From: an uncultured Bacilli bacterium
Lineage (GTDB): Bacteria; Bacillota_I; Bacilli_A; RF39; UBA660
DNA length: 53,947 nucleotides
Assembly: GCA_947629135.1 (NCBI GenBank)
Contig: CANRCN010000002.1
Location: forward strand, 1-53,947
Reading direction: 5' to 3'
The notes under the pieces were generated by a model, which made no database searches, had not been told where the DNA came from, and saw only the letters and a list, made by a program, of their open reading frames with translations. The stretch's first letter is position 1, and each line of letters opens with the position of its first letter. Of the stretch, positions 1-53,947 are shown piece after piece. The position numbers and the translations under genes were made by a program.

Positions 1-126
1 GGTGATAATGTAACTATTACAGTTGAATTAATTCACCCAATTGCTCTTGAACAAGGTACTAAATTCTCTATCCGTGAGGGTGGAAGAACTGTTGGTGCTG
101 GTACAGTTAGCAAGATTGATAAATAA
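1..126 (+). CDS. tuf: Elongation factor Tu, C-terminal 41 codons (5' end cut off by the window edge)
   Basis: Frame 1 reads [41 protein letters not shown], the conserved EF-Tu domain-3 C-terminus. Stop TAA is at 124-126 and a hairpin terminator follows. Confidence 0.9.
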
Positions 127-134
127 TAGAAATT

Positions 135-160
135 AAGTCAAGTTTAGACTTGGCTTTTTC
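135..160 (+). terminator. Rho-independent terminator after tuf
   Basis: AAGTCAAGT / ACTTGGCTT form a 9-bp stem (one G-T pair) with loop TTAG, followed by TTTC. Confidence 0.6.
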
Positions 161-198
161 TTTAATAAAATAAAAAATTAATTAAGGAAGGTAAAAAA

Positions 199-453
199 AT
201 GAATGAGATAAATTTAACAACTGAAACAGCTATTTCTAATATGATAAGAGTATTAGAAAGCAGAGAATTTGCTGGTAGTTTTGATGATAATCAAAGAGCA
301 TTAATTAGAGATACTATAAGAAATCATGTTTATCAAATGGCTCTTATGATGCGAGATGGACAATTAACCCAAAATATTAGTCAAACTCCAACTGCAACTC
401 AAACTCAAGCTGATAATCTTTGGGGAGAAAATACACCAAAATCATATTTATAA
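199..453 (+). CDS. Hypothetical small protein (84 aa)
   Basis: The ORF has a good RBS (AAGGAAGG, 8 nt before the ATG) and is followed by a terminator. I recognise no family. Confidence 0.5.
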   Translation: MNEINLTTETAISNMIRVLESREFAGSFDDNQRALIRDTIRNHVYQMALMMRDGQLTQNISQTPTATQTQADNLWGENTPKSYL

Positions 454-470
454 TTTGTAAACAATATGTA

Positions 471-503
471 AATAGACACTATTTAACTGGTGTCTATTTT
501 TTG
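471..503 (+). terminator. Rho-independent terminator
   Basis: AATAGACAC ... GTGTCTATT stem followed by a T-run. Confidence 0.6.
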
Positions 504-763
504 ATATTATAAAAAATAATAATTTGTTTATAATAAGAAAATCTTTTTTTACTTATAAAATAACAAATTAAACATAAAAAACAAACTAATACTTAATTTG
601 TCAATTTACAAAATTCAACAAATTAAATAATTCATATTATAACAATGCTTAGATTGCTTAATATCTAAAATTATAGAAATGAAAATGAAAAACGATAATA
701 CCTTTTGCATAAACTATAAATATGTGATATAATCATTATATAAAATAAAAAAGGATTGATGAT

Positions 764-1963
764 ATGAAAATAAGAAATATAATTTTAATTTGTTTAATTG
801 TATTTTTAATTGTACCTGCTCATGTTGAGGCTAGAACTTTAAGAGATTTTCGAAATGATCTTTCGGCTTTACAAAAAAAGAAAGCTGATCAAGAAGCAGG
901 TAAAGCTTTAAAGGAACAAGAAATAAGTAGTGTTAATAAAAAAATAGAGCAAACTACTAATACGATTAAAGAGCATGAAAATACAATTGCTAAATTAACT
1001 AAAGAAATAGAAATTCTTAATGATCAAGCAAAAGAAAGAGAACTTGAAATTAAAGAAGTTTTACATTTCTTGCAAATTGCTAATGGTGAAAGTGCATATT
1101 TGGAATATATTTTTGGAGCTAAAGATATAACAGATTTTATTTATAGAAGTGCTGTAAGTGGACAATTAGTATCTTATAATGATAAATTAATTGATGAATA
1201 TAATGCAACTATTAAGAAAAATGAACAAAAGCAAAAAGATTTAAAGGCAGAATTAACAAGTCTTGATAAAAAACAGAAAGAATTAGAAAGTAGTTTATCT
1301 TCGCTTGGTAAGGAATTGAATTCAATGCTAGATGTTTCGATGTCAATTGATGAAGAAATTAAAGCTGTTCAAAAAAATATTAAAATGTATGAAGATTTAG
1401 GGTGTAAAGAAGATCAAGATATTAATTCATGTACAAGCAAAGTTCCATATTCTGGAAATTTTGTAAGGCCGCTTACTAATGGTAGAATTACAAGTAGCTA
1501 TGGTTGGCGTTGTTATACAAGACCTAATGGCAAATATATCTGTGATATGCATAATGGAGTTGATCTTGCTGGAGGAGATACAAATGTTTATGCAGCAGCT
1601 CCTGGAACAGTTGGGGCAATTCATATGTACCAAAGTTGTGGTGGTAATATGATATTTATTCATCATAATATTGGTGGAAATTATTATACAACAGCATACT
1701 TTCATACTAAGAATATCAGAGTTAAAGTTGGAGATTATGTTGATCAAAATACGGTAATAGCTACAATGGGTGGAGATCCTTCAACCTGGTGGTATGATGG
1801 TTGTTCAACGGGACAACATCTTCACTTTGCAGTTGCCAGAGGACTTTATATGAAAGAGTATTCTACTTGGAATCAATATATTTCACATAACGTTAATCCA
1901 ACTTCTGTTGTTAATTTCCCTGGACCTGGAGTTTGGTTTGCTAATCGTGTTCAAAGATATTAA
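764..1963 (+). CDS. Secreted M23 (LytM-type) metallopeptidase with an N-terminal coiled coil (PcsB/EnvC-like architecture)
   Basis: The protein has an N-terminal signal/TM segment and a long heptad-like K/E-rich region. The C-terminal domain carries HNGVDLAG and GQHLHFAV (the HxxxD and HxH zinc motifs of M23). Confidence 0.85.
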   Translation: MKIRNIILICLIVFLIVPAHVEARTLRDFRNDLSALQKKKADQEAGKALKEQEISSVNKKIEQTTNTIKEHENTIAKLTKEIEILNDQAKERELEIKEVLHFLQIANGESAYLEYIFGAKDITDFIYRSAVSGQLVSYNDKLIDEYNATIKKNEQKQKDLKAELTSLDKKQKELESSLSSLGKELNSMLDVSMSIDEEIKAVQKNIKMYEDLGCKEDQDINSCTSKVPYSGNFVRPLTNGRITSSYGWRCYTRPNGKYICDMHNGVDLAGGDTNVYAAAPGTVGAIHMYQSCGGNMIFIHHNIGGNYYTTAYFHTKNIRVKVGDYVDQNTVIATMGGDPSTWWYDGCSTGQHLHFAVARGLYMKEYSTWNQYISHNVNPTSVVNFPGPGVWFANRVQRY

Positions 1964-1970
1964 AATAAAA

Positions 1971-1995
1971 AGTGTCGATTTTCGACATTTTTTTA
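1971..1995 (+). terminator. Rho-independent terminator
   Basis: TGTCG ATTTT CGACA hairpin followed by T7. Confidence 0.6.
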
Positions 1996-2028
1996 TTATT
2001 TAAATATATATAATAGATTTGTGATTAT

Positions 2029-2199
2029 ATGAAAGTGAAAATATTTGATGAAGAACATGAAAGTGATTTAGAAAAAAGTATTAATGATTTTTTAGAAAAA
2101 GAAGATGTTGAAGTTGTTGATATTAAGCTTCAAACTGCAATTGCAGTCTCTGGTGAAGAACAGATTTATTGTTTTACAGCTATGATTATTTATACTTAG
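2029..2199 (+). CDS. Cse60-like small sporulation protein (56 aa; absent from the supplied ORF track)
   Basis: ATG 2029 to TAG 2197-2199 translates to MKVKIFDEEHESDLEKSINDFLEKEDVEVVDIKLQTAIAVSGEEQIYCFTAMIIYT. From memory, this matches the Cse60 pattern (V/KIFDEEHE.DLE..IN.FL ... GE.QIYCF.AM..Y). Confidence 0.6.
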   Translation: MKVKIFDEEHESDLEKSINDFLEKEDVEVVDIKLQTAIAVSGEEQIYCFTAMIIYT

Positions 2200-2438
2200 A
2201 GCATATACATATTATCGTTATCTTCTTTAGTATAATTACTCTTTAAAAAAGTTGGATTCCCTCCTTCTAAACGATTTACTTTATTTTCAAGCATTCGAAT
2301 TTCTCGTTCTAATCTATTAAGTTTATTATTAATTCTTTCAATCATTACTTCAAAATAATTAGTTTCAAAATTCCCGTTATTTAGATTGCCGTTAGAATTA
2401 GGATTAAAGTCTCCAAAATATGGCATTTGATTATTCAT
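2196..2438 (-). CDS. Hypothetical Asn-rich coiled-coil protein
   Basis: I moved the start to the ATG preceded by GAGGTGA; the track's GTG start lies inside that RBS. The gene converges on the cse60-like gene and overlaps it by 4 nt. Confidence 0.45.
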   Translation of the reverse strand: MNNQMPYFGDFNPNSNGNLNNGNFETNYFEVMIERINNKLNRLEREIRMLENKVNRLEGGNPTFLKSNYTKEDNDNMYML

Positions 2439-2518
2439 AAAATTCACCTCTATTTTATTATATGTACTTTTTCAAATTTGGTTTTTGATGTATAATATAA
2501 TTAAGAAAAAGGTGAATT

Positions 2519-3154
2519 ATGAGACAAAGAAATGTTAAAAACAAAAATGAAATAATTGCTAATTCAAAATACTTTATAGAAAATCCTACGGAATATAAGG
2601 GACATTGGCAAGATGTATTTAAAAATCAAAATCCTATTCATGTTGAAATAGGTATGGGAAAAGGTAAATTTATAATTGAAAATGCTTTAAAATATAAAAA
2701 TATAAATTTTATTGGAATAGAAAAATTTGATAGTATTTTAGCACTTGCTTTAAAAAAAATACCTGATGATTTAGATAATTTAAAAATGATAAGATTAGAT
2801 GCTATAAATATAGATGATGTATTTAAAAATGAAATTACAACGGTTTATTTAAATTTTTCTGATCCCTGGCCTAAAGCAAGACATGAAAAGAGAAGGTTAA
2901 CTAGTTTTAATTTCTTAGAAAAATATGATCATATTTTTAAAGATAGAAATCATATTATCATGAAAACTGATAATAAAGATTTATTTGCTTATAGTATTAA
3001 GTCTTTAAATAATTATGGTTATCAAATTGAAGATTTAACATTTGATCTTAATTCTTTGAATGATTTAGAAAATATTCAAAGTGAATATGAGGAGAAATTT
3101 ACAAAACTTAACAATCCTATCTATAAAATTGAGGTAAACAAGAAGAAAAATTAA
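2519..3154 (+). CDS. trmB: tRNA (guanine46-N7)-methyltransferase
   Basis: The motifs HVEIGMGKGKF, FSDPWPKARHEKRRL and the 211-aa size are typical of TrmB. Confidence 0.9.
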   Translation: MRQRNVKNKNEIIANSKYFIENPTEYKGHWQDVFKNQNPIHVEIGMGKGKFIIENALKYKNINFIGIEKFDSILALALKKIPDDLDNLKMIRLDAINIDDVFKNEITTVYLNFSDPWPKARHEKRRLTSFNFLEKYDHIFKDRNHIIMKTDNKDLFAYSIKSLNNYGYQIEDLTFDLNSLNDLENIQSEYEEKFTKLNNPIYKIEVNKKKN

Positions 3155-3211
3155 AAAAAGGGTATATATTTGTGAAAAAATTTGATATAATGAAAAAAGA
3201 GTAGGTGGAAT

Positions 3212-3892
3212 ATGAAAAAATTTATATGTCTCTCTCTAATAGTTTTACTTCTTGGAGGATGTACAATAACTAGAATTCAAGAAGATAGCTTTGAAAATAT
3301 AATTAATACAGTTTTATATAAAGATACGAATTTAGCAAACTCAACATTTGATGGTTATAAGTTTTATTTACCTCGTGGAACAATTGTTTCGGGAAAAAAA
3401 CAATCTAATTTGGAAATTAAAGATTCTAAAAATTATTATTACTTGTATGTTGATACTATTTCTTATTATTATAAGACTCGTGAAACTCATGAAGTAGATG
3501 ATAATATCTTTTATTCTAAAGATTTAAATTATGGTGATAATTTTGGTTATATTGATATTTCTAAAGTAAATAATAAATATTTCGTTGAAATTATGTATAA
3601 CTATGCAAAAATTGAGGCTTATGTTGAAGAAGATACCTTATATGATGCATTTTTAAATATGTGTTATATCTTATCAACTATTGACTTTAATGAAAGTGTT
3701 ATCAATTATAGATTAAGTAACAAGGAACTTGAGACGACAACTGAGGAATTTAATATATTTAAATCAAAGAAAGATGCTGATAACTTCTTACAATATATAG
3801 AAGAATTTGATAAATATGAAGGTGAAAAGGATAATAATACTAACATAGGTCAAGACCAAGATAGTCTAGAGACTGACAAGACAAATGAATAA
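3212..3892 (+). CDS. Putative lipoprotein, function unknown
   Basis: There is a signal peptide with the lipobox LLLGG-C and a strong RBS. Confidence 0.6.
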   Translation: MKKFICLSLIVLLLGGCTITRIQEDSFENIINTVLYKDTNLANSTFDGYKFYLPRGTIVSGKKQSNLEIKDSKNYYYLYVDTISYYYKTRETHEVDDNIFYSKDLNYGDNFGYIDISKVNNKYFVEIMYNYAKIEAYVEEDTLYDAFLNMCYILSTIDFNESVINYRLSNKELETTTEEFNIFKSKKDADNFLQYIEEFDKYEGEKDNNTNIGQDQDSLETDKTNE

Positions 3893-3906
3893 GGAAGGTG
3901 ATTAAA

Positions 3907-4875
3907 ATGGGATTTGTAGATAAATTAAAAAATCTTTTCTTTGAAGAAGAGGAAGAAGAAGAGATTGAAGATACAAGACCTTTAAGAAAAATACGTGAAA
4001 AAGAAAAAACAAAAGAAATAGAAAAAGTTGTTGAAAAAGAACCAAAAGTTGAAAAAGAAATAATTGCTAAAAAAGTAGAACTTCCAAAACGTAAAAAAGA
4101 GGAAGTAATAGAACAGAGTAATGTTGAAGAAATTACATATGAAGCACCAAAAAAGGCTCCAAAGGTTGAAGAATATGTAGAACTTCCAAAAGAAACTAGA
4201 GATGTTGAGAAACCAACAGTCAAAAAAGAATCATCTAAGATAAACAATATGATATTTGATGATGAAGATTTTCTATTGAATGATATTAAACCTAAGGAAG
4301 AATCGAAGGCTGCTGAGAGAAATTATCGACTTAGAGATACTTATCAAGAGAAAGAAGTTAGGGAAAAAGAATCATCATCTTACGAATATAGAAAAAAAGA
4401 AGAGAAACCAAAGGGATTTACCCCATCACCAATTATTTCACCAATTTATGGAATTCTTGATAAAAATTACAAGAAAGAAGAGGTTAAAGAAAAGAAAGAA
4501 ATTCGAATTACAAGTCGAGTTAGTCGAGTTGATTTAGATTCAGTTCGAAATAAAGCTTTTGGAGACTTAGAAAATGATTTATTCCCAGGTAGTGTTGATG
4601 ATGAAGATGATAATCAATCAGAAACACCTAACCAAAATATGGAACAAATGAAAGAAAATATTGAAGATGATGGTAAACCAGTTGTTGAAAAAGTAACTTT
4701 AGGAGAAGCTGACGAATATTATAGTGATTTAGGTCTTGCTTATAATACTGATTATAAAGATATCTCAAAAGAAATAAATGATGGTAAAGTTAAAACTAAG
4801 AAAAAAGATGAAGGAGAAAGGCTAGAAGATAATCTATTTGATTTAATAGAAGAAAGATATGATAGGGAGGATTAA
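3907..4875 (+). CDS. Glu/Lys-rich low-complexity protein, function unknown
   Basis: ATG 3907 follows AAGGAAGGTGA (the track's GTG start lies within the RBS). The protein has a long E/K-rich charged region and a short conserved-looking patch, FTPSPIISPIYGILDKNY. Confidence 0.55.
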   Translation: MGFVDKLKNLFFEEEEEEEIEDTRPLRKIREKEKTKEIEKVVEKEPKVEKEIIAKKVELPKRKKEEVIEQSNVEEITYEAPKKAPKVEEYVELPKETRDVEKPTVKKESSKINNMIFDDEDFLLNDIKPKEESKAAERNYRLRDTYQEKEVREKESSSYEYRKKEEKPKGFTPSPIISPIYGILDKNYKKEEVKEKKEIRITSRVSRVDLDSVRNKAFGDLENDLFPGSVDDEDDNQSETPNQNMEQMKENIEDDGKPVVEKVTLGEADEYYSDLGLAYNTDYKDISKEINDGKVKTKKKDEGERLEDNLFDLIEERYDRED

Positions 4876-4877
4876 AA

Positions 4878-5159
4878 ATGGATTTTTTATTACTTTTACT
4901 AGCGGTTTTTGGAATAATTTTGATAATTACTTTAATAATATTATGTGTAAGGCTTAATTTTACACTTTCAAGAATTAATTTGTTACTTGATGATGTTAAT
5001 GAAAAAATGGAAGTTGTTGATCAGGTATTTACTTTAGTTTCGAAAGTTACCAGTTCAATTAATTTAGTTAATGATAAAATAGCTGGAATGATAACTTCTG
5101 TAATTACGAGCTTAATTACAAAAATTAAAAAAAAGAAAGAGGAAGAGGAGGAATTTTAA
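4878..5159 (+). CDS. DUF948-like small membrane protein
   Basis: The protein has one N-terminal TM helix and a coiled C-terminal part. It sits immediately upstream of a YtxH-like gene, which is the usual pairing. Confidence 0.5.
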   Translation: MDFLLLLLAVFGIILIITLIILCVRLNFTLSRINLLLDDVNEKMEVVDQVFTLVSKVTSSINLVNDKIAGMITSVITSLITKIKKKKEEEEEF

Positions 5160-5160
5160 T

Positions 5161-5583
5161 ATGTCAAAGAGAAGTGTTGGTAATTTAGCTTTAGGTGTTG
5201 CAATAGGAGCAAGTTTAGGAATCTTGTTTGCACCTAAAAAAGGAAGTGAAACAAGAAAGGATTTAAAAGATAGGATGCTTGATTTAGTATCCAAAGCTAA
5301 AGAATTAAGTATTTCAGATGTTTCAGATATGGTTCAAGATAGAATTACAGAAATTAGAAAAGATTTAAATGATTTAGACAAGGAAAAAGTATTAAAAGTT
5401 GCCCAAGAAAAATCTGAGGTAATTAAGAAAAAATGTGAAGATTTAGTTGAACTTGCAATTCAAAAAGGAACACCAGTTTTAAAAGAAGCAGCTGAAGAAG
5501 TTCGAGATAAGACAATAGTTGTTATGAAAGATATGATTGCTAAACTTGAAAAAGCTGGAGTTGAACATAAAAAAGAAAAATAA
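5161..5583 (+). CDS. YtxH-domain protein (general-stress-like)
   Basis: The N-terminus GVAIGASLGILFAPKKGSETRKDLKD is the YtxH signature, and the rest is helical and charged. Confidence 0.65.
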   Translation: MSKRSVGNLALGVAIGASLGILFAPKKGSETRKDLKDRMLDLVSKAKELSISDVSDMVQDRITEIRKDLNDLDKEKVLKVAQEKSEVIKKKCEDLVELAIQKGTPVLKEAAEEVRDKTIVVMKDMIAKLEKAGVEHKKEK

Positions 5584-5606
5584 TTGGCTTAGGCCAATTT
5601 TTTTTA
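5582..5606 (+). terminator. Rho-independent terminator
   Basis: ATTGGC TTAG GCCAAT hairpin followed by T8. Confidence 0.65.
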
Positions 5607-5700
5607 TGTTCTTTTTCTTTACATAAAAGTGTCCACTATCTTTTAATTTTCTAAAAGTTATTATATAATTAAATTATAGTAAAGTAGAGGGTAAGATATT

Positions 5701-6312
5701 ATGAACGATGAATTAAATAGTTTAATTAGTCTAACTCATGAAATATTTGATATTATCAAGAATGATTACTTAAAGTATTTAACAGAAGAAAAAAAAGAGT
5801 TTCTAAATAGTGAAGAATATAAAAATCTTTTTACAATAGAAGATGATATAATCTATTATAAAAAAGATGGCTTTTCTTATCCTTTAAAAAAAGAAAATTT
5901 AACTATTGAAGTTTTAATCTTTATGTGTCTTGCTAGTTTATGTGGAAATCTTTCTCCTTTAAAAATATGTTTAATTACTTCAGAAATAGATGAACTTATT
6001 GAAAAAAATAATTTAGAAAGAAATATAGAATCTTTAGATTTTGAATTAATTGATGTAATAAAGAGTAGGATTTTAAATGATTTACCTTATAATATAATTT
6101 TTTTAGATACTGATATTGATATATTTAATTATTTAGTTGAAGAAAAAGGAATAAGAATAGCTAAAATGTATTATGAAATAGGACATGAACTTAATAAGGC
6201 TTATCAAGATAAAGAATTTAATCCTTTAGAATATTTTTTAACTTATAGAAATCAAGAATATGAAACTAGTTATGATTTAGTATATAACTTTATTAAGGAG
6301 AGAATAATTTAG
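5701..6312 (+). CDS. Hypothetical protein (203 aa)
   Basis: A long ORF with an RBS. I recognise no motif. Confidence 0.5.
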   Translation: MNDELNSLISLTHEIFDIIKNDYLKYLTEEKKEFLNSEEYKNLFTIEDDIIYYKKDGFSYPLKKENLTIEVLIFMCLASLCGNLSPLKICLITSEIDELIEKNNLERNIESLDFELIDVIKSRILNDLPYNIIFLDTDIDIFNYLVEEKGIRIAKMYYEIGHELNKAYQDKEFNPLEYFLTYRNQEYETSYDLVYNFIKERII

Positions 6313-6343
6313 AATTAAAATCATAGTATTTAGTGGTGATACT

Positions 6344-6826
6344 ATGAAATTTAAATTAAGTGATAATACTAAAATTTTTATAATAGCTTTAATTATTCCT
6401 TTAGCAGTTGGTTTTTTATCTTTTTTATTAACTAAGAATGGAATTAGTTATTATTCTAATAATCTTATTAAACCAACATTTGCTCCTAAAGGATATATCT
6501 TTGGAATAGTTTGGACAATTCTTTATATATTGATGGGAATATCAAGTTATTTAATTTATAAAGATATGTCTTGTCATAAGGATACGTGTTTATTAATTTA
6601 TGGTCTTAATTTAGTTTTAAATTTTTTATGGCCACTTATTTTCTTTAATTTAGAAGCGAGACTTTTTGCTTTTATCTTTATAATTTTCTTAGATATAGTA
6701 GTAATTTATATGATAGTTTGTTTCTATGGCATATCTAAAAAGGCAGCTTATTTACAAATACCATATCTGATTTGGTTAATATTTGCAACAATTTTAAATT
6801 ATAGTGTTTATTTTTTAAATCGTTAA
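6344..6826 (+). CDS. tspO: TspO/MBR family tryptophan-rich sensory protein
   Basis: The protein is 160 aa with five TM segments, and carries KPTFAPKGYIFGIVWTILYILMG and LWPLIFF motifs. Confidence 0.75.
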   Translation: MKFKLSDNTKIFIIALIIPLAVGFLSFLLTKNGISYYSNNLIKPTFAPKGYIFGIVWTILYILMGISSYLIYKDMSCHKDTCLLIYGLNLVLNFLWPLIFFNLEARLFAFIFIIFLDIVVIYMIVCFYGISKKAAYLQIPYLIWLIFATILNYSVYFLNR

Positions 6827-6852
6827 ATGTATAATATTCATAGGTGAGGCCT

Positions 6853-8046
6853 ATGAATATTATTTTTCATATTGATGTTAATAATGCCTTTTTATCTTGG
6901 AGTGCAGTTTATCTTTTACAAAATGATTATAAAGAAGATATACGAGAAGTTCCTAGTGTTATAGCAGGAGATGAGACTAAAAGACATGGAATTGTATTAG
7001 CTAAAAGTGAGGTTGCTAAAAAGTATGGAATTAAAACAGCTGAAACTTTACATATGGCTAGAACTAAATGTAAGAATCTTCAAGTTTTTCCTCCTAATTT
7101 TAAATTTTATAAAGAAATGTCAAATAAATTATATGAATATTTTTTAACTTTTACCCCTGATGTTGAAAGATTTTCAATTGATGAATGTTTTCTTGATTTA
7201 TCCAATACAACTCTTTTATATGATGATATTTTAGCTTTAGCTTATAAAATGAAAAATGAAATTAAAGAAAATTTTGGTTTTACAGTTAATATTGGAATAG
7301 GTAATAATAAATTATGTGCTAAAATGGCAGGAGATTTTTCAAAACCTGATAAAGTACATACTTTATTTAATAATGAAATTAAAAGTAAACTTTGGCCTTT
7401 ACCAATTGAAGATTTGTTATTTATTGGTAAAAGTAGTAGTCAAGAACTTAGAAAATTAAATATTAAAACAATTGGAGATTTAGCTAATGCTGATCCTGAA
7501 TTAATACGTAAATATTTTAAAAATCGTAGTACTTTCATGATAGAATATGCAAATGGAATAGATAATTCTAAAGTAATTAGTAAAAGTGGAAAGAATAAAT
7601 GTATTAGTTTTTCTGAAACTTTAGAGTTTGATAGTAATGATAAAGAATTTTTAAAAAGAAAAATTATGATTATGTGTGAGAAAATTGGGCTTAAATTAAG
7701 AAAAGATAAACTATTTGCTAGAACTATTGCAATTACTATAAAAACTAACTATTTTAAGGATTATTCTCATCAAAAAAAATTAGTTAATGAAACTAATAGT
7801 ACAATGGAATTATATAAAAATGCTTTAGATATTTTAGATATTACTATTGGAGATAATTTAGTTAGAAATATTGGAGTTAGAGTATCTGATTTAGTTAAAA
7901 CCAAAAATAGTCAAATTTCTTTATTTGATAATACTAATCCTTTAGATGAAGATAAGATTCAAGAAGTAGTTGATGATATTAATCAAAAGTATAATGATTT
8001 AAAAATAATGCCAGCAGTTTTTTATAAAAAAGATAAGGAAAAATAA
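6853..8046 (+). CDS. dinB: Y-family DNA polymerase (DinB / Pol IV-like)
   Basis: ATG 6853 follows AGGTGAGG. The motifs HIDVNNAF and FSIDECFLDL carry the catalytic Asp/Glu, and a little-finger region follows. Confidence 0.85.
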   Translation: MNIIFHIDVNNAFLSWSAVYLLQNDYKEDIREVPSVIAGDETKRHGIVLAKSEVAKKYGIKTAETLHMARTKCKNLQVFPPNFKFYKEMSNKLYEYFLTFTPDVERFSIDECFLDLSNTTLLYDDILALAYKMKNEIKENFGFTVNIGIGNNKLCAKMAGDFSKPDKVHTLFNNEIKSKLWPLPIEDLLFIGKSSSQELRKLNIKTIGDLANADPELIRKYFKNRSTFMIEYANGIDNSKVISKSGKNKCISFSETLEFDSNDKEFLKRKIMIMCEKIGLKLRKDKLFARTIAITIKTNYFKDYSHQKKLVNETNSTMELYKNALDILDITIGDNLVRNIGVRVSDLVKTKNSQISLFDNTNPLDEDKIQEVVDDINQKYNDLKIMPAVFYKKDKEK

Positions 8047-8121
8047 AATTGTCAATATGTGTCAATTATATTTATTTTATAACTTATTTAGTATATTATA
8101 TGTATATGGAGGTTTGGATAT

Positions 8122-10542
8122 ATGCATGCACTTATAGTAAGAAAATTAAGAATAGATGATGAAAATTATTATCAAATGCTTGATAAAGTTGAAGCTAAAG
8201 AAATAAGTGAGCAATATATAAGAGTATTAAAAGGTTTTCACAATTTTGAAGGTCAAGATTTTGTCCCAATTGCTCATGATAAAGAGTTAGGTTATTTAAC
8301 AATAGATGATGTTATTAATGAAAAGATAGATGGAAATAGTACAGCTTTTTTTAAACTTGATGAAGAAGGATTTGTAATTCCAATAGAAAATACTGTTGAA
8401 AGAAATAACATTATTTTGGCATTTTTTAATAAGTATAAAGATTTTAAAATAATACCAGACTATGATTTAGATGAAATTATTAATAAGATGGAAGCTAGTA
8501 TGAAAGCATCAGTTGTTGGACAAGATGATGTAATTAAAAAAATTATTTCTAAAATTTATAATAATCAAATGTATTTTAAATCAGATTTAGATGAGAATAT
8601 TATTAGAAAAAATAGGAGTAATATTTTATTAGTAGGTCAATTTGGAACAGGTAAAACTAGTATAAAAGAATCTTTACTAAGAGTGGAATCTCCTATTCCT
8701 GTTGTTGAAGTAGAATTAACAGATAGTTATTCAGATGATACTGCTAAAATTGCTAATGCTTTATTAAATGCAGCTCATGGTAATGTCTATTTAGCTCAAA
8801 GAGGAATCGTTATATTTGATGACATAAGTGCAAGTAAGTCCGTGTTTTCTAAAGATGAAAATGGTGCTAATAAAGAAAATCTTAATTTAAAATGTCTTGA
8901 AAAAATTATAAAATCTCAAAAACTTAATTTTCCAGCCTATGAAGGAGATTCAGTTTTACCTTTTGATTTTTCTTTTATAACTTTTATAGCAATGGTTGAT
9001 ACTTATTTTAGTCCAGAAGAAGATATTGAAATGTCTTATTACCAAAAAATGTCTATTGATTCTTATTATGAATTAGGAATAAAAGATTCTTTATTGTTGG
9101 ATTGTTTTGATAATGAAATAATTTATATGAATGAAATGACAAAAGAATTAGCTATTAGAATATTAAAAGATAAAACTTTATCACCTTTATATCAATATCA
9201 AAAAACAATGAGTGAAAAGTTTGAAACAATTAAATTTAGTAAAAAATTTGTTGATATTTTAATTGAATATGGACTTTCTACTGATGAAGGATTTACAGGC
9301 ATAAAAAGATTTTTTAAGTATGCAGTTGAAGCTAAAAATAGGACTTCTAAAAATGCTATTTTTGATGAAAAAGATATTGCCAATTTAAGAATTGGATCAG
9401 CAGGAACTGGTGATTATGAAGAAGAATTAGATGATATGATACCAATTAAAGAAATAGAAACACCGAAAGATGATATTTTAAAAGTTGATGTTAAAAAGAG
9501 AACGATTAATGGTTTAAGTATAAAAGATGTTGTTGAAATAATTACCAAAGAATATAAAGGTCAAGATGAACATATTTTTAGAATTGTAAATGCTTTTTAT
9601 AATCATGTTTTAAATCGATATAAAGGCTTTAGTGCAGATGAATATAAGAAACTTAAACAAAATGTATTTTTAATTGCTAATACAGGAGTTGGAAAAACAG
9701 GTATTTTCGAAGCTTTAGCTAGGATATTTAATTTACCATATAAAAGAGATTCGATTAATACTTATACTGCTAGTGGATATGTAGGAAGAAGTGTAGATGA
9801 TTTAATAGTTGGTTTGGTTGCCTCTGCTTCTGGAAGTGTTGAAAAAGCCAGATTTGGAATATTATGTTTAGATGAATTTGATAAATTAGCAAGAGATAAT
9901 GGAGATATGGATTTTGGTTTTGGTAGAAAAGTCCAAGAAGAATTATTAACTTTAATTGAAGGTGATGAAAAAGATATTAAACCCGATTTATTTGCTAATA
10001 CCTTTAAGTTTAATTCAGAATATTTATTCATTGTTCTAACTGGTGCTTGTCAAGATATAGATAAAGTTATTCAAAAAAGAATAAAATCTTCAAGAAATTT
10101 AGGCTTTGAAAATAAAAAAGATGAAGAGATACCAAGAGAAGTAATTCAAGAAGACTTATTAAATTATGGCTTTGAAAAACAATTATTAGCAAGAGTTCCT
10201 AATATTATAAGACTTAATGATTTAACTAAAGAGGTTTTACTCGAAATTATTAAAAGTGAAGCAGGATATATTAGTTTAATTAAAAAATCTTATTTAATGT
10301 CTGATATTAAAATTAACTTAGCTGAAGGATTTATGGAAAATTTAGCTATTGCAGCTTATAATAAAAAAATAGGAGCAAGAGGGATTAGACAAATCTTTGA
10401 AGATAAAATAATTCCTAAGATTGATGAACTAATAGCAAATTATGATATTTCTGAAATTAATGTGTTAGATAATGCTTTAATAGATCCTAATGACATAACT
10501 TATGTAGAGAAAAAAGTCAAGAAAAAAGTAAAAAGACGATAA
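8122..10542 (+). CDS. Tandem AAA+ ATPase: a degenerate N-terminal module fused to a complete ClpX-like module, with no zinc-binding domain
   Basis: Module 1 has GQFGTGKTS and IVIFDDI. Module 2 has NTGVGKTG, the SGYVGRSV pore loop, ILCLDEFDKL, RNLGFENK at the IGF-loop position, and IGARGIRQIFE (sensor-2). Confidence 0.7.
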   Translation: MHALIVRKLRIDDENYYQMLDKVEAKEISEQYIRVLKGFHNFEGQDFVPIAHDKELGYLTIDDVINEKIDGNSTAFFKLDEEGFVIPIENTVERNNIILAFFNKYKDFKIIPDYDLDEIINKMEASMKASVVGQDDVIKKIISKIYNNQMYFKSDLDENIIRKNRSNILLVGQFGTGKTSIKESLLRVESPIPVVEVELTDSYSDDTAKIANALLNAAHGNVYLAQRGIVIFDDISASKSVFSKDENGANKENLNLKCLEKIIKSQKLNFPAYEGDSVLPFDFSFITFIAMVDTYFSPEEDIEMSYYQKMSIDSYYELGIKDSLLLDCFDNEIIYMNEMTKELAIRILKDKTLSPLYQYQKTMSEKFETIKFSKKFVDILIEYGLSTDEGFTGIKRFFKYAVEAKNRTSKNAIFDEKDIANLRIGSAGTGDYEEELDDMIPIKEIETPKDDILKVDVKKRTINGLSIKDVVEIITKEYKGQDEHIFRIVNAFYNHVLNRYKGFSADEYKKLKQNVFLIANTGVGKTGIFEALARIFNLPYKRDSINTYTASGYVGRSVDDLIVGLVASASGSVEKARFGILCLDEFDKLARDNGDMDFGFGRKVQEELLTLIEGDEKDIKPDLFANTFKFNSEYLFIVLTGACQDIDKVIQKRIKSSRNLGFENKKDEEIPREVIQEDLLNYGFEKQLLARVPNIIRLNDLTKEVLLEIIKSEAGYISLIKKSYLMSDIKINLAEGFMENLAIAAYNKKIGARGIRQIFEDKIIPKIDELIANYDISEINVLDNALIDPNDITYVEKKVKKKVKRR

Positions 10543-10551
10543 AAAAATAAA

Positions 10552-10580
10552 AAATAGATTAGAATATCTATTTTTTTTTG
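10552..10580 (+). terminator. Rho-independent terminator
   Basis: ATAGAT ... ATCTAT stem followed by T9. Confidence 0.6.
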
Positions 10581-10625
10581 AAAAAATATGTTACAATAAG
10601 ATTGTTAAAATAAAGGGTGATATCG

Positions 10626-12068
10626 ATGAATAAAAAAACAGTTCTATTTTTAATAAACGGATTTGGTGTAGAAAAGAAAGAATCATATTCTATTTATGAT
10701 GAGAGTATTATGCCAACTTTTGATGAGTTAAGTAAAAAATATTTATTTTCTACGGATACAGAGTCTAAAGTTAGCAATTATTTTGATGCTTATAGAAATA
10801 TAAGTCTTGATGTAAATGAACTATATAATTATACAACTATAGATAATGATGTAATAAATAAAACTTTACCTAATAATCAAGTATTACAAAAAATGAAAAC
10901 AGATTTAGATACGAGAAAAAGTAATTTACATATTTTTTGTTTAGTTGATACTAGTATGAAAATAGTAGAGCATTTAAAAGAAACTTTAAAGTATTTAAAT
11001 CCTAATCTTGATAAAAAAATATTTTTACATTTTGTTATTTCAAGTACTAATATTGAAGATTATAAGGGGTTAGTAGAAGTATTTAGTAAAATTAATATTG
11101 AACTTGCTAATTATGCTCCTATAGGATTTATTATGGGGTTATCTGCTATTGATAATACAGCTAAAGGTGTTGATTTAAACTTCTTCTTTAAGATGTTTAT
11201 TTCTAAAGTAGGTGAAAAATGGCAATCATTTACTCAAAAATTTGATGTTTTATATGCTACTCGTTCTTTACCTAGAGATACTAAACCTTTTATTATTAAT
11301 TCTAATTTTGAACTAAGTAAAGATGATATGTTCTTCTTCTATAATTATGATAATATTAATTTAACAAACTTTATGGATTCTTTATCAGGAATAGCATTTG
11401 GAGAAGAAACTAATAATTTTAGTTATTATTCTTTATTTCCTGTAACTAGTAATAAGGAAATACCTAATATGTATAATTTGGAAACTGCTAAATATTGTAT
11501 GGTTTCAAATTTAGAGAGTATTAATGCAACAGGATTAATTTTATGTCATAATGAACAAATTCCAGTTATTAATTACTTCTGTAATGGTTTAAAAAATGAG
11601 TCAACTGAAACTTTAAAATTTGTTGATTTAGCTCCTTATGAAAATGATCCAAATAGTATTGTTTCTATTATTAATCAATTTAATAATGATCTTATAATCT
11701 TAAATTATGAAATAGATAATGTAAGTACAGTTGAAGAGTTAAAAAATAAGTTAACTACTATTGATAAGGTATTAAAAGCTGTTTATGATAATATTAATGG
11801 TAGTAAGTATACTTTAATTGTTTCTTCATTATATGGAATGAATAAAGTTTTACAAAATGATAAAGGTGTTAATGTAAATGTAATTTTTGCTGGTCGAGTT
11901 CCATTTATTTTTATTGATGATTTTATAACGAAAAAGAATTATTTAATTGAACAAGGTTCTATTAATGATATTTCAAAGTCATTGTATAAAAATATTAGAC
12001 GTGATAGTAAATTTGATTCAATGGTTGAAAAACAAAATTTCTTATATAAACTAATAAGTGGTAAATAA
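10626..12068 (+). CDS. Cofactor-independent phosphoglycerate mutase (iPGM)-like protein lacking the catalytic residues
   Basis: The size and the end motifs resemble iPGM: VLFLINGFGV versus LDGFG, and LIVSSLYGMNK...IFAGRVPFIF versus ITADHGNAE...TAHT..VPF. The metal and nucleophile positions are substituted. Confidence 0.4.
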   Translation: MNKKTVLFLINGFGVEKKESYSIYDESIMPTFDELSKKYLFSTDTESKVSNYFDAYRNISLDVNELYNYTTIDNDVINKTLPNNQVLQKMKTDLDTRKSNLHIFCLVDTSMKIVEHLKETLKYLNPNLDKKIFLHFVISSTNIEDYKGLVEVFSKINIELANYAPIGFIMGLSAIDNTAKGVDLNFFFKMFISKVGEKWQSFTQKFDVLYATRSLPRDTKPFIINSNFELSKDDMFFFYNYDNINLTNFMDSLSGIAFGEETNNFSYYSLFPVTSNKEIPNMYNLETAKYCMVSNLESINATGLILCHNEQIPVINYFCNGLKNESTETLKFVDLAPYENDPNSIVSIINQFNNDLIILNYEIDNVSTVEELKNKLTTIDKVLKAVYDNINGSKYTLIVSSLYGMNKVLQNDKGVNVNVIFAGRVPFIFIDDFITKKNYLIEQGSINDISKSLYKNIRRDSKFDSMVEKQNFLYKLISGK

Positions 12069-12070
12069 TT

Positions 12071-13540
12071 ATGTACAGTAGTATTGTAGCAAACTTAAAA
12101 AAAGTATTATCTGGAATTTCTCCTATTATTATATTAGTTCTTATTTTAAGTTTCGTTTTTAAAATAGATACTAGGACTGTAATTAGATTTGTTTCAAGTT
12201 CTATATTTGTTATTATAGGACTAACTTTCTTTACAACAGGAGCTGATATTTCTTTAAATAAAATAGGAGAAAAAATAAGTAGAAGTTTAATTAAGAAAAA
12301 AAATTTAACTTTAATTTTAATTGCTTGTTTATTTTTGGGAACGTTTATAACAATGTTAGAACCAGAGTTTTTAACAGTTAGCACTGAAGCAAGTGGGATT
12401 CCTCTTCCTGTACTTTTATTTTCTGTATCCTTGGGTATTGGAATCTTTTTAATGTTGGCTGTTTATCGAATTTTTAAAAGAATTGAATTTAGAGTTATTT
12501 TAATAATAGGTTATTTAATAGTTTTTTTAACTTTAATGGTTGCTAATATGGATACTATTCCTTTTGCTTTTGATATGTCATCAGTTACAACTGGGGCAAT
12601 TTCTGCTCCTTTTATCTTGGCACTTGGAGTAGGTTTCTCATCAGGTATTAAGAAACGTAAAAAGGATGATACTACAGAATTTGGTATTTTATCAATTTGT
12701 TCAATAGGGCCTATTTTAATGATTTTAATTTTAGGACTTTTATTTCATCCAAATATAGTTTATGATTCTGATCCTATTTTAAAAAGATTAAATTTTTGGA
12801 ATACTTTATGGACTAATTTTTATCAAGTTTTAATGGCAATGACTCCACTTGTTATTATGTATTTTTTATTCAATCATTTTAAGTCAAAAAGAAAAGATAA
12901 AAGTATAAGAGGTATTATAACAGGTCTATTAATGGTTCTTTTTGGAATAACTTTATTTTTAACTGGTGGAGATGTAGGTTTCTTTAAAATAGGATTTATG
13001 TTAGGTACTCATTTAGGAAATATTAATCATTTATTAATTATGATAATAGGAGGTATATTTGGTTACTTTATTTCAAAGATAGAGCCTTCTTTAAAAGTTT
13101 TGATTACTTATGTTAATGAAGTAACTAATGGAGGTATTAAAGATAGATTACTAGAAATTTGTTTATGTGCTGGTGTTTCTTTATCTGTAATTATGTCTTT
13201 GTTTAGAGTTTTAAATGGATATTCTGTTATGGCTTTTCTAATTCCAACTTACTTTATTGCAGTTCTTTTAGCCTTCTTTACTCCAAATAATTTTTTAGCT
13301 ATTGCATTTGATTCAGCAGGTGTTGTTGCTGGTAATATGACTTCAAGCTTTTTACTTCCAATGCTTATTGGAGTTGCTTCAACTATTTCTCCAGATTATT
13401 TAAAAGAGGCTTTTGGAGTATTATCCTTAGTAAGTATTATTCCAGTTATTATCATTGAAATAGTAGGTTTAATTTATACTCAAGAAGAAAAAATGAATGG
13501 TAATATTAATTTAGATGATACTATCATTGAATATAGGTGA
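12071..13540 (+). CDS. Polytopic membrane protein, DUF1538-like
   Basis: The protein is 489 aa with about 12 hydrophobic segments. It is translationally coupled on both sides and is followed by a PII-like gene, the typical DUF1538 context. The family call is from memory. Confidence 0.5.
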   Translation: MYSSIVANLKKVLSGISPIIILVLILSFVFKIDTRTVIRFVSSSIFVIIGLTFFTTGADISLNKIGEKISRSLIKKKNLTLILIACLFLGTFITMLEPEFLTVSTEASGIPLPVLLFSVSLGIGIFLMLAVYRIFKRIEFRVILIIGYLIVFLTLMVANMDTIPFAFDMSSVTTGAISAPFILALGVGFSSGIKKRKKDDTTEFGILSICSIGPILMILILGLLFHPNIVYDSDPILKRLNFWNTLWTNFYQVLMAMTPLVIMYFLFNHFKSKRKDKSIRGIITGLLMVLFGITLFLTGGDVGFFKIGFMLGTHLGNINHLLIMIIGGIFGYFISKIEPSLKVLITYVNEVTNGGIKDRLLEICLCAGVSLSVIMSLFRVLNGYSVMAFLIPTYFIAVLLAFFTPNNFLAIAFDSAGVVAGNMTSSFLLPMLIGVASTISPDYLKEAFGVLSLVSIIPVIIIEIVGLIYTQEEKMNGNINLDDTIIEYR

Positions 13541-13544
13541 TTAG

Positions 13545-14186
13545 ATGGTTAAGTTGTTAGTAATTATTTTTAATGATGAAAAAAAGTTAAAAACTTTATT
13601 TAAAAAACATAAGTTAACTTATAATGCTATGACTTATGGAAGTGGAACAGCATCAGTTAGTTTATTAAAGTATTTAGGTCTTGATGAAGTAAGAAAAAGT
13701 ATTTACTTTTCTTTAATTCCAAGTACTGAAGAAGAAATAATTTTTAAAGAATTAAGTACTAAACTAAAAATAAAAGAAATAGGAAAAGGAATAGCTTTTA
13801 CAATTTCTTTAAATAGTTCTAGTAAATTTGTAAGTGATACTTTGAAAGTAGGCGAGGAAGAAATGAAGGATGTAAATATAGAATATGAATTAATAGTTAC
13901 AATTGTCAAGGAAGGTTATAGTGATCAAGTTATGCAAGCAGCTAAAAAATCTGGCTGTACAGGTGGAACCGTTATTGCTGGTCGTAGTTTAGGTAGTAGT
14001 CGAACTATTTTTATGGATATTGCAATTGAACCTGAAAAAGATATTGTTTTAAATATAGTATCTAAGGATATAGCTAAAAAAGTCATGCAAACTATTACCA
14101 AAGAAGTTGGAGTTAAAACTGAAGCAAGAGGGTTAGTAATTTCTCTTCCAATTGATAATGTGTTAGGTTTACAAGATGTAAAATAA
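13545..14186 (+). CDS. Tandem PII-like (GlnB-fold) regulatory protein
   Basis: There are two halves of about 100 aa. The second (ELIVTIVKEGYSDQVMQAAKKSGCTGGTVIAGRSLGS) is PII-like, and the first is more divergent. Confidence 0.5.
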   Translation: MVKLLVIIFNDEKKLKTLFKKHKLTYNAMTYGSGTASVSLLKYLGLDEVRKSIYFSLIPSTEEEIIFKELSTKLKIKEIGKGIAFTISLNSSSKFVSDTLKVGEEEMKDVNIEYELIVTIVKEGYSDQVMQAAKKSGCTGGTVIAGRSLGSSRTIFMDIAIEPEKDIVLNIVSKDIAKKVMQTITKEVGVKTEARGLVISLPIDNVLGLQDVK

Positions 14187-14220
14187 AAGTGTAAAGTTCT
14201 AAAAAAACAAATTAAATAAA

Positions 14221-14249
14221 TTGTAAAATTAAGAAAGATATAATATAAT
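14221..14249 (+). promoter_or_regulatory. Candidate sigma-A promoter with no downstream ORF
   Basis: TTGTAA, a 17-nt spacer, then TATAAT. No ORF of at least 60 aa lies before the terminator at 14449. Confidence 0.3.
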
Positions 14250-14448
14250 ATATTTGAGTCCATGATAAGAAAAAATTAATTCGATTGTATTTAACTCACT
14301 ATAGGAATATAAAATACAAAAGAATAATTGGAGGTGATTAGCTTATAGTTATGAAGTTAATTTAAAAGTAATGGATTTAAATTACTAAAATTAATTATAA
14401 TTATTGGGAAAACCAGTAATTAGTTCATAACATAAGATAATAAGACAT

Positions 14449-14474
14449 AGCACATAGAAATATGTGCTTTTCTT
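14449..14474 (+). terminator. Rho-independent terminator
   Basis: AGCACATA GAAA TATGTGCT is a perfect 8-bp stem, followed by TTTCTT. Confidence 0.65.
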
Positions 14475-14490
14475 AATTTTAAAAATCATT

Positions 14491-14524
14491 TATTTATCTT
14501 TGAATATTTATCTTTGAATATTTT
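14491..14524. repeat. Tandem direct repeat, 14-bp unit TATTTATCTTTGAA, about 2.4 copies
   Basis: Units at 14491-14504 and 14505-14518 are identical, and a partial third copy (TATTTT) follows. The repeat lies just upstream of the -35 at 14536. Confidence 0.8.
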
Positions 14525-14535
14525 AAAAACAAGAC

Positions 14536-14564
14536 TTGAAATATTTCTAATATTTTTGTATAAT
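14536..14564 (+). promoter_or_regulatory. Sigma-A-type promoter of the 14592 gene
   Basis: TTGAAA, a 17-nt spacer, then TATAAT preceded by TG. Confidence 0.5.
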
Positions 14565-14591
14565 CTATATAGCTAGATATAAGGAGTATTT

Positions 14592-15860
14592 ATGAGTAAA
14601 AATAGAAGAAAAAAAAGTAAAAGAAAAATGATGATTAAACCAAGGATACAAACAGGCTTTTGTATATTAAGTGCTATTTTTATTTTAGGATGTTGTATTT
14701 ATTATGGAAGTAGATTAGTTAAATATTATAAAATATATAATCCTAAGTCAGAAACTGGAGAGACTTTGATGACTTTAGCATCATCTATTAGTACTAATAG
14801 TCAAATTGTTTATGAAGGAGATGGATTATATCTTGAAAATGGTAATTATATTTATAAAGGAGAAAAAGTAAACAATTATGTTTTAGTTAATAATATGTTA
14901 TTTAGAATACTTAAGGTTAATTCTGATAAATCAATTGATGTTGTTTTAAATGATTTTATTAATAAAATAGAGTGGGATACGGAATATAAAGTTTATGATA
15001 AATCTAGTATTAAGGAATATATAAATGATAAGTTCTTAAATGTTTTAGATAAAAATATTCTTGAAAAAACAACAGTTTGTAATCCTAAAGTAGATGAATT
15101 ATCAAAGGCAAATTGTAGTGATTATACTAATAATGACTATGTTAGATTGCTTGGAATAAATGATATTTTAACTAGTATGGTTGATAATAAAAGTTATTTA
15201 GTTAAATCTTCTGAATATGTATGGCTTTATAATCAAACAGATTCAAAAATTTGGCATACTAGTGGATATAATATTTCAAATAGTGATGCTTCTAAACGTT
15301 ATGGAGTAAAACCAGTTATAACTTTAAAAAATAATGTTATTTTAGTAAGTGGTGATGGAAAAGAGAATTCACCTTATCGAATAAGTCAAGAAGGAGAAGA
15401 AATAAGTGTTGGAACTTACTTAGATATAAATGATGATATTTATATTGTCTATGAAGTAGGTGATGATTATTATAAAGTTCAAAGTGATAGATTATTAAAT
15501 TCAACAAGAATCTTTGATGAAAGTTCAAATGATTATAGCAAATCTAGTTTAAAAAAATATCTTGAAGGTGAATATTTAAATAGTTTAAAATATGGAGATT
15601 TATTAAAAGAAGTTGATTTTAATGGAGAAACTTCAAAAATTGGAATTTTAAGTAATCAAGATTTTAAGTTTAATAATAATTTAAAAAATTATTTCTTGAG
15701 TGATAAATTAGATAATAATGTATATCTTTACAACGGAAGCCTTGTTTCTAGTCGAGTAAATGTTAAACATGAGGTTCGTCCATGTCTTGGAATTAGTAAA
15801 GATTTAAATATAATGAGTGGCAATGGTTCTAGCATGGCACCATTCATCGTGGAGGTATAG
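14592..15860 (+). CDS. Membrane-anchored extracellular protein with two short copies of the module found in the giant paralogs
   Basis: The protein has a Lys-rich N-terminus and one TM segment. Its two module ends are VKPVITLKNNVILVSGDGKENSPYRI and VRPCLGISKDLNIMSGNGSSMAPFIV, matching the VRPxLYL...GSGT..PY.L module ends of the 17143 and 36699 proteins. Confidence 0.6.
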   Translation: MSKNRRKKSKRKMMIKPRIQTGFCILSAIFILGCCIYYGSRLVKYYKIYNPKSETGETLMTLASSISTNSQIVYEGDGLYLENGNYIYKGEKVNNYVLVNNMLFRILKVNSDKSIDVVLNDFINKIEWDTEYKVYDKSSIKEYINDKFLNVLDKNILEKTTVCNPKVDELSKANCSDYTNNDYVRLLGINDILTSMVDNKSYLVKSSEYVWLYNQTDSKIWHTSGYNISNSDASKRYGVKPVITLKNNVILVSGDGKENSPYRISQEGEEISVGTYLDINDDIYIVYEVGDDYYKVQSDRLLNSTRIFDESSNDYSKSSLKKYLEGEYLNSLKYGDLLKEVDFNGETSKIGILSNQDFKFNNNLKNYFLSDKLDNNVYLYNGSLVSSRVNVKHEVRPCLGISKDLNIMSGNGSSMAPFIVEV

Positions 15861-15861
15861 T

Positions 15862-16872
15862 ATGCGAAAATCAACAATAGTTTTTTTAGTGATTGATATC
15901 TTAGCAATTTTCTGTTTTATCTTATTTTATGGACCTTTTGATACTTTTAGAAATGTATTAGTTAATACAGCTATGGTTACTAAATCACATCAATATATAG
16001 CTTATACTTTTTTTAGCGAAGAAACAGTTCAAAAAATACTTGATTTAAATAAATTTATTCCAATTACAGAAGATGTTAATTTAGATGAGATAAAAATTGA
16101 TACATCTGAAAAAGATACTTATGATAATGAATATGATGAGGCTATTTTAAAAAGAGATAAAGGTAATGATGACTATAAATATTTACAAATAAAAATAGGT
16201 AAACATAAAGCTCATTTAGTTGCAATTTATGATCCTTCCAAAGTAACTTTAATTAGTAGTAAAAAATTTAATACTGGTTCAGGACAAGAAACAGTACTAA
16301 AAATGTGTGAAAGAGTAGGCGGACTAGTATGCATTAATGGAGGAGGTTTTGCTGATCCAGATGGTTGGGGAAGTGATATTCCACTTGGTTATGTTATAAA
16401 AGATGGAGAAGTTATTTGGTCACCTATTACTTCCAAAGAAAACATAATTGGTTTAACAGGAGATAATAAACTATTACTTGCAAATGCAACAGGAGAAGAA
16501 GCTGTTGAGATGGGAATGCGAGATGGACTTCAATTTGGACCTTTCTTAATAGTAAATGGTGAAACTATTAAATATGAAAGTTCAGCAGGTGGTTATGATA
16601 GAGCTGCAAGAGTTGCAATTGCTCAAAGAAAAGATGGAGTAATCTTATTCTTAGTTACTGAAGGTACTCATGGAACTGGACCAACATTAAAAGAAGTAGT
16701 AGATACTTTAGTTTTATATGGAGCTTATAATGCTGCTAATCTTGATGGAGGTACCTCATCTCAAATGGTAGTTGCTGGTAAATTAGTTAATAATCCTAAA
16801 AACGTCTTTGGACAATCAGTTGCTGGAGGACGAAGAGTTGTAACTGGATTTGGATTAATACCTAATAATTAA
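15862..16872 (+). CDS. Phosphodiester glycosidase family (DUF2233 / NAGPA-like) protein with an N-terminal TM anchor
   Basis: ATG 15862 follows GGAGG. The motifs are CINGGGFADPDG, IAQRKDGVILFLVTEG and AANLDGGTSSQM. Confidence 0.75.
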   Translation: MRKSTIVFLVIDILAIFCFILFYGPFDTFRNVLVNTAMVTKSHQYIAYTFFSEETVQKILDLNKFIPITEDVNLDEIKIDTSEKDTYDNEYDEAILKRDKGNDDYKYLQIKIGKHKAHLVAIYDPSKVTLISSKKFNTGSGQETVLKMCERVGGLVCINGGGFADPDGWGSDIPLGYVIKDGEVIWSPITSKENIIGLTGDNKLLLANATGEEAVEMGMRDGLQFGPFLIVNGETIKYESSAGGYDRAARVAIAQRKDGVILFLVTEGTHGTGPTLKEVVDTLVLYGAYNAANLDGGTSSQMVVAGKLVNNPKNVFGQSVAGGRRVVTGFGLIPNN

Positions 16873-16928
16873 TAAAAAATAATCCTATTGTAGATAATAT
16901 GACAAAATGTAGAAAACATATAAAAGAA

Positions 16929-16977
16929 CTTGATAAATTCTTAATTTATGATATAATATTATTGAAAATAGGAAGGT
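16929..16977 (+). promoter_or_regulatory. Promoter block shared with 36572-36620 (TTGATA, 16 nt, TGATATAAT) plus conserved initial transcribed sequence
   Basis: CTTGATAAATT..(8)..ATGATATAATATTATTGAAAATAG[G/A]AAG is present at both loci. Here the -35 is at 16930-16935 and the -10 at 16952-16957. Confidence 0.55.
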
Positions 16978-17142
16978 TGTGATTACATTGAAAAATAAAG
17001 AAAAACATCAAATAATTAACTTAAATAGCAATGCTAAGCAACAGCTAAATCAACAACTATATATAAGTATAAAGAATCTTGTATTTTAAATACTATGTTT
17101 CTTTATGCTTTTTAATATATTTGCTTGAAAGGAGATGAGCCA

Positions 17143-20064
17143 ATGAAATTAAAGAAAAAAAAGAAAAAAAAGATTATAGCACTATCAGTAACAATTTTAA
17201 TTGTATTTGCTATGTTTGGAATAACTTTTTCACTATGGACTTATTCTAAAAAAATTAAAAATCAATTATTAATTGCAGGAGAGTTGTATATGAGATATAC
17301 ACACTCTAATAGTGTCTTCATTAATAATACTCTTCCAACAAGTGAATATAATCCTGAGAATTTATTTGAATTTACAATAGAAGGGAAAAATACTTATAGT
17401 AAACCAATTTGGTATGAAATAATACTTGAATATGGTGAAACTCCTGCAGATAGAAAAACAAGGATACCAGATAAGTTTTTAAGATTTAGATTAACTGAAC
17501 AAATAGAAGGTGGACAAGAAGAAGTAGTAATTGAAGAAGGAACCTATACTAAAATTAGTAAAGGTCAAAGCATCTGGGTAAATACAATTAATCCAAATGC
17601 TAAAACTGAAAGTAAAATAACTTATAAATTATATGTATGGATATCTGATGAAATAAAAATAGGTGATGTTGATCAAGGAGCAGATATTGATAAAGATACT
17701 TGGGATAATGATGCATTTGCTAGTATTGCAGTAACAGTAAAAGGTGATTTCAAACGAAAAGATTTAGATGAAAATCTTCCAGAATCAGCTGCTGTTAGAG
17801 TTATAAAATCAACTTTAGGTCAAGCAAATGGAATAATTGGAGTGTCAGTAGACGATAAAGGAAATGTAAGCAAAGTAACTGATACTAGTAGTAATACAAT
17901 AAGAGAATATAGATATTCAGGACTAGATGTTAATAACTATGTTTACTTCAATTGTAAAGATGGAGCTACACAAACAACATCAAATTGTGAACTTTGGAGA
18001 ATAATAGGAGTATTCCAAGATGGAGGATATAATAAAATAAAAATAGTTCGCGATAAAGCTTTAGATAATAATTTGTTTCCAGAAACTTATGATTTTGGAG
18101 ATATAACTTATAAAATAAAACTTCCTACAGCTGGTAAAATTGGAGCATATTGGAATGATGTTTCAGAATCAAATGATTGGGCAACAGCAGGAATTCAATA
18201 TTGGCTAAATTCTCAAGGAACAGGAGATAAAGGATATTTAAAATCTTTATCCTATAATGCTCAAAATATGATATCTGATACCAAATATTATTTGGGAAAT
18301 GTAAAATATAGTTCAGCATATATAGATGATACTTCTATATCTGCATATGCCAATGAAAGAGCAGTAACAGGTTGTGCTAATAATAAAGGACCAGCTACTA
18401 ACAATAGTAGAACTAATGTTGAAAATAATAAAAATTGTTTAGTATATGCTAATAATGCGGCAACCTGGATAGGAAAAATAGCATTAATGTATCCAAGTGA
18501 TTATGGATTTTCAGCAGATAGTCAGTATTGGAATACTAACCTAGGAACTGGTGGTTTTGATGGAGATGCATCAGCATCAAGCTGGATATTTAAAGGAGCA
18601 AATCTCACTAGTAGTGAATGGCTTTTAAATGGAAATACTGGAGGAGCAAATTTTATCTCATATTTACGTAATCAGGGACGTATAACTACACAAGGATCTG
18701 AAAATACTCCATTATATATAAGACCAACTTTATATCTTAAATCAGATATATTAATAGATGGAGGAACTGGAACAAAAGCAGATCCATATAAGTTAAAATA
18801 TGATAATATATTTGTAGATTTGAGTGAAGAAAATGGTAGTGTTTTAGTGGATGGAGAAACAACGTTTACAGCAACTACTAATATAAAAGGAACTTTTAAT
18901 GTAACTTCTACTAATTCTCAGAAAGTTAATATAACTACTCAAGGTAGTAATACAAACCAAGTAACGGTAACTATAAAAGGAAAAGAATTAGGAGATGCTG
19001 ATATAAAAGTAGAATTTATACCAACTGATCCGAATTATAAAAGACAAACTAAAACTTATAAAGTAGTAGTAGCAGATAAAGTATTAGCAACTACAGAAAT
19101 TAAATCTCAACTTGGCAAAGGAGGCTTAGTTTCTATAACTCAAAGTAGTGCAGTATCAGCAAGCGATAAAAATGTAATTAGAGAATACAGATATTCTGGT
19201 TTAAATGTAAATAATTATGTTTATTTTAATTGTAAAGATAATCAACCTCAAAGTTCAACAAATTGTGAGAAATGGCGAATACTTGGAGTATTTAAAGATG
19301 AAAAGGGAGAAGATCATATAAAGATTGTACGAAATGAAGTTTTGTCATCAATACCTACTACGTATGAAGCAAATGAAAAAACATTTAACTTAGGTAGTAG
19401 TAGTAATAGTAAGTATAGTAGATGGGATACAGATGTGGACTTTACTAATAATTGGGCAGAAGCAGGATTAATGAATTGGTTAAATTCAAAAGGAACTGTA
19501 AATGGCTACTTGAAAAATTTATCAATCACATCACAGAATATGATTAAAAAAACAAAATATTATTTGGGTACTACATATCCTATTACTGATAAAGTAAAAA
19601 CATCTTATGAAAAAGAAACAGCAATAACTGATTGTGTAAATAATATAGGACCTGAAACAAATACTAGTAAAACTAATATAGAAAAAAATGCAAATTGTCA
19701 AGTGTGGGCAAATAATGCTGCAACATGGGAAGGAGAAATCGCCTTAATGTATCCAAGTGATTATGGATTTAGTGTAGATAGTCAATATTGGGCATCAACA
19801 GAATTATTTAAATATAATACAGAAGCTGCCGCAACTAGTTGGTTATCCAAAGCTAATCATGTAACATCAAGTGAATGGCTTTTGTCCCCATCTGTTTTAA
19901 GTACTAGTTCTAGAGTTGATTTTTGGGCATTAGCTGGTCAAGTTTCTAGTTCGGAATCAAGCACTTATAATTACTTTGTTAGACCTGCTCTTTATCTAAA
20001 TTCAGATATTAATATTACTGGTGGCTCTGGAACGGATGCAAGTCCATATCAATTATCGATGTAA
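17143..20064 (+). CDS. Giant modular surface protein, paralog A (N-domain, module, Ig-like domain, module)
   Basis: ATG 17143 follows AAAGGAGA. The protein has a K-run and a single hydrophobic segment, followed by Cys-containing modules (see the repeat features) and a terminator. Confidence 0.8.
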   Translation: MKLKKKKKKKIIALSVTILIVFAMFGITFSLWTYSKKIKNQLLIAGELYMRYTHSNSVFINNTLPTSEYNPENLFEFTIEGKNTYSKPIWYEIILEYGETPADRKTRIPDKFLRFRLTEQIEGGQEEVVIEEGTYTKISKGQSIWVNTINPNAKTESKITYKLYVWISDEIKIGDVDQGADIDKDTWDNDAFASIAVTVKGDFKRKDLDENLPESAAVRVIKSTLGQANGIIGVSVDDKGNVSKVTDTSSNTIREYRYSGLDVNNYVYFNCKDGATQTTSNCELWRIIGVFQDGGYNKIKIVRDKALDNNLFPETYDFGDITYKIKLPTAGKIGAYWNDVSESNDWATAGIQYWLNSQGTGDKGYLKSLSYNAQNMISDTKYYLGNVKYSSAYIDDTSISAYANERAVTGCANNKGPATNNSRTNVENNKNCLVYANNAATWIGKIALMYPSDYGFSADSQYWNTNLGTGGFDGDASASSWIFKGANLTSSEWLLNGNTGGANFISYLRNQGRITTQGSENTPLYIRPTLYLKSDILIDGGTGTKADPYKLKYDNIFVDLSEENGSVLVDGETTFTATTNIKGTFNVTSTNSQKVNITTQGSNTNQVTVTIKGKELGDADIKVEFIPTDPNYKRQTKTYKVVVADKVLATTEIKSQLGKGGLVSITQSSAVSASDKNVIREYRYSGLNVNNYVYFNCKDNQPQSSTNCEKWRILGVFKDEKGEDHIKIVRNEVLSSIPTTYEANEKTFNLGSSSNSKYSRWDTDVDFTNNWAEAGLMNWLNSKGTVNGYLKNLSITSQNMIKKTKYYLGTTYPITDKVKTSYEKETAITDCVNNIGPETNTSKTNIEKNANCQVWANNAATWEGEIALMYPSDYGFSVDSQYWASTELFKYNTEAAATSWLSKANHVTSSEWLLSPSVLSTSSRVDFWALAGQVSSSESSTYNYFVRPALYLNSDINITGGSGTDASPYQLSM
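17788..18800 (+). repeat. Intragenic module A1 (about 335 aa), boundaries approximate
   Basis: The module starts near AAVRVIKSTLGQANGIIGV, contains IREYRYSGLDVNNYVYFNCKD (REYRYSG begins at 17902), and ends with IRPTLYLKSDILIDGGTGTKADPYKL. Confidence 0.6.
19078..20061 (+). repeat. Intragenic module A2, boundaries approximate
   Basis: The module runs from VLATTEIKSQLGKGGLVS through IREYRYSGLNVNNYVYFNCKD (19180) to VRPALYLNSDINITGGSGTDASPYQL. Confidence 0.6.
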
Positions 20065-20072
20065 ATATAATT

Positions 20073-20104
20073 AGAATTAAGCATTTTTACTTAATTCTTT
20101 TTAA
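20073..20104 (+). terminator. Rho-independent terminator
   Basis: AGAATTAA ... TTAATTCT stem followed by a T-run. Confidence 0.65.
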
Positions 20105-20188
20105 TTTTACTTTTTAAATTTAAAAAGAATATTGCAGTAATATTTTTTATTGAAAAGAACAGATCTTATTAGATGTAAGTAATTAATC

Positions 20189-20217
20189 TTGACTTTTAAT
20201 GATAAATATGATATAAT
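20189..20217 (+). promoter_or_regulatory. Sigma-A-type promoter
   Basis: TTGACT, a 17-nt spacer, then TATAAT with an upstream TG. The track's TTG start codon is actually this -35 element. Confidence 0.5.
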
Positions 20218-20245
20218 CTATCAATGTCAAAGGGGGATTGTTGAT

Positions 20246-22201
20246 ATGAGAAGTAGTTTAGTTCATGAAATAATAGGTAGAATTTATGAAACAAGGTTTG
20301 TAGATAGTTTTAAAGAAGAATTAATGAGAGGGTCTTTTTTTAGAAAAATTGATGAAAGGTTATTAGAAAAAATAGTTGAACTAGATGATTATGATTTTAA
20401 ATATTATTTAAGTTTTTTATATGGAATATATAAAAAGAATAATAATATAATGATTTATTATGATAAATTAGCTAAAATTACTAAACTTATGCTTTCTAAA
20501 TTAGGAAGTATAAATGTAAGTGCTCTTGTTGATATATTGGTTAATACTAATTTAATAAATAAAGAATATATTGTTGAATTTGCAAATATGTTATTACGTA
20601 TTAAAGAAATTAAAAAAGTAGATACAATAGTTGATATGGTATATGATCAAGAAATAGAAGATAGAAATTTTGATATACTTATTAAGTCTTTATTGTATTT
20701 TGATACTAATTATGGAAGAGAGTTTATAATTGGTCTTTTAAATAATAAAAAGATGGTTATTAATGAAGTTGAATTAAAAGGTGCTTTAAGTTTTTTAAAT
20801 AAAACTCAAGAGGAATATAAATTAGTTGCTTTTTATAAATTATTTGTTTTAGGTGAGTTAAAAGACATTAGTTTATATTCAGAATATGGTATGTTAATTA
20901 AAAATGCTTTATTAAAAGCTAATAATCAAGAACAATTAAATACTATTGTTAAATTGAGTGTAGTTTTAAAAACTTCAAGATTTAGAAATAGTATTGTTAA
21001 ACAAATAATTAATTGTAATAATATATATGCATTGAGGGAATATGAAGAATTGGTTAAAATGCCTAAGATATTAAATGATAATAATATAATAGATATAATG
21101 GAAAAAATAAATAGGATTAAAAATGATATACAAGGTACTGTTATTAGTAATTTATTAAGTATTAATCCTAATAATATATTATTATTAATTGATGAAGTTA
21201 TAAAGAAAGAACATATTAAATTATTATATATAACAACTTATCTTGAAAAGCTTGAAACTAATAATTTGTTATATTTACTTAATGATATAGATTTATTTGG
21301 AATGGTATTAGATTTTAAAGATGGTTATAAGTATGATTTTTTAATGAAGGTATTAAATCATCAAGAATTTATAATGAGTAAGAAAAATAGAGAGGTTATT
21401 AAAGATTTCTTTAAAGTAAAAGAAGAATATAAGTATATTGCTTTTTATAAATATATAAAAGATAATGCTAATGATAAAGAATTTACTTTAGATAGTAATA
21501 GTTCTAGAAATGTTATTACTTTATTAAAAGAAACTAAAAAGAAATTTCAAGCTAATGCTGTAGTTAGAATTAGTAATTTATCTAAAAAATTTAAGTTTAA
21601 TGATAATATTCTTATTAAGGCAGCTTTTGTTAAAGATGAAATGACTGGTATTTTATTAGGTGATCTTATAGAAAGTGGTATTTCAGAAGATGAAAGATTT
21701 AATGATATATTATCTAATTTTGAAAAATGTGAAGTTTCTATAGCTTCAGTTGGTATGATTGAGCTTGCTAAAAATATGAGATTAAGAAGTTCTAAGTTTT
21801 TGTTAGGTTATTTCATGATTATGAAAAGATTGAAAAAAATTAATCAAGTTGGGGTATTACTTGATATACTTGAGAAATATCCTGATTTAGATGAATATGA
21901 ATTATTTAAGTATTGTGAGAAAATTATGTTTGTTACTAATACTAAATTATTATTAATCATAGAAAGATTAATTCTTAATAATAAGAAGATAAATAAAGAA
22001 ACTATGGATTTATGTTTAGATATTAATGGTAATAGTAGTTATGAAAATATTAAGTTTATTAAAGAATATTTAAGATTAAATGGTATGGGTGATATATTAG
22101 GAGAAGATGAAGTAGATATTGAAGAAGTAATATATATGTTAAATAGACAAAAGTCTTTTGATTTAAATCCTAATAGTGTCTTGGTTTATAAGAAAAATTA
22201 G
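20246..22201 (+). CDS. Hypothetical helical repeat protein (about 651 aa), apparently cytoplasmic
   Basis: ATG 20246 follows AAAGGGGGA. There are no hydrophobic segments. An internal repeat is visible (..EEYKLVAFYKLF.. and ..EEYKYIAFYKYI.. about 204 aa apart). Confidence 0.6.
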   Translation: MRSSLVHEIIGRIYETRFVDSFKEELMRGSFFRKIDERLLEKIVELDDYDFKYYLSFLYGIYKKNNNIMIYYDKLAKITKLMLSKLGSINVSALVDILVNTNLINKEYIVEFANMLLRIKEIKKVDTIVDMVYDQEIEDRNFDILIKSLLYFDTNYGREFIIGLLNNKKMVINEVELKGALSFLNKTQEEYKLVAFYKLFVLGELKDISLYSEYGMLIKNALLKANNQEQLNTIVKLSVVLKTSRFRNSIVKQIINCNNIYALREYEELVKMPKILNDNNIIDIMEKINRIKNDIQGTVISNLLSINPNNILLLIDEVIKKEHIKLLYITTYLEKLETNNLLYLLNDIDLFGMVLDFKDGYKYDFLMKVLNHQEFIMSKKNREVIKDFFKVKEEYKYIAFYKYIKDNANDKEFTLDSNSSRNVITLLKETKKKFQANAVVRISNLSKKFKFNDNILIKAAFVKDEMTGILLGDLIESGISEDERFNDILSNFEKCEVSIASVGMIELAKNMRLRSSKFLLGYFMIMKRLKKINQVGVLLDILEKYPDLDEYELFKYCEKIMFVTNTKLLLIIERLILNNKKINKETMDLCLDINGNSSYENIKFIKEYLRLNGMGDILGEDEVDIEEVIYMLNRQKSFDLNPNSVLVYKKN

Positions 22202-22226
22202 AAGTAGTAAAAGCTACTTCTTTTAC
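22200..22226 (+). terminator. Rho-independent terminator
   Basis: GAAGTAG ... CTACTTC stem followed by TTTT. Confidence 0.6.
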
Positions 22227-22316
22227 ATTTTACAGTCTAACTTTACATTTTCTGAATAAATTTATTTTTACCTTCTCATATAATATGGTATAATAAAGTA
22301 AAGTTAGGTGATTGGA

Positions 22317-23411
22317 ATGCATGTAATTATAAGTGCTGGTGGTACAGGTGGTCATATTTATCCAGCTTTGAGTATTATAAAAAAGATAAAAGAAAAAGAA
22401 CCAGATAGTACGTTTCTTTATATAGGAACTAAGGATAGAATGGAAAGCAAGATCATTCCAAATGAAGGAATTCCTTTTTTAGGAATTAATATGCAAGGGT
22501 TAAGTAAGAATCCGTTTAAGTCTTTAAAAAGTATAGCCTTGCTTTTGAAGTCAATGGGAAAGATTAAAGATGAAATAAAAAAATTTAATCCAGATATTGT
22601 AATTGGAGTAGGGGGGTATATAACTTTTCCAGTTATTTATAATGCTAAGAAATTAGGTTATAAAACATTTATTCATGAACAAAATTCAATTGCTGGAAAA
22701 ACTAATCGAATGCTTGTTAAATATACAGATAAGATTGCAGTTAGCTTACCAGGTAGTTTAAAATATTTTCCTAAAGGACAAGCTGTTTTTACAGGTAATC
22801 CTAGAAGTAGTGAAGCTGTTCTAGCAAAACCAATTGAAAAAGGAGAACTAGGTCTTTCAAATAATAAAAAATTAGTTATGATTGTAATGGGTTCTCTTGG
22901 TTCTATGACAATTAGTAATGAATTAAAGGAAATAATTCCAAAATTTAAAGATAAATCTTATGAAGTTTTATTAATAACTGGTAATAATTATTATGAAGAA
23001 TTTAAAAATTTTAATTTAAATAATGTAAAAATTGTTCCTTTTTTAAATAATATGTTGAATGTTTTGCAAATTTGTGATTTAATAGTAACTCGAGCGGGAG
23101 CCTCAACAATTGCAGAGATAACGGCAATTGGACTACCCTCAATTTTAGTACCAAGTCCTTATGTTGCTAATAACCATCAATTTTATAATGCGATGGAGTT
23201 AGTTAATGCTAAGGCAAGTTTACTACTAGAAGAAAAAGATTTTAATGCGAATATTCTTCTTGAAAAGATTGATACCGTATTAAATAATCCTAATTTGTAC
23301 AAAGAAATGCATGAAGGTGCTTTATCCTTAGCTAATACTTCAAGTAGTGAACAAATTTATCAGTTAATTTTAGAATTGGTAGGTAAGGCTTATGGAAAAA
23401 ATAATAAATGA
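22317..23411 (+). CDS. murG: UDP-N-acetylglucosamine--N-acetylmuramyl-(pentapeptide) pyrophosphoryl-undecaprenol GlcNAc transferase
   Basis: The motifs are SAGGTGGHIYPALS and RAGASTIAEITAIGLPSILVPSPYVANNHQ, and the start is ATG 22317 after AGGTGA. Confidence 0.9.
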   Translation: MHVIISAGGTGGHIYPALSIIKKIKEKEPDSTFLYIGTKDRMESKIIPNEGIPFLGINMQGLSKNPFKSLKSIALLLKSMGKIKDEIKKFNPDIVIGVGGYITFPVIYNAKKLGYKTFIHEQNSIAGKTNRMLVKYTDKIAVSLPGSLKYFPKGQAVFTGNPRSSEAVLAKPIEKGELGLSNNKKLVMIVMGSLGSMTISNELKEIIPKFKDKSYEVLLITGNNYYEEFKNFNLNNVKIVPFLNNMLNVLQICDLIVTRAGASTIAEITAIGLPSILVPSPYVANNHQFYNAMELVNAKASLLLEEKDFNANILLEKIDTVLNNPNLYKEMHEGALSLANTSSSEQIYQLILELVGKAYGKNNK

Positions 23412-24300
23412 AATAATGGAAAAAAAGATTGGAGATGTTTCTACTAATATTTCTTTATCAAAGTATACAACTTATAAAGTTGGAGGAATTGCAAAAGTTA
23501 TTGTACATCCTAAGAATGTTGAAAAGTTAATTGAATTAATGGAAATTCTAAATGATAATGAAATAAAATATTTTATACTTGGAAATGGTAGTAATGTTCT
23601 TTTTAGTGATAATATTTATGAAGGAGTAATTATTAAACTTGATAATTTTGATGAGATTGAATTTGATGATACTTTAGTAACAGTTGGAGCTGGATATAGT
23701 TTAATAAAACTTTCAAATGAAACTGCAAAGTTAGGTTTAGCTGGTTTAGAGTTTGCATCAGGAATTCCAGGAACAGTTGGGGGAGCAACTTTCATGAATG
23801 CAGGTGCTTATAATTCAGATATGAAAAGTGTTATTAAAAGTGTAATGGTTTTAACTCCAGATTTAAAAATTATAACTTTAACAAACATGGAAATGAATTT
23901 TAATTACAGAGATAGTTTTTTACAACATAATAAAGGTTTTATTTGCCTTTCTGTTACTCTTAAACTATGGCATGGAGATAAAAATATATTATCAGATATT
24001 ATTAAAGAACGTAAATTAGCAAGAAAAAAGACTCAACCATTGGATTATCCAAGTGCTGGCTCAGTATTTAGAAATCCTGAAGGAATGTTTGCTGGAAAAT
24101 TAATTGAAGATTTAGATTTAAAAGGATATCAAGTAGGAGGAGCCATGATAAGTAAGAAACATGCTAATTTCATTATCAATATAGGTTCAGCAACTGCTAC
24201 AGATATCAAACAAATAGTGGATTTTATTAAAGAAAAAGTATATCAAGAATATGGAATTAAACTAAGAGTTGAACAAAGACTTGTAAATTGGGATGATTAA
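23392..24300 (+). CDS. murB: UDP-N-acetylenolpyruvoylglucosamine reductase
   Basis: The motifs are YTTYKVGG, LGNGSNVLF and PSAGSVFRNP. The gene overlaps the end of murG. Confidence 0.9.
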   Translation: MEKIINEIMEKKIGDVSTNISLSKYTTYKVGGIAKVIVHPKNVEKLIELMEILNDNEIKYFILGNGSNVLFSDNIYEGVIIKLDNFDEIEFDDTLVTVGAGYSLIKLSNETAKLGLAGLEFASGIPGTVGGATFMNAGAYNSDMKSVIKSVMVLTPDLKIITLTNMEMNFNYRDSFLQHNKGFICLSVTLKLWHGDKNILSDIIKERKLARKKTQPLDYPSAGSVFRNPEGMFAGKLIEDLDLKGYQVGGAMISKKHANFIINIGSATATDIKQIVDFIKEKVYQEYGIKLRVEQRLVNWDD

Positions 24301-24970
24301 TATGAGAAGAAAAAAGAATAAAAAGAAAAAGTTAATTAAAATTTTAACTATCTTAATCTTGCTAGGAGGACTTGCCAGCTATATCTTTTTGATGCGGGTT
24401 AAAAACATTTATATAGTTGGAAATAAATTATTAACTGATCAAGAAATAATAGAATTAGCTGGTCTTGAAAATTATCCAAAGCTATTTAAAAATTCAAGTT
24501 TTAGTATGGAAAATAAAATTAAAGTTAATTCATATATTGAAAGTGTTGATGTTAAAAAAGATTTATTTGGAGCAGTTACTATTAATGTTTGCGAGTATAA
24601 TTTACTTTTAAAAAATGATCTTGATAATATGATGTATTTATCAAATTCTAAAACTTTACCAATTGATAATGAGATTGTTGGAATACCAACTTTGATAAAT
24701 TCAATTCCTAAAGATATTTTAAATGCTTTCTTGAAAAAACTTGATAAAATTGATAAAGATATATTAAGTCAAATATCAGAAATTAAATATGAACCAAATG
24801 AGTATGATAAAGATTTATTCTTATTTTATATGGTAGATGGTAATTATGTTTATATAACAACAACGAGATTAAATAATATTAATAAATATGATGAGGCTTT
24901 AAAAGTCTTAGAAGGAAAGAAAGGTATCTTGTATCTTGATAGTGGAAATCATTTTCAAGTACTAGAATAA
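24293..24970 (+). CDS. divIB: Cell-division protein DivIB/FtsQ-like (TM segment plus POTRA)
   Basis: The protein has a K-rich N-terminus, one TM segment and the POTRA-like VKNIYIVGNKLLTDQEIIELAGL, and sits in the usual position after murB. Confidence 0.7.
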   Translation: MINMRRKKNKKKKLIKILTILILLGGLASYIFLMRVKNIYIVGNKLLTDQEIIELAGLENYPKLFKNSSFSMENKIKVNSYIESVDVKKDLFGAVTINVCEYNLLLKNDLDNMMYLSNSKTLPIDNEIVGIPTLINSIPKDILNAFLKKLDKIDKDILSQISEIKYEPNEYDKDLFLFYMVDGNYVYITTTRLNNINKYDEALKVLEGKKGILYLDSGNHFQVLE

Positions 24971-25170
24971 TCTTTCTTTTTTTGATATAATATCTATAAA
25001 GGTAGATGATTAGGATGTATGATATAAGTTTAGATAACTTTCAAGGTCCTATGGATTTATTAAATCATTTTCAAGTACTAGAATAATATCTTTTTTTTTG
25101 ATATAATAGAAAAGGTGATTAAGATGTATGATATAAGTCTAGATAACTTTCAAGGTCCTATGGATTTATT
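24946..25170. repeat. Tandem duplication (two units of about 116 and 109 bp) spanning the divIB 3' end, the intergenic promoter and the scpA 5' end
   Basis: AAATCATTTTCAAGTACTAGAATAA occurs at about 24946 and again at about 25062. ATGTATGATATAAGT[T/C]TAGATAACTTTCAAGGTCCTATGGATTTATT occurs at 25015 and again at 25124. The centre of the unit has diverged. Confidence 0.85.
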
Positions 25171-25828
25171 ACTTCATTTAATTAAAAAAAAGAAAATGAA
25201 TATCTTAGATATTAAGTTAGAAATAATAATTGATGAGTATTTAAATTATATAAGACACATGGAAGAGATGAATTTAAATGTTGCTAGTAGTTATTTAGTC
25301 ATGGCTTCTGAATTAATAGAAATAAAGTCAAGGATGTTGTTGCCTGGAAGTGAAACAGAAGATGAAGAAGAAGATCCAAAAGAAAATTTAGTTAATCGAT
25401 TAATTGAATATGAAAAATATAAAAATATGGTTCCAATCTTTAGAGAACTTGAAGAAGAAAGAAATAATTATAAAACTAAGAGTCCAACTAGTATATTAGA
25501 ATATAAAGAAGAAAAAAATTATACAAGTGAACTTACAATGGAAGATTTAGTTGCAGCTTACAAGAAATTTTTACAAAGATTAGAAGATGAAAAGCCTATT
25601 ACAACTAAAGTAACCAAAAAAGAAATATCAGTTGATGATCAAATAAAAAGTATTAGAGAAAAATTTAAAGTAAATAAAAAAATGAATTTTTTTGATTTAT
25701 TTGATGTTTATGCTAAAGATTATGTAATTGCAACTTTCTTAGCAATTCTTGAAATGTCTTCTAAAAGGGAGATTAGAATTATGCAAGAAGCAAATTTTGA
25801 TAATATTATAGTAGAGGTAGTAGAATGA
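25124..25828 (+). CDS. scpA: Segregation and condensation protein A
   Basis: The N-terminus is MYDISLDNFQGPMDLLLHLIKKKKMNILDI. I prefer ATG 25124, which follows AAAAGGTGA, over the track's GTG at 25115. Confidence 0.85.
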   Translation: MYDISLDNFQGPMDLLLHLIKKKKMNILDIKLEIIIDEYLNYIRHMEEMNLNVASSYLVMASELIEIKSRMLLPGSETEDEEEDPKENLVNRLIEYEKYKNMVPIFRELEEERNNYKTKSPTSILEYKEEKNYTSELTMEDLVAAYKKFLQRLEDEKPITTKVTKKEISVDDQIKSIREKFKVNKKMNFFDLFDVYAKDYVIATFLAILEMSSKREIRIMQEANFDNIIVEVVE

Positions 25829-26397
25829 ATTTAAAAGGTGTATTAGAAGGAATTTTATTCGTGGTTGGTGATGATGGAGCCACGTTAAATGAACTTATGG
25901 AAATTTTAGAATTAGATAAAGAAGAAATTTTAAATTTAATAGTAGAATTAAAAAAAGATTATGAAAAGGGTGATAGGGGAATTAGACTTAGTATTTTAGG
26001 TGATTCATTTAAGTTGACAACTAAGAAAGAACATCGTGATTATTATACAAGATTACTTGAAAGTGATGATGCAAATACTCTTTCTCCATCAGCTATTGAA
26101 ACTTTAGCTATTATTGCTTACAACGAACCAATTACTAGAGTTCAAGTTGATGAAATTAGAGGAGTAGGAACAGCTCCAATGATTAGAAAATTAGTAGCCA
26201 AAGGTTTTTTAAAAGAAGTTGGTAAAAGTGAGTTACCAGGACGACCTATTTTATATCAAACAACCAGTGAGTTTTTAGATTACTTTAATATGGAATCAAT
26301 TAAAGATTTACCTAAAATAGATGAGATTAAAGATGTTATAGACGATGTTGATTTATATGAATCCAAGTATACTGAAGATGATACAGAAGTAATATAA
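25825..26397 (+). CDS. scpB: Segregation and condensation protein B
   Basis: There is an ATGA overlap with scpA. The motifs are LEGILFVVGDDG and the winged-helix LSPSAIETLAIIAYNEPITR. Confidence 0.85.
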   Translation: MNLKGVLEGILFVVGDDGATLNELMEILELDKEEILNLIVELKKDYEKGDRGIRLSILGDSFKLTTKKEHRDYYTRLLESDDANTLSPSAIETLAIIAYNEPITRVQVDEIRGVGTAPMIRKLVAKGFLKEVGKSELPGRPILYQTTSEFLDYFNMESIKDLPKIDEIKDVIDDVDLYESKYTEDDTEVI

Positions 26398-26398
26398 T

Positions 26399-26422
26399 AA
26401 AAAAAAGAACTTTAAGTTCTTT
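26399..26422 (-). terminator. Hairpin terminator, probably bidirectional (serving scpB on + and tRNA-Gln on -)
   Basis: AAAGAAC TTTAA GTTCTTT hairpin. The A-run on the + strand becomes a T-run after the stem on the - strand. Confidence 0.5.
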
Positions 26423-26431
26423 AATTCAATT

Positions 26432-26505
26432 TGGTTGTCCTAGTTAGGTTCGAACTAACGCTCGTGGAGTCAGAGTCCACTGCCTTACCACTTGGCTATA
26501 GGACA
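26432..26505 (-). tRNA. tRNA-Gln (anticodon CUG), 74 nt with an encoded CCA
   Basis: The reverse complement TGTCCTATAGCCAAGTGGTAAGGCAGTGGACTCTGACTCCACGAGCGTTAGTTCGAACCTAACTAGGACAACCA folds as a cloverleaf. It has a perfect 7-bp acceptor stem (U1-A72), a 3-bp D stem, anticodon loop CU-CUG-AC, a TTCGAAC T-loop and discriminator A. Confidence 0.85.
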
Positions 26506-26566
26506 ATTTACAAATATATTTTATCATTAAAAACTAAATAATACAATATAAAATTTTATATATTGC

Positions 26567-26595
26567 TTGACAGTAATATAAAACTTTGGTATATT
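26567..26595 (+). promoter_or_regulatory. Sigma-A-type promoter
   Basis: TTGACA, a 17-nt spacer, then TATATT preceded by TGG. Confidence 0.5.
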
Positions 26596-26618
26596 AAACT
26601 CGATTAAGGGAGGAAAAT

Positions 26619-27149
26619 ATGAAGAAAAAAACAGGATTGATTTTATTATTAGTAGTTAGTTTATTAATAACAGGTTGTAGTCTTTTTAATGCAAATGAAA
26701 CAAAAGAGGAAGAAAAGAAAGAAGTTTCAAATGAACAAGTAATCAAAGAGGAAGGTTATAGTATTACTTTTTCAAAAGATTTTGAAAAAAAAGAAATAGA
26801 TGGATTTGATACTTTTTATCAAAATGAAAAAATTGGATTTACATCTTTAAGGGAACGTTTTGAAACTTTAGCAGCAATTAATATTAATAAAGATTCAACA
26901 CTTGCAGAGTATGGTGAAAAAATAATTGAAGCAAATAAAATTTTAAATACTTTTAAACCAAGTAAAGATGAAAGTTATATGTATACAACTTATGAAAAAT
27001 TTATTACTAATCAAACTTTTTACTATTATACAGTAGTAAAAAAAGGTACAGACTCTTTTTGGTTATTTAATTTCTTTTGTAGAAAATCTGATAAAGATCA
27101 AGAACTTGCTAATATAGAAAAATATGCAGCAACTCTTAAAGTTGATTAG
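26619..27149 (+). CDS. Putative lipoprotein
   Basis: Signal peptide with the lipobox LLITG-C, and a GGGAGG RBS. Confidence 0.6.
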   Translation: MKKKTGLILLLVVSLLITGCSLFNANETKEEEKKEVSNEQVIKEEGYSITFSKDFEKKEIDGFDTFYQNEKIGFTSLRERFETLAAININKDSTLAEYGEKIIEANKILNTFKPSKDESYMYTTYEKFITNQTFYYYTVVKKGTDSFWLFNFFCRKSDKDQELANIEKYAATLKVD

Positions 27150-27151
27150 TC

Positions 27152-27361
27152 ATGAAAAATTTACTAATAAAATTAATTAAATTATATCAGAAAACACCAG
27201 GACATTTCCATTCAGCTTGTAAATATTATCCAAGTTGTTCTAATTATACACTTGAAGCAATTCAAGAATATGGAGCTTTAAAAGGAAGCTATCTTGGATT
27301 AAAAAGAATATTAAGATGTAATCCTTTTTCCAAAGGAGGATATGATCCTTTAAAAAAATAA
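27152..27361 (+). CDS. yidD: Membrane protein insertion efficiency factor YidD
   Basis: The protein is 69 aa and carries LIKLYQK..CKYYPSCSNYTLEAIQEYGALKGSYLGLKRILRCNPF..GGYDP. Confidence 0.85.
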   Translation: MKNLLIKLIKLYQKTPGHFHSACKYYPSCSNYTLEAIQEYGALKGSYLGLKRILRCNPFSKGGYDPLKK

Positions 27362-27390
27362 AACTGTCTATTCACTATAGACAGTTTTAT
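27362..27390 (+). terminator. Hairpin terminator between convergent genes (overlaps the last codons of the minus-strand gene)
   Basis: ACTGTCTAT TCACT ATAGACAGT forms a 9-bp stem, followed by TTTTA. Confidence 0.55.
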
Positions 27391-28270
27391 CAAATGTATG
27401 TTCTTTAGTATCTAATTCAAGTAATTTACTATCTGAAATTAAGAAGAAATTATCTTCAAGTATATCTTTACCATCAGTTGTAATTGGATCATCCCAAGTT
27501 AAATCTAAATTATACCAATTATTATCTAAATAAACATAATTCCAAATATGGTTATCGCTTGAAATTCTATAACTTTTAACTCCAAATTTTTCTAAAAATA
27601 ACATCATACTATCTGTATAACCACCACATAAAGCATATCCTTCAATTAAAGCACCATAAGCTGTATCAGATTTATATTTAATAATATTGTTATCACTTCT
27701 TTCTTGATCATATTTAGTATGATTAATTATATAATCGTGAATTGTTTTAATCTTTTCTTTTGTTGTCATATCATCTGTAATATTTTTCTTAATAACATCT
27801 TCAACTTTATAATCTAAAATTAATTTCATATCATCTGTATAATTTCTATTTATTGATAAAGTAATTTTTCCATTTTCTCCAAACCCAGTTTCTAAATCTT
27901 TAAAACCATTATAGGGATGAACAAAGTTATTTATATTAGAAATAATAACTTGATTATTAGCAATATTTTTTACATCATTTATACAAGTAGTATAATCAGG
28001 ATCACAATAAAAAGTAAAGTTACTCATACCACTATTGATGACTGTATAGTATATATTTAAAATATCTTGCTTTGATTTAGGTATAAAATTAGTTGTATTA
28101 GAAACATAATTAAAATTATAATCACGATAGTTACCATTTTTAATTAAAGTAGTAGGAACTCTATCATTTGCAACAAAATATTTATTATAATAACTTATTA
28201 TTTCTTCTTTGTAATGAAACGTTACGAAAAAAATTAAAATAATTAATATAATAAAGACTATTCTTTTCAT
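27368..28270 (-). CDS. Membrane-anchored transglutaminase-like (cysteine protease fold) protein
   Basis: I moved the start to the ATG after GGGTGA. The core is ALCGGYTDSMMLFLEKFG ... SDNHIWNYVYLDNNWYNLDLTWDD, giving a Cys-His-Asp arrangement. Confidence 0.7.
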   Translation of the reverse strand: MKRIVFIILIILIFFVTFHYKEEIISYYNKYFVANDRVPTTLIKNGNYRDYNFNYVSNTTNFIPKSKQDILNIYYTVINSGMSNFTFYCDPDYTTCINDVKNIANNQVIISNINNFVHPYNGFKDLETGFGENGKITLSINRNYTDDMKLILDYKVEDVIKKNITDDMTTKEKIKTIHDYIINHTKYDQERSDNNIIKYKSDTAYGALIEGYALCGGYTDSMMLFLEKFGVKSYRISSDNHIWNYVYLDNNWYNLDLTWDDPITTDGKDILEDNFFLISDSKLLELDTKEHTFDKTVYSE

Positions 28271-28314
28271 ACGTATCACCCAAGTTTATTTTATCACAAA
28301 AAATGTAAAAAAAT

Positions 28315-28352
28315 ACAAAAAAAGTAACAATTTATGTAAAATTTTGTTACTT
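28315..28352 (-). terminator. Rho-independent terminator of rpsT
   Basis: On the minus strand, AGTAACAA ... TTGTTACT is followed by T7. The 5' arm includes the stop codon. Confidence 0.6.
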
Positions 28353-28613
28353 TGTTAAATTGTTGACAGATTTTTGTAATCTTGATTTAAGTCTTGCTGC
28401 TTTATTCTCGTGAACAATATTAATGTCTTGAGCTTTATCAATATTTTTAAAAGTTGTATTTAAAAGCTCTTTTGCTTCATCTTTATTGCCTTCTTTGATT
28501 GTTTTTTCTAACTTCTTGATAGAGTTTTTCATTCTAGATTCAACTAAAATGTTTTCATCACATTTTCTTTTACTAGTTAAAACTCTTTTTTTAGCACTTT
28601 TAATATTTGGCAT
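28347..28613 (-). CDS. rpsT: 30S ribosomal protein S20
   Basis: The N-terminus is MPNIKSAKKRVLTSKRK and the protein is 88 aa and basic. Confidence 0.9.
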   Translation of the reverse strand: MPNIKSAKKRVLTSKRKCDENILVESRMKNSIKKLEKTIKEGNKDEAKELLNTTFKNIDKAQDINIVHENKAARLKSRLQKSVNNLTK

Positions 28614-28720
28614 TTTGTCACCTCTTTCTTAAAACACATATATAATAACAAATTTTTACCTAAAAAGTCAATAATAATAGTAATTTTTTTAAAATTATCC
28701 ATACTATTTATGGTGATTTT

Positions 28721-29716
28721 ATGCATAAAGTAGATTTATCAAAGTATAATATTAGATCAGATTTAATAATTGAAGATAGTTCAAAGGATTTTATTAAAGA
28801 TAGTTATCATGAAAATGATATCCAAGTAGATTATATTAGATTAGAAGAAGAAAATATTTTAAAAAAGAAAAAAGGAGATTATATTACTATTAGTTTTCAA
28901 GATATAACAGATTCAAGTAACTTTACAAAAGTATATGATATTTTAGTTAAAGAATTAACTAAAATTTTAAAATTAACTAATATAAAAGATAGTGATAAGT
29001 GTTTAATAATTGGTCTTGGTAATAATAAATCAACTCCTGATTCTCTTGGCTCGGAAACTTTAAAAAATATAACAGTAACTAGACACTTATATAAATTAGG
29101 AGATGTTTCTTCAAAGTATCGTAATATTTCTATTTTAGAACCTAATGTATTTGGTAGTACAGGAATTGAATCTAAAGATGTTATTTTAGGAGTTGTACGT
29201 GAGATTAAACCAGACTTTATAATTGCAATTGATTCTTTAGCAGCTAGCAATATAGATAGATGTCAAAAGACTATTCAAATAACTAATACAGGAATTCATC
29301 CAGGATCAGGAATTGGTAATAATAGAGGAGAAATATCTAAAGAAACAATTCATATTCCAGTTATTGCAATAGGTATTCCAACGGTTGTTTCAAGTGCTGT
29401 GATTGTAAATGATACATTAAATTATTTAATGAGAAAAATAAGTTATCATAAAAATAACTATGCTAAAGATAAATTGATTCATAAAAATAATCTTAATTAT
29501 TTAAAAGCTAAAGATAATTTATCAAAAGAAGAGAAAGAAGAATTACTTGGTTTAGTTGGAAGTTTAAGTGATGATGATCGAAATGAACTTATTTATGAAG
29601 TATTAAATCCTATTGGTTATAATTTAATAGTAACTACAAAAGAAATTGACTTTATAATTGATAAATTAGGTAAACTTTTAGGTGAAGCTTTAAATAAATC
29701 TTTAAATTTTATGTGA
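28721..29716 (+). CDS. gpr: Germination protease (spore SASP endopeptidase)
   Basis: The motifs are IRSDLIIE, GLGNNKSTPDSLG, IDSLAASNIDRCQKTIQITNTGIHPGSGIGNNRGEI and IPVIAIGIPTVV. The gene is divergent from rpsT, as in other spore formers. Confidence 0.8.
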   Translation: MHKVDLSKYNIRSDLIIEDSSKDFIKDSYHENDIQVDYIRLEEENILKKKKGDYITISFQDITDSSNFTKVYDILVKELTKILKLTNIKDSDKCLIIGLGNNKSTPDSLGSETLKNITVTRHLYKLGDVSSKYRNISILEPNVFGSTGIESKDVILGVVREIKPDFIIAIDSLAASNIDRCQKTIQITNTGIHPGSGIGNNRGEISKETIHIPVIAIGIPTVVSSAVIVNDTLNYLMRKISYHKNNYAKDKLIHKNNLNYLKAKDNLSKEEKEELLGLVGSLSDDDRNELIYEVLNPIGYNLIVTTKEIDFIIDKLGKLLGEALNKSLNFM

Positions 29717-29928
29717 AAGTATTTCCAAAAAGCAAAAAATCTGATATGATTAACTCATGATAAAGGAAGTATGTGAGTTATGAAGAAAGTTAATAATTTG
29801 TCAACAATGGGTGGGCTTATTAGATACAATTAAACTATAATTAATATATAATAAAATAAACTATAAGCACAAAAAGTTTAGTATTTTTAATGCTAGATTT
29901 CTTTATGCTTTTTTAATGGGAGACAATC

Positions 29929-30050
29929 ATGAATAATCAAAAAAAATATTGATAATGGTAGTAGTCTTAAGTTTAATACTAATATTATCATCAAGTTATG
30001 CTCTTTTAAGAAGTTCAAAAATAAGTAAAAATAATTTAGAAAAACGTTAA
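29929..30050 (+). pseudogene. Frameshifted N-terminal remnant of a third giant-surface-protein paralog
   Basis: ATG AAT AAT CAA is followed by an A8 run (29939-29946) and then a stop. Adding one A gives MNNQKKILIMVVVLSLILILSSSYALLRSSKISKNNLEKR*, which matches the signal/TM plus TYAIL.YSK...NQL motif of the paralogs. The upstream TTTCTTTATGCTTTTTTAAT matches 17098-17117. Confidence 0.4.
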
Positions 30051-30123
30051 AGCTCGAATTTTTCCGTGTATATGAAATATAGGAGGATCTATACACTGGA
30101 AAAGAGGAGAGATACCTATTAAT

Positions 30124-30942
30124 TTGTTTAGATTCTCTAGAAATGAAGAATTAGAAAAGAAGAAAATTTATTTAGAACCCTTAACTAATCAGAATATGAC
30201 ATTAGGAGAAAAGAAAACAGAATGTGATATAGCAGTATCGGTAAAGAATGATAAGAGAATAACAGATAAAATAATGCTAGAAGTAAATATTAGAAGTAGT
30301 GCTTATCAAACAACACTTGATAGAAATAACTTTTATTTTAGTGATATGATAGCAAATGATTTTTCAGAAAGTGAAGATTATAGCAAATTACCAAATAACC
30401 TCTTGATCAATTTCAATAATTTTTCATTGAATAAAAGAGGATTAATATTTGATGAGTATATGTATCGTAATATATATGGTGATATATTAACGAAAAAAAG
30501 TAGAATATTGAATATAGATATTGAAAAATGCTATCATTTATGGTACACTAAAAACATAAAAGATGAAGAAATTGATAGTTATAGTAAGGATTTGACACTA
30601 ATTTCAGCAGCATTGTCAATGAACAAAAAGAAAGAGTTTATGAATTGTATGAACAAAGTTGAAATGAGTACTGAAATTAGACAAGAGATGGAAGGAGTGC
30701 TAGATAATATGTGTAGGGATCAAAAGTTAGTTAGCAAGTACTACAGTCGAGAAGAAGAAGAAAGACGAATTCAAGAAGGAATTTATAATGAAATTAAAGA
30801 AAAAACAACTAATAAGATCAAAAAAGAAATGATTATTAAGATGTATAAAGACAATGTATCTTTAGAAAAAATTTCAACTTATTCTTCTTTATCTTATTCA
30901 GAAGTAGAAGAAATAATTAATGATTATCTTGCACATTCTTAG
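30124..30942 (+). CDS. PD-(D/E)XK nuclease family transposase-like (Rpn/YhgA-like) protein, probably 5'-truncated or using a TTG start
   Basis: The pattern EKKTECDIAVSV ... IMLEVNIRS ... DRNNFYFSDMI ... YSKLPNNLLINFNNFSL follows the family layout (D...IEMQ...kR..yY...Y..l.pvi.I). There is no in-frame ATG upstream. The call is from memory. Confidence 0.5.
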   Translation: MFRFSRNEELEKKKIYLEPLTNQNMTLGEKKTECDIAVSVKNDKRITDKIMLEVNIRSSAYQTTLDRNNFYFSDMIANDFSESEDYSKLPNNLLINFNNFSLNKRGLIFDEYMYRNIYGDILTKKSRILNIDIEKCYHLWYTKNIKDEEIDSYSKDLTLISAALSMNKKKEFMNCMNKVEMSTEIRQEMEGVLDNMCRDQKLVSKYYSREEEERRIQEGIYNEIKEKTTNKIKKEMIIKMYKDNVSLEKISTYSSLSYSEVEEIINDYLAHS

Positions 30943-31156
30943 AGAATAGTTTTAAAAACTATCTGAAAATATAATTAATAATGTTTTAAAAAGGTGAAAA
31001 ATTTCATCTTTTTATATTCTTTAAATTCATACAAAAGAAAGAAAAAAATAATTTTATAAAATCGTTAAAATTGGAATTAGAAAAAACAAATCTTTAAATT
31101 TTTAATTTACAAGAAAAAAAACTTATTATATAATAGAAGTATAATTGAGGTGGCTT

Positions 31157-31639
31157 ATGAATAAAAATGGGTTTACGACAATTGAACTTTTATTAACGAT
31201 GATTTTAGTAGTTATTGTTATGTCAACGATTACAAGTGTTACATATGTTTATCGTGATAGAAGTGATTATGAAGAAGTTTTAACTGAGGTAATTAATTAT
31301 AAAAATAATGTAACTAAAGTTATCTATGACGATATATTAACTACTACAACATCTGATAAAATTACATCTATGAGTAAAGTAGATAATAAAAATTATACTT
31401 TGAGGTCATCAAGTAAAACTTATTCTTTAACAGTAATAGATGAACTTAATAAAAAAGGAATTGCTTATGGAGAAAGTGGAGGAGTAATTGAATATATTAT
31501 TCCAGGTTCTGAAGATGGTTTAGTTGATATAAATGGAGTAGATTTTCCAACTCCTGCAAATGGTGTTTATACATTTGAATTATATTTTCATCATCGAATG
31601 TTAGATAAAACTTTTAAAATAAAATTTACAATTTCATAA
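31157..31639 (+). CDS. Prepilin-type N-terminal cleavage/methylation domain protein (type IV pilin / pseudopilin-like)
   Basis: ATG 31157 follows GAGGTGG. The N-terminus MNKNG/FTTIELLLTMILVVIVMS has the G-F..IE class III signal with Glu at +5. Confidence 0.7.
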   Translation: MNKNGFTTIELLLTMILVVIVMSTITSVTYVYRDRSDYEEVLTEVINYKNNVTKVIYDDILTTTTSDKITSMSKVDNKNYTLRSSSKTYSLTVIDELNKKGIAYGESGGVIEYIIPGSEDGLVDINGVDFPTPANGVYTFELYFHHRMLDKTFKIKFTIS

Positions 31640-32561
31640 TATAAAGAATTAAAAAAACTAAACTAAAAGAAATAATTCCATGCATAATTCTAGCAATTAA
31701 ATAATCTTTATATTTTAATTTATAATCACTTAAAATACTAAATACTTGTAAATGAATACTAAGCCCTCCAAAAGAAATAAAGAAAGTAATAACACTAGCT
31801 TTTATTATTAAAGGAAGAGTTGTATTTGATATAAAATAAATTCCTTGAGTCATTTCTAAAAGACCACATATTAAACTATTAATATTATTATTAAATGGAA
31901 AATTAGCTTTAATTAATGATGTTATAATCATGAAAAAAGTAATAATACCATAAAGTAAAAATAAAATTTTAATTGTATTTAAAATTGAATTTGAAAGACA
32001 TGTAACAAAACTATCTTTCTTTTTTTCTTTTAATTTAATATTTGAGTCAAAGTTTACATAATAATTTCTATTAATAATGCCTATAATAACATTAGTTAAA
32101 TAATGAATAATTAAGATTATAATTCCAATTTTTTTATTATTTAAAAAAGTAACACCAATACTTTCAATTATAAATAAAGGATTAGAAAAATGTGTAAATA
32201 ATAAAAGTTTAGAAGCTTCTTGATTATTAATAATTTTATTATCAAGAAGATTTTTTAAATATTTACTATTACTAGGAAATCCACTTAAAGTTGAAAGAAG
32301 AAAAACAAAAGAAGTTTCTTCTTTCATTTTAAAAACTTTTTTCATAAATTTACCAAATATTTTTGATAAATAAAAAATAGCATTATAATTTAAAAGTAGA
32401 TCTATAATAATATAAATAGGTAAAATAGTTGGTACTAAATTGTAAAACCAAATGGAAGTACTTTTAATAATGGTACTAATAACAATATTTGAATGATCAA
32501 ATATTTCAAATAAAAAAATAAAAATAATAAAACAAATTAATAAATTAAATTTTTTCTTCAT
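31626..32561 (-). CDS. Polytopic membrane protein, YlbJ-like (sporulation integral membrane protein / nucleoside-recognition 'gate' domains)
   Basis: The protein has about 8 TM segments and the patch LSGFPSNSKYLKNLLD..I...EASKLLLFTHFSNPLF. It neighbours a ylbL-like gene, as in Bacillus. Confidence 0.5.
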   Translation of the reverse strand: MKKKFNLLICFIIFIFLFEIFDHSNIVISTIIKSTSIWFYNLVPTILPIYIIIDLLLNYNAIFYLSKIFGKFMKKVFKMKEETSFVFLLSTLSGFPSNSKYLKNLLDNKIINNQEASKLLLFTHFSNPLFIIESIGVTFLNNKKIGIIILIIHYLTNVIIGIINRNYYVNFDSNIKLKEKKKDSFVTCLSNSILNTIKILFLLYGIITFFMIITSLIKANFPFNNNINSLICGLLEMTQGIYFISNTTLPLIIKASVITFFISFGGLSIHLQVFSILSDYKLKYKDYLIARIMHGIISFSLVFLILYIMKL

Positions 32562-32600
32562 AAATAATCCTTTTTTTGTTATAATTAAATAGGTGATGTT

Positions 32601-33608
32601 ATGTTTACTAAAATATATGAATGGTTACGTAAGTTTATTAAAGAAAATTATAAAGAATTAATTATTTATTTAGTATTATTTATTGTATTGACTTATCCTT
32701 TGCCTTATTATATTTTTGTTGGAGGAGGTACTATTGATTTAGAAGATAGAATAGTTTTAGATAGTAATGAAAAAGGAAGTTATAATCTAGCATATGTAAA
32801 ACAGATAAATGCAACAATTCCTACTTATTTATTAAGCTTTATTTTTAGTAAATGGGATGTTGAAAAGGTTAGTAGTTATACAGTTGATGATAGTGAAACA
32901 AGAGTTGATGTAAACAATCGTGAAAGATTGTATCTTGAAGAAGCTAATTCTAATGCTATTATCAATGCTTATACTTTAGCTGGTAAAGATATAGATATTA
33001 AAAGTTCAGATTATAAAGTTATTTATGTAAATGAAAATAGTGATACAGATATTAAAATAGGTGATACTTTATTAAGTGTTAATGGAGTATCAGTTTCTAA
33101 TAATTCAGAATATAAAGAATACTTAAGTGGATTAAATGTTGGAGATAAGTTGAATGTTAAAGTTAAAAGAAATGGTAAAGAAGTTGATTGTTATGCTAAG
33201 TTAGTAAAAGTAGATGGAGAAAAAGTAATTGGTCTTTATCTAGTTAATATTTATGATTATGAAGTTGATCCTAAAATTGAATTAAAATTTAAATCGAATG
33301 AGTCAGGTCCAAGTGGAGGATTTATGTTATCACTTGCAATTTATGATAGATTAGTTTCTGAAGATTTAACTAAAGGTCGAAAGATTGTTGGAACAGGTAC
33401 AATTGATGCCTCTGGTAATGTTGGAGAAATAGGAGGAGTCAAGTATAAATTAATTGGAGCTGTTAAAGAAAAAGCTGATATTTTCTTTGTTCCTAAAGAA
33501 AATTATGAAGAAGCTATTGAAACAAAAAAGAAATATAAATATGATATAAATGTAATAAAAGTTTCAAAATTAGAAGATGCTATTAAATATTTACAGGAAA
33601 ATGATTAA
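32601..33608 (+). CDS. YlbL/SepM-type membrane-anchored protease (PDZ domain plus Lon-like S16 C-terminal domain)
   Basis: The protein has a TM anchor, a PDZ-like IKIGDTLLSVNGVSV, and ESGPSGGFMLSLAIYD and GTGTIDASGNVGEIGGVKYKLIGA motifs. Confidence 0.75.
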   Translation: MFTKIYEWLRKFIKENYKELIIYLVLFIVLTYPLPYYIFVGGGTIDLEDRIVLDSNEKGSYNLAYVKQINATIPTYLLSFIFSKWDVEKVSSYTVDDSETRVDVNNRERLYLEEANSNAIINAYTLAGKDIDIKSSDYKVIYVNENSDTDIKIGDTLLSVNGVSVSNNSEYKEYLSGLNVGDKLNVKVKRNGKEVDCYAKLVKVDGEKVIGLYLVNIYDYEVDPKIELKFKSNESGPSGGFMLSLAIYDRLVSEDLTKGRKIVGTGTIDASGNVGEIGGVKYKLIGAVKEKADIFFVPKENYEEAIETKKKYKYDINVIKVSKLEDAIKYLQEND

Positions 33609-33681
33609 AAATAATTAAAAAAGTAAAATTTTCGTTGTCATTTTTAAAGTTTTGGTGTAATATATAAGCAGGTGAATTGAA

Positions 33682-34107
33682 ATGGGGAATTTAATAATTT
33701 TTTATGATAAAAATCGTAATATTTCAAGAATAGTTGCAAATTATCGAAAAGAGTATCAAGCTAGAGTTTTCGAAATATTAACTGAGAATACTTATAGTTT
33801 CTTTGATAAAATTAGCAACGATAAATCTAAAGTTAGATTACGTAATTATAGTATTAATTTGTCTAATTATGATAATGTAATTTTAATAACCAATCTATGG
33901 CATGATCAAGTTCCAGCTCCTGTTTTAAGATTTCTTGAACAACAAACTGGGAAGATAAAAAATATTATATATGTTCTATATAATAAAAATAAAGATGATA
34001 AACCAGCTCTATTTGATGAAATGGATAAAATTTTAAATTTAAGACGAAGTAAATCTTACTTTGTAACATTAGCTAAAAATGATATTCATGTTAGAGTATA
34101 TCAATAA
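33682..34107 (+). CDS. Small flavodoxin-fold-like protein, function unknown
   Basis: The layout IIFYDK...RIVANY ... NVILITNLWHDQVPAPVLRFLEQ resembles short flavodoxin-like proteins, but the T/S-x-T-G-x-T FMN loop is not evident. Confidence 0.35.
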   Translation: MGNLIIFYDKNRNISRIVANYRKEYQARVFEILTENTYSFFDKISNDKSKVRLRNYSINLSNYDNVILITNLWHDQVPAPVLRFLEQQTGKIKNIIYVLYNKNKDDKPALFDEMDKILNLRRSKSYFVTLAKNDIHVRVYQ

Positions 34108-34134
34108 ATAAATTGTATAGGGGTGTAAAGTAGT

Positions 34135-34764
34135 ATGAAAAGAAAAATTATTTTAATTATTTTGGTTTTTATTTTTAATTTAGTATGGGTTAATGCTATT
34201 TCAATAACTAATGAACTTGCTGCTACTCACGATTTTGTAATTCAAACAAGTAAGAAGACAAATTTAAAAAATAATCCTCTTATGGAAGATTTGGATGTAA
34301 TGTTAAAGACAAACCTTTCTTATCAAGGTGAAGATGCTGTTAAAATTGGACATAAAATTGATAACTTCTTAAAAGATAAGATGGAAGGTAAGGGTGAAGT
34401 AATTTCAAAATATGCTATTAATAGTAAACTTGATCCTTATTTGGTTGCTAGTATGATAATTGAAGAATCAGGCTGTGACTCTGAATGTAGTTTTTTAGTT
34501 GATAAATGTAATAATATTGGTAAACTTTATTATAATGAAAAAAGCTTAGGGCAAAAAGCTTGTCTTGGAGGTTATTATCAACAATTCGATTCAATAGAAG
34601 ATTCTGTTAGAAGTTATGTTAGATATGTTAAGGAAAATTTCTATGATAAAGAATTAACTAATTTAAATGATATTTATAAAGTTTATAAAAAAGATGTTAG
34701 ATGGTTATTCAGAGTTAATGAAAGAATGAATAATATAAAAAAATCAACTCCTTATGAAAGTTGA
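34135..34764 (+). CDS. Secreted GH73 / glucosaminidase-like cell-wall hydrolase
   Basis: The protein has a signal peptide, LDPYLVASMIIEESG (candidate catalytic Glu), NNIGKLYY, and FDSIEDSVRSYVRYV, which resembles the glucosaminidase-domain tail. Confidence 0.45.
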   Translation: MKRKIILIILVFIFNLVWVNAISITNELAATHDFVIQTSKKTNLKNNPLMEDLDVMLKTNLSYQGEDAVKIGHKIDNFLKDKMEGKGEVISKYAINSKLDPYLVASMIIEESGCDSECSFLVDKCNNIGKLYYNEKSLGQKACLGGYYQQFDSIEDSVRSYVRYVKENFYDKELTNLNDIYKVYKKDVRWLFRVNERMNNIKKSTPYES

Positions 34765-34768
34765 TTTT

Positions 34769-35500
34769 TTAATTTAATTTAAATTTAATAGATAAGTTAG
34801 GATATTCTTCATCTTTTTTCATTCCTTCGGTTAATTCAAATTCTTTAAATAAGTATAAATCTCCTTTATTATCTATATGAAGTTTTAAATCCTCAATAGT
34901 TAAACCATCATATTCAAGCATTTTCAGATAATCATTAAAAGAAACACTTAAATCTAACCACTCATGTTCTAAATCATATTTATAAAAATCATTAAATCTT
35001 CCTAAAACAATAGATGTAATATCATTTAAAGTAACATTATATTTATTTAATATTTCTAAATTAGAAAGTAATTGATTACTATTAGTATCTATATTATATG
35101 TTTTATATTCAAGATAAGCTAAATCATCATCTGTTTCGTAACTTATATTAAGAGCTACTGATAAAATATTATCATTTAAACTAGCATCATAATCAATAAC
35201 CCCATCTTGAAAACAAGCTCGAAGAAGAAAATTATACATTATTTCTTCATTAATTTTATTATAAGTATCATTATTTAAGTTAAAATAAGGAATTTTGTTA
35301 TATTCTAAAACATAATCTAAATCACAGGAATTATCATCTAATGTAATATCACCTTTTTTAATTCTAGATACATAAGAAGATATTAGTACATTGTTATTAT
35401 TTTTTTTATTATTAGTAAAAATTGATAGTATTATTAATATAATAATAAGACTTAATACAATAAAAATACCTATTTTATTTTTTAAAATATATTCTTTCAT
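34769..35500 (-). CDS. Membrane-anchored hypothetical protein
   Basis: The gene has an AAGGAG RBS and one N-terminal TM segment, and lies 9 nt downstream of the M15 peptidase gene, so it is probably in the same operon. Confidence 0.5.
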   Translation of the reverse strand: MKEYILKNKIGIFIVLSLIIILIILSIFTNNKKNNNNVLISSYVSRIKKGDITLDDNSCDLDYVLEYNKIPYFNLNNDTYNKINEEIMYNFLLRACFQDGVIDYDASLNDNILSVALNISYETDDDLAYLEYKTYNIDTNSNQLLSNLEILNKYNVTLNDITSIVLGRFNDFYKYDLEHEWLDLSVSFNDYLKMLEYDGLTIEDLKLHIDNKGDLYLFKEFELTEGMKKDEEYPNLSIKFKLN

Positions 35501-35509
35501 AGTAACTCC

Positions 35510-36490
35510 TTAATATTTTTTAAGATTTAAAGGTTCAAGGTGCCAATCTTCTTTATATGAAGCATTTAAAAGAGGGAAGGTTAATCCATAATCTTTTGCA
35601 TGCTCATGAGCCCATTTCATACCTGGACAATTTTTATAATTTCTACCACTTCCACATTTAGTTGTAGAATTTTTATAAAAATCAACATCACTTGCAATAC
35701 CCCAGCCATGATTAGATCTACCAGGCTTAGCAGCTCGACCTGGTTCCGCTCTTTTATAAAAATCAACTTGATAGTCATAACTTCGACAACCTTGATTAGA
35801 ATAATTTATATTATAACCTGCAGCTTTTAAACCTTCACGAAAGTTTTGAAGCATTGTCCAAAAGTAGTTATTATATCCATATTTATTATTATAACCTTTT
35901 TTTAAAGCATTACTTCCTGGACAATCTTTTCCAGAATAAGTACTGGAATTGCCAGAACGATATTTAGGTGCATAAAAAACTCCATTTTTAATATATACAT
36001 GATTTTGTTTATTCATATCTGTTGTTGTATCATTATAAGTTCCTTGATTAGAACTTTGATTTCTTTTTAAATTTTCTTCTTGCATAGCTTTTAACTGGGC
36101 ATTATAAATTTGACTATTTAATAATGCTTGTTTTCGACTAGCTTCATCGGCTTCTTTTAATTTTAGATTTTCTTCTTCTTCTAATTTACTAGCAAGTTCT
36201 AAAGAAGCTTCACTATAACAGCTTGCAAAGTTAGAAGAAGTAGTATTAATATTTAAAAGTTCAAATATTAAAGTAATAAAAGTAGGAATACAGAAAACTA
36301 AAATAGCAGCAAACATTCTCCTACCAATTTTTTTAATATTACTATAATTTTCATCATTGCCGTTTATTAAGTTTTTATATAAATCAATTGCTGTCATAAT
36401 AATTAGTCCAATTGGAATAATAAATTTTATAATAGATAAAGTAGTTTTAAATAAGTATAATATTCTAACAATTAAAGGATTACTACACAT
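35510..36490 (-). CDS. Membrane-bound M15 (VanY / D-Ala-D-Ala carboxypeptidase-like, LAS fold) peptidase
   Basis: ATG 36490 follows GGTGA. The protein has two or three N-terminal TM segments and a coiled coil. The motifs PGRSNHGWGIASDVD (SxHxxGxAxD-like) and YKEDWHLEP (E.WH) are present. Confidence 0.7.
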   Translation of the reverse strand: MCSNPLIVRILYLFKTTLSIIKFIIPIGLIIMTAIDLYKNLINGNDENYSNIKKIGRRMFAAILVFCIPTFITLIFELLNINTTSSNFASCYSEASLELASKLEEEENLKLKEADEASRKQALLNSQIYNAQLKAMQEENLKRNQSSNQGTYNDTTTDMNKQNHVYIKNGVFYAPKYRSGNSSTYSGKDCPGSNALKKGYNNKYGYNNYFWTMLQNFREGLKAAGYNINYSNQGCRSYDYQVDFYKRAEPGRAAKPGRSNHGWGIASDVDFYKNSTTKCGSGRNYKNCPGMKWAHEHAKDYGLTFPLLNASYKEDWHLEPLNLKKY

Positions 36491-36571
36491 AAATATCACC
36501 AATTAAATTTTATCAAATAAATATGTAAATGTCAAAAGTTAAAAAAGTTTATTTGAAGTATGTGTAAAAGT

Positions 36572-36620
36572 CTTGATAAATTAGCGATTCATGATATAAT
36601 ATTATTGAAAATAGAAAGAG
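36572..36620 (+). promoter_or_regulatory. Promoter block shared with 16929-16977
   Basis: The -35 is TTGATA (36573-36578), then 16 nt, then TGATATAAT (-10 at 36595-36600), followed by ATTATTGAAAATAGAAAG. Confidence 0.55.
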
Positions 36621-36698
36621 TGTAGTTTCATAGGATAAGAGAAAAAGTCAAGTATAAAGAATATATATTTCATAATTTATTTATCAAAGGAGGATTAA

Positions 36699-39600
36699 AT
36701 GATCGAAGTCATGAAAAAGAGAAATAAGACTATAATAATATCAATAATGGTTGCTTTGTTATTAGTACTAATAACTAGTGTAACTTATGCAATATTGGTA
36801 TATTCCAAATCTGGGACTAATCAATTGTTAGTTGCTGGAGATGTATATTTAAAATATACTGAAGGTGTTGATACAATTAATATTGTAAATGCAATGCCTG
36901 CTTCAACTTACAATGAAGAAGAGTTTTTTGAATTTACAATTGAGGGAAAAAATACATTTACGAAACCTATTTATTATGAAATAGTAATAAGTCATGGAGA
37001 TGAATTAGAGGATAGACATACTAGAATCCCAGATGAATTTTTAAGCTTTAGATTGACTGAACAATTACCAGGAGGAGAAGAAACTGAAGTAATCCAAGAA
37101 GGAAATTATTCTGATTTTGCAAGTGGAAAAAGTATATGGGTAAATACAGTTGCTGCAGGTCAAAAAGAAAATACAAAAGTAACATATAAATTATATATGT
37201 GGGTATCAGATGAAATGCATCTAGGCTCAGGAGATGATGTAAGTATATCTGATATGGATATGGAAAAGTGGGCTAAAGATGCATATGCTAGTGTGAAAGT
37301 AACAGTCGATGGTGATTTTAATGTAAAACATGCATCTCTTAGAGCAGTTGAAAAAATTAAATCAAGTATAGGAACATTTGGAGGAGTAACTGCTGTTGTT
37401 GAAAAAGAAGATTCAGTTGAAGCAGTAACTGAAAAGAAAAAAGATATAAATGCAAGAGAATATAGATTTTCTGGAAACATTTTAAATAATCATGTTTACT
37501 TTAATTGTAAAGCTTCAACTACTTATATGAATGCCAAAGAAAATTGCGAAATTTGGAGGATAATTGGAGTATTTAAAGATGAAAAAGGAAAAGAACATAT
37601 AAAATTAGTAAGAAATGAAAAATTGCTTTCTAGTGCATATCCAACTACTTACACCTCAAATGGTGAAACCTTTTCTATTAAAGGCAATACTAATAATACA
37701 GCTTATTGGGATCAAATTCCATATAGAACCGCTTTTAATAATTGGGAAGATTCAGGACTTAAACATTGGTTAAATTCTGATGGAGAAGAAGGTGGATATT
37801 ATAATTCTTTATCAGAGACATCTAAAAATATGATAGAAGATGCAACATATTATTTAGGAAATGTTACAGGATCAGATTCAGCTTATACTGAATATAAAAA
37901 TGAAAGAAACCAAACATTATGCCCAGAAAATGTTAAAAGCCTTTCTGATCAAAGTAATTGTTATGTTTGGTATGGTAATTCACCTACTTGGACGGGAAAA
38001 ATTTCATTAATGCAGTTAAGTGATTATTTATTTGCTTTTGATAGTAGTTCTTGGAATTCAGTACCAGAAGAAGGGTATTCATCAATAAAAAGTCAAAATT
38101 GGTTAAATGTTGCACGTGTATCATCCGAATGGCTTTTATCTCCAACTCATAACAAAAATTCAGCAGTATCTGTAATATTTTCTTCTAGTAATTTGAATTG
38201 GTTAGATGCAGTGAATTCTTCAGAAGTACGACCTGTTGTTACTTTAAAATCAAGTGTTTTATTTTCTAATGGTAACGGAAGTAGTGCTGATCCATATTTA
38301 TTTGAAGATGATACTATATATGAGAAAGCAAGTGCTGTAACAACAATAAAAAATACTTTAGGTCAATCAGGTGGTATAATAGGAGTAACTAATAACAATG
38401 CTAAAACTACTTCACTAAGTGATGAAATAAGAGAATATAGATATTCTGGATTAAATGTAAATAATTATATATATTTTAATTGTAAAGATAATAATCTACA
38501 AAGTAGCGATAATTGTGAAGTTTGGAGAATTTTAGGTATATTTAAAGATGAAAAAGGTGATGAACATTTAAAAATAGTTTATAATAATGTTCTATCACGA
38601 TCAACAGAAAATATGCCTGCCTTAACATATTTAGTTAATGGAAAAGTTCTTAATCTTAAAAGTGATCTTAATTTAGTTACTTTTTATTGGGATAAGCTTA
38701 ATAATTCTAATGATTGGTCTACAGCAGTTATACAATATTGGTTAAATTCTAAAGGAAGTTTAGAAGATGGGTTTTTTAGATCATTAAGTATAAATTCTCA
38801 AAATATGATTGCAGATACAAAATATTATTTAGGTAGTTTAACATCAGCTTCAAACGTTTATATAGATGATACTCCAGCACAAGCTTATAAATATGAAAGA
38901 GCTGTAAGTGGATGTATTGATAATAAAGGACTTGAAAAAAACACTAGTAAAGATAATATAATAAGTAGTGAAACATGTCGAGTATGGGCTAACAAAGCTG
39001 CAAGTTGGACAGGAAAAATAGGACTAATGTATCCATCAGATTATGGATTTTCAGCAGATAGTCAATATTGGAATACAAAATTAGGAAAAGGTTTTTTTGA
39101 AGGAACACCAGCTAGTACAAGTTGGATATATACAAATGCTAATTTTAAAAGCCAGGAATGGTTATTAAATCCTAATACTGCAGGAAATGAATATGCTACA
39201 ATTTTACGTGAAGGTCGAGTTTCTAATATGACATCAAATGATGCAAAAAGTGCGAGACCAACTGCCTATCTAAAAAAAGATGTTGTTATTTCATCTGGCT
39301 CTGGTAGTGCTACGGATCCTTATCAATTAGCATATGAAAAATCAAATTTAGTATTAACTAGTTTAAATGGAAAGATTCCTGTTAATGGAGAAATAACCTT
39401 TACTGCAAGAGACATTGTTGGTGGTGTTTATAGTGTAAGTACCCTTGATGAAAATATAGCTCAAGCAACTGCAAAAATTAATAATGGTAATTCAACACCA
39501 ATTACAGTAAAGGGGTTAAAGCCAGGTACGACTAGTATAAAAGTAACTCATACTCCTGCTAATAAAGTTTATGATGTTCAAACAGCTTATTATACTATAA

Positions 39601-40598
39601 CAATAACAAATGAAGGTTATGCTACTGATACTATAAAAGCAACACTTGGAAAAGAGAAAGGAATAATAGGTGTAACTAGAGCAAATACAAAAGTAACTAT
39701 TCAAGATGATAGCATAAGAGAATATAGATATTCAGGTGCAAATGTAAACAATTATGTTTATTTCAATTGTAAAGATAATGAAGAACAAAATAAAGAAAAT
39801 TGTGAAACTTGGAGAATAATCGGAATCTTCAGGGATGATAATAAAGTAGAAACTATAAAAATAACAAGAAACGATGTTATATCTGTAGATCAATTTCCTG
39901 AAAAATATACATATGAAGATGAAGACTACTTAGTAAAAGGACATTTTAATGATGAAAGAGCTTATTGGAATGGAAAAGAGAATACCAGAAGTAGTGATTG
40001 GAGCAAGGCCAGCTTAAACTACTGGTTAAATTCTGCAGGATCAGATGTTGGATATTTGAAAACCTTATCAGGTACTTCTCAAAAAATGATAGCTAAAACC
40101 AAATATCGATTAGGACTTTTTCAAACTAATATGAGTGCTGGAGTTTCCTATAGACTAGAACGAGGTGGTTTGAGTTGTAGTAGTGATACATCTTGTAATC
40201 CAGGATATGTTTGGAAAGGGAATTCAGCAACATGGGAAGGAGAAATCGCATTGATGTATCCAAGCGATGTAGGGTTTAGTTTTGATAGCAGTTATTGGAA
40301 TACTAAAGCTTTATATGATTATTATCTTGAAGATATTCAGAAAAGTGGATGGATGAAAGAAATGTTTGATAAAATAGCTGATAGAGGAGAATGGCTATTA
40401 TCTCCATCTACAAATGCTTCAGATAAAATTGGAATTCTTGATCCAAATAAAAGAATATCTTTGGAATCTGGTGTTGTTAGTATTAGATCAACTGAAGGAC
40501 TTGCTGATGTAAGACCAACTCTACATTTAGTACCAACAGTTAAGATAATAAATGGTATTGGCTCAGCTGAAGATCCTTATCAATTAGAATTAAAATAA
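36699..40598 (+). CDS. Giant modular surface protein, paralog B (N-domain, 2 modules, Ig-like domain, module)
   Basis: The gene has an AGGAGG RBS. Its N-terminal roughly 200 aa are collinear with paralog A. REY[RF][YF]SG motifs begin at 37455, 38430 and 39717, and a terminator follows. Confidence 0.8.
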   Translation: MIEVMKKRNKTIIISIMVALLLVLITSVTYAILVYSKSGTNQLLVAGDVYLKYTEGVDTINIVNAMPASTYNEEEFFEFTIEGKNTFTKPIYYEIVISHGDELEDRHTRIPDEFLSFRLTEQLPGGEETEVIQEGNYSDFASGKSIWVNTVAAGQKENTKVTYKLYMWVSDEMHLGSGDDVSISDMDMEKWAKDAYASVKVTVDGDFNVKHASLRAVEKIKSSIGTFGGVTAVVEKEDSVEAVTEKKKDINAREYRFSGNILNNHVYFNCKASTTYMNAKENCEIWRIIGVFKDEKGKEHIKLVRNEKLLSSAYPTTYTSNGETFSIKGNTNNTAYWDQIPYRTAFNNWEDSGLKHWLNSDGEEGGYYNSLSETSKNMIEDATYYLGNVTGSDSAYTEYKNERNQTLCPENVKSLSDQSNCYVWYGNSPTWTGKISLMQLSDYLFAFDSSSWNSVPEEGYSSIKSQNWLNVARVSSEWLLSPTHNKNSAVSVIFSSSNLNWLDAVNSSEVRPVVTLKSSVLFSNGNGSSADPYLFEDDTIYEKASAVTTIKNTLGQSGGIIGVTNNNAKTTSLSDEIREYRYSGLNVNNYIYFNCKDNNLQSSDNCEVWRILGIFKDEKGDEHLKIVYNNVLSRSTENMPALTYLVNGKVLNLKSDLNLVTFYWDKLNNSNDWSTAVIQYWLNSKGSLEDGFFRSLSINSQNMIADTKYYLGSLTSASNVYIDDTPAQAYKYERAVSGCIDNKGLEKNTSKDNIISSETCRVWANKAASWTGKIGLMYPSDYGFSADSQYWNTKLGKGFFEGTPASTSWIYTNANFKSQEWLLNPNTAGNEYATILREGRVSNMTSNDAKSARPTAYLKKDVVISSGSGSATDPYQLAYEKSNLVLTSLNGKIPVNGEITFTARDIVGGVYSVSTLDENIAQATAKINNGNSTPITVKGLKPGTTSIKVTHTPANKVYDVQTAYYTITITNEGYATDTIKATLGKEKGIIGVTRANTKVTIQDDSIREYRYSGANVNNYVYFNCKDNEEQNKENCETWRIIGIFRDDNKVETIKITRNDVISVDQFPEKYTYEDEDYLVKGHFNDERAYWNGKENTRSSDWSKASLNYWLNSAGSDVGYLKTLSGTSQKMIAKTKYRLGLFQTNMSAGVSYRLERGGLSCSSDTSCNPGYVWKGNSATWEGEIALMYPSDVGFSFDSSYWNTKALYDYYLEDIQKSGWMKEMFDKIADRGEWLLSPSTNASDKIGILDPNKRISLESGVVSIRSTEGLADVRPTLHLVPTVKIINGIGSAEDPYQLELK
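37332..38327 (+). repeat. Intragenic module B1, boundaries approximate
   Basis: The module runs from ASLRAVEKIKSSIGTFGGV through AREYRFSGNILNNHVYFNCKA to VRPVVTLKSSVLFSNGNGSSADPYLF. Confidence 0.55.
38328..39338 (+). repeat. Intragenic module B2, boundaries approximate
   Basis: The module runs from ASAVTTIKNTLGQSGGIIGV through IREYRYSGLNVNNYIYFNCKD to ARPTAYLKKDVVISSGSGSATDPYQL. Confidence 0.6.
39615..40595 (+). repeat. Intragenic module B3, boundaries approximate
   Basis: The module runs from GYATDTIKATLGKEKGIIGV through IREYRYSGANVNNYVYFNCKD to VRPTLHLVPTVKIINGIGSAEDPYQL. Confidence 0.6.
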
Positions 40599-40608
40599 TG
40601 AATAAGAA

Positions 40609-40647
40609 ATCTAGTATAAAATTAGAATAACATACTAGATTTTTTTA
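40609..40647 (+). terminator. Rho-independent terminator
   Basis: ATCTAGTAT ... ATACTAGAT forms a 9-bp stem followed by T6. Confidence 0.65.
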
Positions 40648-40692
40648 TAAAATAATGTTATAATCTTGTTGGAATTTGAGGAGGTGAACTTT

Positions 40693-42006
40693 ATGAAACT
40701 TAAAACAGTTGCATTAGTTGGAAAACCTAATGTTGGAAAGTCAACCTTATTTAATAAACTAGCAAGAGAAAAAATATCTATTATTGAAGATACACCTGGT
40801 GTTACAAGAGATAGAATATATAGAGAAATAGACTATCTCGATTATAAATTTAATTTAATAGATACTGGTGGTATCGATAAAAGTGTTAGTGATTTTAATA
40901 ATTTGATTGAAATACAAGTCAATATTGCTATTGATGAGGCTGATGTAATAGTTTTCATAGTTGATTCAAAAGAAAGTATTAGTGAAAATGATAGATATCT
41001 TGCTAATGTTTTACATAAAAGTGGAAAAAGAGTTATAGTTGCTTTTAATAAAATAGATAATAAAGAAAGTTTAGTTCATAAATTTGATTACTATGAGTTG
41101 GGATTTTCTGAATATGTTGAAATAAGTGCGGAACATAGTGTTGGGATTACTGAATTGCTTGATATGATTGTTAAAGATTTTCCAAAATATGAAGCTGAAG
41201 AAGATGATAACAGGATTAAGATATCTTTAATAGGACGACCTAATGTTGGTAAAAGTAGTTTAGTTAATAGTATTCTTGGAAGTGACAAATTGATTGTTTC
41301 TAATATAGCTGGTACGACTAGAGATGCAGTTGATACAGTATTTAAATATAACGAAGAAGAATATGTAATAATTGATACAGCTGGAATGCGAAAACGAGGC
41401 AAAATATATGAAAATATAGAAAAATATAGTTTACTTAGAAGCTTGAAAGCTATTGATCGAAGTGATGTTTGCTTGCTTGTAATAGACTATCAAGATGGTA
41501 TTAAGGAACACGATAAGCATATAGCAGGAATAGCTCTTGAAAAAGGAAAAGCTTTAGTAATAATTGTTAATAAGTTTGATAATGTAGATGATGGTAAAAA
41601 ACGTGAATTTACAAAATTGATTCGAAGTGAATTTCAATTTATTCCTTATGTTAATATAGTATTTGTCTCAGCTCTTTTAAAGAAAAGAATTCATTTAATT
41701 ATGCCTGAGATTTTAAAAGCATATGAAAGTGCAACAAGACATATTCAAACTAGTGTTTTAAACGAAGTAATAGGAGAAGCTTACAATTTAAATTTACCTC
41801 CATCATATAAAGGTAAAAGATTAAAAATTTATTATACAGTTCAAGAAGATATAAAACCCCCAAAGTTTACTTTTTATGTTAATAATAAAAATTTAGTTCA
41901 TTTTTCATATTATAGGTATTTAGAAAATAAACTTAGAGAAAGTATTGAACTAGAGGGAACCCCAATTATTTTAAAATTTAAAAATAGGAGAGATTATGAT
42001 AATTAA
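40693..42006 (+). CDS. der: Ribosome-biogenesis GTPase Der (EngA), two GTPase domains plus KH
   Basis: ATG 40693 follows GAGGAGGTGA. GKPNVGKST and GRPNVGKSS are the two G1 motifs, and DTGG and DTAG the two G3 motifs. Confidence 0.9.
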   Translation: MKLKTVALVGKPNVGKSTLFNKLAREKISIIEDTPGVTRDRIYREIDYLDYKFNLIDTGGIDKSVSDFNNLIEIQVNIAIDEADVIVFIVDSKESISENDRYLANVLHKSGKRVIVAFNKIDNKESLVHKFDYYELGFSEYVEISAEHSVGITELLDMIVKDFPKYEAEEDDNRIKISLIGRPNVGKSSLVNSILGSDKLIVSNIAGTTRDAVDTVFKYNEEEYVIIDTAGMRKRGKIYENIEKYSLLRSLKAIDRSDVCLLVIDYQDGIKEHDKHIAGIALEKGKALVIIVNKFDNVDDGKKREFTKLIRSEFQFIPYVNIVFVSALLKKRIHLIMPEILKAYESATRHIQTSVLNEVIGEAYNLNLPPSYKGKRLKIYYTVQEDIKPPKFTFYVNNKNLVHFSYYRYLENKLRESIELEGTPIILKFKNRRDYDN

Positions 42007-42199
42007 AAATGATTTTTTTAACAAAGATAGAGATTATTTAATGAAAGAAAAAGATGGATTAATTAAGTCAGTAGAAAAATTAGATAAAAGATTTCAAAAT
42101 AATGAAGTAGATAGAGAAAAATTTTTAAAACAAAATGAAATTTTTGCAAAAAGACATGAAGAATTAAATAGAAAAATAGAAAAATTAAATAGGAATTAA
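41996..42199 (+). CDS. Small coiled-coil hypothetical protein (67 aa)
   Basis: The gene has an AGGAGA RBS and overlaps the end of der by 11 nt. Confidence 0.45.
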   Translation: MIIKNDFFNKDRDYLMKEKDGLIKSVEKLDKRFQNNEVDREKFLKQNEIFAKRHEELNRKIEKLNRN

Positions 42200-42230
42200 A
42201 AAACTTTCATATAATACTATGGGAGGTTTT

Positions 42231-42467
42231 ATGAACGATAGTATTTTTAAGAAAGTTGAAAAGAAAACTAATATAAATAAAGATACAATTCTTTCACTTG
42301 CTAATAAGCTAAAAAATAATAATTTTAAAGACGAAAAAGTCCTTAATGAAGTAATATCTGAGTTATCTTATATGACTGGAAAAGAAATCAGTGAAGAAAA
42401 GAAAGAAAAGATAATTAATGCTATTAAAAGTGATAAGGTACCTAGTGATATAGAAAACAAATTTTAA
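42231..42467 (+). CDS. SpoVIF-like (stage VI sporulation protein F) small protein
   Basis: ATG 42231 follows GGGAGG. INKDTILSLANKLKNNNFKDEKVLNEVISELSYMTGKEISEEKKEKIINAIKSDKVPSDIE follows the SpoVIF pattern as I remember it. Confidence 0.55.
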   Translation: MNDSIFKKVEKKTNINKDTILSLANKLKNNNFKDEKVLNEVISELSYMTGKEISEEKKEKIINAIKSDKVPSDIENKF

Positions 42468-42477
42468 GGAGAGGTTT

Positions 42478-43398
42478 ATGAAAAAATGCACGGTTATTAT
42501 TAATCCACAAAGTGGTAAAGGATTAAACGAAACAAAAGTTGTTGAATTTCAAAAAATATTATATGAATATAAATATGATGCTAGAATAATTTTTACTTTA
42601 TATAGACATCATGCAGAAGAAATAATAAGTAAGTTAGATGATGATACGGATTTAGTTATTTCAGTTGGAGGAGATGGAACATTTTCTGAGGTTATGAATG
42701 GTAATTTAAAAAGAGAAAAAAGATTACTTCTTGCCCATTTGCCTGTTGGAACTGCTAATGATATTGGACACATGTATGGTCTTGGAAACGATTTACTTAA
42801 TAATTTAAAACTAATTCTTGAAGGAGAAGTAAAAAAAATTGATATTGGATTAATTAATAGTCGAGCATTTACATATGTTGCTTCTTATGGAAAATTTATG
42901 GATATTCCTTATAAAACACCACAAGAATTAAAAAAAAGAATTGGATATATGGCTTATATGATAGAAATTTTAAAGAGAGCTTTTACAAGAATTCCTATGC
43001 ATGAAATAACTTTTACAATTGATGGTGTTAAGCATAAAGGAAAATATACTTTTATTTTAATTTCTAATGCTAATAGAATTGCTGGAATTGATAACTTTTA
43101 TAATGATATAAAGTTGGATGATTATAAATTTGAAGTTATGCTTTGTAGTATAAAAAAGAAAATAGATATTTTAAAAGCAATTTATACTTTAAAAACTAGT
43201 GATATTTCTTATGTATCTGGAATAGAATTATATAAATGTAGTGAAATGAAGATAATATTTAAAGATAAGGATAAAGCTTGGTGTGTTGATGGTGAGGAAT
43301 TTGAAGATCATAAGAATGATTGTGATATAAAATTAAAAAAGGGAATACAAATGTTAATACCAAAGCAAAATATTGATAAACTTTTTATAGAAAAATAA
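42478..43398 (+). CDS. Diacylglycerol/lipid kinase (YegS/BmrU/DagK family)
   Basis: The motifs are VISVGGDGTFSEV and LPVGTANDIG, and the protein is about 300 aa. Confidence 0.8.
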   Translation: MKKCTVIINPQSGKGLNETKVVEFQKILYEYKYDARIIFTLYRHHAEEIISKLDDDTDLVISVGGDGTFSEVMNGNLKREKRLLLAHLPVGTANDIGHMYGLGNDLLNNLKLILEGEVKKIDIGLINSRAFTYVASYGKFMDIPYKTPQELKKRIGYMAYMIEILKRAFTRIPMHEITFTIDGVKHKGKYTFILISNANRIAGIDNFYNDIKLDDYKFEVMLCSIKKKIDILKAIYTLKTSDISYVSGIELYKCSEMKIIFKDKDKAWCVDGEEFEDHKNDCDIKLKKGIQMLIPKQNIDKLFIEK

Positions 43399-43486
43399 TA
43401 TAAAAAGTTTTTTTTGTTAGAGTTACAAAAATGATTGATTTTTATAAAAAACTGTGATATAATGTAGAAAGAAGTGAGGGGATTAT

Positions 43487-45556
43487 ATGTATACTGATTA
43501 TACAGATGAAGATAATAGCGAATATAATGAGTATTATAATGATGAAAATGGAGGAAATAACGTTGATAAAGAAAAAATAAAGAAAATAGCTTTTTTTGTT
43601 ATTGCCTTTGTTATACTAGTTGTGATAATAATAGTGATTGCTAAAGGATGTTCAAATAAAAAGCAACAATCAAATGTTAATCCTAATTCAAATCAAACCC
43701 CTTCTATTGTATTAAGTAGAGAGAGTTACTCGCTTGAAGAAGAAGAAGAGGTTGAGATTTATGCTGATATTTTAGCATCATCAGTTACAAATCCAATTGT
43801 TGGATGGCAAACAGAAGATAGTACAGTTGCAACCGTTGAAGATACAGGAGATGGAAATGCTGTTATAAAAGGTATTAAAGAAGGAAAAACAGCAATAGTT
43901 GCAGTTTATCGTGAAAATGGTAAAGTATATACAAATAGATGTGAAATAACAGTAACTTCAAAAACAATTGAAGCAACAAATATTGATATAGTTCAATCAA
44001 ATATAACGTTAGCTAAGGGTAAAGATATATTATTACAAATAAAAATAACACCTAGTGATGCTAAGGTTGATGCATTTGAATTTTCAAGTGATAACTCTAA
44101 TATTGCAAGTGTAGACGAAGATGGAAGAGTATATGCACTTAGAGCAGGAACTACAACAATTACTGCTAAAACGACAGATGGAAAATTAAGTGATTCTATG
44201 ACAGTAACAGTTGTAGATAATACTTCAACTCCTACTGTAATTAATCCAACTGGAGTTCAGTTAATGGGATTATCTAATGGATTGAAGGTTGGTGGTACTG
44301 CTGATATTAAATATTCAATTTTACCTACAAATGCAACAAATAAACAATTAACTTGGAAGAGTTCAAATACAGCTATTGCAACAGTTGATTCTAATGGTAA
44401 AGTAAAAGGAATTAAAGCTGGAAAAGTTACAATTACAGCAACTACAACTAATGGAATAACTGGAAGTATTGATGTAACAGTTGAATCAAATACAGTTGCA
44501 GTAACTGGAATTACAGTAAATGGAGATACTGCTTTAACAGTTAAGGTTGGAACAGTTAAACTTATCTCTTATACAATAAGTCCTTCAAATGCTACTAATA
44601 AAAAAGTTAAGTTCTCATCAAATAATTCAAGTGTTGTAACAGTTAACTCAAATGGAATGATAGGAGCATTAAAAGCAGGAACTGCTGTTATAAGTATTAC
44701 AACAGAAGATGGAAATAAAACAGCAAATATAACCGTAACCGTTACGGGAAATGGAACAATTTCAGGCTCTACTACTTCAAATACTGGAGATAGTATCCCA
44801 GATGGTAATGGAGGTTCATCAAGTGATAGTAGTTCATCTGGAACTACAACGGAAGATAGTTCATCATCTTCCAGTGCATCATGTACTGCATCATTGATGA
44901 CCAACATAACGCACAATGGGTCGGGGGCAATAATTTCACAATATAGCTTTGGCCAGGCCAAAGCTTTTCAAAATATGGGAGCAACTAAACCGATTATAAC
45001 TGTTAAAGAAATAGAGGATTGTATTAATAAAAATAAATTAACATATCAAATTTATCATGGAACAACAGAGTCAAATATATCAACTACTTCTTATACAGGA
45101 ACAGTTAGTTTAAAAACTACAGGTACAAAAATTACTTTAAATAAAGGCGATGGTTACTATAAAGTAGTAATCAAAGGTTATTTAAAAGATAATAGTAGTA
45201 AATATCTTACAAAAACTTACTATGCAATAGTAAAAAATAATGATGGTACAGACACTATTAAACCATATATAAATTCATTAAGTGTTTCTAAAACATCATC
45301 TACAAAGTTATTGGTTAATGCATATGTAAATGAAACTGGTTCAGGATTAAAAAATATTAAATATTGTTTAACAGCAACCACATCATGTACACCAAATGTA
45401 ATTCTTTATAGTTGGACATCTAATTATCCAAAAAGTAATAATACTTCAAGATCTTCAACTATAACAAATGCAAGTTTAGGAGCTTATAAAAGAATTTGTG
45501 TTATGGCAACAGATGTTGCTGGTAATGAATCTGCTTCAAAATGTTATGCTTATTAA
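43487..45556 (+). CDS. Membrane-anchored surface protein with about 5 Big_2 (bacterial Ig-like) repeats, a Ser-rich linker and a C-terminal domain
   Basis: The protein has an acidic N-terminal tail and one TM segment. The pattern W.S.[DN]..[IV]A[TS]VD..G.V.[AG][IL][KR]AG..TIT[AV] recurs, and there is an SSSDSSSSGTTTEDSSSSSS linker. Confidence 0.7.
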   Translation: MYTDYTDEDNSEYNEYYNDENGGNNVDKEKIKKIAFFVIAFVILVVIIIVIAKGCSNKKQQSNVNPNSNQTPSIVLSRESYSLEEEEEVEIYADILASSVTNPIVGWQTEDSTVATVEDTGDGNAVIKGIKEGKTAIVAVYRENGKVYTNRCEITVTSKTIEATNIDIVQSNITLAKGKDILLQIKITPSDAKVDAFEFSSDNSNIASVDEDGRVYALRAGTTTITAKTTDGKLSDSMTVTVVDNTSTPTVINPTGVQLMGLSNGLKVGGTADIKYSILPTNATNKQLTWKSSNTAIATVDSNGKVKGIKAGKVTITATTTNGITGSIDVTVESNTVAVTGITVNGDTALTVKVGTVKLISYTISPSNATNKKVKFSSNNSSVVTVNSNGMIGALKAGTAVISITTEDGNKTANITVTVTGNGTISGSTTSNTGDSIPDGNGGSSSDSSSSGTTTEDSSSSSSASCTASLMTNITHNGSGAIISQYSFGQAKAFQNMGATKPIITVKEIEDCINKNKLTYQIYHGTTESNISTTSYTGTVSLKTTGTKITLNKGDGYYKVVIKGYLKDNSSKYLTKTYYAIVKNNDGTDTIKPYINSLSVSKTSSTKLLVNAYVNETGSGLKNIKYCLTATTSCTPNVILYSWTSNYPKSNNTSRSSTITNASLGAYKRICVMATDVAGNESASKCYAY

Positions 45557-45570
45557 AAAATGAATAAATA

Positions 45571-45603
45571 AAACTCATTCTAGAATTTAGAATGAGTTTT
45601 TTA
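45571..45603 (+). terminator. Rho-independent terminator (left edge of the R-M island)
   Basis: ACTCATTCTA GAATT TAGAATGAGT forms a 10-bp stem followed by T5. Confidence 0.65.
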
Positions 45604-45644
45604 TATAACGAAAGTGGATTTTAAGTCTATCTCCTTTTTGAAAA

Positions 45645-46421
45645 TTACTTTTGTTCTTTTGATTTATCGCTTCTATCAATTAAAGCATATATTGTTGGAG
45701 CAAGTTTTTCTCTTTTATAATTAATCATTTCAGCAATTTTTTCTGGTGGATAATTCATTTTTAAAGCTTCATATATATTTTGACAACAATTTTCAGTATA
45801 ACTTATTTGACCATTTTCATAATCAAATCCACAGGAAATTTTATCATTATAAGGTATACCTAATAAGTGAGGAGAATTAAATTTAATATTTGGATTATCT
45901 GTTATAACATTTTGAATAAGACGTATATAAGATCCAAAATTTTTTTGATTGCAATAAACAACGATATTATCACGTCTATTTACAGATGAATTGTTATTAA
46001 CTTTAAAACAAAAGTCTTCTAAATTTGAATTTAAACAAGCAAGAATAAATTTATTTGCAAATAAATGAAGATTACTATTATCAACACTTAAATATATTTT
46101 AATATTACTTTCTTTATCATTTGCTTTTAGAGATGTTATTTGAATCCAGTGCTTAAAATAATTAGTAAAGGTACTTTTAAATTTAGCTAGTTTACTAGAA
46201 TTGGCTTTTCTAAGGTTATCACAAAGTGTTGTTAATTCAGAAGCACTTATATCAGTTCGATTTCTATTTAAAAGGGCAAAGCTCATTATAAATTTATCAT
46301 ATTCACTTTCATCAAACTCACTTTTTTGATCTTTTATAATAGTCAAATCGTCATATAATTCATCAATGTTTAAATTTTTAATATTTTTTAGGATATTTAA
46401 AAGTTCTTGTTCATTATTCAT
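45645..46421 (-). CDS. Hypothetical protein, possibly HopA1 / phospho-lyase-like family
   Basis: This is a clean 258-aa ORF. The patch IKIYLSVDNSNLHLFANKFILACLNSNLEDFCFKVNNNSSVNRRDNIVVYC resembles the [KR].Y.N ... F.FK ... R.D..V.Y core I recall for that family. The assignment is weak and from memory only. Confidence 0.5.
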   Translation of the reverse strand: MNNEQELLNILKNIKNLNIDELYDDLTIIKDQKSEFDESEYDKFIMSFALLNRNRTDISASELTTLCDNLRKANSSKLAKFKSTFTNYFKHWIQITSLKANDKESNIKIYLSVDNSNLHLFANKFILACLNSNLEDFCFKVNNNSSVNRRDNIVVYCNQKNFGSYIRLIQNVITDNPNIKFNSPHLLGIPYNDKISCGFDYENGQISYTENCCQNIYEALKMNYPPEKIAEMINYKREKLAPTIYALIDRSDKSKEQK

Positions 46422-46551
46422 ATTTTAGTCACCTAATATATATTTTAGCAAATAAAAAATTTAAAGTCTAGTTTTAAATTGATTTTTAAAAATTTATATT
46501 AAACTTTTAATATTGTATGTTATAATTTATATGAAAGGATGACATCATATA

Positions 46552-47523
46552 ATGAAACTAAAAGGAATGAAATTTATAGATTTGTTTGCTGGTATAGGTG
46601 GATTTAGATATACACTTGAATCTTTTGGTTGTAAGTGTGTTTTTTCATCTGAATTAGATAAATATTGTCAGCAAAGCTATAAATTAAATTTTGGAGAAAT
46701 TCCATCTGGTGATATAACTAAAATTGATGAACATAAAATTCCAAACTTTGATATATTATGTGCTGGTTTTCCATGTCAGCCTTTCAGCATTTCTGGTAAG
46801 CAAAAAGGATTTGAAGATACTAGAGGAACCTTATTTTTTGATATTGTAAGAATAGTTAGTTATCATAAACCCAAAATTATATTTTTAGAAAATGTAAAAA
46901 ACTTAAAATCTCATAATAGGGGAGAAACTTTTAAAATTATTTCTAAGACACTTAATAGTTTAAACTATAATATTTATTCTAAGATACTTAATGCAAAAGA
47001 TTTTAAACTTCCTCAAAATAGAGAGAGAATAACTATTATATGTATAAGAAAAGATATAGATAATGGTAAGTATAAATTCCCTATACCATTTAAAGATTTT
47101 GTAACTATAAGTGATATAAAAGAAGATGACTTTTTTACTGAAAAGTATATATTAAATAGAAATGATATACACATTGATGAAGAAAAATTAAAAGAAGCAA
47201 TAAAAAATGGTAAGGTTCAAAAACCAATTCAAATTGGAATTATAGGTAATGGTGGTCAAGGAAATAGAATTTATCATGAAAATGGAATAGGAATAACTTT
47301 ATCTGCTTCAAGTGGTGGTGCTGCTTCTAAAACGGGAGCTTATTATATAAATGGAAAAGTTAGAAAATTAAGTCCTAGAGAAGCAGCAAGACTGCAAGGA
47401 TTTCCTGAAAATTTTAAAATAATAGAAAATGAGAATCAAGCTTTAAAACAATTTGGCAATAGTGTTCCAATTAATTTATTAAAAGAAGTATTTCGGGGTT
47501 TAGAAGATATTATGGAGGATTAA
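46552..47523 (+). CDS. DNA (cytosine-5)-methyltransferase, M.HhaI-like (probable GCGC specificity)
   Basis: The motifs are FIDLFAGIGGFR (I), GFPCQPFSISGKQKGFEDTRGTLFFD (IV), ENVKNL (VI), QNRERI (VIII) and QFGNSVPIN (X). The target-recognition region GNGGQGNRIYHENGIGITLSASSGGAASKTGAYYINGKVRKLSPRE closely parallels M.HhaI as I remember it. Confidence 0.9.
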   Translation: MKLKGMKFIDLFAGIGGFRYTLESFGCKCVFSSELDKYCQQSYKLNFGEIPSGDITKIDEHKIPNFDILCAGFPCQPFSISGKQKGFEDTRGTLFFDIVRIVSYHKPKIIFLENVKNLKSHNRGETFKIISKTLNSLNYNIYSKILNAKDFKLPQNRERITIICIRKDIDNGKYKFPIPFKDFVTISDIKEDDFFTEKYILNRNDIHIDEEKLKEAIKNGKVQKPIQIGIIGNGGQGNRIYHENGIGITLSASSGGAASKTGAYYINGKVRKLSPREAARLQGFPENFKIIENENQALKQFGNSVPINLLKEVFRGLEDIMED

Positions 47524-47524
47524 A

Positions 47525-48358
47525 ATGACTGAATGGGAAAAATTTGAGAATCAAATAGCAAAGTATATCCAAGATATGTTAAGTAATTATGATGTTTTAG
47601 TAAAAAAGCTTGGAAGTGCTGATAGTACACTTCCAGATATTGAAATAACTATTAATTCTAATGGAAATAAAATTTATTTAGAAGTAAAAATGCCAACAGC
47701 TCAAACATCACAATTTGTTGTAACTATTCAAGATAATAAATTTGTATATGGAAAAAATAATGAATTTCCATCAAATAAATATTCTGATGAAATTATTGAT
47801 ATATTAAATAAAAATTTTGAATTATATGGTGAAGTTAAACAAAAAGGTTTAAATGTTCCTGTACCAGATTTAATAGCAAATAATTGGATAGTTTCAAATA
47901 TGGAAAATAAAAATGTTAAGTTTGTTGCCTCTGCTGATTACGAAGGAAATAAAAAAGTATTTCCAATCAATGAATTTAATAATTTTTTTGATATTAAAAC
48001 TATTTTAAGGAGAAAGAAAAGTGGAAGTAGGGAGGTTCCAAAAAAGGATTATAATGATTTTAAGGAACATATAGCTTTAAAATTTTCTGATTATGAATAT
48101 ACTTTTGAAGTTCAAGATAAAAAATTATATATTAATTTACCATTAGATTTAAAAAGAAGTGACTGTTATATTGAAAGTGAACTTTTCTCTGATGGAAAAA
48201 GTTATTTTTTATCGAATAAAGGAAATGGTAAATATGAAGCTAGATTAACTTCATCTATTAATAATATAAATATAATATTTGAAATAAATTTAAAATATAA
48301 TAATAATCTTGATAAGTTTACAATTCAATGTTTAATAGATTACATTAATAATATGTAA
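47525..48358 (+). CDS. Putative type II restriction endonuclease (PD-ExK), partner of the HhaI-like MTase
   Basis: The start lies 1 nt after the MTase stop and has a GGAGG RBS. LPDIEITINSNGNKIYLEVKMP gives a PD...(15)...E-V-K nuclease motif. Confidence 0.55.
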   Translation: MTEWEKFENQIAKYIQDMLSNYDVLVKKLGSADSTLPDIEITINSNGNKIYLEVKMPTAQTSQFVVTIQDNKFVYGKNNEFPSNKYSDEIIDILNKNFELYGEVKQKGLNVPVPDLIANNWIVSNMENKNVKFVASADYEGNKKVFPINEFNNFFDIKTILRRKKSGSREVPKKDYNDFKEHIALKFSDYEYTFEVQDKKLYINLPLDLKRSDCYIESELFSDGKSYFLSNKGNGKYEARLTSSINNINIIFEINLKYNNNLDKFTIQCLIDYINNM

Positions 48359-48444
48359 ATAATAAGAAGTGTAATATGAAATACTTAATTGAGGTATGAT
48401 GAATTTGACAAAATGTTGATTTTATGGTACTATCTAGTTAATAA

Positions 48445-48640
48445 ATCTTTGATGAGGACATAACTTTTATTTATATCTTATAGAGAGTTATCGGTTGGTG
48501 AAAGATAATAGAATTAGTTAAAAGTTCCTACCTTTGAGTGAAATGCAAACATTTTCGGTTAATAGCCGTTATCAAAATAAAGTTAAATAAAGGATGGTAC
48601 CGTCTATAATAGACTCCTATGGTATTATTCTTTTTTTTAT
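48445..48640 (+). promoter_or_regulatory. T-box leader (tRNA-Pro responsive, specifier CCU) with terminator/antiterminator
   Basis: The GA/K-turn elements are at 48450-48457 and 48535-48540. AGAGA is at 48482-48486, the distal GGTTGGTGAAAG at 48493-48504, and CCT+A at 48527-48530. Stem III is at 48556-48568. In the T-box, GGA-TGGTACC-GTCTA/TAGAC-TCC spans 48592-48617, and a T8 run lies at 48631-48638. Confidence 0.8.
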
Positions 48641-48668
48641 TAATAACAATTAAAGAAAGGATGTATAT

Positions 48669-49937
48669 ATGAGATTAAGTAAATTAAATATTAAAAAGAT
48701 AAATTTAAATGATATTGATACTAGTTTTTCTGCTCAAGATATATTAATGAAACTTGGAGAATTATATCAATTTGAAAGTGGTATTTATGGTTATGGAAAC
48801 ATATGGAATAAATTACAAAGAAATATTGAAAATATAATCATTGAGGAATTAGATAAAGCTGATTGTATTCAAATTGATTTTCCCAAATTACAACCAAGAA
48901 AGATATGGGATCAATCTGATAGATGGAATCTTTATACAAAAGAGTCTGATGTAATGTTTACATTAAATAATAATTTAGGAGAGTATGGCCTTGCACCTAC
49001 TGCAGAAGAGTGTGCAACTATATTTGGGGCTAATAGACTCTCTTCTTATAAATCTCTACCTGCTACTTATTATCAAATTGGAGAAAAATTTAGAAAGGAA
49101 ATTAGAACCAGAGGATATCTATTTAGACCTAGAACTTTTATCATGATGGATGCTTATTCATTTGACATTTCAGAAGAAGAAATGCATAAAACGTTCAATA
49201 AAATGCATGATGTATATATAAATATATTTAATAGAATTGGTATAAACATTATTCCAGTTATTAGTGATGGTGGTACAATGGGAGGTAGAGTATCCGAAGA
49301 ATTTCAAACAATTACTAATTTAGGAGAAGATATAATACTTTATGATGAAAAAAATAATATTGGATTAAATAAAGAAGTTTTAAATTTTGATGATAAAGAG
49401 ACATTTATCAAAGCTTTTGGAGTATCAAATATTAGCGATTTAAAAGAATATCATTCTTTAGAATTAGGAAATAATTTTGAACTTGGTACCAAATATTCTA
49501 ATTCAATGAAACTTTATTTTGTTGATGAAAAAGGAGAAAATAAACCATATTATATGGGATGTTATGGAATTGGATTAGGAAGAATAATTGCATGTATTTT
49601 AGAAAATAATGTTATAAGAGATGGAACGTCTATTAAAGGTTTTTCTATTCCATATAATATTGCTCCATATAAAATTCAAATTATATATAGTGAAAATAAT
49701 CAAGAAGAGGCTGAAAAATTATACTCTTACTTATTAGAAAATAATATACCTGCAATTCTTGATGATCGTGATAAATTAACTATTGGTAATAGGATAAAAG
49801 ATGTTTATGTGTTAGGGACTCCAAAAATGATAATATTAGGAAATAAATTTGATGGTATTAATTATGAAATAGAAGATACTAAAACAAATGAAAAAATTTC
49901 GGTTAAATTAAATGAAATTTTATCTAAATTAAAATAA
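48669..49937 (+). CDS. proS: Prolyl-tRNA synthetase, bacterial-type catalytic core and anticodon-binding domain but no INS editing domain (422 aa)
   Basis: Motif 2 is YQIGEKFRKEIRTRGYLFRPRTFIMMDAYSF and motif 3 is GCYGIGLGRIIACILE. The N-terminus is collinear with E. coli ProRS, and only about 130 aa separate motifs 2 and 3. Confidence 0.85.
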   Translation: MRLSKLNIKKINLNDIDTSFSAQDILMKLGELYQFESGIYGYGNIWNKLQRNIENIIIEELDKADCIQIDFPKLQPRKIWDQSDRWNLYTKESDVMFTLNNNLGEYGLAPTAEECATIFGANRLSSYKSLPATYYQIGEKFRKEIRTRGYLFRPRTFIMMDAYSFDISEEEMHKTFNKMHDVYINIFNRIGINIIPVISDGGTMGGRVSEEFQTITNLGEDIILYDEKNNIGLNKEVLNFDDKETFIKAFGVSNISDLKEYHSLELGNNFELGTKYSNSMKLYFVDEKGENKPYYMGCYGIGLGRIIACILENNVIRDGTSIKGFSIPYNIAPYKIQIIYSENNQEEAEKLYSYLLENNIPAILDDRDKLTIGNRIKDVYVLGTPKMIILGNKFDGINYEIEDTKTNEKISVKLNEILSKLK

Positions 49938-50206
49938 TAGTTATTTTATTTTCTCCAAGTTCTAACTTTGCTTCAATAAGCAATATTATTTTCAGCAATT
50001 ATTTTTTTACTTAACTCTTCAGTAATTATAAAAAATCTTCAATTTAATTCCTTCTGCAACTAATTAGCCATGGTTATCTTTAATGTTAATACTTTCAATT
50101 TATTCACTATTTATATTTTTTCATAATTTTTATAAATTATCTGAAATCACTTAGGTATAACTTGAAAATATGGTATAATTATTTATGAGGTAATGGTGAT
50201 ATACAT

Positions 50207-51307
50207 ATGAGTAAAATATACAAGACGATAGATTTATTTTCAGGTTTGGGTGGAATAAGAAAAGGTTATGAAATGACAGGTAGATTTAAAAATGTGTTAT
50301 CTGCTGATATTGATAAGTATGCATGTCTTGCTTATAAACATCTTTATGGTGAAGATTCATATAATGACGTTACCTCAGAAGAATTCAAAGAAAAAGTTGA
50401 AAAAACAAATTATGATATTTTACTAGGCGGTTTTCCATGTCAAGCATTTTCCATTGCTGGTCTTCAAAAAGGTTTTGCCGATGAAACTAGGGGAACTTTA
50501 TTCTTTGATATTGCAGATATAATTAGAAGAACACATCCTAAAGCATTTATGCTTGAAAATGTAGAAGGATTATTAAAACATGATAAAGGTAATACTTTTA
50601 AGGTTATAACAAAGGTTTTAGATGAACTAGATTATAAAATCGTAGGTGTTGATTTTTGTGGAGATGATCCTGTTTATAATTCAAAAGATTTAGTTAGAAC
50701 TACAAAAGACTTTGGAATTCCTCAAAAGAGATCAAGAATATTTATAATGGGTTTTAGGAGAGATATTATTCCAAATAATTATAGTTTTCCTAAACTACCA
50801 GATCATTCTGATAATATAATTTATAATAATTTATATGATTTACTTGATGATGATGTTGATCCAAAATATTACTTATCAGAAAAATTATTAACTACATTGA
50901 AAAATCATAAAAATAATCATTCTGCGGTGAAATCTGGTTTCGGTTATATAGTAGTTAATGAAGGAAAAAATCCTATTTCAAATACAATTATGGCAACTGG
51001 TGGTTCTGGAAAAGAAAGAAATTTAATAAGACAACATCATAAGGAATATGATAATTTAATGGTTGGTAAAAAGAATCCAATTAATGTGGAAGGAATAAGA
51101 AATATGACTCCTCGTGAATGGGGAAAATTACAAGGATTTATTAATTATGCTTTTATTGAAAATGGAGTTGACACTTTTTCTTTTCCAGACGGAATAAGTG
51201 ATACACAACAATATAAATTATTTGGTAATTCAGTATCTATTCCAGTAATATATGAAATGGCAAAATATATGATAGAGAGGTTGGATGAATTTTATGGCAA
51301 TGAATAA
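50207..51307 (+). CDS. DNA (cytosine-5)-methyltransferase, M.HpaII-like (probable CCGG specificity)
   Basis: The motifs are IDLFSGLGGI, GFPCQAFSIAGLQKGFADETRGTLFFD, ENVEGL, QKRSRI and LFGNSVSIP. The variable region KYYLS...LKNHKNNH...GFGY...GGSGKERNL...EGIRNMTPREWGKLQGF resembles M.HpaII as I remember it. Confidence 0.9.
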   Translation: MSKIYKTIDLFSGLGGIRKGYEMTGRFKNVLSADIDKYACLAYKHLYGEDSYNDVTSEEFKEKVEKTNYDILLGGFPCQAFSIAGLQKGFADETRGTLFFDIADIIRRTHPKAFMLENVEGLLKHDKGNTFKVITKVLDELDYKIVGVDFCGDDPVYNSKDLVRTTKDFGIPQKRSRIFIMGFRRDIIPNNYSFPKLPDHSDNIIYNNLYDLLDDDVDPKYYLSEKLLTTLKNHKNNHSAVKSGFGYIVVNEGKNPISNTIMATGGSGKERNLIRQHHKEYDNLMVGKKNPINVEGIRNMTPREWGKLQGFINYAFIENGVDTFSFPDGISDTQQYKLFGNSVSIPVIYEMAKYMIERLDEFYGNE

Positions 51308-52358
51308 AGGTGAATGGTCAGAATTATATGCAATTTTGCATATGCTATCTGAACCAGATTTAACGATTGTAGATAATAATTTAGAAGAAATAACTGATAA
51401 ATTATATAGTATTAAAAATGTATCAGTTAAAGAACAAAAAAATACTATTAAATATGTTTTAGAAAATAATATGGATGTACAAGTATATTTTAATAATGAT
51501 ATTAAACAATTAATTTCAAAAGAAGAAATATCTTTGAATAAAAAATTAATATTTGATGGAATTATTAATTCCACAAAAGGAAAGGGTGCTTTTGAAATAT
51601 CAGGATCTAATGCTATATTATCAAAAATGACTCCAGATGGATTATTAAAAGCTTCTTCTTATTCAAAAGCAGATTTACAGGCAATGGTTTTGGACAATAG
51701 ACTTGGAGAAGAAAAAGAATTAAAGTATAGTATTAAATCAAGTTTAGGTAGACCTGCAACTATTTTAAATGCTAGCACCCAAACAAATTTTATTTATGAG
51801 GTTAAAGGTATATCTATAGACGATATAGATAAAATTAATTCAATAAAAACGAAAACTAAATTACTTGATAGAATAAAAATGATTAAAAAATTAAATGGAG
51901 ATATTAAGTTTGTAAAGGTTCAAAATGCTAATTTTGAATATAACCTTAAATTAATTGATAGTAATATGCCAACTTATCTTGGAGATGCTTTACTTAATTC
52001 ATATGAAAAAGATACTAAAAATTTAAAGTCATTGTTTTTAATGTCTTCTAAATTTAATGATGAAACGTTTGCATTAAAAAAACTAGGAGATTTTTTAGAA
52101 GGTATTAGTTTTGGATTTTTCCCTAGTAAAAAATGGAATGGTATAAATGATGTAAATGGAGGATTTATAGTAGTAAAGCAAAATGGTTCTGTTGTTATAC
52201 TTGATTTAGTTTATTATAGAAATGAGGTTAGAAAGTATTTAATTGATAGAACAAAATTTGAGTCACCAAGTACTCCACGATATAAAATGTTAGAGTTATT
52301 TGAAAAGGATGGAAAAATATATTTTACTTTAAATCTACAAATAAGATATTATGAATAA
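51285..52358 (+). CDS. HpaII-family type II restriction endonuclease
   Basis: The gene overlaps the MTase 3' end by 23 nt. The N-terminal NKGEWSELYAILHML matches the KGEWSE.Y signature I recall for RE_HpaII, and the 357-aa size is close to R.HpaII. Confidence 0.65.
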   Translation: MNFMAMNKGEWSELYAILHMLSEPDLTIVDNNLEEITDKLYSIKNVSVKEQKNTIKYVLENNMDVQVYFNNDIKQLISKEEISLNKKLIFDGIINSTKGKGAFEISGSNAILSKMTPDGLLKASSYSKADLQAMVLDNRLGEEKELKYSIKSSLGRPATILNASTQTNFIYEVKGISIDDIDKINSIKTKTKLLDRIKMIKKLNGDIKFVKVQNANFEYNLKLIDSNMPTYLGDALLNSYEKDTKNLKSLFLMSSKFNDETFALKKLGDFLEGISFGFFPSKKWNGINDVNGGFIVVKQNGSVVILDLVYYRNEVRKYLIDRTKFESPSTPRYKMLELFEKDGKIYFTLNLQIRYYE

Positions 52359-52363
52359 AATAG

Positions 52364-52395
52364 AGGTGATTAAGTTCATAATCATCTTTTTATTT
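52364..52395 (+). terminator. Rho-independent terminator
   Basis: AGGTGATTA ... TAATCATCT forms a 9-bp stem (one G-T pair) followed by TTTTATTT. Confidence 0.55.
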
Positions 52396-52523
52396 GACTA
52401 AATTATTTAAATGTTTTTATATGAATGTCATTAAATGATTTTAAAAAAGTATTAAGAAATTCTTATTAATTTATTTGAAACTAGAATAAGATATGGTAAA
52501 ATGTATCTTAAAGGTGATATATA

Positions 52524-53363
52524 ATGAAAAAACAATATTTAATTTATGCAGATGAATCATATAGAAAAGGAAAATATTTTAGTAATTTTTATGGAGGTGC
52601 ATTAGTTAATTATACTGAACTAGAAAAGATAAGCAATAAACTTAATACAAAAAAAGAAGAATTAGGATTATTTCAAGAAGTTAAATGGACAAAAGTTACT
52701 GAACAATATTTAGATAAATATTTAGGTTTAATTGATTATTTTTTCGAATTTGTTAAATCTAATAAGATAAAAATAAGAATAATGTTTAGACAAAATGCAT
52801 TGGTACCTCAAAACTTAACAAGAGAACATGAAGAAAAAGAATATTTTCTTTTATACTATCAATTTATTAAACATGCCTTTGGAATAGACTATTGTAATCC
52901 AAGCGAAAAAGACCAAGTAATATTAAAATTATATTTTGATAAATTGCCTGATACTAAAAAGAAAAATAAAGAATTTAAAGGTTACATTTATGCACTTAAT
53001 GATTTTTTTTGCATTAATAATGTCCATATTTATAAAGAAGATATAGCTGAAGTAGATTCTAAAAATCATGTAATATTACAATATATGGATATTATATTAG
53101 GAGCAATGAATTTTAAATTAAATAATATGAATAAAGAAAAAATACCAAATAGCAATAAACGTGGCAAAAGAACTATTGCTAAAGAAAAATTATATAAAAA
53201 TATATTAAAAAATATAAAAACTATATATCCTAATTTTAATATTGGAGTTTCAACTAGTAGTCGTGGTGACTTTACTAATAATTGGAAAGATTCTTATAGA
53301 CATTGGTGCTTTAAATCAAAAAATAGTATTTTTGATTCAACATTAACTAAAAAATCAAAATAA
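52524..53363 (+). CDS. DUF3800-family protein
   Basis: The N-terminus is YLIYADESYRKGKYFSNFYGGALV (iy.DES motif), followed by QEVKWTKV (E.KW.K). The gene has an AAAGGTGA RBS. Confidence 0.6.
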   Translation: MKKQYLIYADESYRKGKYFSNFYGGALVNYTELEKISNKLNTKKEELGLFQEVKWTKVTEQYLDKYLGLIDYFFEFVKSNKIKIRIMFRQNALVPQNLTREHEEKEYFLLYYQFIKHAFGIDYCNPSEKDQVILKLYFDKLPDTKKKNKEFKGYIYALNDFFCINNVHIYKEDIAEVDSKNHVILQYMDIILGAMNFKLNNMNKEKIPNSNKRGKRTIAKEKLYKNILKNIKTIYPNFNIGVSTSSRGDFTNNWKDSYRHWCFKSKNSIFDSTLTKKSK

Positions 53364-53800
53364 AAAACTCCATTCTTCCTACATAAATCTTTCACGTACT
53401 AAACGTAAAGCTTCGGATTGAACAGAGTTCTTATACGACAATAATACCATTTTTTATAGTAATTGTCAATATTAGTGTATGTAATTAGTATTTTTTTATT
53501 GTATTTTATTTAGAAATAAACTAAAAAATTCAATTAAATACGTTTGAAGCGATAACTTTACTTATATTTAAAAAATTATACTCTCAAAATTGATTAAATT
53601 AACTATATTAATAGTATGTTTTTAATATTTATTCAAGTGTTAATGTAGAAAAAAGTATAAATATGTTTATTTCAAATTATGCTATTGATAATAAAATAGG
53701 TGAAAACTAGAAAATTAAAAAAATTTTATTTATACTAAAATAACTACTATCCTAAGTATTTTGACACAAGCATCAAAATAACCTTGGGGAAATTTAATTA

Positions 53801-53827
53801 CAAAAAAATCAACCCAAATGGATTGAT
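53801..53827 (-). terminator. Candidate minus-strand terminator hairpin
   Basis: On the minus strand, ATCAATCC ATTT GGGTTGAT (one mismatch) is followed by T7. No ORF lies upstream of it within the window. Confidence 0.35.
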
Positions 53828-53947
53828 TATATGTTAAGTTCAAACTATAAAAGTTCGAACTATTCGTCAATGGAGCCCTAAAGGAAGAAGTACGACAACT
53901 TTTGGAGCTAGATAATAGTTAGTAATACATTAACTAATATAAGTATA

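Follow-up and report, generated by a model that had tools for sequence, protein, structure and literature searches.

DUF6273 domains are widespread in gut Firmicutes and in phages. In gut phages, DUF6273 has been described as a DGR-diversified receptor-binding domain whose variable region is located C-terminally (PMC10743442, PMC11792537, bioRxiv 10.1101/2024.10.15.618418). A bacterial DUF6273-annotated domain (PMC12402451) forms the N-terminus of the IgA peptidase (IgAse/ThomasA; PDB entry 9QA6) of Thomasclavelia ramosa, a gut Firmicute of the Erysipelotrichales. It has a C-type-lectin-like core of about twice the normal size (PMC12237041), into which large extra segments are built. The domain is single, lacks disulfides, contains a structural Zn site and resides on a sortase-anchored metallopeptidase; IgA cleavage does not require it, and no function has been assigned to it (PMC12237041). 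Therefore, the sole functional precedent for DUF6273 is the receptor binding of the phages, which is itself deduced. Two other groups of proteins are of interest because of their N-termini: the LRR_5, Flg_new and DUF285 surface proteins of Firmicutes and Mollicutes, presumed surface binders encoded by multigene families, and TasA/camelysin (Peptidase_M73), in which a signal ending in a G-x-T-x-A-like motif is followed by a beta-sandwich.

The window analyzed here, a stretch of 53,947 nt, encodes two modular proteins, A and B. Like the IgAse domain, their repeated module is predicted to have large extra segments added to a C-type-lectin-like core. In contrast to the peptidase, however, A and B contain this domain two or three times, with two Cys pairs in each copy, and have neither an enzyme domain nor a sortase signal. 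With the phage proteins, which include the "tentaclins" of Faecalibacterium and other gut phages, they share the combination of DUF6273 heads with Ig-like domains and the variability in the C-terminal DUF6273 part (PMC10743442, PMC11792537). But while the phage proteins are retroelement-diversified virion components, A and B are chromosomally encoded, bear putative export signals, differ in their N-domain and have no DGR nearby; the diversity of their family stems from paralogy and domain reshuffling. The LRR_5, Flg_new and DUF285 proteins have the hydrophobic segment and the N-domain in common with A and B and are as uncharacterized in this lineage, but their cargo is an LRR or beta-repeat instead of a lectin-like module.

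Organization of the two loci

Features are given with their positions in the window or, where stated, in the protein (aa):

14592..15860, + strand: distant relative C, 422 aa, with an N-terminal TM segment and two compact DUF6273-like domains
16930..16957, + strand: promoter-like site of A (TTGATA, 16 nt, TG-TATAAT), a putative promoter
17130-17134: RBS of A (AGGAG), 8 nt 5' of the ATG at 17143
17143..20064, + strand: coding sequence of A, 973 aa (ORF and translation)
17143..17247, + strand: A aa 1-35, Lys-rich N-terminus and sole hydrophobic segment
17248..17757, + strand: A aa 36-205, N-domain, a beta-sandwich without Pfam model
17779..18798, + strand: A aa 213-552, module 1, predicted enlarged DUF6273/C-type-lectin-like domain (custom HMM, E 2e-112)
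18799..19071, + strand: A aa 553-643, beta-rich linker, probably Ig-like, paired with the B linker by a custom HMM
19072..20061, + strand: A aa 644-973, module 2 (custom HMM, E 2e-107)
36573..36600, + strand: promoter-like site of B, homologous to that of A (D14 repeat family)
36699..40598, + strand: coding sequence of B, 1299 aa (ORF and translation)
B aa 5-212: N-domain; aa 216-536, 546-879 and 975-1298: modules 1 to 3; aa 879-968: Ig-like linker

The spacing between AGGAG and the ATG at 17143 bears out the start codon chosen for A in the initial annotation, even though the reading frame is already open at a TTG at position 17125 (17125-20064). The promoter-like site of A is the top-scoring one of its region (11/12 matches plus an extended -10). 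It is embedded in a 75-nt stretch (16929-17003) showing 77% identity to the region 5' of B (repeat family D14), while none of the 80 related loci contained the element common to A and B. An invertible promoter was considered and rejected, as only short AT-rich inverted repeats are present, which are not conserved between A and B. Genes for a NAGPA-type glycosidase, murG, murB and a VanY-like gene lie near A and B. The window also encodes the germination protease Gpr, and thus the source organism probably sporulates.

A and B are 41-43% identical across their full lengths, and the succession module 1, Ig-like linker, module 2 of A is collinear with module 2, Ig-like linker, module 3 of B. By custom HMMs made from homologues, A was resolved into N-domain, module, Ig-like domain and module, and B into N-domain, two modules, Ig-like domain and a last module. 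Every domain of both proteins was matched at E-values from 1e-47 to 1e-112. This confirmed the common plan already proposed in the initial annotation, namely a Lys-rich N-terminus with one hydrophobic segment, an N-domain (~170 aa by the present delimitation) and two (A) or three (B) modules (here ~325-340 aa); the single linker (~90 aa) ahead of the last module was likewise seen in both proteins. The N-domain motifs quoted there recurred in A and B alike and the module motifs in the modules, albeit with slight variations such as AREYRFSG... in B module 1 and SQLGKGGLVSIT in A module 2. The two modules of A are 49% identical to each other. By contrast, the designation "giant" is not appropriate, as 973 and 1299 aa are ordinary for adhesins, nor could the linker be confirmed as "Big_2-type". 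It gave no match to Big_2 (PF02368) in Pfam and no significant Pfam match at all, the best being weak beta-sandwich families (E 0.006-0.03), and in BLASTP it reached only E 0.009 against the genuine Big_2 repeat of the window ORF at 43487-45556.

The sole hydrophobic segment of A covers aa 8-35 (Kyte-Doolittle >1.6) and is preceded by eight K/R residues; its end shows the family motif G-x-[ST]-[YF]-A-x-[FW]. Judged by these properties, aa 1-35 may function as a Sec signal peptide or else anchor the N-terminus in the membrane. A hydrophobicity scan revealed no C-terminal anchor in A or B, and an LPXTG-type sortase motif with hydrophobic segment and charged tail is absent from both C-termini, the proteins stopping right after the last module (...PYQLSM and ...PYQLELK). 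The single N-terminal hydrophobic segment following the K/R residues supports the earlier notion of a modular family of surface type, which is presumably exported and located on the cell surface.

Relationship of the module to DUF6273

Structure prediction places the entire module of ~330 aa in DUF6273, as an enlarged and divergent version of this domain that adopts a C-type-lectin-like fold. For residues 1-553 of A, AlphaFold (AF2) gave a model with a pLDDT of 85.4, the module 1 block having values of ~81-97. When the module model was compared with the PDB by Foldseek, 9QA6 was the best match (E 6e-9, 329 columns, probability 1.00). The query was a predicted model and the output of the tool gives no aligned residues of 9QA6; we assign the match to the DUF6273 N-terminal domain of the T. 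ramosa IgA peptidase, since no other described domain of 9QA6 is DUF6273 or lectin-like. In BFVD, seven "DUF6273 domain-containing" proteins (probability 0.91-1.00) were among the top 25 matches, and tail fibres were also found. B module 1 matched the Pfam DUF6273 model (PF19789) with 36.5 bits and E 5.8e-9 (gathering score 23.5), and A has a precomputed PF19789.7 match. A local search with PF19789.6 gave no match to the modules of A and to B modules 2 and 3 even at E<=10. The Pfam model spans only module states ~113-305, i.e. the C-terminal ~55%.

The module and the IgAse domain are only 14% identical, and PDB sequence searches with A, with a five-module profile and with a 42-sequence profile of N-domain plus module yielded nothing significant. 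As sequence profiles thus miss the IgA peptidase in the PDB, the tie between module and peptidase is a structural one only; the proposed link is based on one predicted structure and on shared Pfam membership. The Foldseek match to 9QA6, the score of B module 1 and the PF19789.7 match of A contradict the initial view that the module cannot be placed in a family. Its hint at DUF6273 pointed in the right direction but was confined to the tail, while by model and Pfam the whole module is DUF6273-like. The statement that no characterized function is known still holds; the matched domain is structurally solved but has no assigned function. It had also been reckoned that the architecture might turn out to be common or to belong to a characterized family: it is indeed common, yet annotated as "hypothetical protein", and the matched domain is functionally uncharacterized.

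The Ca2+/carbohydrate motifs EPN and QPD of the canonical C-type lectin definition (Zelensky & Gready) are absent from A, B and C. A WND motif exists once in A (aa 337) and not in B. Every module of A and B has exactly four Cys. In 91 full modules of relatives, the first Cys pair was complete in 31 and missing in 60, a single Cys never occurring, whereas for the second pair both Cys were present in 64 modules, neither in 17 and only the first in 10; 12/91 modules lack both pairs. The paired Cys, as presumed earlier, are therefore gained and lost together, and their pattern fits two loop-closing disulfides, in keeping with export of the proteins. The pairs do not correspond to the two or three long-range disulfides of canonical C-type lectins, since they are short-range (C-x10-12-C and C-x5-20-C) and dispensable; canonical disulfides are likewise missing from the related domain in the IgA peptidase (PMC12237041).

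The charged residues E255, R257, E283, R286, E405, R406 and D453 are invariant, and a cluster of invariant E/R/D/Y/W residues (REYRYSG, E.WRI, Y..ER, PSDYG) is kept in 42 homologues. The blocks of highest entropy in the 91 modules (HMM states 241-250 and 271-290) fall into the C-terminal third.

The N-domain and the diversity of the family

A separate AF2 model of the N-domain was all-beta (pLDDT 84.5) and had no Foldseek match in the PDB below E 1e-3 (TM <0.4). Identities suggested by Pfam, a PDB profile and Foldseek were discarded as generic beta-sandwiches (Bd1399, Eph ligand-binding domains, CBMs, pilins; E>=1e-3), as was an isopeptide/pilin idea arising from weak DUF7601 matches (PMC12617251), whose candidate Lys is not conserved in a larger alignment. 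While a word-indexed homologue search gave three matches, an exhaustive profile search (E<=1e-3) detected the N-domain in 4215 protein clusters, and among the matches listed it begins within the first ~60 residues. In 78 of the best-scoring proteins, its partners were LRR_5 (BspA-LRR; 36), Flg_new (11), DUF285 (8) and DUF6273 (5), each of them a surface domain of the binding type. Since it marks thousands of putative surface proteins annotated as "hypothetical", the N-domain deserves description as a new family.

For A and B, a scan of bacterial genome contigs with a single protein retrieved no relatives, whereas an alignment-based profile scan retrieved 555; 2.9 million viral contigs contained one distant relative. 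The commonest architecture in the family comprises a single module. Among the 80 loci kept, related gut Bacilli MAGs contain up to 12 family ORFs each, arranged singly or in tandem and scattered between housekeeping genes. Two or three copies per 54 kb are thus normal for this lineage, which contradicts the assumption that such a number is unusual for a core region. Locus L061 has no gene in the slot that B occupies between the VanY-like gene and der. Of the three members initially counted in the window, C is in fact the only relative besides A and B, but a distant one: it matched Pfam DUF6273 at E 6.4e-5 (23.3 bits, just under the gathering score of 23.5) and the custom module HMM with its tail alone (E 4e-8). 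Its reading frame overlaps the 5' start of the gene for the NAGPA-type phosphodiester glycosidase (15817-16872).

Members of the family are at most ~52% identical, while neighbouring housekeeping proteins show 74-91% identity to those of the same MAGs, the flanking MurB, FtsQ, ScpA/B and Der ranging from 80 to 91%. The heads diverge from each other to 38-52% identity. In some pairs, the N-domains are 93% identical but the modules only 43-45%; N-domains and modules have discordant histories (mosaicism).

Possible functions of A and B

As multi-headed lectin-like proteins of a large, fast-diverging family, A and B are probably adhesins. We consider it rather likely that they are exported, multivalent lectin-like adhesins of uncultured spore-forming gut Bacilli. 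The Lys-rich, hydrophobic N-terminus would carry the proteins through the membrane (Sec) and then be cleaved or kept as an anchor. The adjoining beta-sandwich N-domain may serve as a common "handle" or stalk, beyond which the enlarged, C-type-lectin-like DUF6273 domains would be displayed, two in A and three in B, along with a single Ig-like spacer, each module being a putative ligand-binding head. The most variable segments, between EWLLSP and VRP in the C-terminal third, may lie on the binding face; this part coincides with the C-terminal DUF6273 region that constitutes the hypervariable receptor-binding site in gut phages. With divergent heads, binding would be multivalent and probably also multi-specific, the targets being glycans or proteins from the host, from food or from other microbes. 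Within the family, handles and heads would be newly combined and the heads would diverge fast, so that each genome may hold a repertoire of binding specificities. On the other hand, the invariant charged residues are numerous and could mean that the modules, instead of varying in specificity, share a single conserved ligand or even contain a catalytic site. Moreover, disulfides are unusual in strict anaerobes, and with a cleaved signal and no recognizable wall anchor A and B could simply be secreted.

If the modules are lectins, adhesion in the gut is probably determined to a major extent by this family, which phages or host immunity would be likely to target. The solved IgA peptidase domain provides a template for choosing candidate residues of the binding site. 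The family, in which DUF6273 acts as the principal and repeated cargo of a large, rapidly reshuffled chromosomal repertoire in uncultured, host-associated Bacilli, fills an annotation gap and does not overturn current ideas.

It is conceivable, though unlikely, that A and B are instead subunits of adhesive fibres, in which a distant TasA/camelysin-like N-domain with a SipW-type signal polymerizes by donor-strand exchange and the fibre is decorated with lectins. The motif at the end of the hydrophobic segment resembles the TasA signal and, as in TasA, a beta-sandwich follows. A variant N-domain (module-bearing homologue P0034) scored below threshold with Peptidase_M73 (PF12389; 18.6 vs 22.5 bits) and TIGR04088 (17.6 vs 19), and P0363 gave a "faint" Peptidase_M73 match. 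By hhalign, A-type and P0363-type N-termini were aligned over 108 columns at E 1.7e-7, but this value dropped to E 1.8e-3 (probability 15%) when the signal segment was removed. Furthermore, A and B match neither Peptidase_M73 nor TIGR04088, TasA did not rank among the 50 best Foldseek matches of the N-domain model and has no C-terminal lectin modules, and no sipW was present in the window ORFs scanned, a set excluding five ORFs of 100-135 aa. With similarly little confidence, we envisage the N-domain as the handle of a new display system of uncultured gut Bacilli, possibly a very distant TasA-like strand-exchange polymerizer with recombined, interchangeable heads (LRR, Flg_new, DUF285 or DUF6273 modules), which would make A and B subunits of a lectin-tipped fibre or stalk and the family a DGR-independent counterpart, driven by recombination, of the diversification of phage receptor binding.

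Equally doubtful is a role of the modules in binding to the cell's own wall polymer in the manner of SLH, CWB2 or LysM, by which the protein would be anchored, with the N-domain as the functional part. Their tandem arrangement in two or three copies, the invariant charged and aromatic residues, which suggest one conserved ligand, and the adjacent wall-related genes agree with it. However, the single-module architecture is the commonest, and the N-domain adjoins the membrane segment and can have LRR or Flg_new as its binding cargo instead of the modules. In addition, the IgA peptidase carries its DUF6273 domain at the end remote from the sortase anchor, and in phages the domain serves as a receptor binder (PMC12237041, PMC10743442).

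Still less probable is an enzymatic function, e.g. the modification of glycans or peptides, with a catalytic site in the enlarged module. The conserved E/R/D/Y/W cluster would be compatible with such a site, and formylglycine-generating enzymes, too, have a C-type-lectin fold. Searches of Pfam, NCBIfam and PDB yielded no enzyme family, though, and tandem copies of one domain are atypical for enzymes.

As compared with these readings, binding as adhesins accounts for A and B more plausibly, and we regard it as very improbable that they are DGR targets or receptor-binding proteins or tail-fibre remnants of a prophage, although the DGRs of gut phages frequently target DUF6273 (PMC10743442, PMC11792537) and Foldseek matched phage DUF6273 and tail-fibre proteins. 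For the window, this explanation is largely refuted: there is no reverse transcriptase among the 43 larger ORFs scanned and no repeat of the template/variable type, the direct repeats being paralogous coding DNA (60-82% identical). A and B are located between core genes without any phage genes, and the single distant relative in viral contigs contrasts with the 555 in bacterial genomes. A function as spore coat or exosporium proteins, to which Gpr and the cysteines might point, is hardly to be expected either, because N-terminal export segments are not expected in coat proteins made in the mother cell, the promoter-like sites look like the housekeeping type with an extended -10, and the N-domain is combined with domains typical of vegetative surface adhesins.

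Plan and surroundings of the two paralogs

Paralogs A and B are most likely exported, multi-headed, lectin-like adhesins. In both, copies of an enlarged DUF6273 domain are mounted on an N-terminal beta-sandwich with no earlier description, and the two genes are part of an extensive multigene family that undergoes recombination in uncultured gut Bacilli. Proteins of this kind are already known; the new details are the tandem enlarged modules (repeats of about 325-340 aa) and the N-domain, which follows the N-terminal hydrophobic segment. The window (G+C approximately 25%) contains mostly housekeeping genes (M23/PcsB-type peptidase, murG, murB, ftsQ, scpA/B, gpr, der and hisS-type genes). HMMs built from homologues detected all domains in A and B at E 1e-47 or better.

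Family members in the window and their domain order
17143-20064, + strand: A; N-domain, module, Ig-like linker, module
36699-40598, + strand: B, 1299 aa; N-domain, module, module, Ig-like linker, module
14592-15860, + strand: C, 422 aa; TM segment and two compact DUF6273-like domains

The reading frame of A (17125-20064) begins at a TTG; the likely start is the ATG at 17143, which has AGGAG 8 nt 5' of it and gives 973 aa. In the protein alignment A and B are 41-43% identical, and module-linker-module of A is collinear with the final two modules of B. Alignment and HMMs confirmed the common plan described in the initial annotation, whose N-domain motifs were found in both proteins. Its module motifs are present too, with small variations, and each module has exactly four cysteines. 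Of the third family member it had counted, only a distant one was recovered, C, the sole further relative in the window. C shares a 44-nt overlap with the gene for a NAGPA-type phosphodiester glycosidase anchored in the membrane (PF09992, E 9e-36), and the two (14592-16872) appear to form an operon immediately 5' of A. Directly downstream of A lies a 670-aa ORF (20189-22201, +) without a Pfam or NCBIfam match and without a match in the 80 related loci kept for comparison. By eye, it appears to be a helical, cytoplasmic protein devoid of hydrophobic segments. A strong promoter-like site extends over the TTG listed as its start, and the real start is therefore probably further downstream.

A single hydrophobic segment is present in each paralog (aa 8-35 in A), with K/R residues before it and the family motif [ST]-[YF]-[AS] at its end, while neither an LPXTG-type signal nor a C-terminal hydrophobic tail was found in A or B. 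Judging from the sequence, most of each protein should be extracellular, with the segment either cleaved at the motif or kept as a membrane anchor. A 75-nt upstream stretch is homologous between A and B (77% identity) and absent from related loci, which suggests that the duplication giving A and B carried the promoter along. The best promoter-like site of both regions (TTGATA-16-TGnTATAAT) is located in this stretch. Convincing invertible-promoter repeats were not found at A/B.

The module as an enlarged DUF6273 domain

A structure model of A residues 1-553, calculated with an alignment of 42 homologues, reached a mean pLDDT of 85.4 (module blocks mostly 81-97). Against the PDB, Foldseek yielded a single strong match, the Thomasclavelia ramosa IgA peptidase 9QA6 (E 6e-9, 329 aligned columns, 14% identity). 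The match was assigned to the N-terminal domain (A31-A321), because only this part of the peptidase is described as DUF6273 or lectin-like, the aligned 9QA6 residues not being contained in the Foldseek output. This domain is annotated as DUF6273 (PMC12402451). It has a C-type-lectin-like core with large irregular segments, is about twice the usual size, lacks the canonical disulfides and is dispensable, as IgA cleavage proceeds without it (PMC12237041). Among predicted viral structures, seven 'DUF6273 domain-containing' proteins and tail fibres were matched. Pfam recognized DUF6273 in module 1 of B (36.5 bits, E 5.8e-9); the local Pfam copy gave no match in the A modules, and a precomputed match from a newer model version is recorded for A. 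On the basis of the 9QA6, viral and Pfam matches, the entire module of approximately 330 aa is, as modelled, an enlarged DUF6273 domain. The initial annotation had found the module unplaceable and only its tail reminiscent of DUF6273, whose Pfam model spans only the C-terminal 55% or so of the module. Sequence profiles of the module did not reach the IgA peptidase, and the link to this enzyme thus rests on predicted structure and shared family membership.

The module is not a canonical C-type lectin, since EPN or QPD motifs were not found in the A/B modules and its cysteines pair over short distances and are dispensable. Among 91 full modules compared, the first pair was complete in 31, absent in 60 and never single; the second was complete in 64, missing altogether in 17 and reduced to one cysteine in 10. 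The cysteines behave as pairs, as had been proposed, and their pattern fits two loop-closing disulfides. Their joint gain and loss argues against a four-Cys metal site.

Module variability peaks at states 241-250 and 271-290, in the interval from EWLLSP to VRP. These states belong to the C-terminal portion of DUF6273, which also holds the variable region set by phage DGRs (PMC11792537; bioRxiv 10.1101/2024.10.15.618418). A DGR target or phage protein is argued against by the lack of a reverse transcriptase in the 43 larger ORFs of the window scanned, of a template/variable-type repeat in the window, and by a single, distant relative in 2.9 million viral contigs. An enzyme is unlikely, as no enzyme family matched A/B. 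The BFVD entry A0A8S5RFF4 (541 aa, 'virus sp. ctQmo6') matches the full N-domain and module model (572 columns, E 1.8e-8). This protein may represent a rare phage-borne copy or else a bacterial member of the family whose contig was classed as viral.

The N-domain and the spread of the family

Modelled alone, the N-domain (pLDDT 84.5) consists of a long N-terminal helix with an all-beta sandwich behind it. Searches of Pfam, NCBIfam and PDB sequences gave no match for it, and the structure search nothing better than E 1e-3 and TM 0.4. When 1.84 billion cluster representatives were searched exhaustively with its profile, 4215 proteins were retrieved at E<=1e-3, 375 of them at E<=1e-30. Among the matches listed, the N-domain begins within the first 60 residues or so and is sometimes doubled. 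C-terminal partners in 78 of the top-scoring proteins were BspA-type LRR_5 (36), Flg_new (11), DUF285 (8), DUF6273 (5) and other LRR types. Partners and position identify the N-domain as a widespread N-terminal handle of binding-type surface proteins, the DUF6273 module being one among several interchangeable cargos. A relation to TasA/camelysin with a SipW-type signal is a lead only: A and B both fail the respective HMMs, variant relatives give only sub-threshold scores, and the profile-profile match (E 1.7e-7) largely depends on the signal segment.

Scanning one genome per species by pattern gave at least 555 relatives, among the matches listed almost all in MAGs labelled uncultured Bacilli, Erysipelotrichaceae or Mycoplasmatota. 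Sample labels of the listed matches point to guts of rabbits ('Lapin', which we take to mean rabbit), humans, ruminants and birds. In the 80 loci, a MAG has up to 12 family-domain ORFs of varying architecture. The commonest full-length form (about 550 aa) is an N-domain with one module. Members stand singly or in tandem, with housekeeping genes on both sides. The slot of B, between a VanY-like gene and der, is empty in the related locus L061, and in L014 a member lies about 5 kb downstream of scpB, with two ORFs of the usual family size (585 and 563 aa) ahead of it. The flanking MurB, FtsQ, ScpA/B and Der share 80-91% identity with the proteins of these related MAGs; the closest relative of A anywhere shows 52% identity. 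Pairwise identities among the five modules of A and B are 38-52% throughout, and the modules are thus old and distinct. Some family pairs have N-domains with 93% and modules with 43-45% identity, others have modules about 50% identical on unrelated N-domains; the histories of the two domains are discordant.

A short remnant at 29862-30050 resembles the family N-terminus (KKILIMVVVLSLILILSSSYALLRSSK...), is no longer in the frame of its ATG past an A-run and stops after about 40 codons. Its 52-nt leader is 81% identical to that just upstream of A (17062-17113), and it looks like a decayed family member. Loci L083-L085 of another gut lineage (10001-13929) encode a 465-aa protein with a different N-terminal beta domain, faintly matching camelysin, and one DUF6273-like module, directly upstream of genes for a SpaA-type pilin and a sortase.

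Other genes in the window

A near-perfect tandem duplication (24946-25179; 93-94% identity, period about 110-116 nt) spans the promoter-like region and first codons of scpA, and the actual gene is immediately preceded by a second, truncated scpA start. The 164-aa ORF at 31145-31639 (+) lacks a Pfam match; it has a prepilin-type N-terminus (MNKNGFTTIELLLTMILVVIV...) like a type IV pilin or competence pseudopilin. A 689-aa presumed surface protein with four Big_2 domains (43487-45556, +; E 5e-40) is only 50% identical to its L061 counterpart, compared to 82% for the adjoining Der. The region 46552-53431 is a restriction-modification and defence-like cluster.

Identified features of the defence-like cluster
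46552-47523: C5 cytosine methylase, with an uncharacterised neighbour gene
50207-51307: second C5 methylase, with the HpaII-type endonuclease
51285-52358: HpaII-type endonuclease
52524-53363: DUF3800 protein, followed by the RNA
53364-53431, - strand: DUF3800-VIII RNA (58.5 bits)
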